From positions 2,664,583 through 2,728,582 of the forward strand of contig OW818689.1 in NCBI GenBank assembly GCA_942493325.1: a stretch of 64,000 nt of DNA, read 5' to 3'. Position numbers and translations under genes: made by a program. Below, piece after piece: positions 1 to 64,000 of the stretch. Position 1 is the first letter of the stretch. Every line of letters starts with the position of its first letter. The notes beneath the pieces were generated by a model. It had not been told where the DNA came from. It worked only from the letters and a program-made list of their open reading frames with translations, and searched no databases. The DNA comes from an uncultured Bacteroidales bacterium (GTDB lineage: Bacteria; Bacteroidota; Bacteroidia; Bacteroidales; Prolixibacteraceae).

Positions 1-309
1 ATCCGAATTGCTGCTGGTCGTTAAAGCTTCTATCCGGCCGGATTTGAATTCAGGCACATCTCCCGGAATATCTTTGGGCCAGGAGTTGGCTTTACCGTCG
101 ACCACAATGCGGTTTCCACCCGATTCAACTACAGTTTTTTCATCATCAATATCCACTTCGGCATTTTTACCCGTGGCGTTTTCAATGGCATTTTCTGCCA
201 TCTTTTCGCTTGCTTTCTTAGAAGTGCGCTGGCAGGAAATAATAATCAGACCTGCAATAAGGGCTATGACAAATAACCCTGCTGTTCCGGATTTTTTAAT
301 GATTTTCAT
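1..309 (-). CDS. Lipoprotein (partial, runs off the left edge)
   Basis: Minus-strand frame is open from the ATG at 309-307 to the window edge. The N-terminus MKIIKKSGTAGLFVIALIAGLIIISCQRTS is a signal peptide with a lipobox Cys. The listed + ORF 8..334 is its antisense shadow. Confidence 0.55.
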   Translation of the reverse strand, partial: MKIIKKSGTAGLFVIALIAGLIIISCQRTSKKASEKMAENAIENATGKNAEVDIDDEKTVVESGGNRIVVDGKANSWPKDIPGDVPEFKSGRIEALTTSSNSD

Positions 310-475
310 AGCTAAACAATGTAAAGTTGATTGAATAGGTAACTGTTGACTTTATAAGATCTAAATTACCAAATATTTTTGGAACTTTTGGAGGCAGCAT
401 GAAAAAACAAGTTACACAAAAGGTTATGTTGACAGGGAGACCATGATGGCTAATAAGGTTAAAGTTAACGGTTTT

Positions 476-531
476 TTCTTTGCGGTCTTCTATGGTCTTT
501 GCGTAACACTTAGAAGGAATTTTAAAAAATG
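476..531 (+). repeat. Dispersed intergenic repeat R2, copy 0 (TTCTTTGCGGTC...GAAGGA.TTTAAAAAATG)
   Basis: Aligns by eye with 48677-48734 and 48866-48926. Shared blocks are TTCTTTG(C/T)GGTC, TTGCGT/TTGCAT, GAAGGA and A-run+ATG/AGA. Confidence 0.55.
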
Positions 532-840
532 CATGATTGACCCTGGAATATGCGGCGCATGGAATGTATGATTTTCAATTAAGGGGGTAGCTGCGCCTGA
601 TAATTGGCTGATCGTCCTAACCCCGGGTGGCGCGATTCCGATTAAGCTTGTTTTTTTTAGATTAGTATATGATCCGGAATCTCTTACCCGGGGCTACAAC
701 ATGTTACATCCCTCCGGGATTGGAAGATAGCTGTGTCTTTAAGGTTAATTTGTCTTTATGGTTAATTTAATTGAAATAAAAACGCTGGTCCCACGATTTT
801 TATTCGCGTGATGAATAAGGCGATTGAAAATCACCAGAGC

Positions 841-1050
841 ATAAACATTAGCACATTGGCGCATTGTCTCATTTTCTCCCATTCCCCCTTCTCCTCCCGA
901 GAACGACGCGTCCCGAGACCGAAGGGATTCGGGAAGTGATTCGGGATCGCCTTATCGCCTTTTCGCCCGATCGCATCTTCTCATTGTCACATTGGCAAAT
1001 TGTCCCATTTTCTCATTTTCGCTCCATGCCCATGCCCCATGCCCCATGCC
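841..1050 (-). repeat. Composite word-repeat element, locus A (reverse orientation)
   Basis: The reverse complement starts 2 nt after the ATPase stop: GGCATGGGGCATGGGGCATGGGCATGG, then GAGAAAATGGGACAATTTGCCAATGTGACAATGAGAAGATGCGATCGGGCGAAAAGGCGATAAGGCGA. It shares long verbatim blocks with 38921-38998. Confidence 0.7.
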
Positions 1051-1052
1051 AG

Positions 1053-3602
1053 TTAAAATGCCTTTGAAAGTTTGAAAACCTTGTAAAGCTCGAACCAGAG
1101 AATACTCAGAAATCCGGCACCGGCACAGATCAAGGCTTCGGTCAGTGATATTTTATCGAACAGAAATAGATCACGCAGGAAGGGAATATTCAGAATCAAT
1201 ACCAGGAAAAATGCGGCTCCCCCTACTACCCATTTTACCGTTTTATTTGATGTAGCCAGTATCTGAAAAATATTCCGGGACCACGACCTGTTCGATAAAA
1301 TGACCGCAATATTCGACGCTATTAATGTAGTAAAAGTCAGCGCCCTTACTTCGCGTTCCGAATAATCATGATTCAATCCAAACAGGTAAACTGCAAAAAC
1401 AATAATCAGGATTCCGATTCCCTGGGTGCAACTCAGCAAAATTTTCCCCGAACCAAAAAATGGATCATCGTACGCCCTGGGAGGCCGGCTCATGATATTT
1501 ATTTCCTCCTTTTCTGCTTCGAAAACAATGGAACAGGCGGGATCGATAATTAACTCGAGAAAGACAATATGCACAGGCCATAAGATCAGTGGCAGATCGG
1601 CGAAAAAAACAGGAATCAAAGATAATCCGGCAATGGGAACGTGAATTGCAAAAATATAACCCAAAGCCTTTTGCAGATTATCTGAAATTCTGCGACCCAT
1701 CCGGACAGCACCCACAATTGACGCAAAATTATCATCCATCAGCACAAGTGAAGCCGCCTCACGCGCAACATCGGTCCCCTTCTCCCCCATTGCAATACCT
1801 ATATTTGAAGCTTTCAGGGCGGGCGCATCATTCACCCCATCGCCCGTCATTGCCACGATCTCATTGTTTAGTTTGAGCGCATTTACAATTTTTAATTTTT
1901 GTTCGGGAACAACGCGTGCAAAGATGTTTACTGTTCTAATCTTTTCCGATAATTCATCTACCGACAATTCCTCCAACTGGGCACCTGTAATTACCAAATC
2001 ACTATTTTTTAATCCGATTTCACGCGCTATATTCATTGCAGTTGCCGGGTAATCACCCGTAATCATAATAACCCTGATACCGGCTTTGTAACATTCGGAA
2101 ACCGCCTGTGGTACATTGTTACGAACAGGATCCGAAAGCCCGATTAAACCAACAAACCCGAAATTAAAATCATGCTGAATATCTGGCAAAGCGGTCATTG
2201 ACTCCACATCCTTGGCCACACCAAGCACGCGCAACCCATTTGATGCCATGGTTTCGATAGCCTGGTTCAATTCAGCGATCTGTTTTTCGGGAAGATGGCA
2301 GAGATCAAAAATTGCTTCGGGAGCTCCTTTGGCAGCAATTGTACGGGTTTTAGCCTCTTCGTTATTAAAGACGCGCGACATCGCGAGTAAGTCTTTCGAC
2401 AAAGGATATTCCTTGATCATCTCCCAGTCAGCGTGCAGGTGTTCGGTATTTTTTAAAAACTGGTCTCCCACCAGGTTGATGGCCTTTTCCATGGGATCAA
2501 AGGGATTAATCTGACTGGACAGAATCCCGAATTCAATGATCTCATGAAATTCTTCGGGGAAAGTGCTTTCATGATCGACTGTCATAAAATCCTTCCCGTT
2601 AAAAAGTCGGGCCACAGTCATTTTATTCTTTGTTAAAGTGCCGGTTTTATCGGTACACAAAACAGTGGTTGATCCTAACGTTTCGACAGCAGCCGGTTTA
2701 CGGGTAAGTACATTTTTCTTCGAGATGCGCCATGCACCCAAAGCCAGGAAAACGGTAAGTACAACCGGAAACTCTTCCGGTAACATGGCCATAGCGAGCG
2801 TAATTCCTGCCAAAAAGCCCTTCATCAGGTCACCACGGGTCAATGTATAGACCACAATCACCAGAATACAAAGTAATATTCCGAAAATAGCCAGCTTTTT
2901 AACCAATCCGCCTATTTCGCGCTTCAGCTTTGTTGGTTCCTCTTTCACCTCGTTCAACGCTTTACCAATCTTTCCGATTTCGGTATTTAATGCAGTGGAC
3001 GACACCTTTACAATTCCATTCCCCTGGACAATCATTGAACCGGAAAAGACGTAGGGCAGGTCGTCACCTCCGGGCCGGGCCTGTTTCGTTTCGCCCTGCC
3101 ATTCCGCCTTACGCACCGGAACCGGTTCTCCTGTGAGAAGGGATTCGTCAGCCGTCAGATTAACCGAATATAACACAACAGCATCCGCTGGCACCCTGTC
3201 TCCTTCCTGGAGAATAATTATATCATCCGTAACCACATCCCTGCCGGCAATCCGCTTTTCGACACCATCACGAATGACAAGCGCGCGCGGACTTGCCAGG
3301 TCTTTCAATGCATCCAGTGCTTTCTCGGTCTTTTTCTCCTGGTAAAACTCAATTCCCATGATTACAAAAACGAATGCAAGCAACATAATACCTTCCTGAA
3401 TGTCACCTAAAATCAGGTAAAGGGTTCCGCAGGCTACGAGCAGGAGAAACATGGGCTCCTGTATTACCCCGACTGCAAGATGAAAAAGGCTTCTGGGTTT
3501 TGAAGAAGGTAGTTCATTAAACCCTTCAACTGACAATTTCTGTTTCACCTGGTCTTCAGTAAGTCCCTTAATCTTTTCTGTTCGGATATTCGTATCGATC
3601 AT
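1053..3602 (-). CDS. Cation-translocating P-type ATPase (P2-type, Ca2+/Mg2+-like)
   Basis: 849 aa. Motifs read directly: LLTGEPVP (TGE), CTDKTGTLT (phosphorylation site), MTGDGVNDAPALK (hinge). There are multiple TM segments at both ends. Confidence 0.9.
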   Translation of the reverse strand: MIDTNIRTEKIKGLTEDQVKQKLSVEGFNELPSSKPRSLFHLAVGVIQEPMFLLLVACGTLYLILGDIQEGIMLLAFVFVIMGIEFYQEKKTEKALDALKDLASPRALVIRDGVEKRIAGRDVVTDDIIILQEGDRVPADAVVLYSVNLTADESLLTGEPVPVRKAEWQGETKQARPGGDDLPYVFSGSMIVQGNGIVKVSSTALNTEIGKIGKALNEVKEEPTKLKREIGGLVKKLAIFGILLCILVIVVYTLTRGDLMKGFLAGITLAMAMLPEEFPVVLTVFLALGAWRISKKNVLTRKPAAVETLGSTTVLCTDKTGTLTKNKMTVARLFNGKDFMTVDHESTFPEEFHEIIEFGILSSQINPFDPMEKAINLVGDQFLKNTEHLHADWEMIKEYPLSKDLLAMSRVFNNEEAKTRTIAAKGAPEAIFDLCHLPEKQIAELNQAIETMASNGLRVLGVAKDVESMTALPDIQHDFNFGFVGLIGLSDPVRNNVPQAVSECYKAGIRVIMITGDYPATAMNIAREIGLKNSDLVITGAQLEELSVDELSEKIRTVNIFARVVPEQKLKIVNALKLNNEIVAMTGDGVNDAPALKASNIGIAMGEKGTDVAREAASLVLMDDNFASIVGAVRMGRRISDNLQKALGYIFAIHVPIAGLSLIPVFFADLPLILWPVHIVFLELIIDPACSIVFEAEKEEINIMSRPPRAYDDPFFGSGKILLSCTQGIGILIIVFAVYLFGLNHDYSEREVRALTFTTLIASNIAVILSNRSWSRNIFQILATSNKTVKWVVGGAAFFLVLILNIPFLRDLFLFDKISLTEALICAGAGFLSILWFELYKVFKLSKAF

Positions 3603-3646
3603 CGCAATAACTTTTTATTCAGTGTCTTATTATTAAACAAATCATA

Positions 3647-4057
3647 TTACTTCACAATTTGATCAAGCAAACGCATAAGTTCAACCGTTTCGTCAGCGCT
3701 GATCTTTTTTTGAATCTCAGCGGCCATGCGTTTATGGGCAGATTCATGCATCTCGTTGATTAGCTGTCCCTTTTCGGTTAAATGCAGGTGTGTACTTCGT
3801 CTGTCAGCATCCGATTGCACCTTATAAATCAGTTCTTTTTCTATTAAACGGTCTACCAGCACGGTAACTGTAGGTTTAGTGAGTTTCATGGCAAGGGCCA
3901 ACTCTGTCAGGTTTGGATTCTTTAGCTGGTAAATCATCTCCAGATAATTCATTTGAGTAACTGTCAGCTCATTAAAGCCATACTGTTCCTTTGCTTCCTC
4001 CTCAGCACGCGTCATGTATGCTGTCAGTCTGGCCATAATTTCTTCCAGTTCCTTCAT
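3647..4057 (-). CDS. MarR family transcriptional regulator
   Basis: 136 aa winged-HTH pattern (LTVTQMNYLEMIY...LTKPTVTVLVDRLIEKELIYKVQSDADRRSTHLHLTEKG). It lies 44 bp upstream of the ATPase on the same strand, so it is probably co-transcribed. Confidence 0.85.
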   Translation of the reverse strand: MKELEEIMARLTAYMTRAEEEAKEQYGFNELTVTQMNYLEMIYQLKNPNLTELALAMKLTKPTVTVLVDRLIEKELIYKVQSDADRRSTHLHLTEKGQLINEMHESAHKRMAAEIQKKISADETVELMRLLDQIVK

Positions 4058-4084
4058 GGTGTATTGTGTATTTTGGTTACAAAT

Positions 4085-4106
4085 ATAGTTAGATATATCT
4101 AACTAT
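4085..4106. promoter_or_regulatory. Perfect 22-bp palindrome, candidate MarR operator
   Basis: ATAGTTAGATA|TATCTAACTAT lies 28 bp upstream of the marR start codon (4057, minus strand). Confidence 0.45.
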
Positions 4107-4128
4107 CAAACAGGGACGAAAGAGCGAC

Positions 4129-4168
4129 GGGGAGATGGGGAGATAGGGTTATGGGGTGATGGGGCGGG
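4129..4168 (+). repeat. G-tract word repeat (G-quadruplex-type motif), locus B
   Basis: GGGGAGATGGGGAGATAGGGTTATGGGGTGATGGGGCGGG has six runs of G3-4 separated by 1-5 nt. Confidence 0.6.
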
Positions 4169-4225
4169 CAATATTCCACAAACTGTTTTCCGTTCGCAAC
4201 CATAATATTCCAGGGTTGTATTTAT

Positions 4226-4346
4226 CTGGAGCAACACCTTTCATTGGAAGAATTCGTGTAATCTGTTATAATCCGTGTAATCATTTTAAGCAACACCTTT
4301 CAATGAAAGAATTCGTGAAATTCGCCCTAATTCGTAAAATTCGTAA
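4226..4346 (+). repeat. Two tandem copies of the M1 module (CTGGAGCAACACC + CTTTC-N3-GAAAG hairpin + 4x AATTCGT heptads)
   Basis: Copy 1a (4226-4282) is degenerate and copy 1b (4289-4346) is canonical. The same module occurs at 39172-39235 and 52190-52252. It ends 17 bp from the stop of the minus-strand deacetylase gene. Confidence 0.7.
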
Positions 4347-4362
4347 TATTGGAATTAGTTTT

Positions 4363-5073
4363 TTACGCCCAATGGCTCAGTTGTCTGAGGTTGTTTCCTA
4401 AACGTCGGAAAAGCTGAATTGTGGGAGAAAGGAACAGCCGGCGAACTTTTGGGAATTCGATTTTATTGAAACTAAAACCTTCGGCCTTTAATGCCGCGAT
4501 GGCACGCGGCAGCACCCAATAAAGATGATTCGCGGCCTTTGTCGAATCATGAAACGTAATAATACTTCCGGCCCGGGCAAAGTCAAGCACGTTTTGCAAA
4601 ACCTCCTCTTTGGAAATGTTACGGTTATAATCACAGGAGATCACATCCCACATAATTATTTTATATTTCCCTGACAAATACCGATATTGCGCCCGCTTCA
4701 GCCACCCGTGCGGCGGGCGGAAAAGGTTTGAACCGATCAGCTGATTGGCATGAACGATATCCTTGTAATAGGTTCGGTTATCAGATTTCAGACCCTGTAA
4801 ATGGTGATAGGTATGATTTCCAACCGCATGTCCCTCCTCAATAATTTGCTCAAATATTTCGGGATACCTGAAAACATTCTCTCCTACTGCAAAAAATGTC
4901 GCTTTAATGTCATTTTGACGTAACTGTTCTAAAACCCAGGGAGTAACTTCAGGAATGGGACCATCATCAAAAGTAAGATAGACCGTTTTCGAATCATCGG
5001 GCATCCGCCATATTGCAAGCGGAAACCACTTTGTAATCCAACGAGGCAGGTGAACCTGCGGTTTTAATCTCAT
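4363..5073 (-). CDS. Polysaccharide deacetylase (NodB-homology, CE4-type)
   Basis: 236 aa. NodB motifs are TFDDGP (YLTFDDGPIPE) and HTYHH (metal-binding His). Confidence 0.85.
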   Translation of the reverse strand: MRLKPQVHLPRWITKWFPLAIWRMPDDSKTVYLTFDDGPIPEVTPWVLEQLRQNDIKATFFAVGENVFRYPEIFEQIIEEGHAVGNHTYHHLQGLKSDNRTYYKDIVHANQLIGSNLFRPPHGWLKRAQYRYLSGKYKIIMWDVISCDYNRNISKEEVLQNVLDFARAGSIITFHDSTKAANHLYWVLPRAIAALKAEGFSFNKIEFPKVRRLFLSPTIQLFRRLGNNLRQLSHWA

Positions 5074-5148
5074 ACTTTGAAATTTCTATCGGAGAAATTC
5101 TTTTTTAATCCGTTACAAAAGTAAATAAATCTATTCAGAATAAACAAC

Positions 5149-8100
5149 TTATTTTTTCAATTCAGGATTGACTAATTCAGGCTGATAGACAGATACAATA
5201 TCGTTAAGCCTTTTTGCCACCTCTTTGCTTAATGCCTCTTCGCCGTAAAAACCTGCAATGTTACTCAACTCCTGCATGATATAAAACGATCGCTGAAGAT
5301 CTTCCTGGATAGTGGCACGGAAGCGAGGTGCGAGCTTAAAATAGTAGTTCAAATCTTCTTCACAATTATTGGCCATTATTCTTACCACTTCATTTGCTTT
5401 TTGAATCGCCGCCGGGAAGGTATTCACCTCGACAACCGAACTATCCAGAGCCATGTTGTTCATATTGTTGTGTGCCGCTTTGTAGTAAGACTTTGCCATC
5501 AGCAAATTAAAATAATTGTAGGGAACTTTTTCGTTTGGAACCAGTTCGTTACAACGATCAAGGACGGCAATTGCTGAATCACGTTTCCCTTCCGCGATCA
5601 ACCCGTCGGCCAATCTGACAAAACTGTTGCGCACATTCATTGACATCCGGATATTGTTTTCATCAAGATAAACCTTCGGGTCATTCATGTTGCCCCATTT
5701 GAATTTGTTGATGATATTGTCGTACATCACATCGGTACGCACACTTCCCACAGACTGATCATCAGAAGGGGTCTTAATGGGTACCAGGCGGTAGGCAAAA
5801 CCTTCGGTCTGGAAATAATCCTGCAAATTCAGGTATTTGTCACGACCAACGGTAATCGCAAAATAGATCGGCCGTTTCCAGTTGTTATTCGCAATGATAT
5901 CCAGGATCATCAGCTCATCCTTGGTTAAATAACTGCCCGAAAGATTAATCTCCATCTGCGAAACAATGCTGTCGGCTTTCTTTGAATCGACTACATTATT
6001 GGCCAGAACAGCAGCTTTGTCGACCGGATAGATTAATTGGCGCGACGGGAAAAAGGAGGCATTGTCGGCCTGCTGCAATTTGGTTGCCGGATTTTCGGAG
6101 CGAACAAAATCGATTGCTTCCTTAAGGTTCACCGGTCTTTTGATCTGATCCAGAATGTATACAACATCACGAGTCCCCTGGACATACTGGTTATGATCGA
6201 AATTGATCGGTAACGCCTCCGATTCGTACGCCTTGCGCTTCATCTGATCGACATACCAGTCGGTCTGAAAATAACTAAGGTTACAGACCCTGACATCCGT
6301 TCTGATCCCTTCGACCATCTGGGCATACCACAGCGGGAAAGTATCATTATCACCGTTGGTAAATATGATTGCATTTGGTGCACACGATTCGAGGTAATTA
6401 CTTCCGAAATCACGGGCTGTATAACGATTCGAACGGTCGTGATCATCCCAGTTCTGATTCGCCATCAATAAAGGTACTGCAATCAGCGAAACTGTTGTCG
6501 CAGCAATGGCGCTGATTTTAGCGGGTGACACCTTCCGAAGCATTTCGTATATTGAAAGAACGCCAAATCCAATCCAGATCGCAAAAGCATAAAATGAGCC
6601 TGCATAAGCGTAATCACGTTCACGGGGCTGAAGAGGTTCCTGGTTCAGGTAAATCAGAATGGCCAGACCAGTCATAATGAAAAGCGTCATCACTACCCAA
6701 AAATCTCTTTTCCCTTTCTCACCGCCATTAAACTGGTAAAACAGTCCAAGCAATCCAAGGATAAGCGGCAACAAATAGTACTTATTCTTACCCGGATTAT
6801 TTGCCATTGACTTGGGGAGATGACTTTGATCACCCAGCCTGATTGAATCGAGGAAGTTAAATCCCGTGATCCAGTTTCCGTTTAAGATGTCACCATTCCC
6901 CTGTATATCGTTTTGACGGCCTGAGAAATTCCACATGAAATACCGCCAATACATCCAGTTGATCTGGTAACCAAAAAAGAAGGTAAGGTTTTCGCCAAAG
7001 GTTGGTTTGATTAATCGCTCAGGTTCCCCATCCCTGTTGGTTACTGTTATAGGAGTACCTTTGATTTTTGCCCAGGCCTCATACTCCCGGATATGCTCCG
7101 GACTGGGACTAAACATGCGGGGAAATATTGTTGTGAAACGACTGTCATAATTTGGTTTCTGCTTGTAATCGGCAATTTCATATCTGCCGTTTCGCTCAAT
7201 ATAATTTGGACTACCTTTAGAGTAAGGATTCTCACTGTCGAGTGGTGCGTTATAATACTGCCCGTGGAATAAAGGCTTACTGCCATACTGTTCGCGGTTC
7301 AGGTACGAAAGCAATGAAAAGACATTATCGGGGTTATTCTGATCCATCGGGGTATTTGCCGATGAACGAATGACTATCATGGCGTACGATGAGTACCCGA
7401 TAATCAGTACTGTTAATCCCAATATCATCGTATTGGCCAGCGCCAGTTTTTTCCTGATCGTATATTTTATTCCCCATACAATTGCAGAGATCAGCAGTAT
7501 GGCATAAATAATTACCCCGGTGTTGTAGGGTGCCCCAAATCCATTTACGAAAAGTAACTCAAACCACTGTGCAACAATCACCAAACCCGGAATAAGGACA
7601 AACATAATAACCGCCACGATTACCATCGAAACAATCAGTGAAATAATTATTCCATTTCTTGTGGCCTGGTATTTTCTGAAGTAATAAACAAGTACAATGG
7701 CAGGAATTGCCAGCAGGTTCAATAAATGCACCCCGATTGAAAGACCGATCAGGTAGCAGATCAGGATAATCCATCGGTTTGCAAATTTCAGATCCGCCTC
7801 GTTTTCCCATTTCAGGATGCTCCAGAATACGAGTGCCGTAAACAGGGATGAGGTACCGTATACCTCCCCTTCGACTGCTGAGAACCAGAATGTGTCCGAA
7901 AAGGTATAGGCCAGTGCCCCGACCGCTCCTGCACCCAGGACGGCAATCAGTTGGGCTAACGTAAGTTCTGATGTATTGGTGGTTATAACCCGTCGTGCCA
8001 GGTGTGTGATCGTCCAGAAAAGGAACATAATGGTAAACGCACTGGCCAGCGCCGAAATCGTGTTTACCATCACGGGAACCTGAGCCGGACTACCTGCAAA

Positions 8101-8304
8101 CAGGGTAAAGATACGTCCCATTATCATAAAAAGCGGTGCACCCGGGGGATGACCCACCTGGAGCGTATAAGCTGTTGTGATGAATTCGCCGCAATCCCAG
8201 AAGCTAGCCGTTGGTTCCATCGTCATCAGATACACTACAGCCGCGATAAGAAAGATGAACCATCCAACGACCGTATTATAAAACTTATACCCTTTTGTCT
8301 CCAT
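5149..8304 (-). CDS. DUF2723 (TMEM260-like, GT-C-type glycosyltransferase-like) membrane protein
   Basis: 1051 aa. The N-terminal half is polytopic. EPTASFWDCGEFITTAYTLQVGHPPGAPLF is the hallmark N-terminal block of DUF2723 proteins. The C-terminal half is a soluble helical repeat-like region. Confidence 0.8.
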   Translation of the reverse strand: METKGYKFYNTVVGWFIFLIAAVVYLMTMEPTASFWDCGEFITTAYTLQVGHPPGAPLFMIMGRIFTLFAGSPAQVPVMVNTISALASAFTIMFLFWTITHLARRVITTNTSELTLAQLIAVLGAGAVGALAYTFSDTFWFSAVEGEVYGTSSLFTALVFWSILKWENEADLKFANRWIILICYLIGLSIGVHLLNLLAIPAIVLVYYFRKYQATRNGIIISLIVSMVIVAVIMFVLIPGLVIVAQWFELLFVNGFGAPYNTGVIIYAILLISAIVWGIKYTIRKKLALANTMILGLTVLIIGYSSYAMIVIRSSANTPMDQNNPDNVFSLLSYLNREQYGSKPLFHGQYYNAPLDSENPYSKGSPNYIERNGRYEIADYKQKPNYDSRFTTIFPRMFSPSPEHIREYEAWAKIKGTPITVTNRDGEPERLIKPTFGENLTFFFGYQINWMYWRYFMWNFSGRQNDIQGNGDILNGNWITGFNFLDSIRLGDQSHLPKSMANNPGKNKYYLLPLILGLLGLFYQFNGGEKGKRDFWVVMTLFIMTGLAILIYLNQEPLQPRERDYAYAGSFYAFAIWIGFGVLSIYEMLRKVSPAKISAIAATTVSLIAVPLLMANQNWDDHDRSNRYTARDFGSNYLESCAPNAIIFTNGDNDTFPLWYAQMVEGIRTDVRVCNLSYFQTDWYVDQMKRKAYESEALPINFDHNQYVQGTRDVVYILDQIKRPVNLKEAIDFVRSENPATKLQQADNASFFPSRQLIYPVDKAAVLANNVVDSKKADSIVSQMEINLSGSYLTKDELMILDIIANNNWKRPIYFAITVGRDKYLNLQDYFQTEGFAYRLVPIKTPSDDQSVGSVRTDVMYDNIINKFKWGNMNDPKVYLDENNIRMSMNVRNSFVRLADGLIAEGKRDSAIAVLDRCNELVPNEKVPYNYFNLLMAKSYYKAAHNNMNNMALDSSVVEVNTFPAAIQKANEVVRIMANNCEEDLNYYFKLAPRFRATIQEDLQRSFYIMQELSNIAGFYGEEALSKEVAKRLNDIVSVYQPELVNPELKK

Positions 8305-8751
8305 AAAAATCTCTGTTTTACCTATTTCTGAAATCTGTTGCGTTTATTTCGCCCGACGTCATAAATTTTTACGAAGATATTAATAATCTTTATCCTCTCA
8401 TTCATTAATTTGATGAACATTTCAATAAATTAACTTTTAAATCAAATTACGGGGCAAATGGCAGAAATTCCGATATACTCCTCCCATTTATTTGTCGTTC
8501 AGCGAAAACTATTCATGATTCCTGTCACTCAAAGTTGCAGAGGTTCCCGGATTGAAAATCGAACGTCATTGCCAGACTCTGATCCTGTTTGGAAACCTGC
8601 GTAAAAAATCCGTTTTTTCCGGAGAATCCGATTTTTTATCTATCCGCTTGATTTTATATTATTTAAAGGGGCTTGCCGTAAAATTTCAACCGGAAATATG
8701 AAGTTAATTTAATAAATAAGACGATTGGCTGAATTTTTATTCACGGATCAG

Positions 8752-8781
8752 TTTGCAGGAAAAAAAAACTTCGTACTTTTG
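8752..8781 (+). promoter_or_regulatory. Bacteroidota-type promoter for the tRNA-Gln pair
   Basis: TTTG (8752-8755), N18, then TACTTTTG (8774-8781) matches the TTTG/TAnnTTTG -33/-7 consensus. It lies 33 bp upstream of the first tRNA. Confidence 0.5.
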
Positions 8782-8813
8782 CACCCGTCTTAAATAAATA
8801 AGACATTATTGAT

Positions 8814-8886
8814 TGACCCGTGGTGTAATTGGCAACACGTCTGGTTTTGGTCCAGAAGAGTTCAAGTTCGAGCCTTGACGGGTCAA
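8814..8886 (+). tRNA. tRNA-Gln: tRNA-Gln (anticodon UUG)
   Basis: Manual cloverleaf: acceptor TGACCCG/CGGGTCA, D arm GTGT-AATTGGCA-ACAC, anticodon arm TCTGG-TTTTGGT-CCAGA, T arm TCAAG-TTCGAGC-CTTGA. No CCA is encoded. Confidence 0.9.
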
Positions 8887-8976
8887 CTAAAGTTCTGAGA
8901 AAAGTTTTTACGCCGTTAACCCGGCAAGGTCCCGTGAGGCGCAGTCGAAAAGGACGCTGTGACAAAAACCCAAAAC

Positions 8977-9049
8977 TGTCCTGTGGTGTAATTGGCAACA
9001 CGTCTGATTCTGGATCAGAAGAGTTCAGGTTCGAAACCTGACAGGACAA
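8977..9049 (+). tRNA. tRNA-Gln: tRNA-Gln (anticodon CUG)
   Basis: Acceptor TGTCCTG/CAGGACA, the same D arm, anticodon arm TCTGA-TTCTGGA-TCAGA, T arm TCAGG-TTCGAAA-CCTGA. Confidence 0.9.
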
Positions 9050-9062
9050 CAAGTTGATTAAA

Positions 9063-9096
9063 AAACGTTTACAGACATTCTGTAAACGTTTTTTTT
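9063..9096. terminator. Bidirectional rho-independent terminator
   Basis: 12-bp stem AAACGTTTACAG / CTGTAAACGTTT with a 5-nt loop, followed by a T-run on + and preceded by an A-run. It sits between the tRNA-Gln pair (+) and the convergent beta-propeller gene (-). Confidence 0.75.
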
Positions 9097-9156
9097 GGGT
9101 GTGCACACAAATTGCACACAAACGTATAAATTGAAAACAGGTCTCCTGTATTTGAT

Positions 9157-10398
9157 TTAAAGACTCATCAGCTGTGAGAATGTTCTGAAAACCATTCCCG
9201 ATTCAGTCATAACAGGTGTTGAGTAACTTCCCTCGCCTAATTCAAATATTCCCAGCAGTTGGTAAGGTAAACCAGCGCGAATCGCAAGGACTTTTCCTTC
9301 CTTTGTTATGCAGTAAAGTATTCCTCCAACACAAATCGGAGAACCAAATAGGGGTCCAGCCGGCCTTTCCTTCCAAAGCAATTCACCAGTGGTCAATTTT
9401 ACACATGCCACCACTCCGCTATCCATGAATAAATATAGCAATTCGCCCGCAACAATCGGCGTTGGCACATAAGGCGACAAGTTAACCGGCAAGGAGTAGC
9501 GTACTGCGGCTTTCGGTACAATTGCTTTTGGATTGAAATCAAATACCACGGCGTCTCCTTTGCGACATGCAACGATCATCCCATTTGAATAGATTGGGGA
9601 TGCAATAGCCCGGGCAGGAAATATTTCTTTCAGTTCCCACATAACTTGCCCGTTCTCCGGATTCACGCCGGTAAGTCCGTGTGCCTGGCTGGTAAAAATC
9701 AATTGTTCTGAATGATTCTCCGTTTTCACCAAAAGCGGTGTCGAAAAGGAATTTGCGATAGCAGATTCCCGTTCCAGTTCCCAGGCCGTTTTCCCTGTAA
9801 GTTTATTCACAGCAACCCACGAACTCTTTTGTGGACTTGAGTCTTCCTGCTCACGCGTAAACACAACATATTTATCGGTGAGCATAAGCGAGCTTCCTCC
9901 CCCGTGACGGCTCTCTATCCCTCCGAAATTGGCCTCCCAACGAAAAGTCCCATCATGTGCCAGAGCAGTCAAAGTTGTTTTTTCTTTGGAATACCAAATG
10001 AAATAAACTTGTGTTGCATCAACAGCAGGCGATGCCGTTGCAAGCTTATTGTCAATATGCATTTCCAAATCCGTTACTCCAAATTCTTTTTGCCAGAGAA
10101 TCTTTCCGTCCTGTCCGTCTATGGCAAAAACATACCCAATATCCTTTTTATCATCTCCACCGGTAGTAAAAATGGTATTTCCCCAAACAACCGGCGACGT
10201 ATTTCCTATCCCGGGCAGCGTTATTTTCCACCGATAGTCAGTATCCTTCCAGGTAACCGGAACATTCCCCGACAAGTCAACTCCCGTCCCGTCAGTTCCT
10301 CTAAACCTGGTCCATTGATTTGTCTGAGCCTTCGAATCCGTACAATAACTGATTAATATGAAACTTAGGAAAAATAGATAGTTGGTTGAATAATTCAT
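9157..10398 (-). CDS. PQQ-like (BamB-type) beta-propeller repeat protein, secreted
   Basis: 413 aa with a signal peptide. Blade motifs recur: AIDGQDGKILWQ, AVNKLTGKTAWE, GVNPENGQVMWE, CVKLTTGELLWK. Confidence 0.8.
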   Translation of the reverse strand: MNYSTNYLFFLSFILISYCTDSKAQTNQWTRFRGTDGTGVDLSGNVPVTWKDTDYRWKITLPGIGNTSPVVWGNTIFTTGGDDKKDIGYVFAIDGQDGKILWQKEFGVTDLEMHIDNKLATASPAVDATQVYFIWYSKEKTTLTALAHDGTFRWEANFGGIESRHGGGSSLMLTDKYVVFTREQEDSSPQKSSWVAVNKLTGKTAWELERESAIANSFSTPLLVKTENHSEQLIFTSQAHGLTGVNPENGQVMWELKEIFPARAIASPIYSNGMIVACRKGDAVVFDFNPKAIVPKAAVRYSLPVNLSPYVPTPIVAGELLYLFMDSGVVACVKLTTGELLWKERPAGPLFGSPICVGGILYCITKEGKVLAIRAGLPYQLLGIFELGEGSYSTPVMTESGMVFRTFSQLMSL

Positions 10399-10480
10399 TT
10401 GATTGTTTTGAAATAATCCCGTGATAAATATTAGCCGCCAATATAGTATTTATCCTGCGACAAAAGTATTTCAAAGCGAT

Positions 10481-10526
10481 GATTTTTCACCTCGGTTAAT
10501 GATTTTTTTCACCTCGGTTAATGATT
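10481..10526. repeat. Tandem duplication of a ~22-bp unit
   Basis: GATTTTTCACCTCGGTTAAT, then GATTTTTTTCACCTCGGTTAAT, then a partial GATTT. It lies 80-130 bp upstream of the 9157..10398 start. Confidence 0.7.
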
Positions 10527-10661
10527 TATAGATGTCAAACTATTGAGATATTCTTCCAAATTCGTAAAACCATTCTTTTTCATATCACCATTCCGGTCTT
10601 CCGGATCACTGCGTCTCGTTTCAGGGAGGCGCCTGAGTTTTTGAGGCCAGTTCGTAAGCCT

Positions 10662-10898
10662 TCATGGCAGGCTGAAAAGCCGGTGTATTTTCGCCCAGAT
10701 CGGGCATTGGAGGTCATGGATACCGTCGATGGCCCAGCTCAGTGAAACGTGATCCATCATCAGGTTATTCACGTCGTCGGTAGCAAGGACATCGGCGGCG
10801 CCTTTTGTTTTGTCCCGGTCGCCCAGGCGCATTCTGATGTAACAGATGATGATATCTTGACATTTCGATAGATTAAGGGTCTTAATTCTTCCGCGAAA
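10662..10898 (-). pseudogene. Remnant of a pectate lyase (PL1-like) gene
   Basis: A stop-to-stop frame of 79 codons with no full-length context: FRGRIKTLNLSKCQDIIICYIRMRLGDRDKTKGAADVLATDDVNNLMMDHVSLSWAIDG. It resembles the PL1 core (vIIRnlRfR.GD...Da....nvwiDHcS.SW..De). Confidence 0.4.
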
Positions 10899-11064
10899 TC
10901 ACATTTTAAAATTAATTATCAGGAAAGAAATAATTACCTTTGGTAGAGAAGCTTATCCAGGGTTTTTACGTCTTGTGCGGTTTACGTTCAAGGCAGAAAT
11001 ACACGCAACTGGTTGCGTCAATTAAATTGTGAGCTGTCATTTTAATAAACTAAAACTTACAATC

Positions 11065-11445
11065 ATGAAAAACTCACTTGAAGAACAGAATAAATCAATT
11101 GTGCGGCAATATTGGGATGGTAAATGGAATGAAAGGCGCCCTGAGATACTCGATGAACTTCAAAGCACAGATATAAAATATCACGGAGAAGAGGAAATGA
11201 CTGGAATAGAAGAATATAAAACCAGTTATAACACTTATTTGGCAGCAATGATTAATACAAGGTTTGAAATTAAAGAGTTGATTGCCGAAGGAGATTTAGT
11301 AATGAGCAGGGCTGTTTTTTACGGTACATACACTGGCATTCTTGGTGATATTTATCCTGTTGGAGAAGAATTACATTTCAGATTTTTTACTGTTTTTAGA
11401 TTGGTTGACGGGAAAATTGCCGAAGAGTGGGAACTCTTTCAGTAA
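11065..11445 (+). CDS. SnoaL-like / predicted ester cyclase (NTF2 fold)
   Basis: ATG at 11065 (MKNSLEEQNKSIVRQYWDGKWN...). The AEGDLVMSRAVFYGTYTG...DGKIAEEWE pattern is typical of the ester-cyclase family. Confidence 0.75.
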   Translation: MKNSLEEQNKSIVRQYWDGKWNERRPEILDELQSTDIKYHGEEEMTGIEEYKTSYNTYLAAMINTRFEIKELIAEGDLVMSRAVFYGTYTGILGDIYPVGEELHFRFFTVFRLVDGKIAEEWELFQ

Positions 11446-11471
11446 ATTGGAATAAATAATAAATTGAAGTT

Positions 11472-12005
11472 ATGAAAAATATTTACTTGTCTTTTTTCGT
11501 CGTTTTGGTTTTGTTGATAAGTAATTCAGGTATTTCACAAGTGATTCAAAATCCAAAGACACAAATCTCTGACCCACCAATTGAATCTAAACTGAATTAT
11601 GCAACCTGGCGTGTTGATTACTATATCTGTACTGGTATTGCATATGCAAAAAGCCTTGGAATGACTGCTAACGATTTTGCAGCTTTTGTTGCAAGTAAAC
11701 ATTCAATCACTAGTCCTAATGACACAAGTATTTCAGCAGTTATTAAAACATTCAATGCGGTTATGACTGCTTATCCAAGAGGCAAATTTGAATTGCTTAC
11801 AGAATCAAATTCCTCAGCAAAAATGAGGTGGAACAGACCGTATGATTCATATTTTAAAAATGGCCCTGTCATTGGTGTTTCCCTTGAAGAATTTGAAAGC
11901 TATTTATACGGTCATGTTGCAATCATGACAAAGAGAATAGGGATTGACTTTAAATATGATATTAAACAGGATACTGTTGTTGGAACAATTAGCAGATATC
12001 GATAA
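11472..12005 (+). CDS. Hypothetical secreted protein
   Basis: 177 aa with an N-terminal signal peptide (MKNIYLSFFVVLVLLISNSGISQ). No recognisable domain. Confidence 0.55.
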   Translation: MKNIYLSFFVVLVLLISNSGISQVIQNPKTQISDPPIESKLNYATWRVDYYICTGIAYAKSLGMTANDFAAFVASKHSITSPNDTSISAVIKTFNAVMTAYPRGKFELLTESNSSAKMRWNRPYDSYFKNGPVIGVSLEEFESYLYGHVAIMTKRIGIDFKYDIKQDTVVGTISRYR

Positions 12006-12035
12006 AATATTCTCTACGTTAAATACATGTTTAAT

Positions 12036-13713
12036 TAGAGTCTGTCTGTAATAGATAAAATATATGAATATCAGGCACATATCTTAGGTTTATCCAAATC
12101 TTCTTTGTATCTTGTTATCGAATTAAAGATAGCTTTTATAATGAAAATATTTAACGACCTGGTGTTGAAATTTGAAAAATCTGATTGGGCCAAGAATCCC
12201 GAGTTTGGTGTGATCGACACTATTCTTGAACTTCATCCTGAAATTTACGGCATTTTCAAATTCGATATAGCTGGCAATGAAGAGGTTAACAATTTTGGAC
12301 GTGGTGATACACCCACTGTTGAACAGATTGTCAGGGCTGCGATTTATAAAGAGTTAAAAGGTTATGACTATCGGGAACTTGAATATGCACAAAGCGATTC
12401 ACGGATTTGTGCTACATTTATTAAGCTTGATGAGCGCAAACCATTTTGTTTTCAGACATTCCAGAAGTTCATTTCCAGAATAAGTGAAGATACCCTTCAC
12501 AAAGTATTGGTTGAGCTGATTAAAATTGCCATTGACGAAGGCTATGAAGATATAAGCAAAATCAGACAGGACAGCACAGTTGTCAAAAGCAATATTCATT
12601 ACCCGACCAATAATTCACTCGTTTGGGACTGTATTCATGAAAGCCACCGTCTGCTGAGCCACCTCAAAGAAGAGGTCGGTGTACTTTCGTTTATCGATTA
12701 TACCAAATCTGCCAAAACCACCTATTTCAAGATAAACGTCACCAAGTCAAAAGATAAGCAAGCCGATCTCTTTAATAAACAGTTAGTTACATTCACAAAG
12801 GCGATCAATCAGGTTTCCAATATTATAAAAAAAAAGTTCGACAGCCTCGGCCTTAAAGCATACATTTTTATCACAGAACTTGAAGAACTGCTGCCATTGA
12901 TGGAAAAGGTTTACAGCATGACTTATCGGAAACAGATTCAGGACGAGTCAGTACCGAACGACCAAAAATTGTTCTCGATATACGAACTACACGCTGACAT
13001 TATTGTCAAGGGTGGACGCGAAGTACAATTCGGTCACAAGGTAAATCTGGCCACAGGAAAAAGCAACCTGATCATTGATTGTGTTATACCTGCGGGGAAT
13101 CCAGCTGATATTACTTTATTCAACCCTACCATTGACAGGGTGATAGATAACTACGGGATAACTCCCAGAGATTCATCTGCTGATGGCGGATATGCCAGTC
13201 AGGGAAGCTTAGATCATTGCAAATCAAAAGGTATAGTAAATATTGTATTCAATAAAGTAACAAAAAGCCTTAAAAATGTTGCCACCAGCCTCAATATGGA
13301 AACACGTTTGAAGAAATGGCGAAGCGGTATTGAAGCCGCTATTTCAAACCTCAAACGGGGCTTCGACTTGAGGATTTGTAACTGGAAAGGATTTAAACAT
13401 TTCAAAGCAAAGGTGATGTGGAGTGTCCTGGGTTATAACTTCAGGGTACTCACTAACATGACATTGTCCCGAATAGCGGGACTTGCCTGAAAAGATTAAT
13501 TGAGAGATTAGCAATTTTTATCACAACACTTTAGTTTGAACGCCCTTAAGCTTGTTATTATGTTAGTTAGATTGGTTGAAAATACTGGAGCATATTTTTC
13601 AAAGAAAAACACGAAAAGCAAAAGTTTGAACGCAAATCATCATCAAATCGTCGGGAAAATAAAATGCGTAGGACCAAAAAATCAAAATAAGGTGACTTTA
13701 CAGACAGACTCTA
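12036..13713 (+). mobile_element. IS element copy 1 (1678 bp, intact; IS4/IS5-superfamily DDE type)
   Basis: Perfect 16-bp terminal inverted repeats: TAGAGTCTGTCTGTAA (12036-12051) and TTACAGACAGACTCTA (13698-13713). It carries a single 449-461 aa transposase ORF. Confidence 0.85.
12141..13490 (+). CDS. DDE transposase (IS4/IS5 superfamily; exact family unresolved)
   Basis: ATG at 12141 (MKIFNDL). Catalytic-region patterns are RQDSTVVKSNIHYPTNNSLVWD, SSADGGYASQ and RSGIEAAISNLKRGFDL (the R..IE....LK signature). Confidence 0.85.
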   Translation: MKIFNDLVLKFEKSDWAKNPEFGVIDTILELHPEIYGIFKFDIAGNEEVNNFGRGDTPTVEQIVRAAIYKELKGYDYRELEYAQSDSRICATFIKLDERKPFCFQTFQKFISRISEDTLHKVLVELIKIAIDEGYEDISKIRQDSTVVKSNIHYPTNNSLVWDCIHESHRLLSHLKEEVGVLSFIDYTKSAKTTYFKINVTKSKDKQADLFNKQLVTFTKAINQVSNIIKKKFDSLGLKAYIFITELEELLPLMEKVYSMTYRKQIQDESVPNDQKLFSIYELHADIIVKGGREVQFGHKVNLATGKSNLIIDCVIPAGNPADITLFNPTIDRVIDNYGITPRDSSADGGYASQGSLDHCKSKGIVNIVFNKVTKSLKNVATSLNMETRLKKWRSGIEAAISNLKRGFDLRICNWKGFKHFKAKVMWSVLGYNFRVLTNMTLSRIAGLA

Positions 13714-13715
13714 AA

Positions 13716-15395
13716 TAGAGTCTGTCTGTAATAGATAAAATATATGAATATCAGGCACATATCTTAGGTTTATCCAAATCTTCTTTGTATCTTGTTATCG
13801 AATTAAAGATAGCTTTTATAATGAAAATATTTAACGACCTGGTGTTGAAATTTGAAAAATCTGATTGGGCCAAGAATCCCGAGTTTGGTGTGATCGACAC
13901 TATTCTTGAACTTCATCCTGAAATTTACGGCATTTTCAAATTCGATATAGCTGGCAATGAAGAGGTTAACAATTTTGGACGTGGTGATACACCCACTGTT
14001 GAACAGATTGTCAGGGCTGCGATTTATAAAGAGTTAAAAGGTTATGACTATCGGGAACTTGAATATGCACAAAGCGATTCACGGATTTGTGCTACATTTA
14101 TTAAGCTTGATGAGCGCAAACCATTTTGTTTTCAGACATTCCAGAAGTTCATTTCCAGAATAAGTGAAGATACCCTTCACAAAGTATTGGTTGAGCTGAT
14201 TAAAATTGCCATTGACGAAGGCTATGAAGATATAAGCAAAATCAGACAGGACAGCACAGTTGTCAAAAGCAATATTCATTACCCGACCAATAATTCACTC
14301 GTTTGGGACTGTATTCATGAAAGCCACCGTCTGCTGAGCCACCTCAAAGAAGAGGTCGGTGTACTTTCGTTTATCGATTATACCAAATCTGCCAAAACCA
14401 CCTATTTCAAGATAAACGTCACCAAGTCAAAAGATAAGCAAGCCGATCTCTTTAATAAACAGTTAGTTACATTCACAAAGGCGATCAATCAGGTTTCCAA
14501 TATTATAAAAAAAGTTCGACAGCCTCGGCCTTAAAGCATACATTTTTATCACAGAACTTGAAGAACTGCTGCCATTGATGGAAAAGGTTTACAGCATGAC
14601 TTATCGGAAACAGATTCAGGACGAGTCAGTACCGAACGACCAAAAATTGTTCTCGATATACGAACTACACGCTGACATTATTGTCAAGGGTGGACGCGAA
14701 GTACAATTCGGTCACAAGGTAAATCTGGCCACAGGAAAAAGCAACCTGATCATTGATTGTGTTATACCTGCGGGGAATCCAGCTGATATTACTTTATTCA
14801 ACCCTACCATTGACAGGGTGATAGATAACTACGGGATAACTCCCAGAGATTCATCTGCTGATGGCGGATATGCCAGTCAGGGAAGCTTAGATCATTGCAA
14901 ATCAAAAGGTATAGTAAATATTGTATTCAATAAAGTAACAAAAAGCCTTAAAAATGTTGCCACCAGCCTCAATATGGAAACACGTTTGAAGAAATGGCGA
15001 AGCGGTATTGAAGCCGCTATTTCAAACCTCAAACGGGGCTTCGACTTGAGGATTTGTAACTGGAAAGGATTTAAACATTTCAAAGCAAAGGTGATGTGGA
15101 GTGTCCTGGGTTATAACTTCAGGGTACTCACTAACATGACATTGTCCCGAATAGCGGGACTTGCCTGAAAAGATTAATTGAGAGATTAGCAATTTTTATC
15201 ACAACACTTTAGTTTGAACGCCCTTAAGCTTGTTATTATGTTAGTTAGATTGATTGGTTGAAAATACTGGAGCATATTTTTCAAAGAAAAACACGAAAAG
15301 CAAAAGTTTGAACGCAAATCATCATCAAATCGTCGGGAAAATAAAATGCGTAGGACCAAAAAATCAAAATAAGGTGACTTTACAGACAGACTCTA
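13716..15395 (+). mobile_element. IS element copy 2 (1680 bp), head-to-tail with copy 1
   Basis: It has the same TIRs (13716-13731 and 15380-15395). In every segment compared by eye it is identical to copy 1 except for A9->A7 in the transposase ORF and a 4-bp GATT duplication near 15250. Confidence 0.85.
13821..15168 (+). pseudogene. Frameshifted transposase of IS copy 2
   Basis: The poly-A run at 14507-14513 has 7 A, against 9 A at 12827-12835 in copy 1. This splits the ORF into 13785..14534 and 14575..15168. Confidence 0.8.
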
Positions 15396-15567
15396 ATTAA
15401 ATGATTTAAATAAATGCAGCATATAAAAGTGAATATTTATGAGCGGGGTCGGTGTGGCATTCAACCGCGGATTCTCGTATCGCCGTTCAGTACTGGCGGA
15501 CAGGTGCGCTCTCCGAAATCCGCTCCGCAACATGCACCAGCCATTATAGGCAGTGCTGACCCGTTCT

Positions 15568-15599
15568 GAAATTTGTCTACAAGGAAATTTGTCTACAAG
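15568..15599. repeat. Perfect 16-bp tandem duplication
   Basis: GAAATTTGTCTACAAG x2, about 210 bp upstream of the 15807 start. Confidence 0.8.
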
Positions 15600-15806
15600 T
15601 TTAAGTCGATTAAGACTACCGGATTAGAAATTGTTGAAATGTTTGAAGACTATTCTTACAATAATTTTGATGAAGATACAAGTAACTTTATGATTTATAA
15701 AATGACAGGAAACTAAATCCTTTCCACCAGCACGATCTTTGTATTGTAACAAAACCAATTTTAGTTTGTTGAAAAATAGACTATAAGATATTAATACAAG
15801 GGACAA

Positions 15807-16838
15807 ATGAGAAAAATTACAGTTTTTATCTTTTTGGCTATACTTTGTTCGTGTACCAGGCAGCCCAAAAGTTCAGCCGAAGGAGAATCTAAAAGATATA
15901 GGATTCCTTTAACTGTCCTTACTAATCAAATTGAAGAGACTGATGGCATAGTTTATTTTTCCAGGGATAATGGTTTGACGTGGGAGAACAAAAGTGCAGG
16001 ATTACCAAAAAAAATCAGATTAGGGCTTGGAGCAATAGCTACTTCCGGCAGCTTACTTGGTATCCCAACCAAAGAAAATGGGATTTATCTCTTTGATTTT
16101 AATAAAGAGCTTTGGGTTAATATCCCTACTGACAAAAAAATTATAGAAAATAATCCCGGCACTTTTACTTTTTTTAAGGGACAAATCTACATTGGAACAC
16201 AATCGGGCGGCGTTTTTTCTTCAGCAAACCATGGAAAAAGCTGGGCAAACCTAAAGATCGGTCTTGCCAATCCAACTATTCGAAAACTAGTTACAATTGA
16301 CAATAAATTGTATGCAGGAACCGATGCAGGTTTATACTCTTTTAATGAAGTGCATAAAAAATGGGTATTGGAATATGGAAACAGTACAATGCAGGTTAAT
16401 GGTATAACAGAATTTGACGAAAGTATTTATATCGGGACTAATCAAGGGGCATTTACAACTCCAAAAGACCGGAAAGTGTGGAAACAAATTTTGACTAATT
16501 ATACCTTACACAATATAAGTTCAGACGATAAAACAATCTACGCGATGACTTATAATGTATTGCTTTCATCGGCTGATAAAGGCAAAAGCTGGCGAAATAT
16601 ACAAAAAGGGTTACCAGGTGAGCTTTACACATTCAATGTAATAAAAAACGGCAATTCAGTTTTTGCCGCACAATGGGATGGGGTATACAGAAAAAATAAT
16701 GAATATGACACCTGGGAATCATATAGTAACGGCTTGCCAGTCAATCTTGCTATAACCAATATGAAGTCATTCAACGGTATAATTGTCGTAAGCGGAAATG
16801 AAAGAGGATTAAGTAAAGGCATGAATATCAGCAAATAA
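15807..16838 (+). CDS. BNR/Asp-box repeat beta-propeller lipoprotein
   Basis: 343 aa. Lipobox MRKITVFIFLAILCSC. Asp-box-like motifs are SRDNGLTWE, SANHGKSWA and SADKGKSWR. Confidence 0.7.
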   Translation: MRKITVFIFLAILCSCTRQPKSSAEGESKRYRIPLTVLTNQIEETDGIVYFSRDNGLTWENKSAGLPKKIRLGLGAIATSGSLLGIPTKENGIYLFDFNKELWVNIPTDKKIIENNPGTFTFFKGQIYIGTQSGGVFSSANHGKSWANLKIGLANPTIRKLVTIDNKLYAGTDAGLYSFNEVHKKWVLEYGNSTMQVNGITEFDESIYIGTNQGAFTTPKDRKVWKQILTNYTLHNISSDDKTIYAMTYNVLLSSADKGKSWRNIQKGLPGELYTFNVIKNGNSVFAAQWDGVYRKNNEYDTWESYSNGLPVNLAITNMKSFNGIIVVSGNERGLSKGMNISK

Positions 16839-16897
16839 TTGAACTTTTTCCAGTGCGATTTTAGAGGTTTATTTTGTTTTTTTACTAATTTTGAAAT

Positions 16898-17125
16898 ATG
16901 AAACATTTGACATTAAATATACCTGATAGTCTGAATCTCAACGAAAGAGAAACCAAAAGATTCCTTGCAGCTAAAATGTATGAATCAGGGAAACTTACGT
17001 TGGGACAAGCTGCTGAATTAGCAGGACTTTCAAAAATGGCCTTTTCTGAGATATTGGCAGATTTTAATGTTTCATTAATTAACTATCCTCCATCAGATAT
17101 CGCAAGAGATGCAGCAATGTTCTGA
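16898..17125 (+). CDS. UPF0175 family antitoxin-like protein
   Basis: 75 aa. LAAKMYESGKLTLGQAAELAGLSKMAFSEILADFNVSLINY matches the UPF0175 pattern. It overlaps the next ORF by 17 nt, a TA-type arrangement. Confidence 0.8.
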   Translation: MKHLTLNIPDSLNLNERETKRFLAAKMYESGKLTLGQAAELAGLSKMAFSEILADFNVSLINYPPSDIARDAAMF

Positions 17126-17600
17126 GATAATTATTTCCGATACAAGTTGCCTGATTCTTTTATACAAGATAGATGAACTTGACTTTCTTATTTCTCTGAT
17201 TGCATCAGACAACTCAGGCATTAGAAACAGAGCGGCACTCGCATTAGCAGATATGAAAGATAACCGGGCTTTGGAACCTTTATTGACTGCCATTTTCAAA
17301 AAAGAAAACCACAATCATAATGGTACAATGGCGTTTGCTTTGGAATCGTTGGATTGTAGTCAAAAGCTAACAGAGATTTTTAAGATTTTGTTCTTTGAGA
17401 CGTATGAGTCAAAAATAAGTGCCTTCGCAATTCTTTCTGACCAGATATTTGATTTTTCAGAAGAAGACCTTTATGAAGTTAATCAAATGTGGGAAGCCTG
17501 TAAATTAAATCCCGAAAAATGTCCCGGTTACGATGACATGGAAACCAGGGTGATGATGCAAAAAGCGGTAGATGGTTTTATGAGTTATTTGAAACAGTAA
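17109..17600 (+). CDS. Chimeric protein: DUF3368/PIN-like toxin N-terminus (~25-30 aa) fused to a HEAT-repeat body
   Basis: EIIISDTSCLILLYKIDELDFL resembles the DUF3368 N-terminus (vvSDtSpLI.LakIgrLdLL). From about aa 30 it switches to SDNSGIRNRAALALADMKDNRALEPLLTAI, a HEAT/PBS-lyase-type repeat. Confidence 0.55.
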   Translation: MQQCSEIIISDTSCLILLYKIDELDFLISLIASDNSGIRNRAALALADMKDNRALEPLLTAIFKKENHNHNGTMAFALESLDCSQKLTEIFKILFFETYESKISAFAILSDQIFDFSEEDLYEVNQMWEACKLNPEKCPGYDDMETRVMMQKAVDGFMSYLKQ

Positions 17601-17668
17601 ACAGATATTGCTGCAATATAACAATGTAAAGAAAGCCCTGCCGTTAATCGGGCACGGTGGTTTGGGCC

Positions 17669-19036
17669 TTATTCTGTAATCCCTTTGAATTTAATTTGCT
17701 GGGGTAATTTATTATCCATTGCAGCCAGTGCCGCAACCTGACCCGCGGTTTCACCCATCGCTACTGCATTTCCGGTAACCCGGTAGCTGGCGTGGGCAAA
17801 AAAATCACCGCTGATACATCTTCCGGCCATCATAAGGCCATTGACATCTTTGGCAATAAGCGAACGCAATGGAATGTCGTAAGGTTTTGCTCTCATGCCA
17901 TGACTGCCGTAACCACCTCCTGATTTTTTTTCCAGTGAATGCACGTCAACTGCAAATGTTGCACGGCATACAGCGTCATCAAACCGTGCCCCTTTGATTA
18001 AGTCCTCACCAGTCACTGTATAAATCCCATGAATCCGGCGGCCCTCGCGAATGCCAATTTGCGAGCCGGTAACCGCGATCCGGGCATTGGTCCAAACCCC
18101 TCCCAAAGACCGCAGTCCATTGACAATCTGGTTAACCTCACGGCGTGCTTCAATAGTGGCTTTCGAAATTTGGGCAGCATCAATGGCAGAAACTCCATAT
18201 TGATGATTGGCCATCATGGCAATCATTCCGGGGCGGACGCCAAAGAAAGTAGGCATAGTATAACTGGCATCGGTACCTCCGCGCTTAATTTCAGCATGGA
18301 GTTTTCGTTTCGAATCCTCGGATGTTTGTCCCCTGACACCCATTATTCCTTCAGCAACCAATGCTTTTTCGTCGAGACCGACCAGGATAGCCATCAACGA
18401 CATGGGCTGAGTTTTCCCCGTTTCAGGATGACCATAATCAAAGCCACATCCCGCCTGGGCCGCCAGATCGCCGTTTCCTGTTGCATCAATAAATACTTTG
18501 GCTTTCCAGGCTTCGCGACCAGAAAAACTTTCGGTTACGATATGCTCCAGCCTGTTGCCTGCGCCTTTGTAAGCAGCCGTAACCCTGGTGTGCAACCGGA
18601 TTTCAACTCCGGCTTCGAGGCACATCTGGTCAAGGATAAATTTCATCAGTTCACAATCATAAACTTTGGCCGAATACTGGGCATCGCTTTTTTCAAGTCG
18701 CTGAACCAGCTCCTTCATGATACCTGGCTTGTTTTGATAGTCGATGAGGTTATTCAGCAAGCCGGCCGTCCATACTCCACCAAGGCATCCGTGATATTCG
18801 ATCAGCGTGGTTTTTGCTCCCCCGCGTGCAGAGGCAATAGCCGCGGCAATTCCGGCAGGACCACCACCACAAACAATCACATCGGATTCATTTACGACAG
18901 GCAATAATCGCGATGGTTCTTTAAATCCTGAAGCTTTTTCAGCAAAGGATCCGGCACCTATAGCCACCCCACAGAATGGTGTGACAGTACCCAGCAGTGC
19001 CCCGGCTTTTAAAAAATTACGTCTGTTGGTAGTCAT
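17669..19036 (-). CDS. FAD-dependent oxidoreductase with Tat signal
   Basis: 455 aa. Twin-arginine signal MTTNRRNFLKAGALLG. Dinucleotide fold DVIVCGGGPAGIAAAIASARGG. Confidence 0.8.
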   Translation of the reverse strand: MTTNRRNFLKAGALLGTVTPFCGVAIGAGSFAEKASGFKEPSRLLPVVNESDVIVCGGGPAGIAAAIASARGGAKTTLIEYHGCLGGVWTAGLLNNLIDYQNKPGIMKELVQRLEKSDAQYSAKVYDCELMKFILDQMCLEAGVEIRLHTRVTAAYKGAGNRLEHIVTESFSGREAWKAKVFIDATGNGDLAAQAGCGFDYGHPETGKTQPMSLMAILVGLDEKALVAEGIMGVRGQTSEDSKRKLHAEIKRGGTDASYTMPTFFGVRPGMIAMMANHQYGVSAIDAAQISKATIEARREVNQIVNGLRSLGGVWTNARIAVTGSQIGIREGRRIHGIYTVTGEDLIKGARFDDAVCRATFAVDVHSLEKKSGGGYGSHGMRAKPYDIPLRSLIAKDVNGLMMAGRCISGDFFAHASYRVTGNAVAMGETAGQVAALAAMDNKLPQQIKFKGITE

Positions 19037-19128
19037 TGAGGATCATTTTGCACAAATATATTAAATAATACAGGCGATAATTAATTGGAGCTGTCAGGAT
19101 TTAAAAGAAAATCACAGGCATATCAATC

Positions 19129-19163
19129 CCACAAATCATAAATCACAAATCATAAATCACAAA
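19129..19163. repeat. 14-bp tandem repeat x2.5
   Basis: CACAAATCATAAAT CACAAATCATAAAT CACAAAT, in the divergent intergenic region. Confidence 0.75.
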
Positions 19164-19289
19164 TTTTTGTCTTTTCCGGAATATTCTCCTGCAAAATATT
19201 GTAACTTTATTCGCTGACACTACGTGGCTTTTGAGGCTGTTTAGATACTATTTTTTAGTTGACTTTTTAACTTTTTAATAACTAACACA

Positions 19290-19799
19290 ATGCCCGTAAA
19301 AAAATTAAAAGAATTTCTCGATGCGAATAATGTTAAGTATATAACGATTCGACATTCGATGGCCTTTAAATCTCAGGAAATCGCAGCTAGTACTCATATT
19401 TCCGGGAAAGAAGTAGCAAAGACAGTGATAATTACAATCGATGGAAAAATGGCAATGGCCGTTCTCCCGGCTTCCTATCATATCGATTTTGACAGTCTAA
19501 AGCAAATATTCGGAACCAAAAATGTGTTACTGGCAACTGAAACTGAATTCAGGTTTCGATTCCCCGATTGTGAGATAGGAGCAATGCCACCTTTCGGCAA
19601 TCTTTACGATATGGAAGTCTATGTAGCCGAACAGCTCACCGAAGACAAGGAGATTGCCTTCAATGCCGGCTCCCATACCGAATTAATAAGATTAAAATAC
19701 GAGGATTTTGAACGTCTGGTAAAACCCCGGATTTTCAAGTTTTCGAGGAAAAATGTTACTTTTCCGGGTGACCCCGGCGAAAGGTGGCAGGATAATTAA
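19290..19799 (+). CDS. YbaK/EbsC-type aminoacyl-tRNA deacylase domain protein
   Basis: 169 aa. H.SGKEVAKTVII..DGKMAMAVLPASYHIDF..L and EIGAMPPFGNLY are typical of the YbaK/ProX fold. Confidence 0.75.
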   Translation: MPVKKLKEFLDANNVKYITIRHSMAFKSQEIAASTHISGKEVAKTVIITIDGKMAMAVLPASYHIDFDSLKQIFGTKNVLLATETEFRFRFPDCEIGAMPPFGNLYDMEVYVAEQLTEDKEIAFNAGSHTELIRLKYEDFERLVKPRIFKFSRKNVTFPGDPGERWQDN

Positions 19800-19845
19800 T
19801 CGATTGATTTCCTGTTTTTATCCACCATTCCTCATCCGCTAACAA

Positions 19846-19884
19846 CAGGTGTCTCAAACAAAAATATTTGAGACACCTGATTTT
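19846..19884 (+). terminator. Rho-independent terminator
   Basis: 13-bp stem CAGGTGTCTCAAA / TTTGAGACACCTG with an 8-nt loop, followed by ATTTT. Confidence 0.65.
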
Positions 19885-20023
19885 AAAGTATTAAAGATCT
19901 TTATTTAAGGTCCCGGGGCATTTTATGCGCATCAGATTACCGGGTTCAAAACTGGGTATAACCCTTTTGGAATCTGGCAGGGTTCCAACATCATACTTAC
20001 TCAAAAGATTGTTTAGCCTTTTG

Positions 20024-20206
20024 TTAGACGACAAAGTGCTTAAAGGTCTCATAGACAAAAATTGCCGGCCAGACCACTGCTTTTAAAAAGCCGATCACTC
20101 CGATCCAAAAAGTGGTGGCATGAGAAATAAAATAAATGGCAGCACCGATAAATCCCAATCCGTAAACTGCACCGGAGGATGCATTTCCCTTAATCTCATT
20201 TTTCAT
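20024..20206 (-). CDS. Small conserved membrane protein (2 TM)
   Basis: 60 aa. SGAVYGLGFIGAAIYFISHATTFWIGVIGFLKAVVWPAIFVYE is a pattern I recall from a widespread small-protein family. Confidence 0.55.
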   Translation of the reverse strand: MKNEIKGNASSGAVYGLGFIGAAIYFISHATTFWIGVIGFLKAVVWPAIFVYETFKHFVV

Positions 20207-20538
20207 TTTAATACTATTTAGGTTTACAATATTTTAGAATATCATAAGGTAAAAATACATTTTTTTGATTTTTAAAATATGTATTTATAAAGAAATTCCT
20301 GGTATGTATTTGACCTTCATTGTGTAGGTCTCCTGTATGGCAGAAAGACAATTAACTAACCCGAATGTTTGCAGAATTACAAAAACAATGCATCTCAATT
20401 TTTTACTTAATTTTGGTCTGAACAGTCATAAAAACCAACTTCATGGACAAGGTTAACAAAGAGATTTTACCAGTAGTTTACAGACAAATCAGGGTTCGGA
20501 TATCAGATTCAGATAAAACTCAGCATCACAGGCTACGG

Positions 20539-22959
20539 ATGAGAATCTACCTGCTTCTCCCCATTGTGTTATTGTTCCTGTTCGTTGGGAAAGCAACATC
20601 TCAGCCAACAAAATCGCGGTGGTGGTCCGATGCCACAGAATTGTCGCTTGAAAAATCGGGTACCAACCGCCAGGAACTGGTAAGAGCACTCGACCGGGCA
20701 CCAATAAATCAACGTGAAGGAATACAGTTCCTCGTTGAACATATGCCCCTTCGGGATTTGCAGACACTCCCGGCTGATTATTTACAGGAAAATCTTACGA
20801 TGGCTTACAAAGCTTTTGAGGAAGCACCATGGTCGTCAGGTATTCCCAAAGATATATTTTTAAATGATGTCCTTCCCTATGCGAGTACTACCGAGTCACG
20901 CGACAACTGGCGCAAGCGGCTTTATGAAATTTGCCGGCCGTTGGTAAAAAACGCTAAAACATCCTCAGAAGCCTGCCGGATTCTGAATGAACAAATCTTT
21001 ACGCTACTCAACGTGAAATACTCCACAAAACGTCGTGTAGCCGACCAGGGGCCACTCGAAACGATAGAGACCGGCATTGCAACTTGCACAGGATTGTCCA
21101 TTCTTCTGGTTGACGCCTGTCGTTCGGTTGGCGTACCGGCACGCATTGCAGGAACTCCGCTTTGGAGCAATAACAGCGGGAACCATACATGGATTGAGGT
21201 CTGGGATGGCGACTGGCTGTTCACAGGAGCCGCCGAGCAGAGTCCCGAGGGGTTTAATCGCGGCTGGTTTGTCGGCAATGCATCCACGGCGATAAAAGAC
21301 GACCGAAGGCGTGCCATTTACGCGGGTAGTTTCAAAAAAACAGGGCTGACATTCCCTATGACCTGGGCGAGAGATGCTGACTATGTTAATGCTGTCAATG
21401 TTACCGATCGCTATACCGCCGGGGCAAAACCCGAAGTCGTCACCGGACTGCGACTAATGCTTGATGTTTTTGACCAGCCTGTCGGTAAACGCATGGCAGC
21501 CAAAGTAACAGTAACCGATGCCGCAAACCAAACCGTACGATTCGAAGGAATCAGTAAAGGCGATACGGCTGACATGAACGACCACCTGTTTTTCCATCTG
21601 CCATTGCAGAAGACCTATATTGTGGAAGTGGAACATAAAAATCAAAAGATTCGCCAAAATTATACGTCGGGAACTGATTCCGAAGATAAACTGCCCGTAT
21701 TTCTGGGCGGCATCCCTCCGGTCACTGCACCATCCGCAAATCGTTATACTCCATCACCGGTAATCAAACTCATCGGAACCAATACAAAGGCCAGGCTTAA
21801 AGAAGCACTTGCTGCATTCTTCATAGCATCTTCCAGCGAACAGGCGAACTGGAAATTTCCGGGAAGCCTTGAAAAACTGCTTCGTATCAATGAACCGTCA
21901 GTGCGCCACGCAGCGTGGGAAATATACAGGAAGGCGCCCATTCATGATTCACTCCGGAAGGATTTTGAATCGAATAAAGTTAGCTCCGGAAATCATGTAA
22001 GTCCGTACACGGTTAAGACTGTTGGAATCCGCCCTCCCAATGGCTGGGCTTTGTTCATTGCCATGCACGGCGGCGGCGGTGTACCCCAGGAATTCAACGA
22101 CAGGCAGTGGAAACATATGCAGATCTACTATCGTGATCATCCCGAAGCCGGGGGATATATCTACGTGGCTTTACGGGCACCCGATAATACATGGAATGGT
22201 TTTTACACCGGGTATACTTATCCTCTGATCCAAAATCTCCTGCGCCAGTTTATGCTTTTCGGCGATGTTGATCCCGGCAAAAAGTTTATCATGGGATACT
22301 CTCACGGCGGTTATGGTGCGTTTGCTATTGGTCCAAAGATGCCTGACCATTTCGCGGCAATTCATGCAAGTGCCGCGGCGCCGGCAGACGGAGCGGTACC
22401 ACTGACTCTGCGGAACACTGTATTTACTACCATGGTTGGCGCAAAGGATACCATGTATGGCCGCTATCGGCGCATTCTGAAATTTGAGAATGATGTTAAA
22501 CAGTTGCGTGGCGCACGGACTGATATCTATCCTGTGACAGTGCAGGTTGTGGAAGACCACCCTCATTCCGGATTACCTGACAGGGATAAGGTTGCAGAGA
22601 TGTACCCCAATGTGCGGAATCCCGTGCCAGCTGAACTCACATGGTTGCTGAGTGACAGTGTCATTACTGACTTTTTCTGGCTCCATGTACCCTCTCCGGA
22701 AACGGGAAAGAAACTGGATGTCACCTGCAGCAATAATCAGTTGAAGGTAAAAACAGATCTTGCTTCCGCTTCCATTCTTTTGGACAGCCGGCTTATCGAC
22801 TTCAACAGACCTGTCATACTCGATCTTAACGGCGCGATCAGCAAACACAAACTGAAACCGGGTCTGCGCACCCTCTGTGAAACAATGCAGCGACGCGGCG
22901 ATCCGGATCTAGCGTTTACTTCAGGGTTAATAGTACAACCCAAAAGGGCAAGGCCCTGA
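20539..22959 (+). CDS. Transglutaminase-like cysteine protease domain fused to an alpha/beta-hydrolase (GxSxG) domain, secreted
   Basis: The preferred start is the ATG at 20539 (MRIYLLLPIVLLFLFVGKATSQ signal peptide); the track start is 20443. Transglutaminase core GIATCTGLSILLVDACRSVGVPAR. C-terminal hydrolase nucleophile elbow IMGYSHGGYGA. Confidence 0.75.
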   Translation: MRIYLLLPIVLLFLFVGKATSQPTKSRWWSDATELSLEKSGTNRQELVRALDRAPINQREGIQFLVEHMPLRDLQTLPADYLQENLTMAYKAFEEAPWSSGIPKDIFLNDVLPYASTTESRDNWRKRLYEICRPLVKNAKTSSEACRILNEQIFTLLNVKYSTKRRVADQGPLETIETGIATCTGLSILLVDACRSVGVPARIAGTPLWSNNSGNHTWIEVWDGDWLFTGAAEQSPEGFNRGWFVGNASTAIKDDRRRAIYAGSFKKTGLTFPMTWARDADYVNAVNVTDRYTAGAKPEVVTGLRLMLDVFDQPVGKRMAAKVTVTDAANQTVRFEGISKGDTADMNDHLFFHLPLQKTYIVEVEHKNQKIRQNYTSGTDSEDKLPVFLGGIPPVTAPSANRYTPSPVIKLIGTNTKARLKEALAAFFIASSSEQANWKFPGSLEKLLRINEPSVRHAAWEIYRKAPIHDSLRKDFESNKVSSGNHVSPYTVKTVGIRPPNGWALFIAMHGGGGVPQEFNDRQWKHMQIYYRDHPEAGGYIYVALRAPDNTWNGFYTGYTYPLIQNLLRQFMLFGDVDPGKKFIMGYSHGGYGAFAIGPKMPDHFAAIHASAAAPADGAVPLTLRNTVFTTMVGAKDTMYGRYRRILKFENDVKQLRGARTDIYPVTVQVVEDHPHSGLPDRDKVAEMYPNVRNPVPAELTWLLSDSVITDFFWLHVPSPETGKKLDVTCSNNQLKVKTDLASASILLDSRLIDFNRPVILDLNGAISKHKLKPGLRTLCETMQRRGDPDLAFTSGLIVQPKRARP

Positions 22960-23037
22960 AATCCAATTCAAAAGACCTTCGTAATTCAAATTAAGATTTG
23001 AATCATATTGAGATGGTGTCTGAGGGATCACCAATGT

Positions 23038-23451
23038 TTATTTCTTATGAAATTTCGAAATAATTTTATGGTTACCTTCCTGGGAAGAACGTCTCAGAAT
23101 CAGCGTGTCATTATTTACTTCATAACTGTACTTCATATCGATAGTATCCCCTTTTATCTGAAGTTTAACGATTAAATCAGGCCCCGAAGTACGCCAGATT
23201 CCTTCATAAGAAGTCATTGTTTTGGTTGGGTCCATATTACTGGACTGCTTAAATTTACCCGTTTTAAGAAAATCCAGTTCCCATATCGCTTTGTGTTCCT
23301 TTATATATTCGGGAGATCTTTTGAGAGTATCGTTATAATCAATGTTAATAAGTTCAGTAAGGTTCCAGATACCTTCAAGGGCAGTTTCCTGTGCGTTTAA
23401 AACAGAGAAACTGATAACGCATAACAATAAAAAAACAGAAGTTTTCATCAT
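23038..23451 (-). CDS. Hypothetical secreted protein (lipocalin-like size and pattern)
   Basis: 137 aa. Signal peptide MMKTSVFLLLCVISFSVLNAQ. No firm domain call. Confidence 0.5.
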   Translation of the reverse strand: MMKTSVFLLLCVISFSVLNAQETALEGIWNLTELINIDYNDTLKRSPEYIKEHKAIWELDFLKTGKFKQSSNMDPTKTMTSYEGIWRTSGPDLIVKLQIKGDTIDMKYSYEVNNDTLILRRSSQEGNHKIISKFHKK

Positions 23452-23493
23452 TATTAAGGTTTAAAATTCTACGAAATTTACAAAAAGCCGGAT

Positions 23494-24162
23494 TCACCGC
23501 AAAAATATTTCAAATAATTTAACCGGTGTTATTTCAGTAAATGACATGATCTTGTAATCAGCCATCGAAAGTTGATTCATCATGGCATTGTTCGGTTGAA
23601 GGACTACACAATACATCCCTGCATTTTTTGCCGACAGCAGGCCATTCGGCGAATCTTCAAAAACGACACAATCAGCCGGAGCAACACCTATCTTGTGAGC
23701 AGCCAGAAAATAGACATCAGGTTCAGGCTTACTTTTTCCAGCCTCACTGGCGGTAACGACAGCATCAAAAAAGGAGGTAATTCCACATCTCTCCAAAATC
23801 AGCTTTGCTATTTCAGGCGATGAAGAGGTGGCCACGGCCAGTTTAATTCCTGCTGCCTTAAGACCGGTAAGCAGGCTAAGGATACCTTCATTCAGGTGAA
23901 TTACCTCCAAATTTTTAAAATAATCGTACCGGAATAATTCATCCATCTCCATAAGGTCCACAACTGACGCAGCCAGGTTAAATCTCGATTTCAGATCGGC
24001 ATACATAAAATCACCGGAAGTTCCCATATAGGTATGGTGTACATCCTTCGGTACCACAATTTTTAATCCTGCGAAAAGCCTTCTTTCAATTTCGCAATGG
24101 ATCGGCTCGCTGTCAACCAGGACGCCATCCATATCAAAAATCACCGCCTTTGGTTTTGTCAT
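23494..24162 (-). CDS. HAD-superfamily hydrolase (beta-phosphoglucomutase-like subfamily IA)
   Basis: Start taken at MTKPKAVIFDMDGVLVDSEP (DxDG motif I). Also VATSS (motif II) and FEDSPNG (motif IV). The track start is 24204. Confidence 0.85.
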   Translation of the reverse strand: MTKPKAVIFDMDGVLVDSEPIHCEIERRLFAGLKIVVPKDVHHTYMGTSGDFMYADLKSRFNLAASVVDLMEMDELFRYDYFKNLEVIHLNEGILSLLTGLKAAGIKLAVATSSSPEIAKLILERCGITSFFDAVVTASEAGKSKPEPDVYFLAAHKIGVAPADCVVFEDSPNGLLSAKNAGMYCVVLQPNNAMMNQLSMADYKIMSFTEITPVKLFEIFLR

Positions 24163-24288
24163 AAATTTATCCTTAACTTTATTCCGCCTGATTCCGCCTG
24201 CCAATTTAGTTCTAAAGTTCGGATTTTTCCATTAATTTAGGCTTTGCTTCTTAAAGTAAATAATTGTAATACTGAAATCGACAACTGA

Positions 24289-26298
24289 TTGAAGGCCTCA
24301 CTACTTACATACCGTTCTATTTCGACCCTCATGATCTTGTTATCATGCCATTTTGTTCCTGAACTGATCTCCAGGGCAAATGGTGCGATATCCATCGTTA
24401 TCCCTGATTCAATTGCTTTCCAACCTCAACCCATTTCTTCAGATTTCGGTTTACCTGAAAATTCACCGGCAGCCGGCAAAACCGATGACGATTATATTAA
24501 ACCCCGCTTCACAAAATTATCAGTTGGATTAATTGATGATACCATCCGCAAATCTACTGAGATAAATAAAGATCAGCTCAACAAGCAACAATTATCGGCT
24601 TTAAAAAGCAAGTATGACAATAATTTTATAACGCGAAATTTATTTTCACTGATTATTAAGGAAAATCAGCCCTCCAAAGAACAGATGGCAGTGAGCAGTT
24701 CGCTTTATTTTGCTCCATTTACCGGTAAAAAAATAGGAAAAATCCGCATTCAACAGCTCGAAGTTTTCGGACCCACTTTTCAGGATACCACCAGGCAGGC
24801 TACGGGTTGGTTAGGAAAAACCGCAAATACGATTCATAAAAAAACAACCGAACGAAAGTTGCTGATGTTATTGCTCTTTAACCCCGGAGAAAAAGTAAAT
24901 CCGCAATTAATGGCTGAGAATGAGAAGATTATTCGTGATCAACCCTATATCCAGGATGTTACCATTACACTTTCTTATCCTGAACAAAATCATGATACGG
25001 TGGATGTTTTAGTGATGATTAAGGAACGATTTGAATACGGGATAGGTGGGAGATTAAACTCAAAATCAGCAGAACTGAAGATTGTTGATCAAAATATGTT
25101 CGGAATTGGTCACCAGTTTTCGGCTAAAATGGTCTATTATCAACCGGAACGCCCTCATTGGGGTGGTAGTTTCGACTATATTATCAGTGATTTGGGAGGG
25201 AAGTTCATCCGGACCGGCCTGGGATATACCAATACCTACCGAAGCAACGGGTGGAATGCATTCCTGGACAAACAATTTATCGCATCCAAAGTCGACTGGG
25301 CGGGAGGAATTTCCCTTCAACGATTTTTTTCAGACCGTTACCTGAATCCATATTCGTATAGGTGGCTAGATACTGCGGCCTCCTATTTCAATTCTGATAT
25401 CTGGTACGGAAGATTACTTACCAACCGGAATATCTACTCTACCCTTGGAAATTTGGTCGTGGCAGGGAGGTATCTGCATCAAACCTTTTACCATGACAGG
25501 GCTGAACCTGCCGTGAACACCCTTTACAGAAACCATGATTTCATTATTGGCTCAATCGGAATAAGTAAGCGTTACCTGTTTAAAAATAACCGGATCTATG
25601 GTTATGGCATTACCGAGGATATTCCTTATGGTCGGTTTGCCGAGCTGGCACTTGGATATGATATTGACGCCCAACGAACCCGTCCCTATGTTCATCTGCG
25701 GTATTCGAAAGCAAATATTCTGCCGGGGGGAGCATACTTTAAATGGCAGGTCAGTGCCGGGGGGTTTATCAGCAGTTCACAATGGGAACAGGGAGCAATA
25801 TCAATGAGTACAAACTATTTTACCCGGCTGGTCTACATCAACAGACAGCCTTACCGTTTTTTCATCAATATGGAACTGTTAAGCGGTATTAACCGCTTTA
25901 AAGAGGAGTACCTTGTAATTAACCGAAGATTCGGTATCCGGGATTTTTATTCGAGGGAAACCAGGGGTATTAACCGTTTAAAAATCAATGCAGAATCAGT
26001 CAGATTTCTGGGATGGAACTATGCCGGTTTCAGATTCGCCAATTACTTTTTTGCAGATGCTGCATTTCTTTCGAATGATTTACACACAATCTTCAATGAC
26101 CGGTTTTATGCAGGACTTGGGCTCGGAATCCGCGTTCACAACGAGTCGCTGATATTAAATATCCTTGAATTGAGACTAAGCTGGATTCCTTTCGCACCAA
26201 AAAACTATGATCCGTTTATCTTTAATGCCTTTGGCCAGCCTAAAGCAAAATTTGATGACTTTTTTGGAGGTAAACCCCAGGAAATCCTCTATCAGTAA
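24289..26298 (+). CDS. Putative outer-membrane beta-barrel protein (BamA/surface-antigen-like)
   Basis: 669 aa. The C-terminal two-thirds is rich in alternating aromatic/Gly beta-strand patterns (GLGYTNTYRSNGWNAF, GGISLQRFF, GLGLGIRVHN). The TTG start is uncertain, and the function is only a family-level guess. Confidence 0.5.
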   Translation: MKASLLTYRSISTLMILLSCHFVPELISRANGAISIVIPDSIAFQPQPISSDFGLPENSPAAGKTDDDYIKPRFTKLSVGLIDDTIRKSTEINKDQLNKQQLSALKSKYDNNFITRNLFSLIIKENQPSKEQMAVSSSLYFAPFTGKKIGKIRIQQLEVFGPTFQDTTRQATGWLGKTANTIHKKTTERKLLMLLLFNPGEKVNPQLMAENEKIIRDQPYIQDVTITLSYPEQNHDTVDVLVMIKERFEYGIGGRLNSKSAELKIVDQNMFGIGHQFSAKMVYYQPERPHWGGSFDYIISDLGGKFIRTGLGYTNTYRSNGWNAFLDKQFIASKVDWAGGISLQRFFSDRYLNPYSYRWLDTAASYFNSDIWYGRLLTNRNIYSTLGNLVVAGRYLHQTFYHDRAEPAVNTLYRNHDFIIGSIGISKRYLFKNNRIYGYGITEDIPYGRFAELALGYDIDAQRTRPYVHLRYSKANILPGGAYFKWQVSAGGFISSSQWEQGAISMSTNYFTRLVYINRQPYRFFINMELLSGINRFKEEYLVINRRFGIRDFYSRETRGINRLKINAESVRFLGWNYAGFRFANYFFADAAFLSNDLHTIFNDRFYAGLGLGIRVHNESLILNILELRLSWIPFAPKNYDPFIFNAFGQPKAKFDDFFGGKPQEILYQ

Positions 26299-26300
26299 TT

Positions 26301-27464
26301 TTAAAGTACGCGCTTTTTAATGGTTACTGCCTCTTTATGCGTTCCCTTGAATAATTCGAAACATCTGAAACTGCAGGCCAGCGCACCATTAAAAAGCTCA
26401 ATTTTCTTTGCCGGTTTTAATCCAACACTCTTTAATCCGTCAACCGAACTTGAGATAATCCACGCCTCAAAACCCGCAAACTTATTTTTAAGGGTATTTC
26501 CTATTGCTGTGTATAATTCGGCAATAGACTGTGGTTTCATCCTTTCACCATAGGGTGGATTGGTAATTATTATTCCCGCTTCGGATGGGGGATCAAGATC
26601 GAGAATATCCTTAACCTGCAATTCAATTACCTTTGTAAGACTTGCGTTCTTAATATTAGCCCTTGCAATTGCAATGTCTTTTGACGAAATATCGGAGCCC
26701 ATTATTTTGCCGGTGAATTCCTTTTCATAATCCCCGTTATAAATTTCGGCAAACAGTTCTTCATTAAAATCGGGCCAATGTTCAAATCCAAACGATTTAC
26801 GGTACATTCCGGGCGGGATTCCCTTTGCAATCATGGCGGCCTCGATCAGTAAGGTTCCTGATCCGCACATGGGATCGAAGAAATCTTTCTCGCCATGCCA
26901 TCCGGTCAACAGAATCATCCCGGCGGCAAGAACTTCGTTAATTGGCGCTTCCCCCTGTCCTATCCGGTAACCCCGTTTGTGAAGCGATTCACCCGAGCTG
27001 TCAAGCGACAGGATACAGTGATTATTCATCAGGTAAACATTGATCCGGATATCCGGATCATCTGCATTTACCGAAGGACGTTTGCCTGTCCGTTCACGAA
27101 ACTGGTCGGCAATTGCATCCTTCACCCTCAGGGAAGCAAACATTGAATTTACAAACATCTCACTCTGAACAGTACTGTCGATCGCAAACGACTTACCGAG
27201 GGCAAGATAATCGGTCCATGGAATATTTTTGGCGTGATCGTAGAGCTCGTCCCGATTGTTTACCTCAAATTCAGCAATTGGTTTTAGAATTTTTATGGCC
27301 GTACGAAGCTGGAAATTAGCCCTGTACAAAAGCTCCTGATCTCCCGTAAATGTTACTGCACGCCTTTCGACAGAAACAGATTCAGCACCTAATGCCCGGA
27401 TTTCATCAGCCAGAACATTTTCTAATCCTGCCAGTGTTTTGGCAACTATTTTAAACTTACTCAC
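26301..27464 (-). CDS. THUMP-domain class I SAM-dependent RNA methyltransferase (RlmL/UPF0020-like)
   Basis: 387 aa. FDPMCGSGTLLIEAA (SAM motif I) and IITNPPYGERM (motif IV). The N-terminal part is THUMP-like. Confidence 0.85.
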   Translation of the reverse strand: MSKFKIVAKTLAGLENVLADEIRALGAESVSVERRAVTFTGDQELLYRANFQLRTAIKILKPIAEFEVNNRDELYDHAKNIPWTDYLALGKSFAIDSTVQSEMFVNSMFASLRVKDAIADQFRERTGKRPSVNADDPDIRINVYLMNNHCILSLDSSGESLHKRGYRIGQGEAPINEVLAAGMILLTGWHGEKDFFDPMCGSGTLLIEAAMIAKGIPPGMYRKSFGFEHWPDFNEELFAEIYNGDYEKEFTGKIMGSDISSKDIAIARANIKNASLTKVIELQVKDILDLDPPSEAGIIITNPPYGERMKPQSIAELYTAIGNTLKNKFAGFEAWIISSSVDGLKSVGLKPAKKIELFNGALACSFRCFELFKGTHKEAVTIKKRVL

Positions 27465-27588
27465 GAATACTACCTTTTACTGATTGACAAAAAATCTACT
27501 CAGCTTGCTGAAGGTTCACTGACCTGTCATCTGTAACCTCCATCATGCGACAACAAAAGTAGTTCTTTCTGTGGATATAAATAATCGT

Positions 27589-28521
27589 TTAAATTCCGGT
27601 CCCGTTAAAAAAATCGGCATTGCGGCTCTTGTTCTGAACAACTCTTGAGTAAGCAGGCAAATCGTTCGTCACCCATATGTTCCCGCCGATCACCGAATCA
27701 TGACCGATTTTTATACGGCCAAGGATGGTTGCATTGGAATAGATAATCACATTATCCTCAACGATCGGGTGACGTGGTATTCCCTTTACAGGATTTCCAT
27801 TTTCGTCAAGTGGAAAGCTTTTGGCCCCCAGGGTTACTCCCTGGAAAAGCTTTACATTATTTCCGATAATACTTGTAGAACCAATGACTACCCCGGTACC
27901 ATGATCAATGGTAAAGTATTCACCGATAACAGCTTCAGGATTAATATCGATTCCTGTTTCAGAATGAGCCATCTCGGTGATTATTCGCGGAATGAGGGGA
28001 ACTTCAAGTAAAAACAGACCATGGGCAATGCGGTAGCTTGAAATTGCGCGGATAGCCGGGTAGCAAAAGATCACTTCCGCCACGCTGTTTGCTGCCGGAT
28101 CACCGAGATAGGCAGCATTAACGTCTGTGATAAGTACCCTTCTCAATTCGGCAAGTCCGTTTACAAATTCGGACGCATAAGTTTCTGCGGTGGCTCTTTT
28201 ACCTGTAAGGTCGCGATCCTCTTCATTTTCACAAAAACATAACCCGGCAAATATCTGTTCCGCAATTAATTCATACACTTCGTCAACAAGTACCCCCATA
28301 TAGTACGGAAGTGTTTCGGATTTCATATTGATCTCTCCAAAATACCCGGGAAAAACGATCTGCCGCACCTTTTCGACAAATAATCTTAACTTTTCTGTCG
28401 AAGGCATTGTTTCACCCGGACGGTGCCTGTGACTTAAAATATCAAACGACCGGGCATCGATTAATGACCTGACAGCAGCCTCAGTAGTCTCTATCAATTG
28501 TGTTTCATCCTTAGTTTTCAT
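27589..28521 (-). CDS. cysE: Serine O-acetyltransferase (long form)
   Basis: 310 aa. Left-handed beta-helix hexapeptide repeats ([35 protein letters not shown]). There is a 4-nt ATGA overlap with cysK. Confidence 0.85.
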
Positions 28522-29453
28522 TCCACAGCAAATAATGGTGTACTCAGGTAGCGTTCACCGGTATCACAAATAATGGTAACAATCATTTTTCCTTTATTTT
28601 CGGGTCGCCTGGCTACCTGAAGCGCGGCAAATACATTTGCCCCTGACGACATCCCACTGAATATTCCCTCCTGGCTGGCCAATTTCCGCGCTGTATCAAA
28701 TGCATCAACGGCTGAAACCTTAATAATCTCATCGTAACATGAAGTATTTAACACTTTCGGTACAAAACCGGCTCCTATACCCTGGATCTTATGTGGGCCT
28801 GGTAGGCCTCCCGATAAAACCGGCGAATCCTCGGGTTCAACCACAATTGAATAAAAATCAGGCTTTTTAGCCTTGATTACCTCTGACACGCCCGTGATCG
28901 TTCCGCCCGTTCCGGCGCCGGCAACAAATATATCCACCCGGCCATCCGTATCATCCCAGATTTCATTAGCTGTTGTTTTACGGTGCATTTCAGGATTTGC
29001 AGGATTGTTAAACTGCTGCGGAATGAAGCCTCCCGGAGTTCTTTCCAGTATCTCTTCAGCTTTGGCAATAGCACCTTTCATCCCGTCTTTGCCCGGTGTG
29101 AGTATAACTTCGGTTCCATAAGCCTGCACAATCATCCTTCGTTCGATACTGACAGAATCGGGCATAACGATTATAAGCTTATACCCCTTTGCAGCACAAA
29201 CAAAAGCCAGGCCTACCCCGGTATTTCCACTGGTAGGTTCAATAATGGTCGTATCCTTATTAATTAAACCATCTCTTTCGGCCGCGTCAATCATTGCAAA
29301 TCCCAACCTGTCCTTCACAGATCCCCCGGGGTTTTGCGATTCAAGCTTAACAATCACTTCGCACTCAATTCCTTCCGCTAAACGGTTCAACCTCACCAGT
29401 GGGGTCCGCCCAACAAGATCGATAATATTGTTTGCAATTTTCATAGTTATCAA
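28518..29453 (-). CDS. cysK: Cysteine synthase A (O-acetylserine sulfhydrylase)
   Basis: 311 aa. PLP Lys region [29 protein letters not shown]. Confidence 0.92.
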
Positions 29454-29517
29454 AATTGGTAATTAAATATTCTTTTATTCAAGGCATAAAGTTCGACTAA
29501 CTAACAATCAAATCCTT

Positions 29518-30060
29518 TTATAGTTTCAATCCATGCTTTAAAAGTGCACGAAACGCATTTTCAGCCCTGGCGGGTCCAAATCCACTGATAATTTCATATT
29601 CAAAATCAAATGCGCGTATTTCGCTGCAATATAATTGAAACAATTGTTCTCTTTTTTCACCCCCGTTTTCCCTGACGGGATCTTCAATCCAGGGTAAATC
29701 AGTATTACATACCAAAAACAGATCAATTTTTGTTGCACGAATATGGTCCGAAACCCATTCGGGGCATTTCCCAAAAACCAGGTCAAACCATACTTTTGTA
29801 ATGATCAGCCATGTATCGAAAATCAATAATCCATTTTTAGCTTTCGATTCATATTCCACCTCCTGTGATATCTGATGCCTGGCAATACAAACTACATCTT
29901 CGTAATTGTAAGGTCTGTTGAGATTTTCGACATATTGTCGGGCATACTCCGGAATCCAGACTGTGCCCAATTTTTCGGCCAATGCCTGTGTCAGCTCTGT
30001 TTTTCCTGTCGATTCGGGTCCGGTAACTACGATCCGTCGAATGTTATTTTTGTTTAACAT
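29518..30060 (-). CDS. NadR-type ribosylnicotinamide kinase-like P-loop ATPase
   Basis: Start taken at MLNKNNIRRIVVTGPESTGKT (Walker A), followed by WIPEYAR. It overlaps the pnuC stop by a few nt. The track start is 30087. Confidence 0.75.
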   Translation of the reverse strand: MLNKNNIRRIVVTGPESTGKTELTQALAEKLGTVWIPEYARQYVENLNRPYNYEDVVCIARHQISQEVEYESKAKNGLLIFDTWLIITKVWFDLVFGKCPEWVSDHIRATKIDLFLVCNTDLPWIEDPVRENGGEKREQLFQLYCSEIRAFDFEYEIISGFGPARAENAFRALLKHGLKL

Positions 30061-30656
30061 GGCAATTTCACCAGTTCCTTGCGCCATTCATAATACCCTA
30101 TTCCGGCCATTACTGCATATACCAGAAAAAGGAAGACAGTGGGATAAAGACCCCTGTAGAGGTAAAGTCCTGCAGAAACAACATCGATAAAAATCCAGAT
30201 CAGCCAGTGCTCGATTTTCTTACGTGCCAACATCCATGTTGCAAAAATGCTGAGAGAGGTTGTGAACGCATCCCCAAAGGCAATGGGTGAATCGGTGTAC
30301 CTGACCAATAAATAGTACAATAAAAAAGTCACAATCATATTTAATAGGAACAACCTGGTCCAAAGGGTGTTGCCGGTACAACTTACTCTCAGCCTTTCAC
30401 CATTTGAATCTTTTTGTCCGCCATACCGCCAGCTCCATATTCCGTAAACACTGATAACCAGATAATAAACCTGCAGACCCATCCCGGCATAGAATTTCGC
30501 ATCGAAAAAGACCCAGCAGTAAAGCAGTGAGGTGATAATGCCGGCAGTCCATGTGTGAATACTTTGACGGATTGAGAGCCACACATAGATCAATCCGAAA
30601 ACAGTTCCGCTTAGCTCTGCTTTGTTAGCGAGAGCCCAATCAAAATAAAAGTTCAT
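30054..30656 (-). CDS. pnuC: Nicotinamide riboside transporter PnuC
   Basis: 200 aa, about 7 TM. LARKKIEHWLIWIFIDVVSAGLYLYRGLY matches the PnuC signature region. Confidence 0.8.
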   Translation of the reverse strand: MNFYFDWALANKAELSGTVFGLIYVWLSIRQSIHTWTAGIITSLLYCWVFFDAKFYAGMGLQVYYLVISVYGIWSWRYGGQKDSNGERLRVSCTGNTLWTRLFLLNMIVTFLLYYLLVRYTDSPIAFGDAFTTSLSIFATWMLARKKIEHWLIWIFIDVVSAGLYLYRGLYPTVFLFLVYAVMAGIGYYEWRKELVKLPC

Positions 30657-30702
30657 ATACCATCCATTAAGCGGACTATTCCGATAAGAAAATACACACT
30701 AT

Positions 30703-32304
30703 TTATTTATTCAGATAACGATTGAATCCCTTCTGATCAGAGAGTATCTCCATTGCTTTCTCAACTTCCTTATCCTCCTCTATCATAATCTGATAATAAG
30801 TTTGCGTATCATATATATCCCTGGCAATAAGTGCTTTGATCTGTCGCTTAATAATAGCTCCCGACACTTTCAGACTTTCTTCATCCTTTTTAATTCCCTC
30901 TTTCTCACCCGCCTGTATCAATTTATCAATTGTACGATCATCAACCTGAAAATTTTGTCTGAATTCTTCGAATGATTTATATTTTGCTTTATGTTTGTCC
31001 CGGTCATTGTCAATCAATTCCACAACAAAAGGAAACAAAACATTTTTGCGCACCAGGTTATTAAAATAACGATAATACATTGAAGTATCCATCGGGATAA
31101 AAATGTCGGGCATGATTCCGCCGCCGCTGTATACTTTACGTTTGGTGACCAGTGTTGGCTTCATTAATGAATCGGGCAAAGAGATACTGTCCTTACTGAA
31201 CATTTCGCCGTTTGTAAATCTTTTTAAATAGTCCTCCCGGTAATTCTTGATATCGTCCTTATAAGGTTTTTGAATATTTCTACCTGCAGGGGTATAATAA
31301 TGTGCCGTTGTTAACCTGATCATCGAACCATCAGTCAGCGGGAAAGGTTGTTGCACAAGTCCTTTACCGAATGAGCGCCGGCCGATAATTACCCCCCTGT
31401 CCCAATCCTGAATAGCCCCGGCCACAATTTCGGAAGCCGAGGCAGAACCTTCATCAATTAGTATTATCAGGTTGCCCTGAGTAAAGCCTCCGCGGGTTGT
31501 TGAGAAATAATCGCGACGCGGACTGTGCGTCCCTTCCGTATAAACGATGAGCTTTCTGTCTTCCAGGAATTGGTTGGCAAGTTCATAGGCAGCACCAAGG
31601 AATCCGCCGCCATTACCCCGCAAATCCAATACAAGATTTTTAACCTTTGCTTTGCCGGTGAGGGTGGTCATCGCCTTTTTATATTCATCGATAGTCGTTG
31701 CGGCAAATTTATTCAGCTTGATATATGCAGTTTCCTTATTGAGCATAAATGAAGCGTCAAGGCTGACAATAGGGATTTTATCACGGATAATTGTGAACTC
31801 CAGCGGAGCCTTCTCCCCTTTTCTTAATACGGTCAGATTTACTTTGGTCCCTTTATCACCGCGCAACAATTTAAAGACATCGGGATTCTTTAGACCAGTT
31901 CCAGCGATTAACTTTGAATTTACTTTTACAATCCTGTCGCCAGGTCGGAGACCAACCCGTTCCGACGGTCCGCCGGGGATAGTCGTCATGACTATCAGCG
32001 TATCATGAAACACGTTGAATGAAATGCCGATACCTTCAAAATTTCCTTCAAGAGGCTGATTCATCTCTTCCACCTCATCTTTGGAAATATAGATCGAATG
32101 CGGATCAAGTTTTCCAAGCATCTCGGTTATCGCATTCTCTGTCAGCCTGTTAATATTTGTAGTATCTACATAAAAACTCTCAATCAAGTTTAAAACCCGG
32201 CCAAATTTTATTGCTTGTCCCTGGATATCCTGCGCGATTGAACTCATGCAGCCTGTAGTTAACAAAACAAGCAACAGTGCTTTCGTTGTATTTAAAAATT
32301 TCAT
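30703..32304 (-). CDS. S41 family C-terminal processing peptidase (tail-specific protease) with PDZ domain
   Basis: 533 aa with a signal peptide. PDZ region GGPSERVGLRPGDRIVKVN. Catalytic region LIDEGSASASEIVAGAIQD...GKG. Confidence 0.9.
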   Translation of the reverse strand: MKFLNTTKALLLVLLTTGCMSSIAQDIQGQAIKFGRVLNLIESFYVDTTNINRLTENAITEMLGKLDPHSIYISKDEVEEMNQPLEGNFEGIGISFNVFHDTLIVMTTIPGGPSERVGLRPGDRIVKVNSKLIAGTGLKNPDVFKLLRGDKGTKVNLTVLRKGEKAPLEFTIIRDKIPIVSLDASFMLNKETAYIKLNKFAATTIDEYKKAMTTLTGKAKVKNLVLDLRGNGGGFLGAAYELANQFLEDRKLIVYTEGTHSPRRDYFSTTRGGFTQGNLIILIDEGSASASEIVAGAIQDWDRGVIIGRRSFGKGLVQQPFPLTDGSMIRLTTAHYYTPAGRNIQKPYKDDIKNYREDYLKRFTNGEMFSKDSISLPDSLMKPTLVTKRKVYSGGGIMPDIFIPMDTSMYYRYFNNLVRKNVLFPFVVELIDNDRDKHKAKYKSFEEFRQNFQVDDRTIDKLIQAGEKEGIKKDEESLKVSGAIIKRQIKALIARDIYDTQTYYQIMIEEDKEVEKAMEILSDQKGFNRYLNK

Positions 32305-32472
32305 AATGAATGAATTAAATATTCGGGGCCTGAGAAAACATTAACGGAAAGGAATTATTAAGATCCTGATCCGGTAGATTTTCCTGCCGCAAAACTTAAA
32401 AAATAATGTTCAAAAATAAGAAGAAAATTTGCAAATCAGGACTATTAACAATGAAAGGATTTGTCTGTAAAT

Positions 32473-32508
32473 AAAAAAGATGAACATTTAAACGTGTTCA
32501 TCTTTTTC
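32473..32508 (-). terminator. Rho-independent terminator downstream of 32533..33624
   Basis: 12-bp stem AAAAGATGAACA / TGTTCATCTTTT with an 8-nt loop and a T-run on the minus strand. Confidence 0.65.
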
Positions 32509-32532
32509 GGTATTATAATACAGTGATCCGGT

Positions 32533-33624
32533 TTAGGTCAATGACAGCCGGATTCTATTTTGGTAATCATTAAATTCCTGAACCAGCGTAGAAAATAATT
32601 CCTTCACGGTGACAATTTTGTCATTCCGCCATACATTGCTGCCCGCAAAAGCATACCCATTTTTGAAGTTACCGTTCAGAGCAGCTGTAAGGCTGGCAAT
32701 TATACAATATGGAGCAGTATTAATATCGCAGGTCCTTATACAATTAACAGGGCATACCTTAGGTTGTTTCAAACCTGCATCGACCTCATCGAGGAATTCA
32801 CTTGAAATTGCCCGTCCAGGCATGCCAACCGGACTCTTGATAATCCTCACATCTTTTTGAGCAGCATTAATATAAGCTTGTTTGAATTTCTCTGAAGCGT
32901 CGCATTCAACCGTTGTAACGAATCGTGTACCCATTTGTACTCCGGCTACCCCCATTTCAAAAAAACGTTCAATATCTTCACCTGTATAGATTCCCCCTGC
33001 GGCAATAACAGGAATTGTACAGCCATTCTTCTCACCCATTTCCTTAGCAACAGCAATTACTTCGGGAATAATTTTTTCGAGCGAAAAATTCTCATCGTCA
33101 ATTTGTTCCACTTTAAAACCCAGATGTCCACCGGCCTTTGGACCTTCCACAACGATCGCATCAGGAAGATAGTTGAAATTGCTTTTCCATTTATTGCAAA
33201 TCAAAGCAGCACCACGGGCTGAGGATACAATAGGAACCAGACGGGTTTTAGAGCCGGGCGTAATGTATTTAGGAAGGTCAAGCGGAAGACCGGCACCCGA
33301 AAAAATTATATCGACACCTTCTTTGATAGAAGTTTTCACCAGATCGGCATAATTTGACAAGGCTACCATGATATTTACACCGATAATTCCCCTGGTTTTT
33401 TCGCGGGCTTTCCTGATTTCTTCGGTTAGTCCGAAAATGCAGTTTTCGAGGTAATCTTTTGAGTGTTTCTTATACAGGAATCCTATTCCTGCAGGAGATA
33501 TGACCCCGACTCCACCTTCGTTGGCAACAGCAGAGGCCAGCCCTGACAAGGATATTCCAACCCCCATTCCACCCTGTATAATAGGCAGGCTAATCTTTAA
33601 ACCTCCAATGTTCAGATCTTTCAT
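32533..33624 (-). CDS. NAD(P)H-dependent flavin oxidoreductase, nitronate monooxygenase (NMO/FabK-like) family
   Basis: Start at MKDLNIGGLKISLPIIQGGMGVGIS (NMO N-terminal motif), followed by IPVIAAGGIYTGEDI and GVQMGTRF. The track start is 33678. Confidence 0.8.
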   Translation of the reverse strand: MKDLNIGGLKISLPIIQGGMGVGISLSGLASAVANEGGVGVISPAGIGFLYKKHSKDYLENCIFGLTEEIRKAREKTRGIIGVNIMVALSNYADLVKTSIKEGVDIIFSGAGLPLDLPKYITPGSKTRLVPIVSSARGAALICNKWKSNFNYLPDAIVVEGPKAGGHLGFKVEQIDDENFSLEKIIPEVIAVAKEMGEKNGCTIPVIAAGGIYTGEDIERFFEMGVAGVQMGTRFVTTVECDASEKFKQAYINAAQKDVRIIKSPVGMPGRAISSEFLDEVDAGLKQPKVCPVNCIRTCDINTAPYCIIASLTAALNGNFKNGYAFAGSNVWRNDKIVTVKELFSTLVQEFNDYQNRIRLSLT

Positions 33625-33845
33625 TGTTACTAAAATAATTGAATTAATATCACAAAAATATTGCGGGAATAATAGCATACTCTTTTTTTCGAGGGCTTCG
33701 ATTCACATACAATATTAGTCAACACTGGTTACATGGAGATACAATATGGTTTATCATGCAGAAATAGGGTACAAATACATGAATTTGGGATGAAATGCAC
33801 ATTTTTGAGGGATGAATTGCATGGCTCAAATAAAGATGAATCTCA

Positions 33846-34724
33846 TCATTGATCATTCCCCGACATGAGTTGCCGGAAAGCAGAGATATAGTTTCGTGAC
33901 ACCGGTACTTTAAACCCCAGTTTATTTAACTCCAGGAAATAACCTTTCGAATTACCTGTCAATGCTTCGATCTGTTTAAGGTTTACCATCCAGCAACGAT
34001 GACATTTTTTAAATTCCGGTTTGTCCTGCAAGAACTGTTCGACATAGGCAAAAGTTTGCCGGAATAGCTTCTTCTTCCTGACATTCTTTTCGATCCAGAA
34101 AATTTCGATGTAATTGCCCGATGTATGAAAGACAAGGATATCTCCTGCATTAGCCGAAAAAAGATCTTTCCCGTTTTCGGCTGTGATTTTTATTTGTCGG
34201 GCAGGCAGAATATCAGCCTCCCCAGTAATGAGCTTTTCCTCGCCGAACCAATGTTTCCGGCTATTGTCCAATACATGCACCATTTTATCTTTAAGTGCAT
34301 GATTATAACTGATCAGGTTAAACAGGATCAATGGTAATAAAGCAAGTGCTCCGATCCGGAAAACCGATAAATCGGTGTGCTGGAACCGGCTTACAAACCA
34401 GGACGTGAATGCGAATATTACAAATAAATTACTGTAAAGCCAGATATTCCAGACCATTTCCTTCCGGATCGTCCAATGCGAAGGATCAAAAACCTTCGGC
34501 ATAATTCCGGGTAAAATCAACGTGTTGGCAAAAAGGGTACCTGCGCTCATTAAACAGGCTCCCAGAACAAAATAACCTTCGTGTTCCATTTTCAGAAAAT
34601 CGATACCAAAAGGTTGAAAATAGAACATCAGCAACATAAATCCCATGGCAACTAATCCAATGGTTTTCACGTTGTGTTTAAAATTATTATTAAACGGATA
34701 AGGCTGATTAAGATTCTCGAACAT
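33846..34724 (-). CDS. LytTR-domain DNA-binding protein with N-terminal 4-TM region
   Basis: 292 aa. The C-terminal ILVFHTSGNYIEIFW....FRQTF...E......F.KCHRCWMVNL pattern is a LytTR fold. Confidence 0.75.
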   Translation of the reverse strand: MFENLNQPYPFNNNFKHNVKTIGLVAMGFMLLMFYFQPFGIDFLKMEHEGYFVLGACLMSAGTLFANTLILPGIMPKVFDPSHWTIRKEMVWNIWLYSNLFVIFAFTSWFVSRFQHTDLSVFRIGALALLPLILFNLISYNHALKDKMVHVLDNSRKHWFGEEKLITGEADILPARQIKITAENGKDLFSANAGDILVFHTSGNYIEIFWIEKNVRKKKLFRQTFAYVEQFLQDKPEFKKCHRCWMVNLKQIEALTGNSKGYFLELNKLGFKVPVSRNYISAFRQLMSGNDQ

Positions 34725-34888
34725 ATACCTTGTTTATCGTCGCTAAAGTAATAAAATTCAAATTTGCATCCGAGAAATATTTCAGACAGCAACATACACC
34801 TACCCATGCACACTCCTGCTGTTGTATAAAGTCAATGCTGGCTCCGCTATTAAACACAAAAGCCCCGGAATTTCTTCCGGAGCTTTCG

Positions 34889-34962
34889 CGGTCTGGACGG
34901 GACTCGAACCCGCGACCCCATGCGTGACAGGCATGTATTCTAACCAACTGAACTACCAAACC
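34889..34962 (-). tRNA. tRNA-Asp: tRNA-Asp (GUC), copy 1
   Basis: Reverse complement: GGTTTGG TA GTTC AGTTGGTTA GAAT A CATGC CTGTCAC GCATG GGGTC GCGGG TTCGAGT CCCGT CCAGACC G. Confidence 0.9.
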
Positions 34963-34988
34963 AAAATTATCTATTAATCGAATGTGGG

Positions 34989-35062
34989 CGGTCTGGACGG
35001 GACTCGAACCCGCGACCCCATGCGTGACAGGCATGTATTCTAACCAACTGAACTACCAAACC
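34989..35062 (-). tRNA. tRNA-Asp: tRNA-Asp (GUC), copy 2
   Basis: Identical to copy 1 and exactly 100 bp upstream of it. Confidence 0.9.
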
Positions 35063-35084
35063 AATAAATAAAAAACAAAAATGG

Positions 35085-35189
35085 CGGTCTGGACGGGACT
35101 CGAACCCGCGACCCCATGCGTGACAGGCATGTATTCTAACCAACTGAACAGAAAAATCTTACAGAAAAATCAAGAACTTTACCAAAGCC
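35085..35189 (-). pseudogene. Disrupted tRNA-Asp copy 3
   Basis: The 3' 65 nt (35085-35149) are identical to the intact copies. The 5' part reads GGCTTTGGTAAAGTTC (35174-35189) and is separated by a ~24-nt insert, TTGATTTTTCTGTAAGATTTTTCT. Acceptor pairing is broken. Confidence 0.6.
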
Positions 35190-35208
35190 TTATTTTCCTA
35201 AGGCGCTG

Positions 35209-35238
35209 CAAATATACTGCATTTTTCGGTACTACAAA
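35209..35238 (-). promoter_or_regulatory. Bacteroidota-type promoter for the tRNA-Asp array
   Basis: The minus strand reads TTTG (35238-35235), N18, then TATATTTG (35216-35209). Confidence 0.5.
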
Positions 35239-35295
35239 TGTATCAAAATTAAATAGATAAAAAAATGATGTTTTATACCAGGACTCCCCTGTTTA

Positions 35296-35862
35296 TCAGT
35301 CACCTGGCATGACAGCTATTGTCCTGACCGGCGTAAAAAAGGAGAAATAAACACTTCCGTAGGTCCTTAATTCACTGAAAAAGGGGTGTGATGAAAAATC
35401 ATTCGTCTTACCGTGCTCCAAAATTAACAGTCCATCGTCGTATAAAAGATTTGCGTTGAAAATTAAATCCGGGATTTCGGCCAGCCGTTTGAGCTCATAA
35501 GGAGGATCTGCAAAAATAATGTTAAACTGACCGGGTTTACGATTAATATACCGAAAAACATCAGCATTTACCGCTTTAACAGATTTCCTGACATCAAGCG
35601 TGTCGATGACCGAACAGATAAAATTATAATGAAAGCGATCGAGTTCAACACAGGTAATATCGGGACATCCGCGCGAAACAAATTCAAACGAGATGCTGCC
35701 GGTACCGCCAAAAAGATCAAGAACCTTTTTGTTTTCAAACTCATACCGGTTATAAAGAATATTAAAAAGATTCTCACGAGCAAAGTCAGTAGTTGGTCTC
35801 GCCTTGAAATTTTTTCCAGGTCTGAATATCCGGCTTTTAAAGGTTCCGCCTATTATTCGCAT
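35296..35862 (-). CDS. rsmD: 16S rRNA (guanine966-N2)-methyltransferase RsmD
   Basis: 188 aa. RPTTDFARENLFN, LDLFGGTGSISFE, IIFADPPY. Confidence 0.85.
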   Translation of the reverse strand: MRIIGGTFKSRIFRPGKNFKARPTTDFARENLFNILYNRYEFENKKVLDLFGGTGSISFEFVSRGCPDITCVELDRFHYNFICSVIDTLDVRKSVKAVNADVFRYINRKPGQFNIIFADPPYELKRLAEIPDLIFNANLLYDDGLLILEHGKTNDFSSHPFFSELRTYGSVYFSFFTPVRTIAVMPGD

Positions 35863-36704
35863 TTATAAACACTTAATAATGAGGTAAAATAATGTTCTGG
35901 TAATTGATTGAACGTATAACTGTACTGGAATGTGGTATCCAGTCTCGCAAAGGAGGTCCTTCTCACATACTTCTTAAATAAATGGTACACAGGCGACACC
36001 TGGGGTATCTGCCCGTGCAGAATCAGCTCTGTTTCCTCAGGCGACAACTTTAACTGATCGAAAGTGTACAGGACATGATACAGGATATCCCGCTCAGTTT
36101 TATACGAAAATATGTTACACTGCATTAGTTTCGGCCCGTTTGTAACCACCATCTCGAAACTGTCGCGCGAAAAATTCAGGTGAACCTGACCTTTGCCTGA
36201 GGAGGAATGATTTTTTTTAAGCTCACCTTCAACTAAGGGAAACAGGCTGTGCCTTATCGGACAACCCGGGAATTTTGAAGCTAAATATTCACTTAGATTT
36301 TGAGGAATATCGAACAGGCACCAGCACCCGGCATTGGGAAAATGAAGTTTCCCGATCATGAAGCCCTTTTCAACAATATTATTAAACCACAGGTATTTCT
36401 CTGACGATATACGACTATAAAATGCCTGGGGTACGAGGGTGAATTTCCGTGTTGAGTACAGAATTTCAACACTTTTAAAGTCATGATTAAGTATTTCATC
36501 CGATTCAAACACATCACGCACATGTTTTAACAACAGGCGGGCACGTTTAAGAAAAAAGTGATGCCCATTCAGTACGACATATTTCCCACGGGGAATATCA
36601 AGTACAGAAAAATAAAATCCATCCAGACTAATCTGGATGGACAAGTGGTATAAATGAGTTTGTGTGTTATCGAAAGTTTTGTCAATAAAACAAATATCAC
36701 GCAT
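35853..36704 (-). CDS. DUF3822 family protein
   Basis: 283 aa. It sits immediately upstream of and overlapping rsmD, which is conserved Bacteroidota synteny. The sequence pattern is consistent but was not verified by search. Confidence 0.65.
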   Translation of the reverse strand: MRDICFIDKTFDNTQTHLYHLSIQISLDGFYFSVLDIPRGKYVVLNGHHFFLKRARLLLKHVRDVFESDEILNHDFKSVEILYSTRKFTLVPQAFYSRISSEKYLWFNNIVEKGFMIGKLHFPNAGCWCLFDIPQNLSEYLASKFPGCPIRHSLFPLVEGELKKNHSSSGKGQVHLNFSRDSFEMVVTNGPKLMQCNIFSYKTERDILYHVLYTFDQLKLSPEETELILHGQIPQVSPVYHLFKKYVRRTSFARLDTTFQYSYTFNQLPEHYFTSLLSVYKCE

Positions 36705-36714
36705 TTGTTATAAA

Positions 36715-37365
36715 TTATTCCCAGTTACCGGCGCTGTTATTCGTTTCGGTTAGTGATCCAACTTTTAATCCGGGGTACTTACTATCCAAACGCCTCTTTT
36801 CGTTGAGATTGATAATTTCCTGTTTGTAACGATCCTGCAATTCAGAAAGAATCTGATTATTGTGTGCCCTGGCCTCAAATACAGGAACTTTGACCCCTGA
36901 TCCAGTGGTAATCAGATTTGTACCAAGAAAAAAGACTTCATCCTTTGTATAAGGGATGTACCGCAATCTGTCAACATTGTAAGCTTTATCAAAAAGGGAG
37001 TCACGGACCGAAACCCTGATTGTATCCCGGATTATCAATCCTTTGGATATAGCTTCTTTCTCTGTCATACCAGCCTCCAGCTGCTCATCACTCAATGACC
37101 CGATTTTCTTCACCAATGGCAAAGTTCCCGTCTTAACAAAATTCCCCAATGTATCCCAACTGGCAGTAAACCTTCCATTGACATCGCGGAAAGCCATCTC
37201 CGCTTTTCGGATATTTTTCAGACTTTCAATGGTGGCTGTGTATCGTTTCGCCTGCTCAGTGCTGAATTCGATAGGATTTAGAATTGTAGAGTAAACATAA
37301 TAAGCTAAAACTAAACTTCCAACGATCAATAAACCTTGTATTACTTTTTTCATTTTTATTTGCAA
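36715..37365 (-). CDS. Hypothetical membrane-anchored protein
   Basis: 216 aa with a single N-terminal TM (VIQGLLIVGSLVLAYYVYSTI). No domain recognised. Confidence 0.55.
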   Translation of the reverse strand: MQIKMKKVIQGLLIVGSLVLAYYVYSTILNPIEFSTEQAKRYTATIESLKNIRKAEMAFRDVNGRFTASWDTLGNFVKTGTLPLVKKIGSLSDEQLEAGMTEKEAISKGLIIRDTIRVSVRDSLFDKAYNVDRLRYIPYTKDEVFFLGTNLITTGSGVKVPVFEARAHNNQILSELQDRYKQEIINLNEKRRLDSKYPGLKVGSLTETNNSAGNWE

Positions 37366-37440
37366 TGAATTAGTTCGTGTGGCTACAAATTTAAAAAAAA
37401 AATAAATCTTTGCTTACGAATAGAATAAAAAAAAACTCCT

Positions 37441-38874
37441 ATGTTAAAAAATTACATTTCCAGGTTGATAATCGATGAAATAAAATTCGAACCCACTGAT
37501 GATCAGCTAGAAATGGCAGAGAAAATATCTGAATACATTACCAGCGATCAGCCAAACATGCTGTTTCTGCTAAAAGGATATGCCGGAACCGGGAAAACAA
37601 CAGCGCTCAGCGCTCTTGTTAAGGTACTGGGGGCATTAAAAAGGAAGACAATTATGCTGGCCCCCACCGGAAGAGCTGCAAAAGTTCTGTCGAGGTATGC
37701 CGGCAAACCCGCAACAACAATTCATAAAAAAATATACCGTCAGGAATCCATGACAGATGGATCCTCCAGGTTTGCTCTTGACCGAAACCTGCACAAAAAT
37801 ACCATTTTCATTATTGACGAAGCCTCGATGATTTCGAACAGCTTACAGGAAAACAACATTTTCGGTACCGGATACCTGTTGGCAGATCTGATCGAATACG
37901 TGATGTCGGGCGAGAACTGCAGGCTTATCATTGCCGGAGATACTGCCCAGCTTCCCCCGGTAGGCTTGAGCATCAGTCCGGCACTTGAAGAAGAGGAACT
38001 GAAATTTTTTAATCTGGATGTTGTAAAATGCGAACTGAAACAGGTAGTGAGGCAGGCGTTGGAATCGGGAATTCTTGAAAACGCGACAACAATCAGGAAT
38101 TTGTTATCCACTGAACAACCTGAAGGATACTGGAAAATTAAAACCTCGGGGTTTAATGACATCCGAAGAATAGGTGGTGCTGATCTGATTGAAGAACTAT
38201 CGAATTGTATCCACAAATACGGTATTGATGAAACAATTGTGATTACGCGGTCAAATAAAAGAGCCAATAAATTTAATGAGGGCATCCGACGATCAGTGCT
38301 GTACCGGGAAGAGCAGATTTCAACGGGTGACCTGGTAATGAATGTGAAAAATAATTACCATTGGGCAAAACAGACTGATGAGCTTGATTTTATCGCCAAC
38401 GGGGATATCGCTGAAGTGGTTAAAATACGTAAGTTCGAGGAAAAATACGGGTTTCATTTTGTGAATGTGACCTTGCGGCTTATCGATTATAAAGATGTTG
38501 AAATTGATTGTAAAATAATCCTGGATACCTTAACCATCGAAGCTCCGTCGTTAACCCAGGCCGACCAGAAGAGGATGTTTGAAGAAATAGCACAGGATTA
38601 TCCTGAAATCCATAACAGACGGAAGTTGTGGGAACTTATACGTGAAAATGAGTATTTTAATGCCTTACAGGTAAAATTTTCATATGCTTTGACCTGCCAT
38701 AAATCGCAAGGTGGTCAGTGGAAAGCCGTATTTCTTGATCACGGTTACCTCACTGAAGAGATGATTGACCGCGAGTACCTGCGTTGGGCTTATACCGCAT
38801 TCACCCGGCCCACCGAGCGACTCTACCTGGTTAATTTCAATAAGGAGTTTTTTGATGACGATGAACAGGATTAA
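37441..38874 (+). CDS. RecD-like (SF1B) ATP-dependent DNA helicase
   Basis: 477 aa. Walker A GYAGTGKTT, Walker B IFIIDEASM, IIAGDTAQLPPV, and C-terminal ALTCHKSQGGQW. Confidence 0.85.
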   Translation: MLKNYISRLIIDEIKFEPTDDQLEMAEKISEYITSDQPNMLFLLKGYAGTGKTTALSALVKVLGALKRKTIMLAPTGRAAKVLSRYAGKPATTIHKKIYRQESMTDGSSRFALDRNLHKNTIFIIDEASMISNSLQENNIFGTGYLLADLIEYVMSGENCRLIIAGDTAQLPPVGLSISPALEEEELKFFNLDVVKCELKQVVRQALESGILENATTIRNLLSTEQPEGYWKIKTSGFNDIRRIGGADLIEELSNCIHKYGIDETIVITRSNKRANKFNEGIRRSVLYREEQISTGDLVMNVKNNYHWAKQTDELDFIANGDIAEVVKIRKFEEKYGFHFVNVTLRLIDYKDVEIDCKIILDTLTIEAPSLTQADQKRMFEEIAQDYPEIHNRRKLWELIRENEYFNALQVKFSYALTCHKSQGGQWKAVFLDHGYLTEEMIDREYLRWAYTAFTRPTERLYLVNFNKEFFDDDEQD

Positions 38875-39236
38875 TGGGGCAGGGAGCATGGGGCAGGGAG
38901 CATGGGGCATTGATGAAAAAGAGAAAATGAGACAATGTGCCAATGTGCTAATGTGACGATGAGAAGATGCGATCTTGCGAAAAGGCGATAGGGCGAAAAT
39001 GCAGATCAGAGCATTGTAGAGACGCACGGCCGTGCGTCTGATGACCAATCAAACGGGACGAAGGGGGAATGGGAGAAAAAGAAGTGACCGGGTGACTTTT
39101 TAAGGAAAGAAAAGAAGCCCGTTAGTTTAAACTCTATTTTGAAATGCAGTCACCCGGTCACTTCTTTGAATCTGGAAGCAACACCTATATTTTGAAAGAA
39201 TTCGTGCAATTCGTCTTAATTCGTAAAATTCGTAAA
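38875..39236 (+). repeat. Composite word-repeat element, locus C (most complete copy; fills a convergent intergenic region end to end)
   Basis: Order of modules: G-tract words 38875-38910; GAGAAAATGAGACAATGTGCCAATGTG...GCGAAAAGGCGATAGGGCGAAAATG 38921-39001; 20-bp palindrome 39020-39039; GGGGGAATGGGAGAAAAA 39063-39080; 17-bp IR pair 39081-39097 / 39148-39164; M1 module 39172-39235. Confidence 0.75.
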
Positions 39237-40169
39237 TTAAATATCAAACCTGTCACCATCATTCGCCGGAAAAGTGTTCTGAAAAACAGTTCTTGCTTCA
39301 TCAACGAGCGGTTTTACACTTTTATAACGGCTCGAAAAATGACCGATGATCAGCTTTTTAACCCCGGCCTCGCGTGCAAGCTCTGCCGCCTGTAATGATG
39401 TGGTATGACAGGTTTTCAATGCCAGTAACTTTAATTCATGGGCAAAGGTTGCCTCATGATAAAGCAGATCGACATTTTCAAGTACAGGGATAATCTGTTT
39501 TCGGTAAACCGTATCAGTGCAGAAGGCATACGCACGGATCGGATCAGGTGGAAAGGTAAGCTCCTGATTCGGAATAATCTTACCTTCCGGTGTCAGGTAA
39601 TCAGCCCCTGATTTGATAAGTAACCTTTCTTTGATGGGAATTTTTAAAAAATTAACTACCTCCCCGCGAAGATGAAGCTCATGAAGTTTCTCCCTGAAGA
39701 TAAATCCGCAGCAGGGAATTCGGTGTTTCAGCGGAAAAGATTCTACACTAAGCTTTGAATCCTCGTAGATAACAGCCCGGCCACGAAAACTTAATGGATG
39801 ATAAATTACCCGGAAATCATCAAATTCATTCATGAACTTCATCAGATGATCCATCATGATCTTCAGTTCGGAGTGGGCATAAATGTGCAGCTCCCCTTTC
39901 TTCCCACCCAGAGCAATTGTCGAAATTAACCCGGGCAATCCGAAAATATGATCCCCATGCAGGTGAGAGATAAAGATATGGTTGATTTTACCTGCTTTAA
40001 ATCCGAATTTACGCAGCTGGATTTGCGTCCCTTCACCGCAGTCAATCAGAAACAACCGATCGTTAAGATTTACAACCTGGGAGGTTGGAAACCTGTCTGA
40101 GGTGGGAAGAGCAGAACTACTGCCTAAAATAGTCACCGAAAAAGGGAGCATTACAAATCTTTTTTTCAA
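39237..40169 (-). CDS. rnz: Ribonuclease Z (MBL fold)
   Basis: 310 aa. IDCGEGTQ and the metallo-beta-lactamase motif ISHLHGDH. Confidence 0.88.
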   Translation of the reverse strand: MKKRFVMLPFSVTILGSSSALPTSDRFPTSQVVNLNDRLFLIDCGEGTQIQLRKFGFKAGKINHIFISHLHGDHIFGLPGLISTIALGGKKGELHIYAHSELKIMMDHLMKFMNEFDDFRVIYHPLSFRGRAVIYEDSKLSVESFPLKHRIPCCGFIFREKLHELHLRGEVVNFLKIPIKERLLIKSGADYLTPEGKIIPNQELTFPPDPIRAYAFCTDTVYRKQIIPVLENVDLLYHEATFAHELKLLALKTCHTTSLQAAELAREAGVKKLIIGHFSSRYKSVKPLVDEARTVFQNTFPANDGDRFDI

Positions 40170-40447
40170 ACGTACATGAAAAACGGCGATTCAACAAAAC
40201 AAACAAAATAAAAAAATAGTGCTGCCCGCGAACAAATTATCGTCTTAATTTGTATTTAGACTAAATACACATAAGCTGCACGCGACATTACATGGTGGCA
40301 GCGAATTATTATTTCATCGGGAAGAGATCAGATATCCTGTTGTGCTATCTGGTGCAGAAAAAATATTTAACCATGATATTGGAAAATAATAAGTTAGTAT
40401 GATGATTTACTTTAAACGCTTTAATTGAATTATTAATTTGAATTGAA

Positions 40448-40891
40448 ATGAAAACAAAATTACTTACCCTCTCAGTGCTGATGTTATTCTTTGCATTCGG
40501 GATAACATCGTGTGACAAAGATGATGACGAAGATCCAACAATTACGTACAATGTAGTTTTGAATGGTGCAAAAGAAGTGCCTGCAAATCCATCAACTGCA
40601 ACCGGCACAGCACGTTTTACCTATGACACGCTCACCTATACCCTGAGTGGTTGGGTTAAGTACTCGGGCTTCACCGGAACCAACGCTCATATTCATAAAG
40701 GTGCTGCTAATGTGTCAGGTGGTGTAGTTTTCCCGCTTACTGCACCCTTCGACGTATCACCAATTGTCCTGGCTCCTGTTGTATTGAATGCCGCTCAACA
40801 GGCAGACCTGAAGGCCAATTTATATTACATAAATGTACACAGTGCGACTTACCCCGGCGGGGAAATCAGGGGACAATTAATTAATCCATAA
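40448..40891 (+). CDS. CHRD domain lipoprotein
   Basis: 147 aa. Lipobox FAFGITSC. NAHIHKGAANVSGGVVFPL and YINVHSATYPGGEIRGQL are CHRD signatures. Confidence 0.8.
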   Translation: MKTKLLTLSVLMLFFAFGITSCDKDDDEDPTITYNVVLNGAKEVPANPSTATGTARFTYDTLTYTLSGWVKYSGFTGTNAHIHKGAANVSGGVVFPLTAPFDVSPIVLAPVVLNAAQQADLKANLYYINVHSATYPGGEIRGQLINP

Positions 40892-41023
40892 GGCTATTGG
40901 ATTGAAGGTAATAATTACCTGAACTATACGTCTGGTCCTGTGAGATCATTGATGGTTTTGTACAAATGCTTAACCTGAAGAGAAATTATTGCTTTCACAG
41001 GGCACAGGTGAATTAAGCGTAAA

Positions 41024-41058
41024 AAAAACCCGGCTGTTGAGACCGGGTTTCTTTCTTT
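41024..41058. terminator. Bidirectional rho-independent terminator
   Basis: A-run, stem AACCCGG / CCGGGTT with a 9-nt loop, then TTTCTTTCTTTG. It sits between convergent genes. Confidence 0.65.
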
Positions 41059-41059
41059 G

Positions 41060-41413
41060 TTATAATTGAGATTTCATGATGAGTAGTTTTTCAGCCTCCT
41101 CAAAGTTTGCCGCTATGACCAGTATCGTATCGAGCATGGCCAGCTTTATCAATTTTTCAACGTTGTCTGACAGACCGCAAATGACAAAGGTTCCATCAGC
41201 GTCCTCACAAAGCCGCTTTCCTACCAGGAGAGCACTCAGTCCAGAAGAATCACAATATATGCACTCCTCCAGATTTACAATAAGGTTACGTTCCTGACTG
41301 CTGGCAAGCATCACAAGTTTTGCTTTCAACTCAGGAGCGATAAAACTATCGAGACGCTCTTTGACAACTTTTACACAAGAAAAACCACCTGACTTGCGAA
41401 CGATAAAATTCAT
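41060..41413 (-). CDS. STAS-domain protein (anti-sigma-factor antagonist, SpoIIAA-like)
   Basis: 117 aa. The pattern is L....NLIVNLEEC.YCDSSGLSALL. Confidence 0.8.
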   Translation of the reverse strand: MNFIVRKSGGFSCVKVVKERLDSFIAPELKAKLVMLASSQERNLIVNLEECIYCDSSGLSALLVGKRLCEDADGTFVICGLSDNVEKLIKLAMLDTILVIAANFEEAEKLLIMKSQL

Positions 41414-41455
41414 GGTTGCTGCTTAAGGGGATAATACCCAATCAATAATCTGCTT

Positions 41456-43333
41456 TTAGTTATCTCTTTTCTCTTTCTCTTCCATCTGAGTTCTCAAGGC
41501 AGCCAGTTCGCTGATATCACCAAGAGTGGTCTTCTCAACATTATCTTTAAGGGTTTTCATCCCTTTCTGAGTCTGTTTTGCAGTAGCCTTCTTCTTAGCG
41601 GTTTCTTCCGTCTTTTTAGCGTCCTCATACACCCTTGAATGGGAAAGAATGATTCTTTTTGCTGATTTCGAGAATTCAATAACCTTAAAATCAAGTTTCT
41701 CATCCATCTTGACATTCGAGCCGTCTTCCTTTACAAGATGACGTGGAGTAGCGAATCCTTCAACACCATAAGGCAATGCAATTACTGCACCTTTGTCGAA
41801 AAGATCAATTACGGTACCTTCATGCACTGAATCAACGGTGAAGATAGTTTCGAATACATCCCATGGATTCTCTTCGAGCTGTTTATGGCCAAGACTTAAC
41901 CGACGATTTTCCTTGTCGATATCGAGTACCTGAACATCAACTTCTGCGCCGATGGACGTAAATTCTGACGGATGTTTGATCTTTTTGGTCCAGCTAAGGT
42001 CGCTGATATGAATCAAACCGTCAACTCCTTCTTCAATTTCGACAAATACGCCAAAATTGGTAAAGTTACGAACACGTGCTACATGGTTAGAACCAATCGC
42101 ATATTTAGCTTCGATCTTATCCCATGGGTCATTTTTCATCTGTTTGATACCCAATGACATTTTGCGCTCTTCGCGATCAAGAGTAAGAATAGTTGCTTCA
42201 ACTTCGTCACCTACTTTAAGGAAGTCCTGCGCCGAACGAAGATGCTGTGACCAGCTCATTTCAGAAACATGGATCAAACCTTCAACTCCGGGAGCGATTT
42301 CGATGAATGCGCCATAATCGGCCATCACAACCACTTTACCTTTCACAACATCGCCAACTTTAAGCTCTGCGCTGAGGTTATCCCATGGGTGAGATGACAA
42401 TTGTTTAAGACCAAGGGCGATACGTTTTTTATCGTCATCAAAATCAAGAATAACAACATTGATCTTCTGATCGAGTTGTACAATCTCGTTAGGATGAGCG
42501 ACACGTCCCCAGCTTAAATCGGTAATGTGAATTAAACCGTCTACACCGCCAAGGTCAATAAATACTCCGTAAGAGGTGATATTCTTAACAGTTCCTTCAA
42601 GAACCTGTCCTTTTTCAAGTTTGGATATGATGTCCTTCTTCTGCTGCTCAAGTTCTGCTTCAATAAGCGCTTTATGCGAAACAACAACATTACGGAACTC
42701 ATGGTTGATCTTCACAACTTTGAATTCCATCGTTTTGTTCACATAAATGTCGTAATCACGGATTGGTTTAACATCAATCTGCGATCCCGGCAGGAAGGCT
42801 TCAATTCCGAAGACATCTACTATCATACCACCTTTAGTGCGGCATTTAATGAATCCGGTAATAATTTCGTCATTTTCGAGCGCTGCGTTAACACGATCCC
42901 AGCTGCGCATTGCACGGGCTTTCTTGTGTGATAGTGTTAGCTGCCCTTTTTTGTCCTCGAGGGTTTCGACATAAACTTCGACTTTATCGCCGATTTTTAA
43001 TGCCGGATTGTAACGGAATTCGTTTACAGATACAATACCGTCTGATTTATAACCGATATCTACAACAACTTCGCGTTTGTTCATCGCGATAACTTTTCCG
43101 TCAACAACTTCCTTCTCCTGAAGTATCGAAAGTGTATTGTCGTACATTTCAGTCATCTCTTTCTTACTGGCTGTACTATTGATAGACTTGACACCTTCGA
43201 AGGCATCCCAGTCAAAATCTTCATCAGCTTTGGCCGATGTTTCTTTTAGCACCCTTACAACGGGAGTTGCAGGGACTTTAGCAGCAATTTCTGCCGCCTC
43301 GTTAATTTCGGGGTTTTCATTAAATTCACTCAT
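41456..43333 (-). CDS. rpsA: 30S ribosomal protein S1
   Basis: 625 aa with six S1 (OB-fold) repeats, e.g. GFIKCRTKGGMIVDVFGIEAFLPGSQ and GTVKNITSYGVFIDLGGVDGLIHITD. Confidence 0.95.
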   Translation of the reverse strand: MSEFNENPEINEAAEIAAKVPATPVVRVLKETSAKADEDFDWDAFEGVKSINSTASKKEMTEMYDNTLSILQEKEVVDGKVIAMNKREVVVDIGYKSDGIVSVNEFRYNPALKIGDKVEVYVETLEDKKGQLTLSHKKARAMRSWDRVNAALENDEIITGFIKCRTKGGMIVDVFGIEAFLPGSQIDVKPIRDYDIYVNKTMEFKVVKINHEFRNVVVSHKALIEAELEQQKKDIISKLEKGQVLEGTVKNITSYGVFIDLGGVDGLIHITDLSWGRVAHPNEIVQLDQKINVVILDFDDDKKRIALGLKQLSSHPWDNLSAELKVGDVVKGKVVVMADYGAFIEIAPGVEGLIHVSEMSWSQHLRSAQDFLKVGDEVEATILTLDREERKMSLGIKQMKNDPWDKIEAKYAIGSNHVARVRNFTNFGVFVEIEEGVDGLIHISDLSWTKKIKHPSEFTSIGAEVDVQVLDIDKENRRLSLGHKQLEENPWDVFETIFTVDSVHEGTVIDLFDKGAVIALPYGVEGFATPRHLVKEDGSNVKMDEKLDFKVIEFSKSAKRIILSHSRVYEDAKKTEETAKKKATAKQTQKGMKTLKDNVEKTTLGDISELAALRTQMEEKEKRDN

Positions 43334-43383
43334 TCAAAATGTTCTTGTAATTAATAAATTAGACATTATTTTATTTTGTGCCG

Positions 43384-43414
43384 CAAAATTAGAATTTATA
43401 CCTTAAATATCAAA
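43384..43414 (-). promoter_or_regulatory. Bacteroidota-type promoter for rpsA
   Basis: The minus strand reads TTTG (43414-43411), N19, then TAATTTTG (43391-43384), about 50 nt upstream of the ATG. Confidence 0.55.
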
Positions 43415-43593
43415 TGATAATCCTGTTTATTTCAATTAAGGCACAATATAAGTTACTGCAATGGCTGATCTATTTTAAAAAAATAATTAATGAACCATGA
43501 ATATATCATTAAATTTAAAAACACCGCTATCTTTGAATAATCATTTTGCATTCAGGCCTTAGAGAATTAAAAACTGTGTTAACGATTAAAAAT

Positions 43594-45339
43594 ATGAATA
43601 CTACCGAAACTCCTGCAATCATTTTACAGCGTGCCAATGAGTGGTTAAACGGAAATTACGATGAGCTTACAAAGGATGAAGTTCGTCTGCTGCTCAATAA
43701 TGAAAACAATACAGCCTTAACAGATGCATTTTACCGCGACCTTGAATTCGGAACCGGTGGACTGCGCGGGATTATGGGGGCAGGATCGAATCGCATGAAC
43801 ATCTACACGGTAGGCGCCGCGACCCAGGGCCTCAGTAATTATCTTAAAATAGCATTTGCCACATTGCCGCAAATCAGTGTAGCGATTGCCTATGATTGCA
43901 GGAATAACAGCCGTCTTTTTGCCGAAACAGCAGCCGGAATTTTTTCGGCCAATGGTTTCAAAGTTTACCTTTTCGAAGATTTACGCCCCACTCCGGAACT
44001 TTCGTTTGTGATTCGGGAACTTGGCTTACAGAGCGGAATTATCCTCACCGCTTCACACAATCCCAAAGAATACAACGGATATAAGGCTTATTGGGACGAC
44101 GGTTCCCAGATTGTCGAACCGCATGATGTAAATATCATCGCCGAGGTTTTAAAAGTTAAGGTTGATGATATAAAATTTAACGGACCTAAAGAAAATATCA
44201 CCATTCTTGGTGCAGAGATGGATGAAAAATTCCTTCAGAAAGTAATCTCTGTTTCGCTGTCACCCGATGCCATTAAGCGCCAGCAAGATCTTAAAATTGT
44301 TTATACACCAATCCATGGCACCGGGGTAAAAATCATCCCGATGGCACTGGCCAAAATGGGTTTTAAAAATATCATCCATGTTCCTGAACAGGATATCGTA
44401 AGCGGCGACTTTCCAACAGTAGTATCACCTAATCCTGAAGAGCCGGCAGCGATGAAACTGGCCATCGAAAAGGCCATCGAAACGGATGCCGACATCGTAA
44501 TGGCTTCTGATCCCGATGCCGACCGGTTAGGCATAGCTGTAAAAAATGACAAGGGTGAATTTATTCTGGTCAACGGAAACCAGACAGTACTTATCTTCCT
44601 GTACTATATTATTACACGGCGCAAGGAACTTGGTCTGCTGAAGGGGAAACAGTATGTGGTAAAAACAATTGTAACCTCTGAATTAGCGGCCGAAATAGCC
44701 CTGAAAAACGGGGTTGAGTATTACGATTGTTACACGGGCTTCAAATATATTGCTGAGGTAATTCGTGAAAATGAAGGCATTAAGGAATATATCGGCGGTG
44801 GGGAAGAGAGTTTTGGATTTCTCCCTTCCGATTTTGTCCGCGATAAGGATGCCGTGAGTTCATGTGCCCTGATGGCCGAAATTGCTGCATGGGCAAAGGA
44901 TAATGGACGCACGTTGTTCGAAATGCTCCAGGACATCTACCTAACCTATGGATATTCGAAGGAAAAGATGAAATACATTGTGCGCAAAGGGAAAACCGGT
45001 GCAGAAGAGATCGGACAAATGATGGTAAATTTCAGGAATAATCCACCTAAACAACTGGCAGGATCAGCACTGCAGGTAGTTAAGGATTATGAAACGATCA
45101 CCGAAAAGAACCTGGTTACCGGCGATCAGAAAGCCATTAATCAGAAAATTACCTCTAATGTACTGCAGTTTTTTACTGAGGATGGGACCAAGGTATCGGT
45201 CCGGCCCTCGGGAACCGAACCCAAGATCAAATTTTACATCGAAGTTAAAGATTCACTGACATCGCGCGACCAGTACGATGCCGTTGCGGCCCGGACTGAC
45301 CTTAAAATTGAACAGGTGATGAATGATCTTGGGCTTTAA
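43594..45339 (+). CDS. Phosphoglucomutase/phosphomannomutase family phospho-sugar mutase
   Basis: ATG at 43594 (MNTTETPAI...). Active-site loop TASHNPKEYNGYK, metal loop ASDPDADRL, sugar loop GGEESFG. Confidence 0.9.
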   Translation: MNTTETPAIILQRANEWLNGNYDELTKDEVRLLLNNENNTALTDAFYRDLEFGTGGLRGIMGAGSNRMNIYTVGAATQGLSNYLKIAFATLPQISVAIAYDCRNNSRLFAETAAGIFSANGFKVYLFEDLRPTPELSFVIRELGLQSGIILTASHNPKEYNGYKAYWDDGSQIVEPHDVNIIAEVLKVKVDDIKFNGPKENITILGAEMDEKFLQKVISVSLSPDAIKRQQDLKIVYTPIHGTGVKIIPMALAKMGFKNIIHVPEQDIVSGDFPTVVSPNPEEPAAMKLAIEKAIETDADIVMASDPDADRLGIAVKNDKGEFILVNGNQTVLIFLYYIITRRKELGLLKGKQYVVKTIVTSELAAEIALKNGVEYYDCYTGFKYIAEVIRENEGIKEYIGGGEESFGFLPSDFVRDKDAVSSCALMAEIAAWAKDNGRTLFEMLQDIYLTYGYSKEKMKYIVRKGKTGAEEIGQMMVNFRNNPPKQLAGSALQVVKDYETITEKNLVTGDQKAINQKITSNVLQFFTEDGTKVSVRPSGTEPKIKFYIEVKDSLTSRDQYDAVAARTDLKIEQVMNDLGL

Positions 45340-45437
45340 TCCTTACTGTTTTTTAAGCTAAATAATGTTGGAACAGTGTATTTTTGTCTCAACACCGAAA
45401 TTTAATGTTTTAATCAATTTAATAAACTGTTACGAAA

Positions 45438-46202
45438 ATGAAAAAAATTCTTTTAGGACTATGCCTTGTTGGCGCGTTTACTGCAAATGCTCAGAATCAG
45501 AAACCCGAGGATGCAAAAATGAAACCGGAGATGACCGAATTCTGGGATCCTGAAGTAAAGGTGGTAACACCGGCAGAAAGTAATCTGAATGCCCCTTCAG
45601 ATGCGATTGTTCTTTTTGACGGGACCAGTGAGACTTTGCTCCAAAACTGGAAAAACGGAAAAGGCGAAGCCCCGGGATGGAATGTCGCTGATAATTGTGT
45701 TACCGTGACTAAAGGTACCGGTACGATACAGACGAAGATGGATTTTGAAGATTATCAGTTACATATCGAATGGCGTTCGCCCGCCGAAGTAAATCCTGAG
45801 AGTAAAAGTCAGGGACGCGGAAACTCCGGGATTTTTATGCAGGGAAAATACGAATTACAGGTTCTTGACAACTATGATAACCGCACCTACCGCAATGGTC
45901 AGGCAGGTTCGTTTTACAAACAACATGCTCCGCTTGTGAACGTCTGTAAAAAACCCGGTGAATGGCAGACCTATGATGTGATCTATACTGCCCCAAGGTT
46001 TAAGGCCGACAGCACCTTATTTTCTCCGGCACGTGCCACTGTTCTTCACAATGGTGTTCTTGTACAAAACAATGTTCATTTATCGGGACCTACAGAATAC
46101 ATCGGAATTCCTAAATACAAATTTCATGGCCCGGGCCCTATTGTTCTCCAGGATCATGGCAATCCGGTCAGTTTCAGAAATATCTGGATCAGGAAATTAT
46201 AA
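45438..46202 (+). CDS. DUF1080 (3-keto-disaccharide hydrolase-like) secreted protein
   Basis: 254 aa with a signal peptide. The DUF1080 pattern is present: W..G.......W.V.D..., NSGIF, LQDHGNPVSFRNIWIRKL. Confidence 0.85.
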   Translation: MKKILLGLCLVGAFTANAQNQKPEDAKMKPEMTEFWDPEVKVVTPAESNLNAPSDAIVLFDGTSETLLQNWKNGKGEAPGWNVADNCVTVTKGTGTIQTKMDFEDYQLHIEWRSPAEVNPESKSQGRGNSGIFMQGKYELQVLDNYDNRTYRNGQAGSFYKQHAPLVNVCKKPGEWQTYDVIYTAPRFKADSTLFSPARATVLHNGVLVQNNVHLSGPTEYIGIPKYKFHGPGPIVLQDHGNPVSFRNIWIRKL

Positions 46203-46207
46203 CATGA

Positions 46208-46247
46208 TTTGTTGTTGGGACAGGGCGTGCCCTGTCCCAACAACAAA
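46208..46247. terminator. Very strong hairpin between convergent genes (19-bp arms)
   Basis: TTTGTTGTTGGGACAGGGC GT GCCCTGTCCCAACAACAAA. There is no clean T-run, so it may be a bidirectional terminator or an mRNA-stabilising hairpin. Confidence 0.6.
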
Positions 46248-46250
46248 TCA

Positions 46251-47147
46251 TCATGATGAATGAATTTTTGTCAGCCGGTCGCACAGGTCTTTCAACCCTT
46301 CAGGGGTATCGCCGCCAGGTTGTTCAATGGTTGTCCAGTTATTGTAGCTGATATCATCGAGGGCCTTCATTACCAGAGGCCAGTTTACATCACCTTCGAG
46401 CAGTTTTACCCCAAAACCGGCACCTTTGCCCTTGGTATCAGCAATCTTACGACTGTATTCCTTAATGTGAACCTTCGCTATACGGGGCCCAAGAATTTTT
46501 ATCCATTGTTCGGGCCATCCGAATGCGAGGATATTGCCGCAATCAAAATAGGAAGCCACCATACTGCTTTTAAACTGATCAACGTAATAAGCAGCCTCAA
46601 CGGGACTCAGCAGGAAATTATTCCATACATTTTCGATCGCTATTTTAACATTCAATTGTTCGGCAAGAGGAATCATTTTTTTGATCTCTTCGGTTGTGCG
46701 TTTCCAGCAATCGTCATAACTAACCGCTTCGCTTACGCGGCCCGGAACGAGCAGTACCGTATCGGCACCATAAGCTTTGGCATCTTCGAGACCCAGCTTA
46801 AGCGCTTCAATACCCTGGTCGCGTACCGAAGCATCCGGATCAGATAAAAGTAATTTCCAATGCAATGCACAGCAGACACTCGGAATGATTAAACCGGTGG
46901 CATCACGCGCCTTTAAAACTTCATTCCTGTCGAGGTGACTCATTACTTCCACGCCATCAAAACCTGCCTTTTTTGCGGCCTCAAATTTTTCGGCAATAGT
47001 CTTCCCGACACCAATACTGCCCCACATGATCCCTTTTTTCAGGCTGCGGCCTGCCGGTTGCCGGACAGTGGAAAAACCGTTAATGGAAGCTGCTGAAATC
47101 GCGGCGGTTGCCAAAATCGTATTCTTTGTAAATTGTCGTCTGTTCAT
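46251..47147 (-). CDS. Sugar phosphate isomerase/epimerase (xylose-isomerase-like TIM barrel) with Tat signal
   Basis: 298 aa. MNRRQFTKNTILATAAISAASING, FDGVE and IAIENV patterns. Confidence 0.85.
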   Translation of the reverse strand: MNRRQFTKNTILATAAISAASINGFSTVRQPAGRSLKKGIMWGSIGVGKTIAEKFEAAKKAGFDGVEVMSHLDRNEVLKARDATGLIIPSVCCALHWKLLLSDPDASVRDQGIEALKLGLEDAKAYGADTVLLVPGRVSEAVSYDDCWKRTTEEIKKMIPLAEQLNVKIAIENVWNNFLLSPVEAAYYVDQFKSSMVASYFDCGNILAFGWPEQWIKILGPRIAKVHIKEYSRKIADTKGKGAGFGVKLLEGDVNWPLVMKALDDISYNNWTTIEQPGGDTPEGLKDLCDRLTKIHSS

Positions 47148-47189
47148 ACCTTAATCAAATAAATATGCATGACAAAATATCGGATTCAC

Positions 47190-48542
47190 TTAAGTTAATT
47201 TTGCTTCCACACCTATAACCGGTACAGTTTCGGGAATATTTGGTACGGGTCCCATGGCATAACTCCGCGGACCGAGTGTGAGGTCCGAATTCAACATCTC
47301 ATCCCAGGTTACATCTTTGCCGGTATAGGCCGACATGCGCCCCATGATAGTGATCAGTGTCGAATTTACCTGGGCTTCCGCATCACTTATCGTCTTTCCC
47401 GTCCTGATCGCGGTTACCAGGTTTATATGTTCCTGGACATAGGGATCTTTAACTTTCCAGGTAAGGTCTGTATCTCCTTCTTTTGGATGCTCGTATTTCC
47501 ATACTGGATTTCCTTTCAGATCAAAAAGAGCACCACTACAGTCGGCATAACCCTTAGTTCCCGTTATTAGTTCCTTTTTCAGGTTACTGCAACCGCTAAT
47601 CTGGCGCGCTGCACAATGGGTATGCATTCCTGTATCATATACATATTCAATGCTAAAAAAGTCGTATTGATCACCTGTCATCCGGCGTTGCCTGCCACCC
47701 CACCCTATCGCTTTTACGGGGATTTTATCCACGAACCAGTTCATCACATCTACTTCATGGATAAACTGTTCAACAATATGATCACCGGACAACCAGGTAA
47801 AATTAACCCAGTTACGCAGCATATATTCCATGTCGCTCCATTCAGGCTGCCGGTTTTTAGCCCACAGCGATCCGCCGTTACGAATAATATTTGCCCCGAC
47901 AATTTCTCCAATTTCGCCATTTGCAACTCTTCGGTAAGTTTCCATATAATCCTTCTGTACGCGGCGGATTGTTCCGCTGACCATACATAAACCCATCTGC
48001 GCAGCTTTTTTTGAGGATATTAGTACCGAACGGGCACCAACTGGATCTACGGCAACCGGTTTCTCCATAAAGACATGTTTCCCCGCATTCACGGCTGCTT
48101 CAACATGCAATGGTCTGAAGTGCGGAGGTGTACAAAGCAAAACAACATCAACTCCTGAGTCAATTACTTTCTGATAATTATCGAAACCTGTAAAACATTT
48201 GGTATCATCGATTTCCACATTCCGCTGCTTTTTCAGTGTTGCACGGCAGGCATCGAGTTTATCCTGAAAGACATCACCCAGGGCGACAATCTGCAGATTA
48301 GGACCTGCATCCAGAAAATTAACAGCGGCTCCTGTTCCTCTTCCGCCGCAACCAATAAGTCCGGCCTTTAATACTCTTCCGTCCGGTGCCGCGTTAAGTA
48401 ACTCCGGCAACTTTACTTCAGCACCTTTCTTTTCGCTGCCTATACACGAGGCCAGTAGTCCGGCAGATCCCAAAGTACCTATTGTACCCAATGCAGTATT
48501 GGATAAAAATTTACGCCTGCTTAATTCATTTTTGTTTTCCAT
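47190..48542 (-). CDS. Gfo/Idh/MocA family oxidoreductase with Tat signal
   Basis: 450 aa. SRRKFLSNTALGTIG twin-arginine signal. Rossmann LKAGLIGCGGRGTGAA. EKPVAV motif. Confidence 0.88.
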   Translation of the reverse strand: MENKNELSRRKFLSNTALGTIGTLGSAGLLASCIGSEKKGAEVKLPELLNAAPDGRVLKAGLIGCGGRGTGAAVNFLDAGPNLQIVALGDVFQDKLDACRATLKKQRNVEIDDTKCFTGFDNYQKVIDSGVDVVLLCTPPHFRPLHVEAAVNAGKHVFMEKPVAVDPVGARSVLISSKKAAQMGLCMVSGTIRRVQKDYMETYRRVANGEIGEIVGANIIRNGGSLWAKNRQPEWSDMEYMLRNWVNFTWLSGDHIVEQFIHEVDVMNWFVDKIPVKAIGWGGRQRRMTGDQYDFFSIEYVYDTGMHTHCAARQISGCSNLKKELITGTKGYADCSGALFDLKGNPVWKYEHPKEGDTDLTWKVKDPYVQEHINLVTAIRTGKTISDAEAQVNSTLITIMGRMSAYTGKDVTWDEMLNSDLTLGPRSYAMGPVPNIPETVPVIGVEAKLT

Positions 48543-48676
48543 AACAGAGATAATTATAGTGCACTAAAAGTACGTAAATCTTATTATTAACAATGAATTT
48601 ATACAAATAATTTATCCGGTTGATACTAAATCATCTTTTTTTCCGATTACGATCAGTATCGGAGCATTCTGAATTT

Positions 48677-48926
48677 TTCTTTGTGGTCATTGCATGCCAC
48701 CTGGAAGGATAAAAAAAAGAAATAAGATTTTGTTGATAATATGCAAATTGGCAGATTTTCTCATCCTCTCATTTTCTCGTCTTCTCCCCTCGCCCTTTCT
48801 CCCAGTCACCTTGTTAGGATTTTGAATCTTGCGGCGCATTGAACGGATGAATTTCAATCGATTATTCTTTGCGGTCATTTGCGTGCAACCTGGAAGGATT
48901 TAAAAAATGGAAATAAGGTTTTGTTT
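48677..48926. repeat. Two R2 repeat copies (48677-48734, 48866-48926) flanking reverse-oriented word modules (48741-48810)
   Basis: R2 copies: TTCTTTGTGGTCATTGCATGCCACCTGGAAGGATAAAAAAAAGAAATAAGATTTTGTT and TTCTTTGCGGTCATTTGCGTGCAACCTGGAAGGATTTAAAAAATGGAAATAAGGTTTTGTT. The reverse complement of the middle reads GGTGACTGGGAGAAAGGGCGAGGGGAGAAGACGAGAAAATGAGAGGATGAGAAAATCTGCCAATTTGC. Confidence 0.7.
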
Positions 48927-48929
48927 GCC

Positions 48930-49128
48930 TGGACAAATCTTAGGGCTATTCTGATCTGAATCTTTTTGCATGGACTAATCATAGGGGTATGCCGGTCTGA
49001 ATCTTTTTGCATGGACAAATCTTAGGGCTATTCCGACCTGAAGCTTTTTGTTTGGATTCATCTTAGGGGTAAGCCGGTCTGAATCTTTTTGTTTGGACTC
49101 ATCTTAGGATTTAGGATTTAAGATTTGG
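48930..49128 (+). repeat. 41-bp tandem array, 4.8 units, with an 82-bp higher-order period
   Basis: Units start at 48930, 48971, 49012, 49053 and 49094 (the last is partial). Units 1 and 3 resemble each other (TGGACAAATCTTAGGGCTATTC.GA.CTGAA.CTTTTTG..), as do units 2 and 4 (TGGA.T.ATC.TAGGGGTA.GCCGGTCTGAATCTTTTTG..). Confidence 0.85.
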
Positions 49129-49340
49129 TTAATTTAAATCGATTAATTTCATTCAGCCCTCCGGCAACCGGCCAAAACAACAATTAATTTAACGGTTCGA
49201 CCCCGGGATATATCTAACAAGGTTCATGAAATACCGTCTGATTTATTTTTTAGATAATCAAAATTTTTTTTTCCAATCATTTGCATTATGAATGATAAGA
49301 TGTTAACTTTAAGCATGTTTAACCAAATACTTTAAAGCAT

Positions 49341-50078
49341 ATGAAAAGCTACCTGGAACCCTTGAAAGCATCAGTTTTGACTCATATGGAATTCGGTCAG
49401 CTGATGAAAAGACTCCTGAATGATCTTTCAACAATCGATCAAACATTACTGACTGACCAGCCTTACACGGACTATTTCCGCGAACTCACTGACAAGTTGA
49501 CTATTTATGAGAAAGGACTTGCCCAGGTACGCAAAAATGAAGAAACTGAAAAAATCGCCATTGCGGATACTGTTCGCGATAAAGCAATATCTTCGTTCGC
49601 TAAAGCCCTTAAGTTATATGCCATTTCTGACAAACCGGAAGAGATAGAAGCGAGCAGAATACTTAGGATTTTATTCAGCACTTATAAAAACCTGGCCAGA
49701 TTAAGTTATGAAGCCGAGTCGATTGGCCTTGACAAGCTGGTGAATGATCTCCAAAGTGCACATTATGCTGAACAGATCGCCATATTGAATCTTGAAAGAA
49801 ATGTTGACCGGATGAAAGTAACCAATGAGGATTTTAAAACAATATTTAGCAGTCGTATGGAAATTAACGCCACGACAGATTCCTATGACGTGAAGACCAT
49901 CCGTGCCGAAATGCTTCAAATTTACAATGATTACATCGCGTATATTCTGGCAATGAGTAAAGCTCATATTACAACTCCGTTCAACTTAAAATTGTCATTA
50001 CTGAATACTGCCCGTAAATATTATTCCGATCTGCTTGCCCACAGGAATTCGGTTAAAGCGGTTGCTTCGAATCCATAG
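49341..50078 (+). CDS. Hypothetical helical protein
   Basis: 245 aa with no signal peptide and no motif I can name with confidence. Confidence 0.5.
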   Translation: MKSYLEPLKASVLTHMEFGQLMKRLLNDLSTIDQTLLTDQPYTDYFRELTDKLTIYEKGLAQVRKNEETEKIAIADTVRDKAISSFAKALKLYAISDKPEEIEASRILRILFSTYKNLARLSYEAESIGLDKLVNDLQSAHYAEQIAILNLERNVDRMKVTNEDFKTIFSSRMEINATTDSYDVKTIRAEMLQIYNDYIAYILAMSKAHITTPFNLKLSLLNTARKYYSDLLAHRNSVKAVASNP

Positions 50079-50104
50079 TTGTGAAGAGTTAGCCTATTTA
50101 TAAC

Positions 50105-50145
50105 AAGCCCGCTTGTTCCTCAGAGTGAGGAGAGCGGGTTTTTGA
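50105..50145 (+). terminator. Candidate rho-independent terminator
   Basis: AAGCCCGCT ... AGCGGGTTTTTG, a 6-9 bp stem with a long 19-nt loop. Confidence 0.45.
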
Positions 50146-50254
50146 ATTCTGCCCTTCAATACTCAATCTTTTAGACGATGTTCAACGATGTTCTTTTGAA
50201 CTATAATCCAAAAATGCAGGGTTCGTTAATGAATTCTTATCATTTATCAGATCA

Positions 50255-50285
50255 TTTCCGGCTAACGCAATAATCCATATCTTTG
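50255..50285 (+). promoter_or_regulatory. Candidate promoter for guaA
   Basis: TTTC (50255-50258), N19, then TATCTTTG (50278-50285), 33 nt upstream of the ATG at 50319. Confidence 0.45.
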
Positions 50286-50318
50286 CGCCAAAATACAGTT
50301 CGTTTTAAATCCAATCTG

Positions 50319-51848
50319 ATGCAGGAAAAAATAATCATCCTTGACTTTGGCTCCCAATATACCCAACTGATCGGCCGTCGCGTTCGTGAACTCAATGTTT
50401 ATTGCGAAATTTACCCTTTCAACCATTTTCCGGAAATGGATTCATCGGTTAAAGGAGTTATCCTTTCAGGAAGTCCTTACTCGGTTAGGGATGCAAACGG
50501 ACCACGGATTGACCTGGCAAAAATCAAAGGGCAGTTTCCTTTGCTGGGAGTTTGTTACGGAGCTCAATATCTTGCTCATTTTTTTGGCGGTGAAGTAGCA
50601 GCCTCCGATTCGAGGGAATATGGCCGAGCAAATCTCAGGGTTACTGACTCAAACAGTGTTTTATTGCAAGGGATCAGCGAGAACTCACAGGTATGGATGT
50701 CTCACGGTGATACGATAATCAGCTTACCCGGAAATTGCAAAATAATTGCCTCAACAGGAGACGTCGAAAATGCGGCCTTCAAAATAGAGGATGAAGATAC
50801 TTACGCAATACAATTTCATCCCGAAGTTTTTCATACCACGGAGGGGACTAAAATTCTCGAAAACTTCCTGGTAAACATCTGCGGCTGTAAACAGGACTGG
50901 ACTCCCGCCTCCTTTATTGAGACCACAATTCAGCAGTTGCGTGATAAAATAGGCGATGATAAGGTGGTTCTCGGACTTTCGGGTGGCGTCGATTCGTCCG
51001 TTGCAGGTGTTTTGCTCCATAAGGCGATCGGAAAAAACCTAACCTGCATTTTTGTCGATAACGGACTTTTGCGTAAAAACGAATTTCAGGATGTACTCGA
51101 TTCTTATAAAGATATGGGGTTGAATGTTGTTGGCGTCGATGCCAGCGAGCGATTCTGGAACGATCTCAAAGGAGAACGTGATCCGGAGACGAAACGTAAA
51201 ATTATCGGCCGCGATTTTATTGAAGTATTCGATATAGAAGCCCACCGGATACAGGATGTAAGGTGGCTTGCCCAGGGGACCATCTATCCCGACGTGATTG
51301 AGTCGGTTTCGGTAAATGGACCTTCTGCCACGATCAAATCGCACCATAATGTGGGTGGTCTTCCTGAGAAAATGAATTTAAAAGTTGTAGAGCCATTAAA
51401 TCTTCTGTTCAAGGATGAAGTCCGTCGTGTAGGCCGCGCACTTGGAATCAAGCCTGAACTGCTCGGAAGACATCCTTTCCCGGGACCGGGTCTTGGCATC
51501 AGGATTCTGAGTGATGTTACCCCTGAAAAAGTCAGGGTGCTTCAGGAGGCGGATGCTATTTTCATGAATGGATTGAAGGAATGGGGTCTTTATGACAAAG
51601 TATGGCAGGCAGGCGTGATGTTACTTCCCGTGCAATCGGTAGGTGTAATGGGCGACGAACGGACTTACGAAAATGTGGTTGCCTTGCGCGCTGTGGCCTC
51701 AACTGACGGTATGACCGCCGACTGGGTACATCTCCCGTACGAATTCCTCGCCAAAATTTCGAATGACATTATCAATAAGGTACCGGGCATCAACCGTGTT
51801 GTGTATGATATCAGTTCAAAACCACCGGCAACTATTGAGTGGGAATAG
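50319..51848 (+). CDS. guaA: GMP synthase (glutamine-hydrolysing)
   Basis: ATG at 50319 ([18 protein letters not shown]). GATase [13 protein letters not shown]-PPase [11 protein letters not shown]-terminal KPPATIEWE. Confidence 0.95.
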
Positions 51849-52254
51849 GCGGTGTGGCGATGGGGCGACATGGCAACAAGGCGATGGGGCGAAGATGAGA
51901 AAATGAGAAGGTGAAAAAATAATCGTTCCAGCTTGGTAATTTGCTAATTGGAGGAGAATTGGAAAAAGGGCGAGCACGTGAAGGTGCAGTCAAGGTGAGA
52001 AATTGAGTGACTGGGTGACTTTCAAAATAACGGATCAAACGCCTGTTGACTCTGAGTGACCGGGTGACTTCTAAAATAACGATCAAATGCTTTTTGATTT
52101 TGCTTAATCTATAAATGCAGTCACCCGGTCACTAGCCATGAGCTGACTTTGCCCAATTTTGTATTGCAGTCACCCGGTCACTTTTGAAGCTGGGAGCAAC
52201 ACCTTTCTATGAAAGAATTCGTGAAATTCGTCTTAATTCGTGAAATTCGTAACA
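51849..52254 (+). repeat. Composite word-repeat element, locus E (fills a convergent intergenic region end to end)
   Basis: GGCGATGGGGCGA words 51849-51892; GATGAGAAAATGAGAAGGTGAAAAAA 51893-51920; two forward (52006-20, 52055-69) and two reverse (52119-33, 52168-82) copies of AGTGAC(C/T)GGGTGACT; M1 module 52190-52252, ending 2 bp from the stop at 52255. Confidence 0.75.
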
Positions 52255-53181
52255 CTACAACGATACACTGATTAAATGCTCACTTTGCAGGAACTTTTCA
52301 CCACTCCACCGGTACGCGGATAATTGGCCTGAAACAACACAACTGTCGACACAACAGATATTTTCCTGGAAGATTGCAGGACCTTCGCCCAGACAATAGT
52401 GCCCGATGAAAACAGGTGGCTGACCGGGAGTGTAGGGTTCAAAAGTCGGAGCGATCTGCACAGGCACTGTATAATCGGGCAATATAAACTTATTCCCGAA
52501 CGAAAGCTCACGAAACGTCTTATTTTCAGGCGACTCCCACCAGTTCATCCGGAACATCGTCCTGCTCATTCCCTTACTGCATTTAACGATCAGGTCATTC
52601 GGACAATGGTACTCCAGACCTTTAAGTGTTTTATAAATTATTGTTGCTGCAGGATGATGCAGTTCGTGAATTGCTCTCAGAAAATCCTTCTTCAACCTTC
52701 CTTCCGGGAGGAAGCTCCTTAAAAAACTAATGTCACTATCATTCCAATAGGCGTGAGCGATCCTGATATGGCCCAGGTCGATAAAAAAAGGTAAGGTACG
52801 TAACCATTTCAGATGATCGCGCCATTCAGCCTGGAATCCTTTAAAGGCAGTAAGAGTACTCTGAATCTGGGTCCTGTTTCCTGCAATATGACGCGAAAGA
52901 TACATCCCGGAGGAGTCCTTTATATGATATAAAATTGCGCTGTATTCGTGATTACCCAATATGGTATGAGCAAAACCTGCATCAGTCATTTGCCTTACTA
53001 TCTGAAACGTTTCCCTTATTTCAGGTCCTCTGTTGATAAAATCGCCGATGAAAATGGCTATACGTTCGGGATGTTTCCATACCCCGTTCGTTTTCACGTA
53101 TCCCATCGTCTTCAGTAGTTTCTTCAAAAGCGAAGCGTATCCGTGCACATCACCAATTATATCATAATACTGCGTGCTCAT
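52255..53181 (-). CDS. Metallophosphoesterase (PrpE/ApaH-like Ser/Thr phosphatase family)
   Basis: Start taken at MSTQYYDIIGDVHGY (motif I, DxHG). Also GDFINRGP (GDxxDRG-like) and GNHE. The track start 53307 is probably an over-extension. Confidence 0.85.
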   Translation of the reverse strand: MSTQYYDIIGDVHGYASLLKKLLKTMGYVKTNGVWKHPERIAIFIGDFINRGPEIRETFQIVRQMTDAGFAHTILGNHEYSAILYHIKDSSGMYLSRHIAGNRTQIQSTLTAFKGFQAEWRDHLKWLRTLPFFIDLGHIRIAHAYWNDSDISFLRSFLPEGRLKKDFLRAIHELHHPAATIIYKTLKGLEYHCPNDLIVKCSKGMSRTMFRMNWWESPENKTFRELSFGNKFILPDYTVPVQIAPTFEPYTPGQPPVFIGHYCLGEGPAIFQENICCVDSCVVSGQLSAYRWSGEKFLQSEHLISVSL

Positions 53182-53319
53182 ATCATTCAAAATTAGAACT
53201 ATTTCGTTAACAATACCCGAATACCAGCACCAATTTAACTTTTCAGGACATAAAAAATGGCAGGACAACCACTTCAGGTTCGCCTGCCATCTTAAATACA
53301 ATTCCAAATAATCAGGAGA

Positions 53320-54606
53320 TTATGCGATTACTTCTACAGGAATATTTTTGTTAACATTCTTGCTGCCGATCAAGGCATAGAACAATAAATAGGCAAGGCA
53401 TATGAAGATTAACCAATAACTTGCACTATAAGAAGTCATGTCAGCAATCTTACCCTGAAGAAGCGGTATGATTCCACCACCAGCAACCATCACCATAAAG
53501 ATACCTGAAGCAGCTTCAGTATATTTTCCTAATCCTTCTACAGCAAGGTTAAAGATACCGCCCCACATCACCGAAGTACACAATCCACAGAAGATCATGA
53601 ACATAATTCCAATTGGAACCTCGGCAAGACCGAATGAAATATCAGACTGGAATACAGGCATTCTTACTGTGGTAGTTACAGGAAATAATATCGCTGCTAA
53701 AATAAAGATCAAACCAAGTAGTGAAACAGTCGCCAGCATCGCTTTACTTGAGAATCTCGAAGCAAGAGAGGCCCCGAAAATACGGCCGATCATCATTAAA
53801 AACCAATAAGTACCAACAACAGAACCTGCCATAGTAGCATCAATCTGCAGGCCACCTTCGGCCAGATCTGACGTCATAAAAAGGTTTGCAGTACTCGGTA
53901 TTCCAATTTCAATTCCAACATATACAAAAATTGCGATCGCTCCGAAAATAAAATGACGGAATGAAAGCGGACTATGTTCATGTTTAATTTTCACTTTACC
54001 TATCAAACGAGGCTCAGGAATTTCCATGATATAAAGAACAACGAAAACAATTGCAAAGATTCCCATTGCCATGAAAAGTGCAGGATTTGCCTTGTCAATA
54101 GTACGTTCAGCAGCATTGGCACCCATTAAGTAACCAACAAGCACAGGAACGATAGTCGCTGCAACAGAGTTTAAAGATCCACCGGTCTGAATAAGCTGGT
54201 TTCCTTTTTTACCTCCGCCACCGAGGGTGTTCAACATCGGGTTTACCACAGTATTTAACATACACATAGAGAAACCTGAAATAAAAGCACCTGCCAGATA
54301 AACGATAAAACTTCCAAGCTGACCTGAAAGAAATTGCACACCAACACCTGTAAAACCAACCACCACAGCTATCAATGCTGTCTTTTTATAACCAATCCGC
54401 TCAAGTAACATTCCTGCAGGAATACCCATAAATGCATAGGCAATAAAATTAGCAAAGAAGCCTAACTGAGACAGGAAATTAGATGCTCCAAATTGTTTTG
54501 CCACAATTACCCCCATTGGACTTGGAAGTCCGGTTACAAAGGCAATCATAAAAAACAGGGCAAACATCATTGCAATAGGCAATGCATAACTCTTTTTCTG
54601 ATCCAT
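53320..54606 (-). CDS. MFS sugar:H+ symporter (FucP / glucose-galactose GluP type)
   Basis: 428 aa, 12 TM. Its position next to galK supports a galactose/hexose uptake role (inference). Confidence 0.8.
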   Translation of the reverse strand: MDQKKSYALPIAMMFALFFMIAFVTGLPSPMGVIVAKQFGASNFLSQLGFFANFIAYAFMGIPAGMLLERIGYKKTALIAVVVGFTGVGVQFLSGQLGSFIVYLAGAFISGFSMCMLNTVVNPMLNTLGGGGKKGNQLIQTGGSLNSVAATIVPVLVGYLMGANAAERTIDKANPALFMAMGIFAIVFVVLYIMEIPEPRLIGKVKIKHEHSPLSFRHFIFGAIAIFVYVGIEIGIPSTANLFMTSDLAEGGLQIDATMAGSVVGTYWFLMMIGRIFGASLASRFSSKAMLATVSLLGLIFILAAILFPVTTTVRMPVFQSDISFGLAEVPIGIMFMIFCGLCTSVMWGGIFNLAVEGLGKYTEAASGIFMVMVAGGGIIPLLQGKIADMTSYSASYWLIFICLAYLLFYALIGSKNVNKNIPVEVIA

Positions 54607-54665
54607 AATTTAGATAAATTTACAATTGTTGATTAATTAATTTCAGTTGGCAATAATACAATTTT

Positions 54666-55826
54666 TTAGAATAACTTCTTAGCCCCATCACCAATTTCGG
54701 CGACATAGAATACAGGTTTCAAACCGGTTTTTTCCTCGTAGTTTTTTCCGACCTGTGCAATGAATGTATCAACAGCCTCATTTTTCACAAGGCTGACCGT
54801 ACAACCGCCAAAACCGCCGCCGGTCATTCGCGTACCGATCACTCCGTCGATTTTAAGGGCTTCTTCAACCATGGTATCCAATTCAAAGCCTGTAACTTCA
54901 TAATCGTCGCGCAGGGAATCATGTGATCCTTCCATTAACTTACCAAACTGAACAAGATCTCCTGCCCTCAGAGCCCTGACGGCATCTTCAGTTCTTTTGA
55001 TCTCACTAACAACGTGCCTTGCACGTTTACGAACCGTTACATTTTCAATTTTATCTTCCACTTTCAGGAAATCTTCCCATGATATCTCGCCTAAAGCAGA
55101 AATTTGCTGATATGGTTGTATTGCTTTAACGGCAGCCTTACATTCGGCAACCCTTTCGTTGTACTTACCTGAATCCAGTTTATGGGGACTATTGGTGTTG
55201 CTGATCACGATTTTAGTGCCATCGAGTATTACAGGGACCAAATCGTAAGCTAACGTATCGCAATTGAGGAAAATCGCGTGATCCTTCTGACCCATTGCAG
55301 AGACAAACTGATCCATGATTCCGCAATTTACCAGCGCAAATTCATGCTCGGCTTTCTGACCCATTTTGGCTAGTTCAACCCTGTCGATACCGAAACCATA
55401 CACATCATTGATCAGGACACCTGTTACCACTTCAAGAGCAGCAGATGAGGAGAGACCGGCGCCCGTCGGAACATCACCGTAGAACAACATATCGGCACCC
55501 TTGTCGAAGGTTAATCCCTTTTTCATAAACTGAGCAAAAACTCCGATGGGATAATTAACCCATTCTTTACCGATCGCCTTGTTAAGATCTTCGACCTTTA
55601 CCTCTGTTTCAAAGGGCATATTCAGAGAAGCAAACCGCACTGATTTACGATCAGTGGTGCGAACAAGACAATAGATGCCGAAACTTAGGGCACATGGAAA
55701 AACAAAACCGCCGTTATAGTCGGTATGCTCGCCTATCAGATTTACGCGACCCGGTGAGAAATAGCCACTTACATCGCCTTCACCAAATTTTTCAATAAAC
55801 TTTGCTTTTAATTGTTCAATCGTCAT
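54666..55826 (-). CDS. galK: Galactokinase
   Basis: Start at MTIEQLKAKF. Galactokinase signature GRVNLIGEHTDYNGG. GHMP motif PTGAGLSSSAALEV. The track start 55991 is an over-extension into the repeat region. Confidence 0.93.
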   Translation of the reverse strand: MTIEQLKAKFIEKFGEGDVSGYFSPGRVNLIGEHTDYNGGFVFPCALSFGIYCLVRTTDRKSVRFASLNMPFETEVKVEDLNKAIGKEWVNYPIGVFAQFMKKGLTFDKGADMLFYGDVPTGAGLSSSAALEVVTGVLINDVYGFGIDRVELAKMGQKAEHEFALVNCGIMDQFVSAMGQKDHAIFLNCDTLAYDLVPVILDGTKIVISNTNSPHKLDSGKYNERVAECKAAVKAIQPYQQISALGEISWEDFLKVEDKIENVTVRKRARHVVSEIKRTEDAVRALRAGDLVQFGKLMEGSHDSLRDDYEVTGFELDTMVEEALKIDGVIGTRMTGGGFGGCTVSLVKNEAVDTFIAQVGKNYEEKTGLKPVFYVAEIGDGAKKLF

Positions 55827-55998
55827 ATCTATAAAAATTAGAGTATTAACTGGTAGGTACTGGTAGGGGCAAATGTATAATAATTTGATCGTAAAGAAAG
55901 GAGGTAAAAAATGTTTAAGAACAGATTTCTGCTGGTGGAAGATTCGATTTGTTAACACAGTGCGTTTTTCTATGAAATTTAATAAAGGCATCTGGCTG

Positions 55999-56250
55999 CT
56001 GGCTGTTGGCGACTGGCGGCTAGCCCGCAGTCCATATTAGACTGATTTCATTTTATATTTAATTTTTTCACCTTTTTCTGTAGGATTTATTCACTATTAC
56101 AACTGCACATATCTTTCGGGATAGTACCAATCAGTTGCAAACGCAACAATTAATCGTAAGACGCCAGTTGCAAGCCGCAAGTTGCAAGCTGCCAGCTGCA
56201 AGTTGCCAGCCGCCAGTTGCAAGCAGCCAGTTGCAAGCAGCCAGCCGCTT
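55999..56250. repeat. GCCAG-word repeats: imperfect 23-bp inverted arms (55999-56021 / 56208-56230) and a 14-bp-period tandem tract (56163-56250)
   Basis: Left arm CTGGCTGTTGGCGACTGGCGGCT and right arm AGCCGCCAGTTGCAAGCAGCCAG are 20/23 complementary. GTTGCAAG recurs at 56167, 56181, 56216 and 56230, with GCTGCAAG at 56195. Confidence 0.7.
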
Positions 56251-56297
56251 TTGAATTAATATTCTCAATGTCAATTATTGCCAATGTTAAAAGAACA

Positions 56298-57305
56298 TTA
56301 TAATGATCTTCTGACAATCAACCTCGAAGGATTGCGAAATTTTATCTTCCGGTGATTTAAGATCATATCGGCCAAGACCTTCCCCATCAGGACAAAATCG
56401 GTTGATATGGTGGTGATTCCACCCGCGACAACCTCTTTCAGCATTGTATCGTTAAACGAAACCAGGCCGACATCTTCACCCAGTTTAAGATTCATGTCCG
56501 CCGCATTTTTAACAATCCTGACCAGGTTTCGATCGGATACAACCAGATAGGCCTCCCCTTTTTGGACATTCCGCTTGTCGACCGACCGGATAATTTCGGA
56601 TTCCAGATCATTCTCCCTGCAGAATCTGTTAAAACCCATCACCCGTTCTTCGGGTTCCTTTCCCCCGGGGAAAACCATGATCAATTTCTGATACTTGCAA
56701 AAGAGTTCTCTTCCGGCCATCATCCCATCATAAACATCCTGTTCAAAATCCTGGTAAATGACAGGGAAATCCATCAGATCGGGTTTAAGCCGGTCGAGAA
56801 TATAAACCTTATCAGCGGGTAATTGCCTGATCAGCTCTATCGAATTGGCAAATGTGGCCGGCATAATAACATAAGCACTGTATTTGCCTGCAGAACTTTC
56901 GATCAGTTCTTTGTAAACATTGAAATTGAAATGGTGGAAAAAAATATCAACGTTAATCCGGTTGTCTAACTGACCGAGGAAAGCCGCATATAAATCCTCC
57001 TTAAAAACATTCAATTCGTCGAAAAGGAGAAAAATCTGTTTGGCATAATTAAGGTCGGTCCTTTCGATGTAATATCCTTTCCCGGGAACGGAAACAACCA
57101 CCCCCAGGGCTCTCAATTCGTTAAAAGCAAGCATAACAGTATCGCGCGACAGGGAGAACGCCCCGCAAATCTGGTTGATTGAGGCAATTTTATCGCCTTT
57201 GTGCAGGATACCCTGTTCGATAGCCATACAGACAGAATTGATAATCTGTCTGTATTTTGGGATTCCCGCCGCTTCGTCAATATTAAAGATATTTGATAGA
57301 TTCAC
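56298..57305 (-). CDS. GntR-type HTH regulator fused to a LacI/PBP1-type sugar-binding domain
   Basis: 335 aa with a GTG start. N-terminal PKYRQIINSVCMAIEQGILHKGDKIASINQICGAFSLSRDTVMLAFNELRALGVVVSVPGKGYYI is a GntR wHTH. The remainder is a periplasmic-binding-protein-like fold. Confidence 0.8.
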   Translation of the reverse strand: MNLSNIFNIDEAAGIPKYRQIINSVCMAIEQGILHKGDKIASINQICGAFSLSRDTVMLAFNELRALGVVVSVPGKGYYIERTDLNYAKQIFLLFDELNVFKEDLYAAFLGQLDNRINVDIFFHHFNFNVYKELIESSAGKYSAYVIMPATFANSIELIRQLPADKVYILDRLKPDLMDFPVIYQDFEQDVYDGMMAGRELFCKYQKLIMVFPGGKEPEERVMGFNRFCRENDLESEIIRSVDKRNVQKGEAYLVVSDRNLVRIVKNAADMNLKLGEDVGLVSFNDTMLKEVVAGGITTISTDFVLMGKVLADMILNHRKIKFRNPSRLIVRRSL

Positions 57306-57386
57306 AGGATGGATTTTTCAGCCATAAAAATATGTTATTTTTATATTTATCTTTACGTTTGTGCACAGATAACTAAATTTCATTTT

Positions 57387-58436
57387 ATGGAACTAACACG
57401 AGATGTTTTCGGAAATGCCCGCAGAGGTGAGAAGATTCATATATTCACACTGCGCAACGACAATGGGGTCACCATTAAAATCACCAATTACGGGGGAATC
57501 ATAACTTCGATTAAAACTCCCGACAAAAGCGGTACAAAAGCAAACATCGTTTTGGGATTTAAGTCCCTGGAAGACTACCTGACCAATGCCTATATCGAGA
57601 ATTGTCCTTATTTCGGTTGTATTACAGGAAGATATGCCAACCGGATCGCCAAAGGAAAGTTTTCGATCGGTGGAAAAGAGTATACTCTCCCCGTGAACAA
57701 TGGTGAAAATTGCCTCCACGGCGGCATTACCGGTTTCGATAAAGTGATCTGGGTTCCTAAAAAGATCGAAAAACCTGATCTTGTAGGGGTTGAATTGAAA
57801 TACCGAAGTGTCCATATGGAGGAAGGATTTCCGGGAAACCTCGATCTTACCGTGACCTATACCCTTAATCACAAGAATGAATTACACATCGAGTATAAAG
57901 CCGTAACGGACCGGGAAACAGTGATTAATTTAACCAACCATTCCTATTTTAACCTCACGGGAAACAAAGAAAACATCCTTGGCCATACCCTCCAGCTGGC
58001 AGCCAAAACCAGAACTGTTAATGATGAGATGATTCCTACCGGCGAAATTATCGAAGTAGCAGGAACACCATTTGATTTTACCACACCTGCCACCATCGGA
58101 TCACAGATTGATGGTCTGGCCGACGGCTACGATACCAATTTTATTCTGAACAATCCGAATAAAAAGCTGGTCAAAGCAGGTATGCTCTCGGAAGAAACAA
58201 CAGGCAGAACGGTTGAAATATTCACAACTGAACCTGCAATACAAGTATATACAGGCTATTGGATTCCTGAAATGGTTGGAAAATCGGGCGAAGAATTTGG
58301 CAGTTACGCGGGTGTGGCACTCGAAACTCAACATTACCCCGATTCGCCAAACCATCCGGAATTTCCATCCACATCGCTTCATCCCGGCGAAGTATTCAAA
58401 TCGAAAACAATTTACAAATTCGGGATCAAGTCCTGA
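57387..58436 (+). CDS. galM: Aldose 1-epimerase (galactose mutarotase)
   Basis: ATG at 57387 (MELTRDVFG...). NGENCLHGG, NLTNHSYFNL and ALETQHYPDSPN motifs. Confidence 0.9.
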   Translation: MELTRDVFGNARRGEKIHIFTLRNDNGVTIKITNYGGIITSIKTPDKSGTKANIVLGFKSLEDYLTNAYIENCPYFGCITGRYANRIAKGKFSIGGKEYTLPVNNGENCLHGGITGFDKVIWVPKKIEKPDLVGVELKYRSVHMEEGFPGNLDLTVTYTLNHKNELHIEYKAVTDRETVINLTNHSYFNLTGNKENILGHTLQLAAKTRTVNDEMIPTGEIIEVAGTPFDFTTPATIGSQIDGLADGYDTNFILNNPNKKLVKAGMLSEETTGRTVEIFTTEPAIQVYTGYWIPEMVGKSGEEFGSYAGVALETQHYPDSPNHPEFPSTSLHPGEVFKSKTIYKFGIKS

Positions 58437-58449
58437 ATTTCGCATGATC

Positions 58450-58483
58450 AAAGTCTGTAGCCCCCGGTTACAGACTTTGTTTT
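58450..58483 (+). terminator. Rho-independent terminator after galM
   Basis: 10-bp stem AAAGTCTGTA / TACAGACTTT with a 9-nt loop, followed by GTTTT. Confidence 0.7.
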
Positions 58484-58527
58484 ACAGAACTGAACCTCTT
58501 TGCCAACGAAAAGCCAAAAATCACCTG

Positions 58528-60444
58528 ATGAGAACACTGATCGAACTATTTGAAACAAGTGCCGCGAAGTTTCCGAATAATCCCTTGTTATGGGAAAAGC
58601 CCAAAGACCAGTATATCCCAAGCTCATATCTCGAGATCAGGGAACAGGTTTATCTTTTGGGGGCCGGATTTATGTCACTTGGGCTCAAAAAGGGGGAACG
58701 GGTCGGACTTCTTGCGGAAGGGAGAAATAAATGGCTGGTTAGTGAATTGGGCATGTTCTATTGTGGTGTGATTAATGTTCCACTTTCCGTAAAACTCGAA
58801 GCTACAGAATTAAAGTTCAGACTGGCTCACTCCGGATCGCGAATGATCATAGTTTCGGACGGACAGGCCTCAAAGATTGCCGAAATCATCAATGAACTTC
58901 CCGGAATAGACTATGTGATCCATCTGGATCCTGTCGTTAATCCCGGATCAAAAGATCTTATTTTTGATGACATCCTGATGCAGGGACGTGAATTTCTGAG
59001 TTCAGAGGCAAATAAAAAAGAGTATGAGGCGGTCTGGGGTAATGTTCAGCCGGATGATGTTGCAAATATTTCGTACACCTCCGGGACGACGGCCGATCCC
59101 AAGGGAATTATGCTTACTCATCTGAACTATACAGCAAATGTCATTCAGGCAAACACCATACTGGAAATTTATGAAGATTATAAAACACTAGCCATTCTCC
59201 CATGGGATCACTCCTTCGCTCACACGGCCTGTCTTTACAGCTTTATGCTAAAAGGAGCTTCGATAGGGTCGGTACAGACAGGCCGAACACCCATGGAGAC
59301 ACTCCGGAATGTACCTGTTAATATCAGGGAATTCAAGCCCGATATCCTGATGAGTGTTCCTGCATTATCGAAGAGTTTCAGGAAGAATATCGAAAAGGGG
59401 ATTCAGGCAAAAGGGAGGTTTACTGAAATGCTATTCAATCATGGACTTCAGGTAGCCTATCTCTATAACGGTGATGGATGGAACCGCGGCAAGGGGTGGC
59501 GCGCGTTGCTAACACCCGAATATGCATTATTTGATAAAATCCTGTTTTCGAAAATACGCGAGGGATTCGGCGGAAACCTCAAATTTTTCATTGGAGGCGG
59601 AGCGTTGCTCGATACAGAACTCCAACGCTTTTTCTTTGCCATCGGCACCCCGGTTTTCCAGGGATATGGCCTTACCGAAGCCGCACCTGTTATCTCGGCA
59701 AATTCACCCCAGGCCGTTAAATTCGGCTCTTCCGGAAAGCCTGTGAAATACCTCGACGTGAAGATTTGTGATGACGACGGAGCAACTCTTCCGGCCGGAG
59801 CAAAAGGTGAAATCGTGGTAAGAGGCGAGAATGTGATGAAAGGTTATTGGAAAAACTCCAAAGCCACAGAGGAAACCCTTAAAGACGGATGGCTTCATAC
59901 CGGTGATTCCGGATATTTATCACCCGACGGATATCTTTATGTGTTGGGAAGGTTTAAAAGTCTGCTGATCGGAAACGACGGTGAAAAATACAGCCCCGAA
60001 GGGATTGAGGAAGCCATTGTTGAACAGTCGCCATATATCGATCAGGTAATGCTTTATAATAATCAAAATGCTTATACAGTAGGATTTATTGTTCCCAATA
60101 TTGCTGCCATTAACCGCACATTAAGCAAACATGGAATAACTCCAGAAAGCGAAGAGGGCATCGGCAAGTCGCTTGAAATTATTAAACAGGAAATTGACAC
60201 CTACCGAAAAGGGGGTAAATTCGATGGTATGTTTCCCGAAAGGTGGCTGCCGTCTGCGATCATCGTGCTCCCGGAAGCTTTCACAGAGCAGAATCATTTA
60301 CTGAACAGCACCCTGAAAATGGTACGGGGAAAAATCACCGAATACTTTAGACCGGAGATGGATTTTAGTTATACTCCCGAAGCAAAAGAGATTAACAACG
60401 CCAGAAATATTGAATCGATTAAGAGGTGGTTTAAGCAGTCCTGA
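58528..60444 (+). CDS. Long-chain fatty acid--CoA ligase (AMP-binding family)
   Basis: ATG at 58528 (MRTLIELFETSAAKFPNNP). AMP-binding motif YTSGTTADPKGIML. GYGLTE, GWLHTGD. The track start 58213 overlaps galM and the terminator. Confidence 0.88.
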   Translation: MRTLIELFETSAAKFPNNPLLWEKPKDQYIPSSYLEIREQVYLLGAGFMSLGLKKGERVGLLAEGRNKWLVSELGMFYCGVINVPLSVKLEATELKFRLAHSGSRMIIVSDGQASKIAEIINELPGIDYVIHLDPVVNPGSKDLIFDDILMQGREFLSSEANKKEYEAVWGNVQPDDVANISYTSGTTADPKGIMLTHLNYTANVIQANTILEIYEDYKTLAILPWDHSFAHTACLYSFMLKGASIGSVQTGRTPMETLRNVPVNIREFKPDILMSVPALSKSFRKNIEKGIQAKGRFTEMLFNHGLQVAYLYNGDGWNRGKGWRALLTPEYALFDKILFSKIREGFGGNLKFFIGGGALLDTELQRFFFAIGTPVFQGYGLTEAAPVISANSPQAVKFGSSGKPVKYLDVKICDDDGATLPAGAKGEIVVRGENVMKGYWKNSKATEETLKDGWLHTGDSGYLSPDGYLYVLGRFKSLLIGNDGEKYSPEGIEEAIVEQSPYIDQVMLYNNQNAYTVGFIVPNIAAINRTLSKHGITPESEEGIGKSLEIIKQEIDTYRKGGKFDGMFPERWLPSAIIVLPEAFTEQNHLLNSTLKMVRGKITEYFRPEMDFSYTPEAKEINNARNIESIKRWFKQS

Positions 60445-60484
60445 AATCGGTTTCCCGGATTGAATATGAGTGAACAGAAACAAT

Positions 60485-61615
60485 ATGCATATAAAGAACG
60501 AATTGCTGACTTTGGCAGCGATGTTTTTATTCCTGGCGACGATTGCCCAGCCAAATGTACAATCAATTGATGCTGACAATACAGCCTTCAGCTATTTCGG
60601 ACGTACCGACCGGTCAGATCCCAAATCAGTACGATTTGACTGGCCCGGTGTTTACTTTCGGTGCGCTTTTACGGAAAATACACTTGAGCTTCGTCTAAAA
60701 GGCGGACCACGTGACTATTTTAACGTTTTTGTGGATGATGAACCGGTGAGAGTCATTCATTCGACATCTGATTCAGTATTTGTTATCCATGGAATATCAG
60801 GTAAAAACACGCATGAATTACTGGTCACAAAACGTACGGAGGCAGACATGGGTGTGGCCCGCTTTTATGGTATTGGCATTGAACAGCACGGGAAAATCCT
60901 TCCGACCGCTGTAAAAAATCAGCGTAAAATAGAGTTTATCGGAAATTCAATAACATGCGGCTATGGTGCGGAAGGATTATCAGCTGCGGAAAGATTTAAA
61001 CCGGAATCAGAAAACAGTTACCTCTCCTATGCCACAATTTCTGCACGTGCCTTTGGAGCTGACTATGCCCTGGTTGCCCATTCAGGACTTGGAATCATCC
61101 GGAATTACAACGATAAATCGAAGATATCGACTAAACTGGCTCCGATGCCGCCCCGTTTTGACCGTGTTCTGGATACCGACTCTGTCAAAAAATGGGATTT
61201 CGGACAATGGATACCGGATGCGGTTGTGATAAATCTGGGAACCAATGACTACTCCACGTTACCTCATCCTGACAAGGCTATGTTCAAACACAGGTATGAA
61301 GAGCTGATCGCCAGGATTGCCGAGGTTTATGGACCGGTTCCGGTTTTCTGCGTCGTGGGACCAATGACCAATGAGCCCTGCTATTCAATTGTCAAGGAAG
61401 TTGTTGATGACTACAATTTAATCCATCGCAAACCAAAAATCTATTTTGCCGGCATTCCGTCCGGTTTACTAAATAACACCACCGACCTCGGTTCCGATGG
61501 CCATCCCTCCTGGCGCGGTCAGCGAAAAACTGCGTTATCCCTGGTCCCCTTAATCGCAAATGTAATGAGATGGAACTACAATGACACCGAAATCCGGTTT
61601 CCGGACGAGTATTAG
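60485..61615 (+). CDS. SGNH/GDSL hydrolase, carbohydrate esterase family 2-like (acetyl esterase), secreted
   Basis: Signal peptide MHIKNELLTLAAMFLFLATIAQP. An N-terminal beta-sandwich is followed by IEFIGNSITCGYG (block I, Ser nucleophile), GTND, and DGHPS (block V). Confidence 0.8.
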   Translation: MHIKNELLTLAAMFLFLATIAQPNVQSIDADNTAFSYFGRTDRSDPKSVRFDWPGVYFRCAFTENTLELRLKGGPRDYFNVFVDDEPVRVIHSTSDSVFVIHGISGKNTHELLVTKRTEADMGVARFYGIGIEQHGKILPTAVKNQRKIEFIGNSITCGYGAEGLSAAERFKPESENSYLSYATISARAFGADYALVAHSGLGIIRNYNDKSKISTKLAPMPPRFDRVLDTDSVKKWDFGQWIPDAVVINLGTNDYSTLPHPDKAMFKHRYEELIARIAEVYGPVPVFCVVGPMTNEPCYSIVKEVVDDYNLIHRKPKIYFAGIPSGLLNNTTDLGSDGHPSWRGQRKTALSLVPLIANVMRWNYNDTEIRFPDEY

Positions 61616-61723
61616 TCGTCGAAAAGTTGCAATTAATTCATATTCAGATCAACAAAAACCGGCAAACCGTTTCAGAAAAAAATTTATATCTTTGGTTAAG
61701 TAATCAATTAGCCCTTTGACACT

Positions 61724-62941
61724 ATGGCAACTATTAATTCAATAATCAGCGATTTTGTTTGGAAGGATCTGAATGAGAAACCAATAACGGCCAACAGAGA
61801 TGAATTTTGGGAAGCACTTCTTGACACCGGCACAGAGTTATGGCTCGATACGGGTGATATGGAGGAAGCCGGGGCAAACTGGTCGGCCGAAATGAGTGCC
61901 CTTACTACAAACAATACCCTTCTCAACAATGAGATCCAGAAAGGCACTTACGATAACTTCATTCTGGAAGCAAAAAGCATTGTAAAAAATCTATCAAAAG
62001 ATGAGCAGATTAAGGAGATTGCCTTTATTCTGAATGCAAGACACGGACTAAGACTGGCCAAAAAATTCGGTGGATTCGTTAGTGTGGAACTGCATACCGA
62101 AATTGCTCATGACATTCATTCGATTGAATATTACGGGAAAAGATATCATGAGATCTGCCCCGAACAATTTATTGTGAAAGTACCTTATACCGCCGAAGGT
62201 TTACTGGGTGCCAGGCGACTAAAAGATTCGGGTGTAAGGGTAAATTTCACCCTGGAATTCAGCGCCCGTGAAAATGTACTTGTAACCCGGGTCGCAAGGC
62301 CGGATTATGCGAACGTATTTCTTGGCAGAATTGGCGCATATATCATTAATAATCAATTGGGTGATGGTTCAGGAGCAGGAGAAAAAGCCGTAATTGCGTC
62401 CCAGAATTGGATCACCGGGCTATCGGCAATGAATCCCTGGCAGACCAGGCTCATCGCGGCAAGCCTTCGTAATCACAACCAGCTGGAATTGCTTGCGGGT
62501 ACAGATGTCTTTACAATACCTCCAAAAGTAGCAGCTGCCGGGAGGATCGAGTTAAGCGGAAAATTTTCGTCCCGGATTCATGAAAACTATGATGTGGATC
62601 TCAATGATTCAGCAAAGGAGGCGCACATTGAAAAATTCTGGGCAGTCGATGATAAAGTACTTAAGCTCGCGGACCGACTCGCCACTAAAATACCGGATAC
62701 AGGATCCGGACTGATTCAGATTGCTCATGAAGAAGGTTGCGGTGATATGTTTCCCTTGCTATCAGAGGAAGAACTTGGTTTAATAGCATCAGACGGAAAA
62801 ATACCGGTACACGCCCGTTGGAAGAAGATGATATCCGAAGGCAAAATTGCGCCCGATACCTTACTGACGCTTGCAGGCCTGGCTTCATTTAATGCAGACC
62901 AGCAGTTGCTCGATGGGAGGATACGGAATATTATCGGTTGA
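61724..62941 (+). CDS. Transaldolase-family (TIM barrel) protein, long form
   Basis: 405 aa. TELWLDTGD, ALTTNNT (compare the TTNP motif), and a candidate Schiff-base Lys in FIVKVPYT. Confidence 0.7.
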   Translation: MATINSIISDFVWKDLNEKPITANRDEFWEALLDTGTELWLDTGDMEEAGANWSAEMSALTTNNTLLNNEIQKGTYDNFILEAKSIVKNLSKDEQIKEIAFILNARHGLRLAKKFGGFVSVELHTEIAHDIHSIEYYGKRYHEICPEQFIVKVPYTAEGLLGARRLKDSGVRVNFTLEFSARENVLVTRVARPDYANVFLGRIGAYIINNQLGDGSGAGEKAVIASQNWITGLSAMNPWQTRLIAASLRNHNQLELLAGTDVFTIPPKVAAAGRIELSGKFSSRIHENYDVDLNDSAKEAHIEKFWAVDDKVLKLADRLATKIPDTGSGLIQIAHEEGCGDMFPLLSEEELGLIASDGKIPVHARWKKMISEGKIAPDTLLTLAGLASFNADQQLLDGRIRNIIG

Positions 62942-63022
62942 TTTTGTCTATTAAAGGAGGACTCTTTATAAAAGTACATTTGTTAGGGAATTTTGACCAA
63001 ATCCACAATAATATTTCATACC

Positions 63023-64000
63023 ATGTTTAATACTCTATTTTATCCGTGGATTAAGCTTTGCATATTATTATTCATGTTCACATTTGTTCAGGAAGATGCC
63101 GCGATTGTCGCCGCTTCATTTTCAAATGTTGAGTATGGATTACCTATTAGTCTGGCCTATACCAGTATTTATTTGGGAATTGTTACCGGTGATCTGTTTA
63201 TTTATGGTTTGGGCCGGGTTGCCCAGCGCAATGATTGGTTGCGATCAAAAGTGATAGGTCCGAAAGTTGATCAGGTAAAAATATGGCTTGAAAAAAATTT
63301 CGTTTGGGCAGTGGCAATGTGCCGAATTACTCCAAGTTTATTATTCCCCACATTTGTAGCAATTGGTTGGTTTCGAATGCCAGTCAAACGTTTTTTTGTT
63401 ATTTCACTCCTCTCCTCCGCCATTTATACCCCAATTGTTTTTTTCCTTGTTAAACTGCTTGGAGAAATGGTTTTGTACCGGCTTGGATATTGGGCCTGGG
63501 GAATCCTCTTTGTGACAGTAATGCTGTTTCCTCTTCGGAAAGCCTTTCTCGCTTTCACCACCAACGGGAATAATAAAACGAACTCGATCATCCCTTTTCA
63601 ATCGGTTTTTTCAATTAAGGAGATTAACCAGGTAGGATTGCACAAAGGTATGCCCTCCCTGAAAGGAATAAAGCGCCTGATTTCCCTGGCAGAGCGTATT
63701 CCGGAAGGATTATTTTATATCCCCGTCGGAATTCGCTGGATTTTCCTTTCCATCCGCTACGGCAACTTTACAATGCCCACAATTGCAAATCCCTTAATTG
63801 AGACCGGCGGTTTCTGGGGCGAATCAAAAAGTTCGATACTCGAAGTTGTAGGGAATGAACAACGGAAATGGATGGCAAACTATTTCTCTTTTAATCGCAC
63901 GAATCAGTTGGCAGAAATTGACCTCCGGGAAATATTATTGAAAATGGATGAGCAACAACTTCAATTCCCGGTTGTAGCCAAACCGGATATAGGATGGCAG
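63023..64000 (+). CDS. Membrane (DedA/VTT-like) N-terminal domain fused to the start of an ATP-grasp-like domain (partial, runs off the right edge)
   Basis: The frame is open from the ATG at 63023 to the window end (326 codons), so it is absent from the ORF track. N-terminus FVQEDAAIVAASF...GIVTGDLFIYGLGR. The later FPVVAKPDIGWQ resembles the first strand of ATP-grasp ligases. Confidence 0.55.
   Translation, partial: MFNTLFYPWIKLCILLFMFTFVQEDAAIVAASFSNVEYGLPISLAYTSIYLGIVTGDLFIYGLGRVAQRNDWLRSKVIGPKVDQVKIWLEKNFVWAVAMCRITPSLLFPTFVAIGWFRMPVKRFFVISLLSSAIYTPIVFFLVKLLGEMVLYRLGYWAWGILFVTVMLFPLRKAFLAFTTNGNNKTNSIIPFQSVFSIKEINQVGLHKGMPSLKGIKRLISLAERIPEGLFYIPVGIRWIFLSIRYGNFTMPTIANPLIETGGFWGESKSSILEVVGNEQRKWMANYFSFNRTNQLAEIDLREILLKMDEQQLQFPVVAKPDIGWQ

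What the first reader, a model, noticed from the sequence alone, without database searches (positions are those of the whole stretch)
4226..4346. M1 module: CTGG.AGCAACACC + mini-hairpin + four AATTCGT heptads at 9/10/9-nt spacing, each copy 1-17 bp from the stop codon of a minus-strand gene
Three loci carry the same ~60-nt module on the + strand: 4289-4346 (plus a degenerate tandem copy at 4226-4282), 39172-39235 and 52190-52252. Each has CTGG(A/G)AGCAACACC, then CTTTC-N3-GAAAG (imperfect in locus C), then G-AATTCGT-NN-AATTCG(T/C)-NNN-AATTCGT-NN-AATTCGT-AA. The heptads are spaced about one helical turn apart, which is typical of arrays bound by a protein on one DNA face, or of repeated RNA-binding sites. 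All three copies end 1-17 bp from the stop codon of a gene on the opposite strand (deacetylase 4363, rnz 39237, phosphoesterase 52255). On those mRNAs the 3' UTR therefore begins TTACGAATTT(T/C)ACGAATTA....
Basis: partly seen in the sequence, partly recalled or inferred. Interest (0 to 1): 0.65.

Follow-up and report, generated by a model that had tools for sequence, protein, structure and literature searches.

The report
Orphan arm of nuclease-linked repeat
The three 60-base modules are one-armed, gene-less copies of an apparently undescribed repeat family (rows of 9-10-base units that in at least eight bacterial phyla sit in inverted orientation around a small nuclease gene), not a control signal for the genes they touch.

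Summary
Three + strand copies, plus a variant tandem copy, carry AGCAACACC, a weak mini-palindrome and four AATTCGT heptads at 9/10/9 nt. Each ends 1-16 nt from the stop of a minus-strand gene.

The heptad array is not private to this genome. There the arrays occur in three forms: inverted pairs (hairpins up to 48 bp), solo arms, and arms around one kind of gene. That gene is the 125-aa GxxExxY protein, a PD-(D/E)XK nuclease with a Cas4/lambda-exonuclease-like predicted fold.

The outer (3') end of an array lies close to a gene boundary, at starts about as often as at stops. Solo arrays show no strand bias relative to transcription. The rnz copy is absent from the orthologous site in relatives at 80-95% protein identity. 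Solo M1 has no RNA structure.

So M1 is a lineage-specific, one-armed member of this family, fused to a private 5' segment, and not a 3'-UTR signal. That the units bind the nuclease, and that the elements move, is inferred. I found no paper describing the family.

The parts
4289..4346 (+). M1 copy A: private 5' segment (AGCAACACC, CTTTC-AAT-GAAAG) followed by four units (AATTCGT, AATTCGC, AATTCGT, AATTCGT) at 9/10/9 nt. The outer end ..AATTCGTAA lies 16 nt from the stop of the deacetylase gene.
4226..4287 (+). Variant tandem copy of M1: CTGGAGCAACACC followed by units AATTCGT/AATCTGT/AATCCGT/AATCAT with the same spacing. It is 72% identical to copy A.
   Evidence: the unit types are also seen
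39172..39235 (+). M1 copy B: CTGGAAGCAACACC, an imperfect mini-palindrome, and four AATTCGT units. It ends 1 nt from the rnz stop codon (39237-39239).
52190..52252 (+). M1 copy C: CTGGGAGCAACACC, CTTTC-TAT-GAAAG, and four AATTCGT units. It ends 2 nt from the stop of the metallophosphoesterase gene (52255-52257).
39083..39162 (.). Hairpin module GTGACCGGGTGAC...GTCACCCGGTCAC directly 5' of M1 copy B. Together with M1 it forms a composite of about 155 nt that is shared with locus C.
   Evidence: (families D9, D11)
52006..52182 (.). The same hairpin module with duplicated arms (left arms at 52006 and 52055, right arms at 52117 and 52166), directly 5' of M1 copy C.
4363..5073 (-). Polysaccharide deacetylase gene. 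Its stop faces the outer end of copy A. It is a neighbour, not a part of the element.
39237..40169 (-). RNase Z gene. Its stop faces the outer end of copy B. Orthologous sites in relatives lack M1.
52255..53307 (-). Metallophosphoesterase gene. Its stop faces the outer end of copy C.

Best explanation
M1 is a gene-less, one-armed ('solo') member of a widespread family of intergenic repeat elements.

**The family.** The building block is an arm of 2-6 tandem units of 9-10 nt. Each unit has a conserved core: AATTCGT(G) here, and AATCTGTG, AATCCGTG, AATTTGTG, AATTCGCG and others in other lineages. In the full form, two arms lie in inverted orientation around a small gene for a GxxExxY protein. 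This protein is a PD-(D/E)XK nuclease whose predicted fold is closest to Cas4, lambda exonuclease and RecB-type nucleases. The right arm often begins inside the gene's stop codon. Far more numerous are gene-less inverted pairs, which form hairpins of 57-206 nt overall, and single arms.

**The window.** The heptad arm is fused to a segment private to this lineage (CTGGRAGCAACACC plus a mini-palindrome). In loci B and C it is further fused to a GTGACC hairpin module. This composite has been copied to at least three intergenic sites. The arm's outer end points at the neighbouring gene.

**Shown here.**
- M1 belongs to the array family.
- The family is specifically linked to GxxExxY genes.
- The unit spacing is conserved.
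- The outer end lies close to a gene boundary.
- Orientation relative to transcription is random.
- M1 is absent at an orthologous site.

**Inferred.**
- The units are binding sites, one per helical turn, for a protein that coats one face of the DNA.
- The GxxExxY nuclease is the best candidate for that protein.
- Arms and pairs are spread or maintained through that protein acting in trans.
- The window's copies are passive passengers with at most an incidental effect on their neighbours.
For: **Spread.** The pattern AATTCGTNNAATTCGNNNNAATTCGT has 20 fixed bases, so about 1 chance hit is expected in 596 Gb. By my count of the record titles these are about 92 Bacteroidota (this figure includes the single Ignavibacteriales record), 10 Planctomycetota, 8 Chloroflexota, 4 Cloacimonadota, 2 Calditrichia, and 1 each of WOR-3, Acidobacteriota and Bacillus. 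The set includes Prolixibacteraceae and the 95%-identical relative's own assembly (L071).

**Link to GxxExxY genes.**
- GxxExxY identity: TIGR04256 126-139 bits, PF13366 114-132 bits.
- 15 GxxExxY ORFs lie in 13 of the 119 loci, and most are directly flanked by inverted arrays.
- Of 20 ORFs of 70-200 aa that have an inverted cluster upstream and a forward cluster downstream, 19 are GxxExxY.
- In 80 metagenome loci found from the protein alone, 52 of 76 genes have flank inverted repeats scoring 12 or more, against 0 for shuffled flanks.
- Left and right unit types agree within a cassette and differ between lineages.
- A unit starts inside the stop codon in 22 of 78 genes.

**Architecture.**
- Loop sizes of inverted pairs fall into two groups: 1-120 nt (hairpins) and roughly 380-580 nt, where four of the pairs (411-546 nt) enclose a GxxExxY gene.
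- Spacing of 9 or 10 nt dominates.

**Placement.**
- The outer end is the nearer end to a gene in 46 of 61 solo arrays (p = 9e-5).
- There is no strand bias relative to transcription, 19 against 20.

**Lineage-specific gain.**
- The gap between the rnz stop and the helicase stop is 5 nt in L122/L123, 145 nt in L124 (filled by a hairpin of a different unit), and 362 nt in the window.
- The 33 nt after the rnz stop in the 95% relative hold no heptads.

**The protein.** The model has pLDDT 91.5. The best PDB matches are Cas4 SSO0001 (E = 1.7e-4, TM 0.54), lambda exonuclease / LHK-Exo, and the AdnAB nuclease.
Against: - No GxxExxY gene or fragment lies in the 64-kb window. The window copies also have no inverted partner.
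- Only a small minority of arrays in other genomes touch a GxxExxY gene: about 15 ORFs across 119 loci, and 5 of 145 strict arrays have the gene's C-terminus on the inner side. Most solo arrays show no remnant of one. The link could therefore mean that the gene prefers to sit among arrays rather than that it makes them.
- No target-site duplication was found at 44 hairpins, and no transposition event was observed.
- An identical GxxExxY protein (P0143) lies between rfbB and rfbA in all 10 places shown (25 contigs were read). This looks like vertical inheritance, not recent movement.
- The 126-aa protein has no obvious separate DNA-recognition domain. Binding to the units was not tested.
- The M1 5' segment was found nowhere else (0 metagenome hits), and its origin is unexplained.
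- The metagenome sample of GxxExxY genes was drawn from relatives of three array-flanked genes, so it is not a sample of the whole protein family.
Confidence: 0.55

Rival explanations
1. The heptad array is a cis-acting signal in the 3' UTR of the gene it touches. It would act as repeated RNA-binding sites, or as a DNA array that controls termination or stability of that mRNA.
For: All three window copies end 1-16 nt from a stop codon of a minus-strand gene. About 40 arrays in other genomes also lie within 20 nt of the stop of an opposite-strand ORF.
Against: - Arrays lie close to gene starts about as often as stops (10 against 13).
- Solo arrays are sense 19 times and antisense 20 times in co-directional regions.
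- The array is absent at the orthologous rnz site in relatives at 80-95% identity.
- There is no RNA structure on either strand.
- There is no Rfam family match.
Confidence: 0.07
2. The arrays are binding sites for a conserved host DNA-binding protein that has nothing to do with GxxExxY, for example a nucleoid-associated or boundary protein. GxxExxY genes would merely insert at, or survive best in, such sites.
For: - The spacing is one unit per helical turn and is conserved across phyla.
- Most arrays have no GxxExxY gene nearby.
- The outer ends sit at gene boundaries of all kinds.
- PF05635 genes occupy similar short-unit inverted-repeat sites.
Against: - The unit sequence differs between lineages yet stays matched between the two arms around each GxxExxY gene. 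This is hard to reconcile with one conserved host protein.
- 19 of the 20 ORFs enclosed by arms are GxxExxY.
- Arrays are gained and lost between close relatives.
Confidence: 0.15
3. The functional form is the paired hairpin, acting at the RNA level inside operons. It could be a processing site for a double-strand-specific RNase or a stabiliser of upstream mRNA, like REP elements or rRNA intervening sequences. Solo arms such as M1 would be inert leftovers after the loss of one arm.
For: - Paired forms are near-perfect hairpins: L012 has a 48-bp stem, -58 kcal/mol, z = -13.
- Many lie between genes of one operon, such as rfbB|rfbA, gmd|fcl and wzm|wzt.
- M1 itself is unstructured.
- M1 is not conserved at orthologous sites.
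Against: - Nothing here shows transcription or processing.
- A hairpin reads the same on both strands, so the orientation data cannot test this idea.
- It does not explain the unit periodicity or the link to a nuclease gene.
- The M1 copies share a defined 5' segment and a sharp 3' end, so they were copied as a unit and did not decay independently.
Confidence: 0.2

Closest known systems
REP / REPIN elements with their RAYT genes (Bertels and Rainey 2011, PMC3116915; Nunvar et al. and Di Nocera et al., PMC3686654 and PMC3733652)
   Same: Both are short intergenic repeats present as singlets and as inverted doublets that fold into hairpins. Both have many gene-less copies per genome. In both, one small nuclease-type gene is flanked by the repeats in inverted orientation. 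Both lie mostly outside coding sequence.
   Different: - The associated gene is a PD-(D/E)XK GxxExxY protein, not an HUH/Y1 transposase.
- The arm is a row of non-palindromic 9-10-nt units, not a 20-40-bp imperfect palindrome with a GTAG/CGTC tag.
- The gene is multi-copy and was judged horizontally transferred by Steczkiewicz et al. 2012 (PMC3424549, read). RAYTs are usually single-copy and vertically inherited.
- Nearly the same unit sequence occurs in many phyla.
MITEs with terminal inverted repeats
   Same: Both are small (57-206 nt), non-coding, carry inverted ends, occur in many copies and lie in intergenic regions.
   Different: No target-site duplication was found at 44 elements. No DDE transposase lies between arms. 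The ends are made of tandem sub-repeats. The window copies have only one arm.
BIMEs and other mosaic intergenic elements of enterobacteria
   Same: Several short module types are combined in different orders in intergenic regions. In the window, M1 is joined to a GTGACC hairpin, to period-8 arrays and to a TCAAACNGGGACGAA module.
   Different: There is no sequence relation. The modules here are rows of 7-10-nt units. The host-factor sites known for BIMEs (IHF, gyrase) were not examined.
Intervening sequences of 23S rRNA that carry a small ORF (PF05635 family)
   Same: In both, a small gene of unknown role sits in the loop between inverted flanks. PF05635 genes occupy the same operons as GxxExxY cassettes and show presence/absence differences between close strains.
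   Different: The sites here lie between protein-coding genes, not inside rRNA helices. The flanks are unit arrays. No RNA excision has been shown.
Iterons and other protein-binding direct-repeat arrays
   Same: Both are direct repeats with about one helical turn between cores.
   Different: The units are much shorter than iterons (17-22 bp). They are not next to a replication gene. They are dispersed over the chromosome and often paired in inverted orientation.

Membership tests
   All four units of copies B and C, and three of the four in copy A, are exact AATTCGT. The same core is found in 119 or more stretches elsewhere.
   The window has 9/10/9. Across the family, 9 and 10 nt dominate even in loci not selected on DNA.
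   In the window the last heptad ends 18, 3 and 4 nt from the stop, against 252-367 nt on the 5' side. In the family the 3' end is the nearer end in 46 of 61 solo arrays.
   No ACGAATT cluster lies near any window copy. About half of the arrays in other genomes are also solo (61 of 110). This feature marks the full form, not every member.
   There is no hit in six-frame ORFs of the window (best E = 1.5) and no fragment signal at M1. Most arrays elsewhere also lack the gene.
REP / REPIN-RAYT | A 20-40-bp imperfect palindromic unit | tested here: not met
   The unit is a non-palindromic 9-10-mer. Solo M1 has no stable fold.
REP / REPIN-RAYT | An associated HUH (Y1) transposase flanked by the repeats | tested here: not met
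   The only enclosed gene family is PF13366/TIGR04256, which is PD-(D/E)XK.
REP / REPIN-RAYT | Inverted doublets that form hairpins | tested here: met
   About 45 pairs have loops of 1-120 nt. L012 folds at -58 kcal/mol. This holds in other genomes, not in the window.
TIR-type MITE | A target-site duplication flanking the element | tested here: not met
   28 of 44 hairpins have none, and the rest have 1-4 nt with no preferred length. Element ends were defined crudely.
TIR-type MITE | A related autonomous element encoding a transposase | tested here: not met
   Among the inverted-arm pairs up to 1.6 kb apart, the only recurring enclosed gene was GxxExxY; the few other enclosed ORFs were not run against family libraries, so no transposase was identified.
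Intrinsic terminator or 3'-UTR stabilising hairpin | A stable stem-loop, with a U-run for a terminator, on the mRNA strand | tested here: not met
   The minus-strand RNA of copies B and C folds at -4.2 and -5.4 kcal/mol, weaker than shuffles.
Any curated RNA family (Rfam 15) | A match at or above the gathering score | tested here: not met
   The window gives only tRNAs. Relaxed searches give sub-threshold miRNA-like hairpin hits only.
Cyanobacterial STRR-type heptamer tandem repeats (features from my own knowledge) | Contiguous 7-nt period | tested here: not met
   The period here is 9-10 nt with variable spacers.

The most novel reading that the evidence does not exclude
GxxExxY nucleases and their unit arrays may form a previously unrecognised class of nuclease-driven selfish or domesticated repeat system. 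It would be a PD-(D/E)XK counterpart of REPIN-RAYT.

In this reading, the small Cas4/RecB-like nuclease binds rows of 9-10-nt units and acts on the hairpin or cruciform formed by the two inverted arms. This spreads or maintains gene-less pairs and solo arms throughout intergenic DNA of many phyla. The short-unit arrays of other sequence in this window (period 7-8) and the PF05635 cassettes would be sister systems.
Probability: 0.35. Interest if true: 0.8.

Novelty: new variant of a known kind. Interest (0 to 1): 0.6.

Why it matters
GxxExxY (PF13366 / TIGR04256) is a very common small protein family of unknown function. The one survey I could read lists its function as 'Unknown' and notes multiple transfers between divisions (PMC3424549).

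This work ties the family to a specific DNA partner with a conserved unit, spacing and inverted layout. That gives the family a testable substrate. It also explains a class of intergenic repeats that breaks assemblies and fills the space between genes in Bacteroidota, Planctomycetota, Chloroflexota and other phyla.

If the nuclease really acts on the arrays, this would be a second REPIN-RAYT-like system, independent of the first and built on a different enzyme fold.

For annotation, modules like M1 should be masked as repeats. They should not be read as regulatory sites of the neighbouring gene.

Tried and rejected
1. **M1 5' segment as a decayed GxxExxY C-terminus.** In one frame it reads ..LGATPFYERI.., which resembles NFGxxSLxYKRI. 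A profile scan of all 18-aa windows of the window did not rank any M1 peptide among the top 25 hits. The top hits were chance matches such as LLNFGLNS at 20379. Not supported.
2. **Solo arrays in general as decayed cassettes.** Only 5 of 145 arrays have a detectable GxxExxY C-terminus on the inner side, and no short remnants were found. Not supported as the general origin.
3. **Classical MITE.** No target-site duplication and no transposase.
4. **Known RNA family.** None.
5. **Mini-hairpin as a structure.** Not better than shuffles.
6. **M1 5' segment in metagenomes.** The pattern AGCAACACCN{7,8}GAAAGAATTCGTG gave 0 hits.
7. **Phage carriage.** There were 15 array hits in viral contigs but no GxxExxY relatives with the patterns used. 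Not followed up.
8. **Exact look-up of the window's MarR protein, to name the organism.** Not on record. The organism was placed by RNase Z homologues instead: Bacteroidia, close to Prolixibacteraceae/Mariniphaga, with the best hit a Bacteroidales MAG at 95%.
9. **Empty-versus-filled site comparison for a cassette.** I used the PF05635 presence/absence cases in L221-L230. The whole intergenic region differs between the two states, so no clean insertion junction could be read.
10. **Literature.** No paper holds the array sequence. The GxxExxY, PF13366 and PF05635 searches gave nothing on repeats.
11. **Profile alignment of 8 diverse GxxExxY proteins as a query for locus finding.** A 3-sequence alignment was used instead, which biases the metagenome sample toward one subfamily.

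Full report
**1. The observation**

- The full pattern AATTCGT-N2-AATTCGY-N3-AATTCGT-N2-AATTCGT occurs three times, all on the + strand, at 4310, 39199 and 52216. It occurs 0 times in 100 shuffles.
- The heptad alone is not enriched outside these arrays: 21 hits against 16 expected, with 12 of the 21 inside the modules.
- The repeat finder groups 4230-4287, 4289-4346, 39178-39235 and 52195-52252 as one 58-nt family at 72-100% identity.
- An alignment of the three regions shows a sharp common 3' end right after AATTCGTAA. It also shows that B and C share a longer composite of about 155 nt that includes a GTGACCGGGTGAC...GTCACCCGGTCAC hairpin.
- The neighbouring minus-strand genes are a polysaccharide deacetylase, RNase Z and a metallophosphoesterase. 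Their stops lie 16, 1 and 2 nt beyond the module.
- The mini-hairpin is not a meaningful structure. Solo modules fold worse than shuffles on both strands.

**2. The array is not private to this genome**

I scanned one representative genome per species with AATTCGTNNAATTCGNNNNAATTCGT. This pattern has 20 fixed bases, so about one chance match is expected in 596 Gb on two strands.

By my count of the record titles the stretches are:
- about 92 Bacteroidota (Chitinophagaceae, Saprospiraceae, Mucilaginibacter, Prevotella and other Bacteroidales, Prolixibacteraceae, Flavobacterium, one Ignavibacteriales)
- 10 Planctomycetota
- 8 Chloroflexota
- 4 Cloacimonadota
- 2 Calditrichia
- 1 each of WOR-3, Acidobacteriota and Bacillus

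The M1 5' segment appears in none of them. A metagenome scan for that segment joined to the first heptad found nothing. M1 is therefore a private 5' segment fused to a widespread array.

**3. Anatomy of the family**

- In other genomes the array often has an inverted partner upstream. About 45 pairs have loops of 1-120 nt.
- A separate group of pairs has loops of roughly 380-580 nt.
- The paired form is a long, near-perfect hairpin. L012:1290-1400 has a 48-bp stem, -58 kcal/mol, z = -13.
- Start-to-start spacing of cores is 9 or 10 nt. This holds outside the selecting pattern (128 and 74 cases) and in loci chosen by protein only (48 and 40 cases; for the AATCTG unit, 41 and 21).

**4. The gene between the arms**

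- Reading the flanks showed C-termini of the type ..NFG..SL.YKR.. running into arrays. These ORFs are GxxExxY proteins: TIGR04256 126-139 bits, PF13366 114-132 bits.
- A local profile found 15 such ORFs in 13 of the 119 loci. Most are bracketed by (ACGAATT)n just before the start and (AATTCGT)n beginning at or in the stop codon.
- Of 20 ORFs of 70-200 aa enclosed by arms in this orientation, 19 are GxxExxY and one is a spurious ORF.
- As a test that did not select on DNA, I fetched 80 metagenome loci from protein patterns alone. Of 600 candidates, 525 were confirmed.
- In that sample, 52 of 76 genes with enough flank have an inverted repeat between their flanks scoring 12 or more. None did after shuffling.
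- The unit differs by lineage: AATTCGTG, AATTCGCG, AATCTGTG, AATCCGTG, AATTTGTG, AATCTGCG, GATTCGTG, AATTAGTG. It agrees between the two arms of each cassette.
- A unit starts inside the stop codon in 22 of 78 genes.
- Layouts vary. The gene can lie inside one pair, between two complete hairpins, or nested, as in L159 with [ACGAATT]3-gene-[AATCTGTG]3-[AATTCGTG]3.
- Caveat: the sample came from relatives of three array-flanked genes, so it covers one subfamily.

**5. The protein**

- Eight diverse members share G..E..Y, E40, D70, E80-x-K82, Q94, Y98 and NFG. This includes the D..ExK signature of PD-(D/E)XK nucleases.
- No solved structure is related by sequence.
- A model of P0121 is confident (pLDDT 91.5).
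- Its best PDB neighbours are Cas4 SSO0001 (E = 1.7e-4, TM 0.54), lambda exonuclease and LHK-Exo, the AdnAB/AddAB nuclease domains, and MGME1.
- The one survey I could read lists PF13366 as function 'Unknown', with multiple transfers between divisions (PMC3424549).

**6. Placement and orientation**

- Among 121 arrays of three or more units, 11 lie inside crude ORF calls and 110 are intergenic.
- In 61 solo arrays the 3' end is nearer to a gene than the 5' end in 46 (p = 9e-5). It lies within 20 nt in 23 cases against 10.3 expected under uniform placement.
- The boundary it lies close to is a stop in 13 cases and a start in 10.
- In co-directional regions, solo arrays are sense 19 times and antisense 20 times. 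The shares of co-directional, convergent and divergent regions (39, 12 and 10) follow the background.
- The bias is therefore toward a gene boundary at the arm's outer end. It is not a bias toward stop codons or toward one transcript strand. This fits the cassette layout, in which the inner side holds the loop or the gene.

**7. Orthologous sites**

- RNase Z homologues place the window in Bacteroidia, near Prolixibacteraceae/Mariniphaga. The best hit (95%) is in a Bacteroidales MAG, GCA_038240855.1.
- The convergent pair rnz / PIF1-type helicase is conserved in relatives.
- The gap between the two stops is 5 nt in two relatives at 84% identity. It is 145 nt in one relative at 80%, where it is filled by a hairpin of a different unit (GGCACATTAG / CTAATGTGG). 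It is 362 nt in the window.
- In the 95% relative, the 33 nt after the stop hold no heptads, and the contig ends there in a sequence like the window's period-8 repeats.
- That relative's assembly does hold an M1-like array elsewhere (L071), 47 nt upstream of a gene start.
- The repeat content of this site therefore turns over quickly, and M1 is not a conserved part of rnz.

**8. What remains unexplained**

- No target-site duplication was seen at 44 hairpins.
- An identical GxxExxY protein lies in the same place (rfbB|rfbA) in all 10 places shown, out of 25 contigs read. This points to vertical inheritance there.
- Most solo arrays have no GxxExxY remnant beside them.
- The M1 5' segment is not a detectable remnant either.
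- How arms spread, and whether the nuclease acts on them, is therefore inference.

**9. Verdict**

The 3'-UTR reading is rejected. The 'array bound on one DNA face' reading stays plausible.

M1 is best described as a lineage-specific solo arm of a widespread, apparently undescribed repeat family linked to GxxExxY nucleases. I found no paper holding the sequence or describing the link.

Noticed in passing
window 38874-38999 (+), 839-1050 (read on -), 51850-51920 (+), 48739-48802, 4129-4164: These are rows of 7-8-nt units (GGCATGG, GAAAATGA, CAATGTGC, GCGAAAAG, GGGGAGAT). They begin at, or within about 20 nt of, the stop codon of the gene on their own strand: the helicase stop at 38872-38874, the ATPase stop at 1053, and the guaA stop at 51848. 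The arrays at 38874-38999 and 839-1050 are homologous composites. They may be further unit types of the same kind of element as M1.
   Followed up: partly
window 39083-39162 and 52006-52182: A hairpin module GTGACCGGGTGAC...GTCACCCGGTCAC, with duplicated arms at locus C, lies directly 5' of M1 and is copied together with it. An Rfam hit to a plastid 3'-UTR hairpin is far below threshold (31.6 against 55.2 bits).
   Followed up: partly
window 4106-4122 and 39049-39065: A shared short module TCAAAC(A/G)GGGACGAA(A/G)G occurs in two of the three M1-bearing intergenic regions. The regions are mosaics of several module types.
   Followed up: no
window 12032-15399: The repeat finder reports exact or near-exact (98-100%) direct-repeat pairs 1678-1682 nt apart across this stretch (segments 12032-12331, 12826-13125 and 13562-13717 and their partners). 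This looks like a tandem duplication of about 1.68 kb.
   Followed up: no
window 34888-35160: Three tandem copies of one tRNA gene at about 100-nt spacing. The third copy is truncated (Rfam match to model positions 10-63 only).
   Followed up: no
window 48924-49128 and 56145-56248: A 41-nt tandem repeat (4.5 copies) and a 14/21/35-nt repeat rich in GCAAGTTGCAAGC.
   Followed up: no
L124:4916-5060: At the site orthologous to M1 copy B, a relative carries a hairpin built from a different unit (GGCACATTAG... / CTAATGTGG...). The site is the same and the kind of element is the same, but the unit differs.
   Followed up: partly
L221-L230, about 900-1390: In otherwise identical polysaccharide operons, a PF05635 (23S rRNA intervening-sequence protein) gene is present (123 aa), truncated (70-81 aa) or absent between ugd and rfbB. 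It is flanked by its own short-unit inverted repeats. The GxxExxY gene P0143 is always present between rfbB and rfbA.
   Followed up: partly
L061, L082, L098, L127-L138, L151, L152, L159, L196: GxxExxY cassettes sit again and again between genes of polysaccharide operons (rfbB|rfbA, gmd|fcl, wzm|wzt). Part of this may reflect sampling of orthologous sites.
   Followed up: no
L120 and L121, last 33 nt: Two independent assemblies of the 95% relative both break 33 nt after the rnz stop, inside repeat-like sequence (caaattggcactg). This suggests these repeats fragment short-read assemblies.
   Followed up: no

Follow-up and report, generated by a model that had tools for sequence, protein, structure and literature searches.

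Introduction

Extragenic mosaics in the 3' flanks of genes and in convergent gaps are known from enterobacteria as REP/BIME elements and REPINs, and roles in transcription termination and mRNA 3'-end protection have been proposed for them. The REP unit is an imperfect palindrome of 20-40 nt with a GTAG-type head, which occurs in inverted doublets and has a cognate REP-associated tyrosine (Y1) transposase.

Intergenic tandem repeats with short units have also been described. In Xanthomonas and Nostoc, the G-rich heptamers GGGAATC / GGGGA(C/T)T lie within 50 bp past stop codons on the coding strand with a preference for four units, and DNA oligonucleotides matching them form G-quadruplexes (G4s) in vitro (Rehm et al. 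2015, PMC4692102). Cyanobacterial STRR heptamers and long simple sequence repeats (LSSRs) with units of 5-11 nt have been described (Mrazek 2007, cited in PMC4679880 and PMC4692102). TAACTGA direct repeats are found mostly just upstream of start codons (MacGregor 2015, PMC4679880). Neither the Xanthomonas/Nostoc heptamers nor the TAACTGA repeats have an assigned function (PMC4692102, PMC4679880). As for Rho-dependent termination, rut sites are C>G-biased, weakly structured stretches of 60-90 nt, and Rho has YC-binding clefts, with 5 nt contacted per subunit and linkers of 4-5 nt (PMC12360218).

Here, we analysed a 64-kb stretch of DNA (the window) from the ~7.2-Mb genome of a Prolixibacteraceae bacterium close to Mariniphaga. 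No earlier description of arrays such as those reported below was found for Prolixibacteraceae in the literature searched.

Results

The gap between the helicase and RNase Z genes

The gap between the convergent genes for a helicase and RNase Z had been predicted to consist of an ordered series of stuttered words, and all the modules named in that prediction were found where it had placed them. The features of this gap, referred to as copy C, are as follows.

37441-38874, plus strand: RecD-like SF1 helicase gene, whose stop borders copy C on the left
38875-39236: copy C gap, 362 bp, stop to stop between the convergent genes
38875-38909, plus strand: G-rich head, period-7/14 array ATGGGGC/AGGGAGC x2.6
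38874-38909: word ATGGGGCAGGGAGC, x2.6, 100%
38921: word GAGAAAATGAGA
38933-38955: word CAATGTGC, x2.9
38959: word ATGAGAAGATGCGATC
38977-39001: word GCGAAAAGGCGATAGGGCGAAAATG
38921-39000, plus strand: octamer array, ten units in one register (GAGAAAAT ... GCGAAAAT)
39020-39039: palindrome AGACGCACGGCCGTGCGTCT, 20 bp, perfect, single copy among the sequences compared
39060-39082, plus strand: short G-rich array GAAGGGGGAATGGGAGAAAAAGA, matching 869-891 (reverse complement) at 96-100%
39063: word GGGGGAATGGGAGAAAA
39078-39167: M7 hairpin, arms 39078-39097 and 39148-39167 (20 nt, 100% complementary), loop of 50 nt
39177-39236, plus strand: M8, composed of AGCAACACC, a degenerate small hairpin and then AATTCGTNN x4 (period 9)
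39237-40169, minus strand: RNase Z gene (rnz), whose stop borders copy C on the right

The G-rich head starts 0-1 nt past the helicase stop and contains a canonical G4 motif (38876-38907). The words distinguished in the original prediction belong to a single uninterrupted array of period 8, all in one register, with the profile G-N-G-A-N-A-A-T and a C-rich, G-poor antisense strand. The predicted 20-bp palindrome at 39020-39039 is present and perfect. The inverted repeat pair also exists, but its arms had been given as 17 bp and are in fact 20 nt long and fully complementary, each consisting of two octamer units (GTGACCGG GTGACTTT). Read on the minus strand, the four AATTCGT units of M8 are an ACGAATT array adjoining the RNase Z stop.

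Related copies in the window

The same modules were expected to recur at 841-1050 (reverse complement), 4129-4346, 48741-48810 (reverse complement) and 51849-52254, and pairwise alignments confirmed all four. The features of these loci are as follows.

947-1052, minus strand: copy A, G-rich head plus ten octamers, 0-3 nt past the P-type ATPase stop (1053)
845-900, minus strand: copy A2, a second, shorter G-array in the orientation of copy A
552-745, minus strand: H1 hairpin module (CCCCGGGTAAG...CGGAATCGCGCCACCCGGGG), downstream of A/A2
4129-4168, plus strand: copy B head, GGGGAGAT x4.5, a canonical G4 motif
4230-4346, plus strand: copy B M8 pair, two tandem units, the second ending 16 nt from the deacetylase stop (4363)
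48741-48810, minus strand: copy D, G-array core, G-rich on the minus strand, in a divergent gap; absent in the relative L067
51849-51920, plus strand: copy E G-array, nine octamers directly 3' of the guaA stop (51848)
52006-52183: copy E M7 hairpins, two, nested, arms 52006-52021, 52055-52070, 52119-52134 and 52168-52183
52195-52252, plus strand: copy E M8, ending 2 nt from the stop of a metallophosphoesterase gene (52255)

The blocks common to these loci are 34-100 nt long and 87-100% identical, and an ordered core is present in all G-arrays. Copy A pairs unit for unit with copy C (947-1020 versus 38923-38996; 88% identity over 74 nt), and copy A2 matches it over 34 nt (845-878 versus 38921-38954; 97%) and over a further 20 nt (872-891 versus 39060-39079; 100%). 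Copies C and E, which span stop to stop in two convergent gaps, are colinear over their full length, running from the G-array through the M7 hairpin to the period-9 ACGAATT array, with both array types adjoining stop codons; their right parts share 100 nt (39136-39235 versus 52156-52252; 88%). The M8 of copy E also matches copy B over 58 nt (4289-4346 versus 52195-52252; 93%). Modules are mixed, as copy B lacks M7. For a minus-strand transcript that runs from the deacetylase gene toward the MarR promoter, the head of copy B is C-rich, and copy D is flanked by a 61-nt direct repeat (48677-48734 / 48865-48925; 85%).

Unit structure and position of the arrays

A detector for arrays with periods of 6-10 nt found eight arrays in the window, all outside long ORFs, whereas shuffles matched in composition gave 0.2. 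The arrays are hence beyond chance. By TRF and a custom detector, the arrays have periods of 7, 8 and 9 and contain 2.6-10 units, and they occupy at least five loci, all intergenic.

An octamer profile was built from 73 units, 46 of them distinct, taken from 10 arrays in three genomes. Among the distinct octamers, G is present at position 1 in 41/46, G at position 3 in 44/46 and A at position 4 in 34/46; the remaining positions carry 1.5-1.9 bits, with C almost exclusively at positions 2 and 5. Neighbouring units are more alike than in random order (p ~0.03 in each of two arrays), a sign of slippage. The arrays after the guaA stop in three genomes (copy E, L065 and L067) have an identical register counted from the stop. 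Supply of stops in all three frames was considered as a role for the arrays and rejected, the first out-of-frame stops being 37-98 nt away.

G-rich ends directly past the ATPase, helicase and guaA stops in the sense orientation had been predicted, and they begin 0-3 nt past these stops. On the opposite strand, the AATTCGT module is itself an array and at three loci adjoins the convergent gene's stop (4363, 39237 and 52255). In the window, six of 40 gene 3' ends have an array adjoining the stop. Over all loci, 12 of 52 intergenic arrays adjoin a stop versus ~6.5 expected, an enrichment that is modest and for which many of the loci, being orthologous, are not independent. The 12 stop-adjoining arrays together contain 223 G versus 76 C on the sense strand, with G>C in nine of them, and among the 60-nt windows of the 64 kb the arrays have the strongest G/C skew (up to G32/C5). 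The coding regions of the same genome are also G>C on the sense strand; the orientation of the arrays may therefore stem from a general transcription-strand bias rather than from a specific function. In the G-rich sense, neither copy B nor copy D is within the 3' UTR of any gene. A general purine-rich rule for 3' flanks was rejected, 34 of 40 flanks being ordinary. The original view of a real, modular and orientation-constrained family in gene 3' flanks is supported.

Hairpins, folding and G-quadruplex motifs

In copy C, the perfect 20-bp stem of M7 is followed by a U-tract (UUCUUUUUCUCC) on the minus (RNase Z) strand and has an A-tract on the other side. With these flanking tracts, M7 is terminator-like in both directions, albeit with its loop of 50 nt, and its fold z-scores are -4.3 and -3.4. 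Intrinsic terminators typically combine a GC-rich stem and a short loop with a U-tract on the 3' side, and a scan for their consensus with loops of 3-8 nt found none and misses M7. Rfam 15 yielded only tRNAs in the window at gathering score and no family for the array or hairpin modules, and a permissive Rfam search gave two sub-threshold hairpin look-alikes on M7. The arms of the inverted-array hairpin in relatives are conserved, with compensatory changes in only 2/16 pairs; this speaks for conservation and is no proof of structure. MFE folds suggested that the G-array and M8 might pair with each other and so close the gap, an idea that was rejected because their duplex energies are no better than those of shuffles (p 0.09-0.8).

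The window contains two canonical G4 motifs versus 0.45 in shuffles (shuffle maximum 2). Such motifs (at least four tracts of G3+, loops of 1-7 nt) are present in the B and C heads as well as in one L028 array and lacking in copies A, D and E. With no more than two canonical motifs in the window, a number not clearly higher than in shuffles, the G-quadruplex was rejected as the defining property of the family. In a compositional test, the antisense of the arrays proved C>G (C40/G13 over 107 nt in copy C) with UC every 8 nt, and the array part had no stable structure in the minus-strand fold.

Distribution and turnover in relatives

The element had been regarded as genome-specific. This is not so: it is lineage-specific, with modules present in close relatives. 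Exact modules are confined to close relatives whose DNA is 79-94% identical; GTDB representatives, one metagenome scan and 663 kb of sequence from relatives yielded none. When GTDB species representatives were scanned for AGCAACACCT(N8-11)AGAATTCGT, there were five matches, about the chance number, and a 30-nt block common to copies A and C had no match in JGI metagenomes.

L028 contains G-array words and the H1 hairpin, with arrays paired with H1; its flanks are 90-93% identical and the gap itself is not alignable, while at its centre the L028 helicase gap matches H1 of the window at 75% identity. L065 (94%) keeps 40-45 nt of both arrays at the stops and has a different interior with other hairpins, and L067 (91.5%) has a 168-bp gap with only the family G-array. 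L062-64 carry the M7 and H1 cores and an orthologous copy-B array. In L062 (DNA 79% identical), this array is kept in place and orientation though its surroundings changed, and an M7-like hairpin with a U-run lies past the deacetylase stop. No arrays are present past the ATPase stop in L061, and the same sites are without arrays in L061, L025, L021 and L024. Among close relatives, gap interiors are replaced and stop-proximal arrays persist. More distant Prolixibacteraceae-like genomes have arrays of unrelated words at the same stops, with a sense strand that is mostly rich in G and poor in C; AT-rich words without GNGA are also in use among relatives at these sites, and in many relatives this gap forms a long hairpin with inverted stutter arrays as its arms. 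An indel at 40268-40425 relative to L028 was considered as a model insertion and turned out to be unrelated to the arrays.

Comparison with mobile and repetitive elements

As originally proposed, the family does not fit the architecture of CRISPR, classical MITE or E. coli-type REP/BIME. Its units of 7-9 nt are contiguous and without spacers, whereas CRISPRs have repeats of 23-50 nt and unique spacers about as long. In place of terminal inverted repeats, the left end (G-array) and the right end (M8) are unrelated, and no target-site duplication was detected between the filled ATPase site of the window and the empty L061 site. Long direct repeats bracket two array-bearing blocks, of 61 nt at copy D and of 14-15 nt at a galK-upstream block that is absent in L067. 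The M7 arms (AGTGACCGGGTGACTT) are inverted doublets without a GTAG-type head, and most of the element is a non-palindromic array; it nevertheless forms an extragenic mosaic of few modules at 3' ends, at loci A-E as well as in L028, L062, L065 and L067. The sole transposase of the window belongs to an IS5/IS1182-type insertion sequence (DDE), which was rejected as a mobiliser because its ends are unrelated. Similar to the LSSR/STRR class, the arrays are intergenic short-period tandems (units of 5-11 nt, at least three copies, many loci); unlike that class, they are not near-identical copies of a single word, conservation being limited to positions 1, 3 and 4.

Discussion

The arrays of this study share with the Xanthomonas/Nostoc heptamers their non-coding, G-rich short-period tandem units (7 nt there, 7-8 nt here), a stop-codon positional rule, inverted pairs able to form stem-loops and, in the heads of copies B and C, four G-tracts satisfying the G4 rule. 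In contrast to those heptamers, the units here are degenerate (G1, G3, A4), most copies are not canonical G4s, dispersed loci share a conserved order of units, hairpin modules and a further, non-G-rich array of period 9 are physically linked to the arrays, and the family belongs to another phylum, Bacteroidota. STRR, LSSR and TAACTGA repeats, to the extent that the papers cited above describe them, are also intergenic tandems of 7-8-nt units with lineage-specific words, presumed slippage, sporadic phylogenetic spread including few Bacteroidetes, and shorter, repeat-free gaps at the same sites in relatives. In these descriptions they are near-perfect copies of single words, whereas the arrays here are degenerate, lie mostly at stops and move as ordered 75-125-nt blocks with hairpins. 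The mosaic of few modules in 3' flanks and convergent gaps and the inverted doublets of M7 are reminiscent of REP/BIME; unlike REP/BIME, the family has no GTAG-headed palindromic unit and no alternating Y/Z units with fixed linkers, consists mostly of tandem array and is accompanied by no REP-associated tyrosine transposase within the window. In composition only, the array antisense (50-120 nt, C>G, weakly structured, regular UC spacing) is like rut sites, and the arrays are placed where read-through or antisense transcription should stop. Natural rut sites, however, lack both tandem repetition and a fixed period, and the 8-nt period here is shorter than the footprint of an E. coli Rho subunit (~9-10 nt).

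Our results largely show that copy C is a member of a lineage-specific mosaic intergenic repeat family, in which each copy combines short-period degenerate arrays (a G-rich period-7 head, period-8 'G-N-G-A-N-N-N-N' and period-9 'ACGAATT') with REP-like hairpins (M7, H1 and the palindrome). The family resembles poorly understood repeat classes from other bacteria, and the function proposed for it below is inferred. The best explanation as a whole, a BIME-like mosaic family that grows by slippage and copy-paste and carries hairpin terminators and Rho-entry-like arrays, has a probability of roughly 0.4. As the sequence patterns suggest, arrays would grow in place by slipped-strand or unequal duplication and, with adjacent hairpins, would then spread from gap to gap as whole copies through recombination or template switching; the interiors of gaps would turn over within ~6-8% DNA divergence, and stop-proximal arrays would last longer. 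M7 with its A-tract and U-tract may be the element that actually terminates transcription in the gap, intrinsically and in both directions. The sense mRNA, carrying the G-rich, C-poor strand of the array, would be a poor Rho substrate, and the opposing transcript would contain an unstructured C>G stretch of 50-120 nt in which UC recurs invariantly every 8 nt, a composition like that of Rho-loading sites. The arrays could then be a backstop, at which convergent or read-through transcripts are halted short of the adjacent gene or promoter. It is composition and position that suggest such a Rho-related function: all five G-arrays are C-rich for the presumed unwanted transcript, that is, antisense RNA into the ATPase, helicase and guaA genes, read-through to the MarR promoter, and plus-strand transcription toward DUF6261/guaA. 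Against the reading as a stop for convergent transcription, copy A lies in a tandem gap with no convergent gene to stop. Moreover, arrays occur at only 6/40 genes and relatives lack them at the same sites; therefore, any function is dispensable.

Alternatively, the family may be neutral or selfish repeat DNA that expands by slippage between a stop and the next signal, is shuffled by recombination, has no function and owes its polarity to the general G>C bias. This is a possible but doubtful explanation. It would account for the fast replacement or loss at orthologous sites, the wholly different words of different species at the same stop codon, the rarity of arrays among the 40 3' ends, the within-array slippage signature and the sense-strand bias of coding regions, and the analogous Xanthomonas/Nostoc and TAACTGA repeats have no function found (PMC4692102, PMC4679880). 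Slippage, however, would homogenise whole units, yet G1, G3 and A4 are held and five positions drift in three genomes. Nor does it fit well with the register from the stop codon kept in three genomes, with copy B kept in place and orientation at 79% DNA identity in changed surroundings, or with an array skew far above that of coding DNA.

The arrays could instead act in the sense RNA, with GNGA octamers or G4 heads in the 3' UTR being a protein platform or a G-quadruplex that protects the mRNA 3' end or modulates decay. Their start 0-3 nt past stops in the sense orientation, the constrained GNGA sub-motif with fixed spacing and the canonical G4 motifs of the B and C heads and one L028 array agree with this idea, and ring-shaped proteins binding RNA at spaced triplets, for example TRAP and HutP, are a precedent. 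So are the G-rich heptamers near stops on the coding strand of Xanthomonas and Nostoc, for which matching DNA oligonucleotides form G4s in vitro (PMC4692102). We consider it improbable, given that the G4 count stays within the shuffle maximum with none in A, D and E, that B and D are outside any gene's 3' UTR in the G-rich sense, that no candidate protein was identified, and that relatives have AT-rich words without GNGA at the same sites. Highly improbable is a non-autonomous transposable element (MITE, REPIN or PATE-like) with a transposase acting in trans and the composite from G-array to M8 as the mobile unit, even though the composites C and E are colinear despite lying at unrelated loci, the dispersed modules are 87-97% identical, the inverted doublet of M7 is like a REPIN and direct repeats surround two array blocks (61 nt at D, 14-15 nt upstream of galK). 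The composite ends are unrelated and are not inverted repeats, their complementarity being as in shuffles (p 0.09-0.8); the filled and empty ATPase sites reveal no short target-site duplication; exact stop-to-stop composites are unlike the product of cut-and-paste insertion; modules recombine independently (B without M7, other hairpins in L065, arrays with H1 in L028); and the one transposase of the window, of IS5/IS1182-type DDE, has unrelated ends. Among the three roles originally proposed, namely transcript 3'-end formation or stability, protein binding and mobility, classical transposition has the least support, because there are no terminal inverted repeats and no short target-site duplications and gap interiors are replaced wholesale.

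Returning to the mosaic family with hairpin terminators and Rho-entry-like arrays, its array part can be put more specifically. G-N-G-A arrays set immediately at a stop codon might be portable, direction-specific transcription insulators, inert in the mRNA, whose opposite RNA would be a Rho platform that stops convergent or read-through transcription; this is a speculative and rather unlikely proposal. No less speculatively, the opposite-direction RNA might show at least six evenly spaced UC matched to the hexameric Rho ring. Selection would then act on the periodic sub-motif only, so that arrays would be free to grow, shrink and be copied by stutter.

Stop-adjoining short-period intergenic repeats have been reported for decades from cyanobacteria, xanthomonads, Beggiatoaceae and few Bacteroidetes, none with an established function. 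New here compared with the earlier cases are the position-specific unit constraint (G1, G3, A4), whose register from the stop is fixed, a strand rule true of all five window copies, and natural variants in close relatives, in which arrays are kept, interiors swapped or sites empty. Such gaps call for caution in annotation because they are hypervariable and poorly assembled. The unit constraint, the strand rule and the variants lead to a concrete hypothesis in a cultivable group, that the arrays may be direction-specific Rho entry sites combined with hairpin terminators. Should the Rho hypothesis be wrong, the family would still be a clear example of slippage and copy-paste building BIME-like mosaics in Bacteroidota.

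A modular repeat family between genes

The 362-bp gap at 38875-39236 extends from the stop codon of a RecD-like SF1 helicase gene (37441-38874, +) to that of the RNase Z gene (39237-40169, -). It had been described from sequence as an ordered series of stuttered words recurring at four further places in the window, and each listed module was indeed found at its coordinates, the sole correction being that the inverted pair, reported as 17 nt, is a perfect repeat of 20 nt (39078-39097 / 39148-39167). The recurrences and the gene calls (P-type ATPase, helicase, GuaA, RNase Z) were likewise right, giving five loci:

841-1050, reverse complement: copy A, 3' flank of the ATPase gene
4129-4346: copy B, deacetylase/MarR gap
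38875-39236: copy C, helicase-RNase Z gap
48741-48810, reverse complement: copy D, divergent gap
51849-52254: copy E, after guaA

The resemblance between copies proved to be genuine sequence similarity and not low complexity held in common, with pairwise blocks of 88-100% identity over 20-100 nt.

Similar blocks in pairs of copies
947-1020 and 38923-38996: 88% identity, 74 nt
845-878 and 38921-38954: 97% identity, 34 nt
872-891 and 39060-39079: 100% identity, 20 nt
39136-39235 and 52156-52252: 88% identity, 100 nt
4289-4346 and 52195-52252: 93% identity, 58 nt

Moreover, a detector of period-6-10 arrays found 8 arrays in the window, none inside long ORFs, versus 0.2 in composition-matched shuffles. 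Copy C is a real, non-random feature, and it adds a new form to a type of bacterial repeat that is already known but unexplained.

Array unit, register and hairpin modules

The separately described words of copy C form a single continuous array in one register, in which a G-rich head of period 7/14 (ATGGGGC/AGGGAGC) is followed by ten octamers, GAGAAAAT GAGACAAT GTGCCAAT GTGCTAAT GTGACGAT GAGAAGAT GCGATCTT GCGAAAAG GCGATAGG GCGAAAAT, which match those of copy A unit by unit with 0-2 differences each. All such period-8 G-N-G-A arrays (G-arrays) share an ordered core, namely a G-rich tract, GAGAAAATGAGA and then GACAATGTGCCAATGTG, and they are the most G/C-skewed 60-nt windows in the whole 64 kb. 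A profile was drawn from 10 arrays of three genomes, which together gave 46 distinct units. G occupied position 1 in 41/46 of these and position 3 in 44/46, and A occupied position 4 in 34/46; the remaining five positions had 1.5-1.9 bits of entropy, and C was nearly confined to positions 2 and 5. Neighbouring octamers were more similar than in random order (p ~0.03 in each of two arrays), a signature of local duplication. The arrays at the guaA stop in three genomes keep the same octamer register counted from the stop codon, with "G.GA" retained and the rest drifting.

The arrays are accompanied by hairpins that fold predictions indicate to be strong. M7 is a perfect 20-bp hairpin between an A-tract and a U-tract, followed on the RNase Z strand by UUCUUUUUCUCC, and each of its arms equals two octamer units. 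The end module M8 comprises AGCAACACC, a small hairpin and four copies of AATTCGTNN, and reads on the opposite strand as a period-9 ACGAATT array. At three loci (4363, 39237 and 52255) this array directly adjoins the stop codon of the gene that is convergent or upstream. The M7 right arm and M8 make one 100-nt unit common to copies C and E, which are colinear end to end, each reaching from one stop codon to the other. Copy B is limited to the G-rich head plus two M8 units, and a different hairpin module, H1, lies after copy A.

Distribution in relatives

Exact modules were not found in GTDB species representatives, where matches were at chance level only, or in 663 kb of relatives with helicase identity <=92% (aa), and a 30-nt block had no match in JGI metagenomes. 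Family modules do turn up in close relatives; annotations of relatives read Mariniphaga sp. or Prolixibacteraceae.

Loci of close relatives, with DNA identity to the window
L065, 94%: both gap-E arrays, alignable over the 40-45 nt next to each stop codon; interior different
L028, 92%: helicase-RNase Z gap with H1 between two direct G-arrays
L067, 91.5%: 168-bp gap behind the guaA stop containing a family G-array; M7 and M8 lacking
L061, 84%: ATPase stop without arrays after it; 178 bp versus ~740 bp in the window
L062-64, 79%: cores of M7 and H1, both exact; a GCCAAT array; an array orthologous to that of copy B, with position and orientation unchanged

The L028 arrays contain the words of the window plus new GAGACGCA units, still G-N-G-A. 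Flanks and other intergenic gaps of L028 align with the window at 90-93%, while the helicase-RNase Z gap is unalignable. Between the window and its relatives, gap interiors turn over fast and stop-proximal arrays are lost more slowly.

Among relatives, the length of the orthologous helicase-RNase Z gap varies between 12 and 497 bp, and in many of them stutter arrays of unrelated words occupy it. A frequent layout is an array, a variable centre, the array's reverse complement and a T-run, e.g. CCACATAGGCACATAGAACACATAAG ... CTATTGTGTCCTATGTGACTATGTGG; the arms are kept in nine relatives with the centre exchanged, and only 2/16 pairs had a compensatory change. L026 carries (GGTTAAT)n after the guaA stop and a TTGAAATAG-type array after the convergent gene. 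L050, from a distant Bacteroidia relative (helicase 47% identical), has very many heptamer arrays (GGTTACG, GATTGAA, CCGCTAA; e.g. 7631-7676, 9764-9793, 10549-10597, 16955-16992 and 18004-18053), several of which, GGTTACG-type included, adjoin stop codons with a sense strand G>>C. Over all loci, 12/52 intergenic arrays abut stops versus ~6.5 expected, a moderately strong test given largely orthologous loci, and their sense strand has 223 G versus 76 C. In the window an array adjoins the stop at 6/40 gene 3' ends; the remainder look ordinary, several with classical terminators.

Other repeats

Between galK and the stop of a GntR/LacI-type regulator, the stretch 55928-56304 holds a pair of inverted heptamer arrays built from GCNRCTG words (55992-56025 and 56163-56248). 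Together with the 140-nt centre that they enclose, they fold as a long hairpin (z = -4). An imperfect direct repeat (TGTTCTTTTAACATT / TGTTCTTAAACATT) brackets this entire block of ~370 nt in the window; L067 has 16 nt in its place and a single copy of the repeat. GCNRCTG words also make the arms of the L023 helicase gap. The DUF6261 gene (49341-50078), between a GFO/IDH oxidoreductase gene and guaA, is missing there in L006-L009 and broken into two small ORFs in L067, marking the divergent gap as a gain/loss hotspot.

Further features
48677-48734 and 48865-48925: 61-nt direct repeat (85%) enclosing array D and 54 nt of unique sequence, pointing to an insertion through duplication or template switching
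48924-49128: 41-nt tandem repeat, 4.5 copies, upstream of guaA; 41-nt repeats of other sequence at the same site in L010 (21215-21425) and L027 (20160-20300), a single unit in L067
12032-15399: two tandem ~1.68-kb IS5/IS1182-type insertion sequences (DDE_Tnp_1 + DUF772; ends TTACAGACAGACTCTAATTAAA), the second with its transposase divided into two ORFs
19130-19164: CACAAAT/CATAAAT array, 5 units, zero G, in the divergent gap 19037-19289; word family unrelated to G-arrays
34888-35160, minus strand: three tandem tRNA copies, ~100-nt spacing, the third truncated (Rfam model positions 10-63)
46204-46251: perfect 23-nt inverted repeat with 2-nt loop occupying the entire 48-bp convergent gap (45438-46202, + / 46251-47147, -), a compact bidirectional terminator unlike the 362-406-bp composite gaps
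4088-4107 (L061 139-160, L062 5476-5497): palindrome TAGTTAGATA-N2-TCTAACTA directly upstream of the MarR-family gene in three genomes, probably a MarR operator
L065 800-880: REP-like hairpin (CTGCCTGCCCCGAC-GTGTCGGGG / CTGCCTGCCCCGAGAATCGGGG), two direct copies within a ACGAATTAC array after a phosphatase stop; module not present in the window

Discussion

The copies form a homologous, modular repeat family with a periodic sub-motif, adjoining stop codons, and we consider this account of what the element is highly probable (roughly 85%). The arrays may arise by slippage, and adjacent modules may be copied through array-to-array recombination or template switching. Direct repeats bracket two array-bearing blocks, with 61 nt around copy D and TGTTCTT(TT/A)AACATT around the galK-upstream block. 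If a transposase moved the element as a MITE or REPIN, C and E would be expected to be colinear, as they are, but the composite ends showed no terminal inverted repeats, and comparison of the filled and empty ATPase sites showed no short target-site duplication; such an origin is very improbable.

M7 is a putative bidirectional intrinsic terminator, and the arrays would act direction-specifically, their mRNA strand being G-rich and C-poor. Antisense array RNA is C>G, with UC every 8 nt along 50-120 nt, and is predicted to be unstructured, a candidate Rho loading site by composition. Rho loading sites are C>G and weakly structured over 60-90 nt, with YC clefts and subunits that each bind 5 nt, followed by a linker of 4-5 nt (PMC12360218), and from this fit we infer a possible role in Rho entry. 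All five G-arrays are C-rich in the transcript presumed unwanted, which would be antisense RNA entering the genes for the ATPase, helicase and GuaA in the case of A, C and E, deacetylase-gene read-through toward the MarR promoter for B (an arrangement kept in L062), and plus-strand transcription toward DUF6261/guaA for D. If the sense strand served as a platform for an RNA-binding protein or formed G-quadruplexes, A, C and E would be accounted for, though B and D would not, and canonical G4 motifs are few; we regard this reading as improbable.

The Rho/insulator reading of the arrays is itself flexible. Against it, the E. coli Rho footprint is longer than the 8-nt period, coding DNA of this genome is likewise G>C on the sense strand, and in relatives the arrays are dispensable. 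Purely neutral or selfish repeats would account for the turnover but leave three fixed positions and a fixed register unexplained, and seem rather unlikely. The Rho step is likewise doubtful, and the explanation combining identity, origin and Rho is tentative, at somewhat under even odds.

Judged by analogy, the closest functional and positional counterparts are the G-rich heptamer repeats of Xanthomonas and Nostoc, which occur on the coding strand <=50 bp downstream of stops, differ from one close species to another and are not known to have a function (PMC4692102). STRR/LSSR and TAACTGA repeats are similarly short in period, lineage-specific and sometimes in Bacteroidetes (PMC4679880). REP/BIME are also mosaic, extragenic and in 3' flanks; however, their defining palindromic unit is absent from the present family. 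An Rfam search of the window matched no family to the element, and a literature search found no description of such repeats in Prolixibacteraceae. New here are a degenerate unit with a constrained G-N-G-A core, unit order conserved among dispersed copies, a second array at the opposite stop codon, and the linkage of arrays to hairpin modules. L050 would be a good second system for testing the array phenomenon, and the direction-specific insulator reading, if confirmed by 3'-end mapping under Rho inhibition, would raise the interest of the family.
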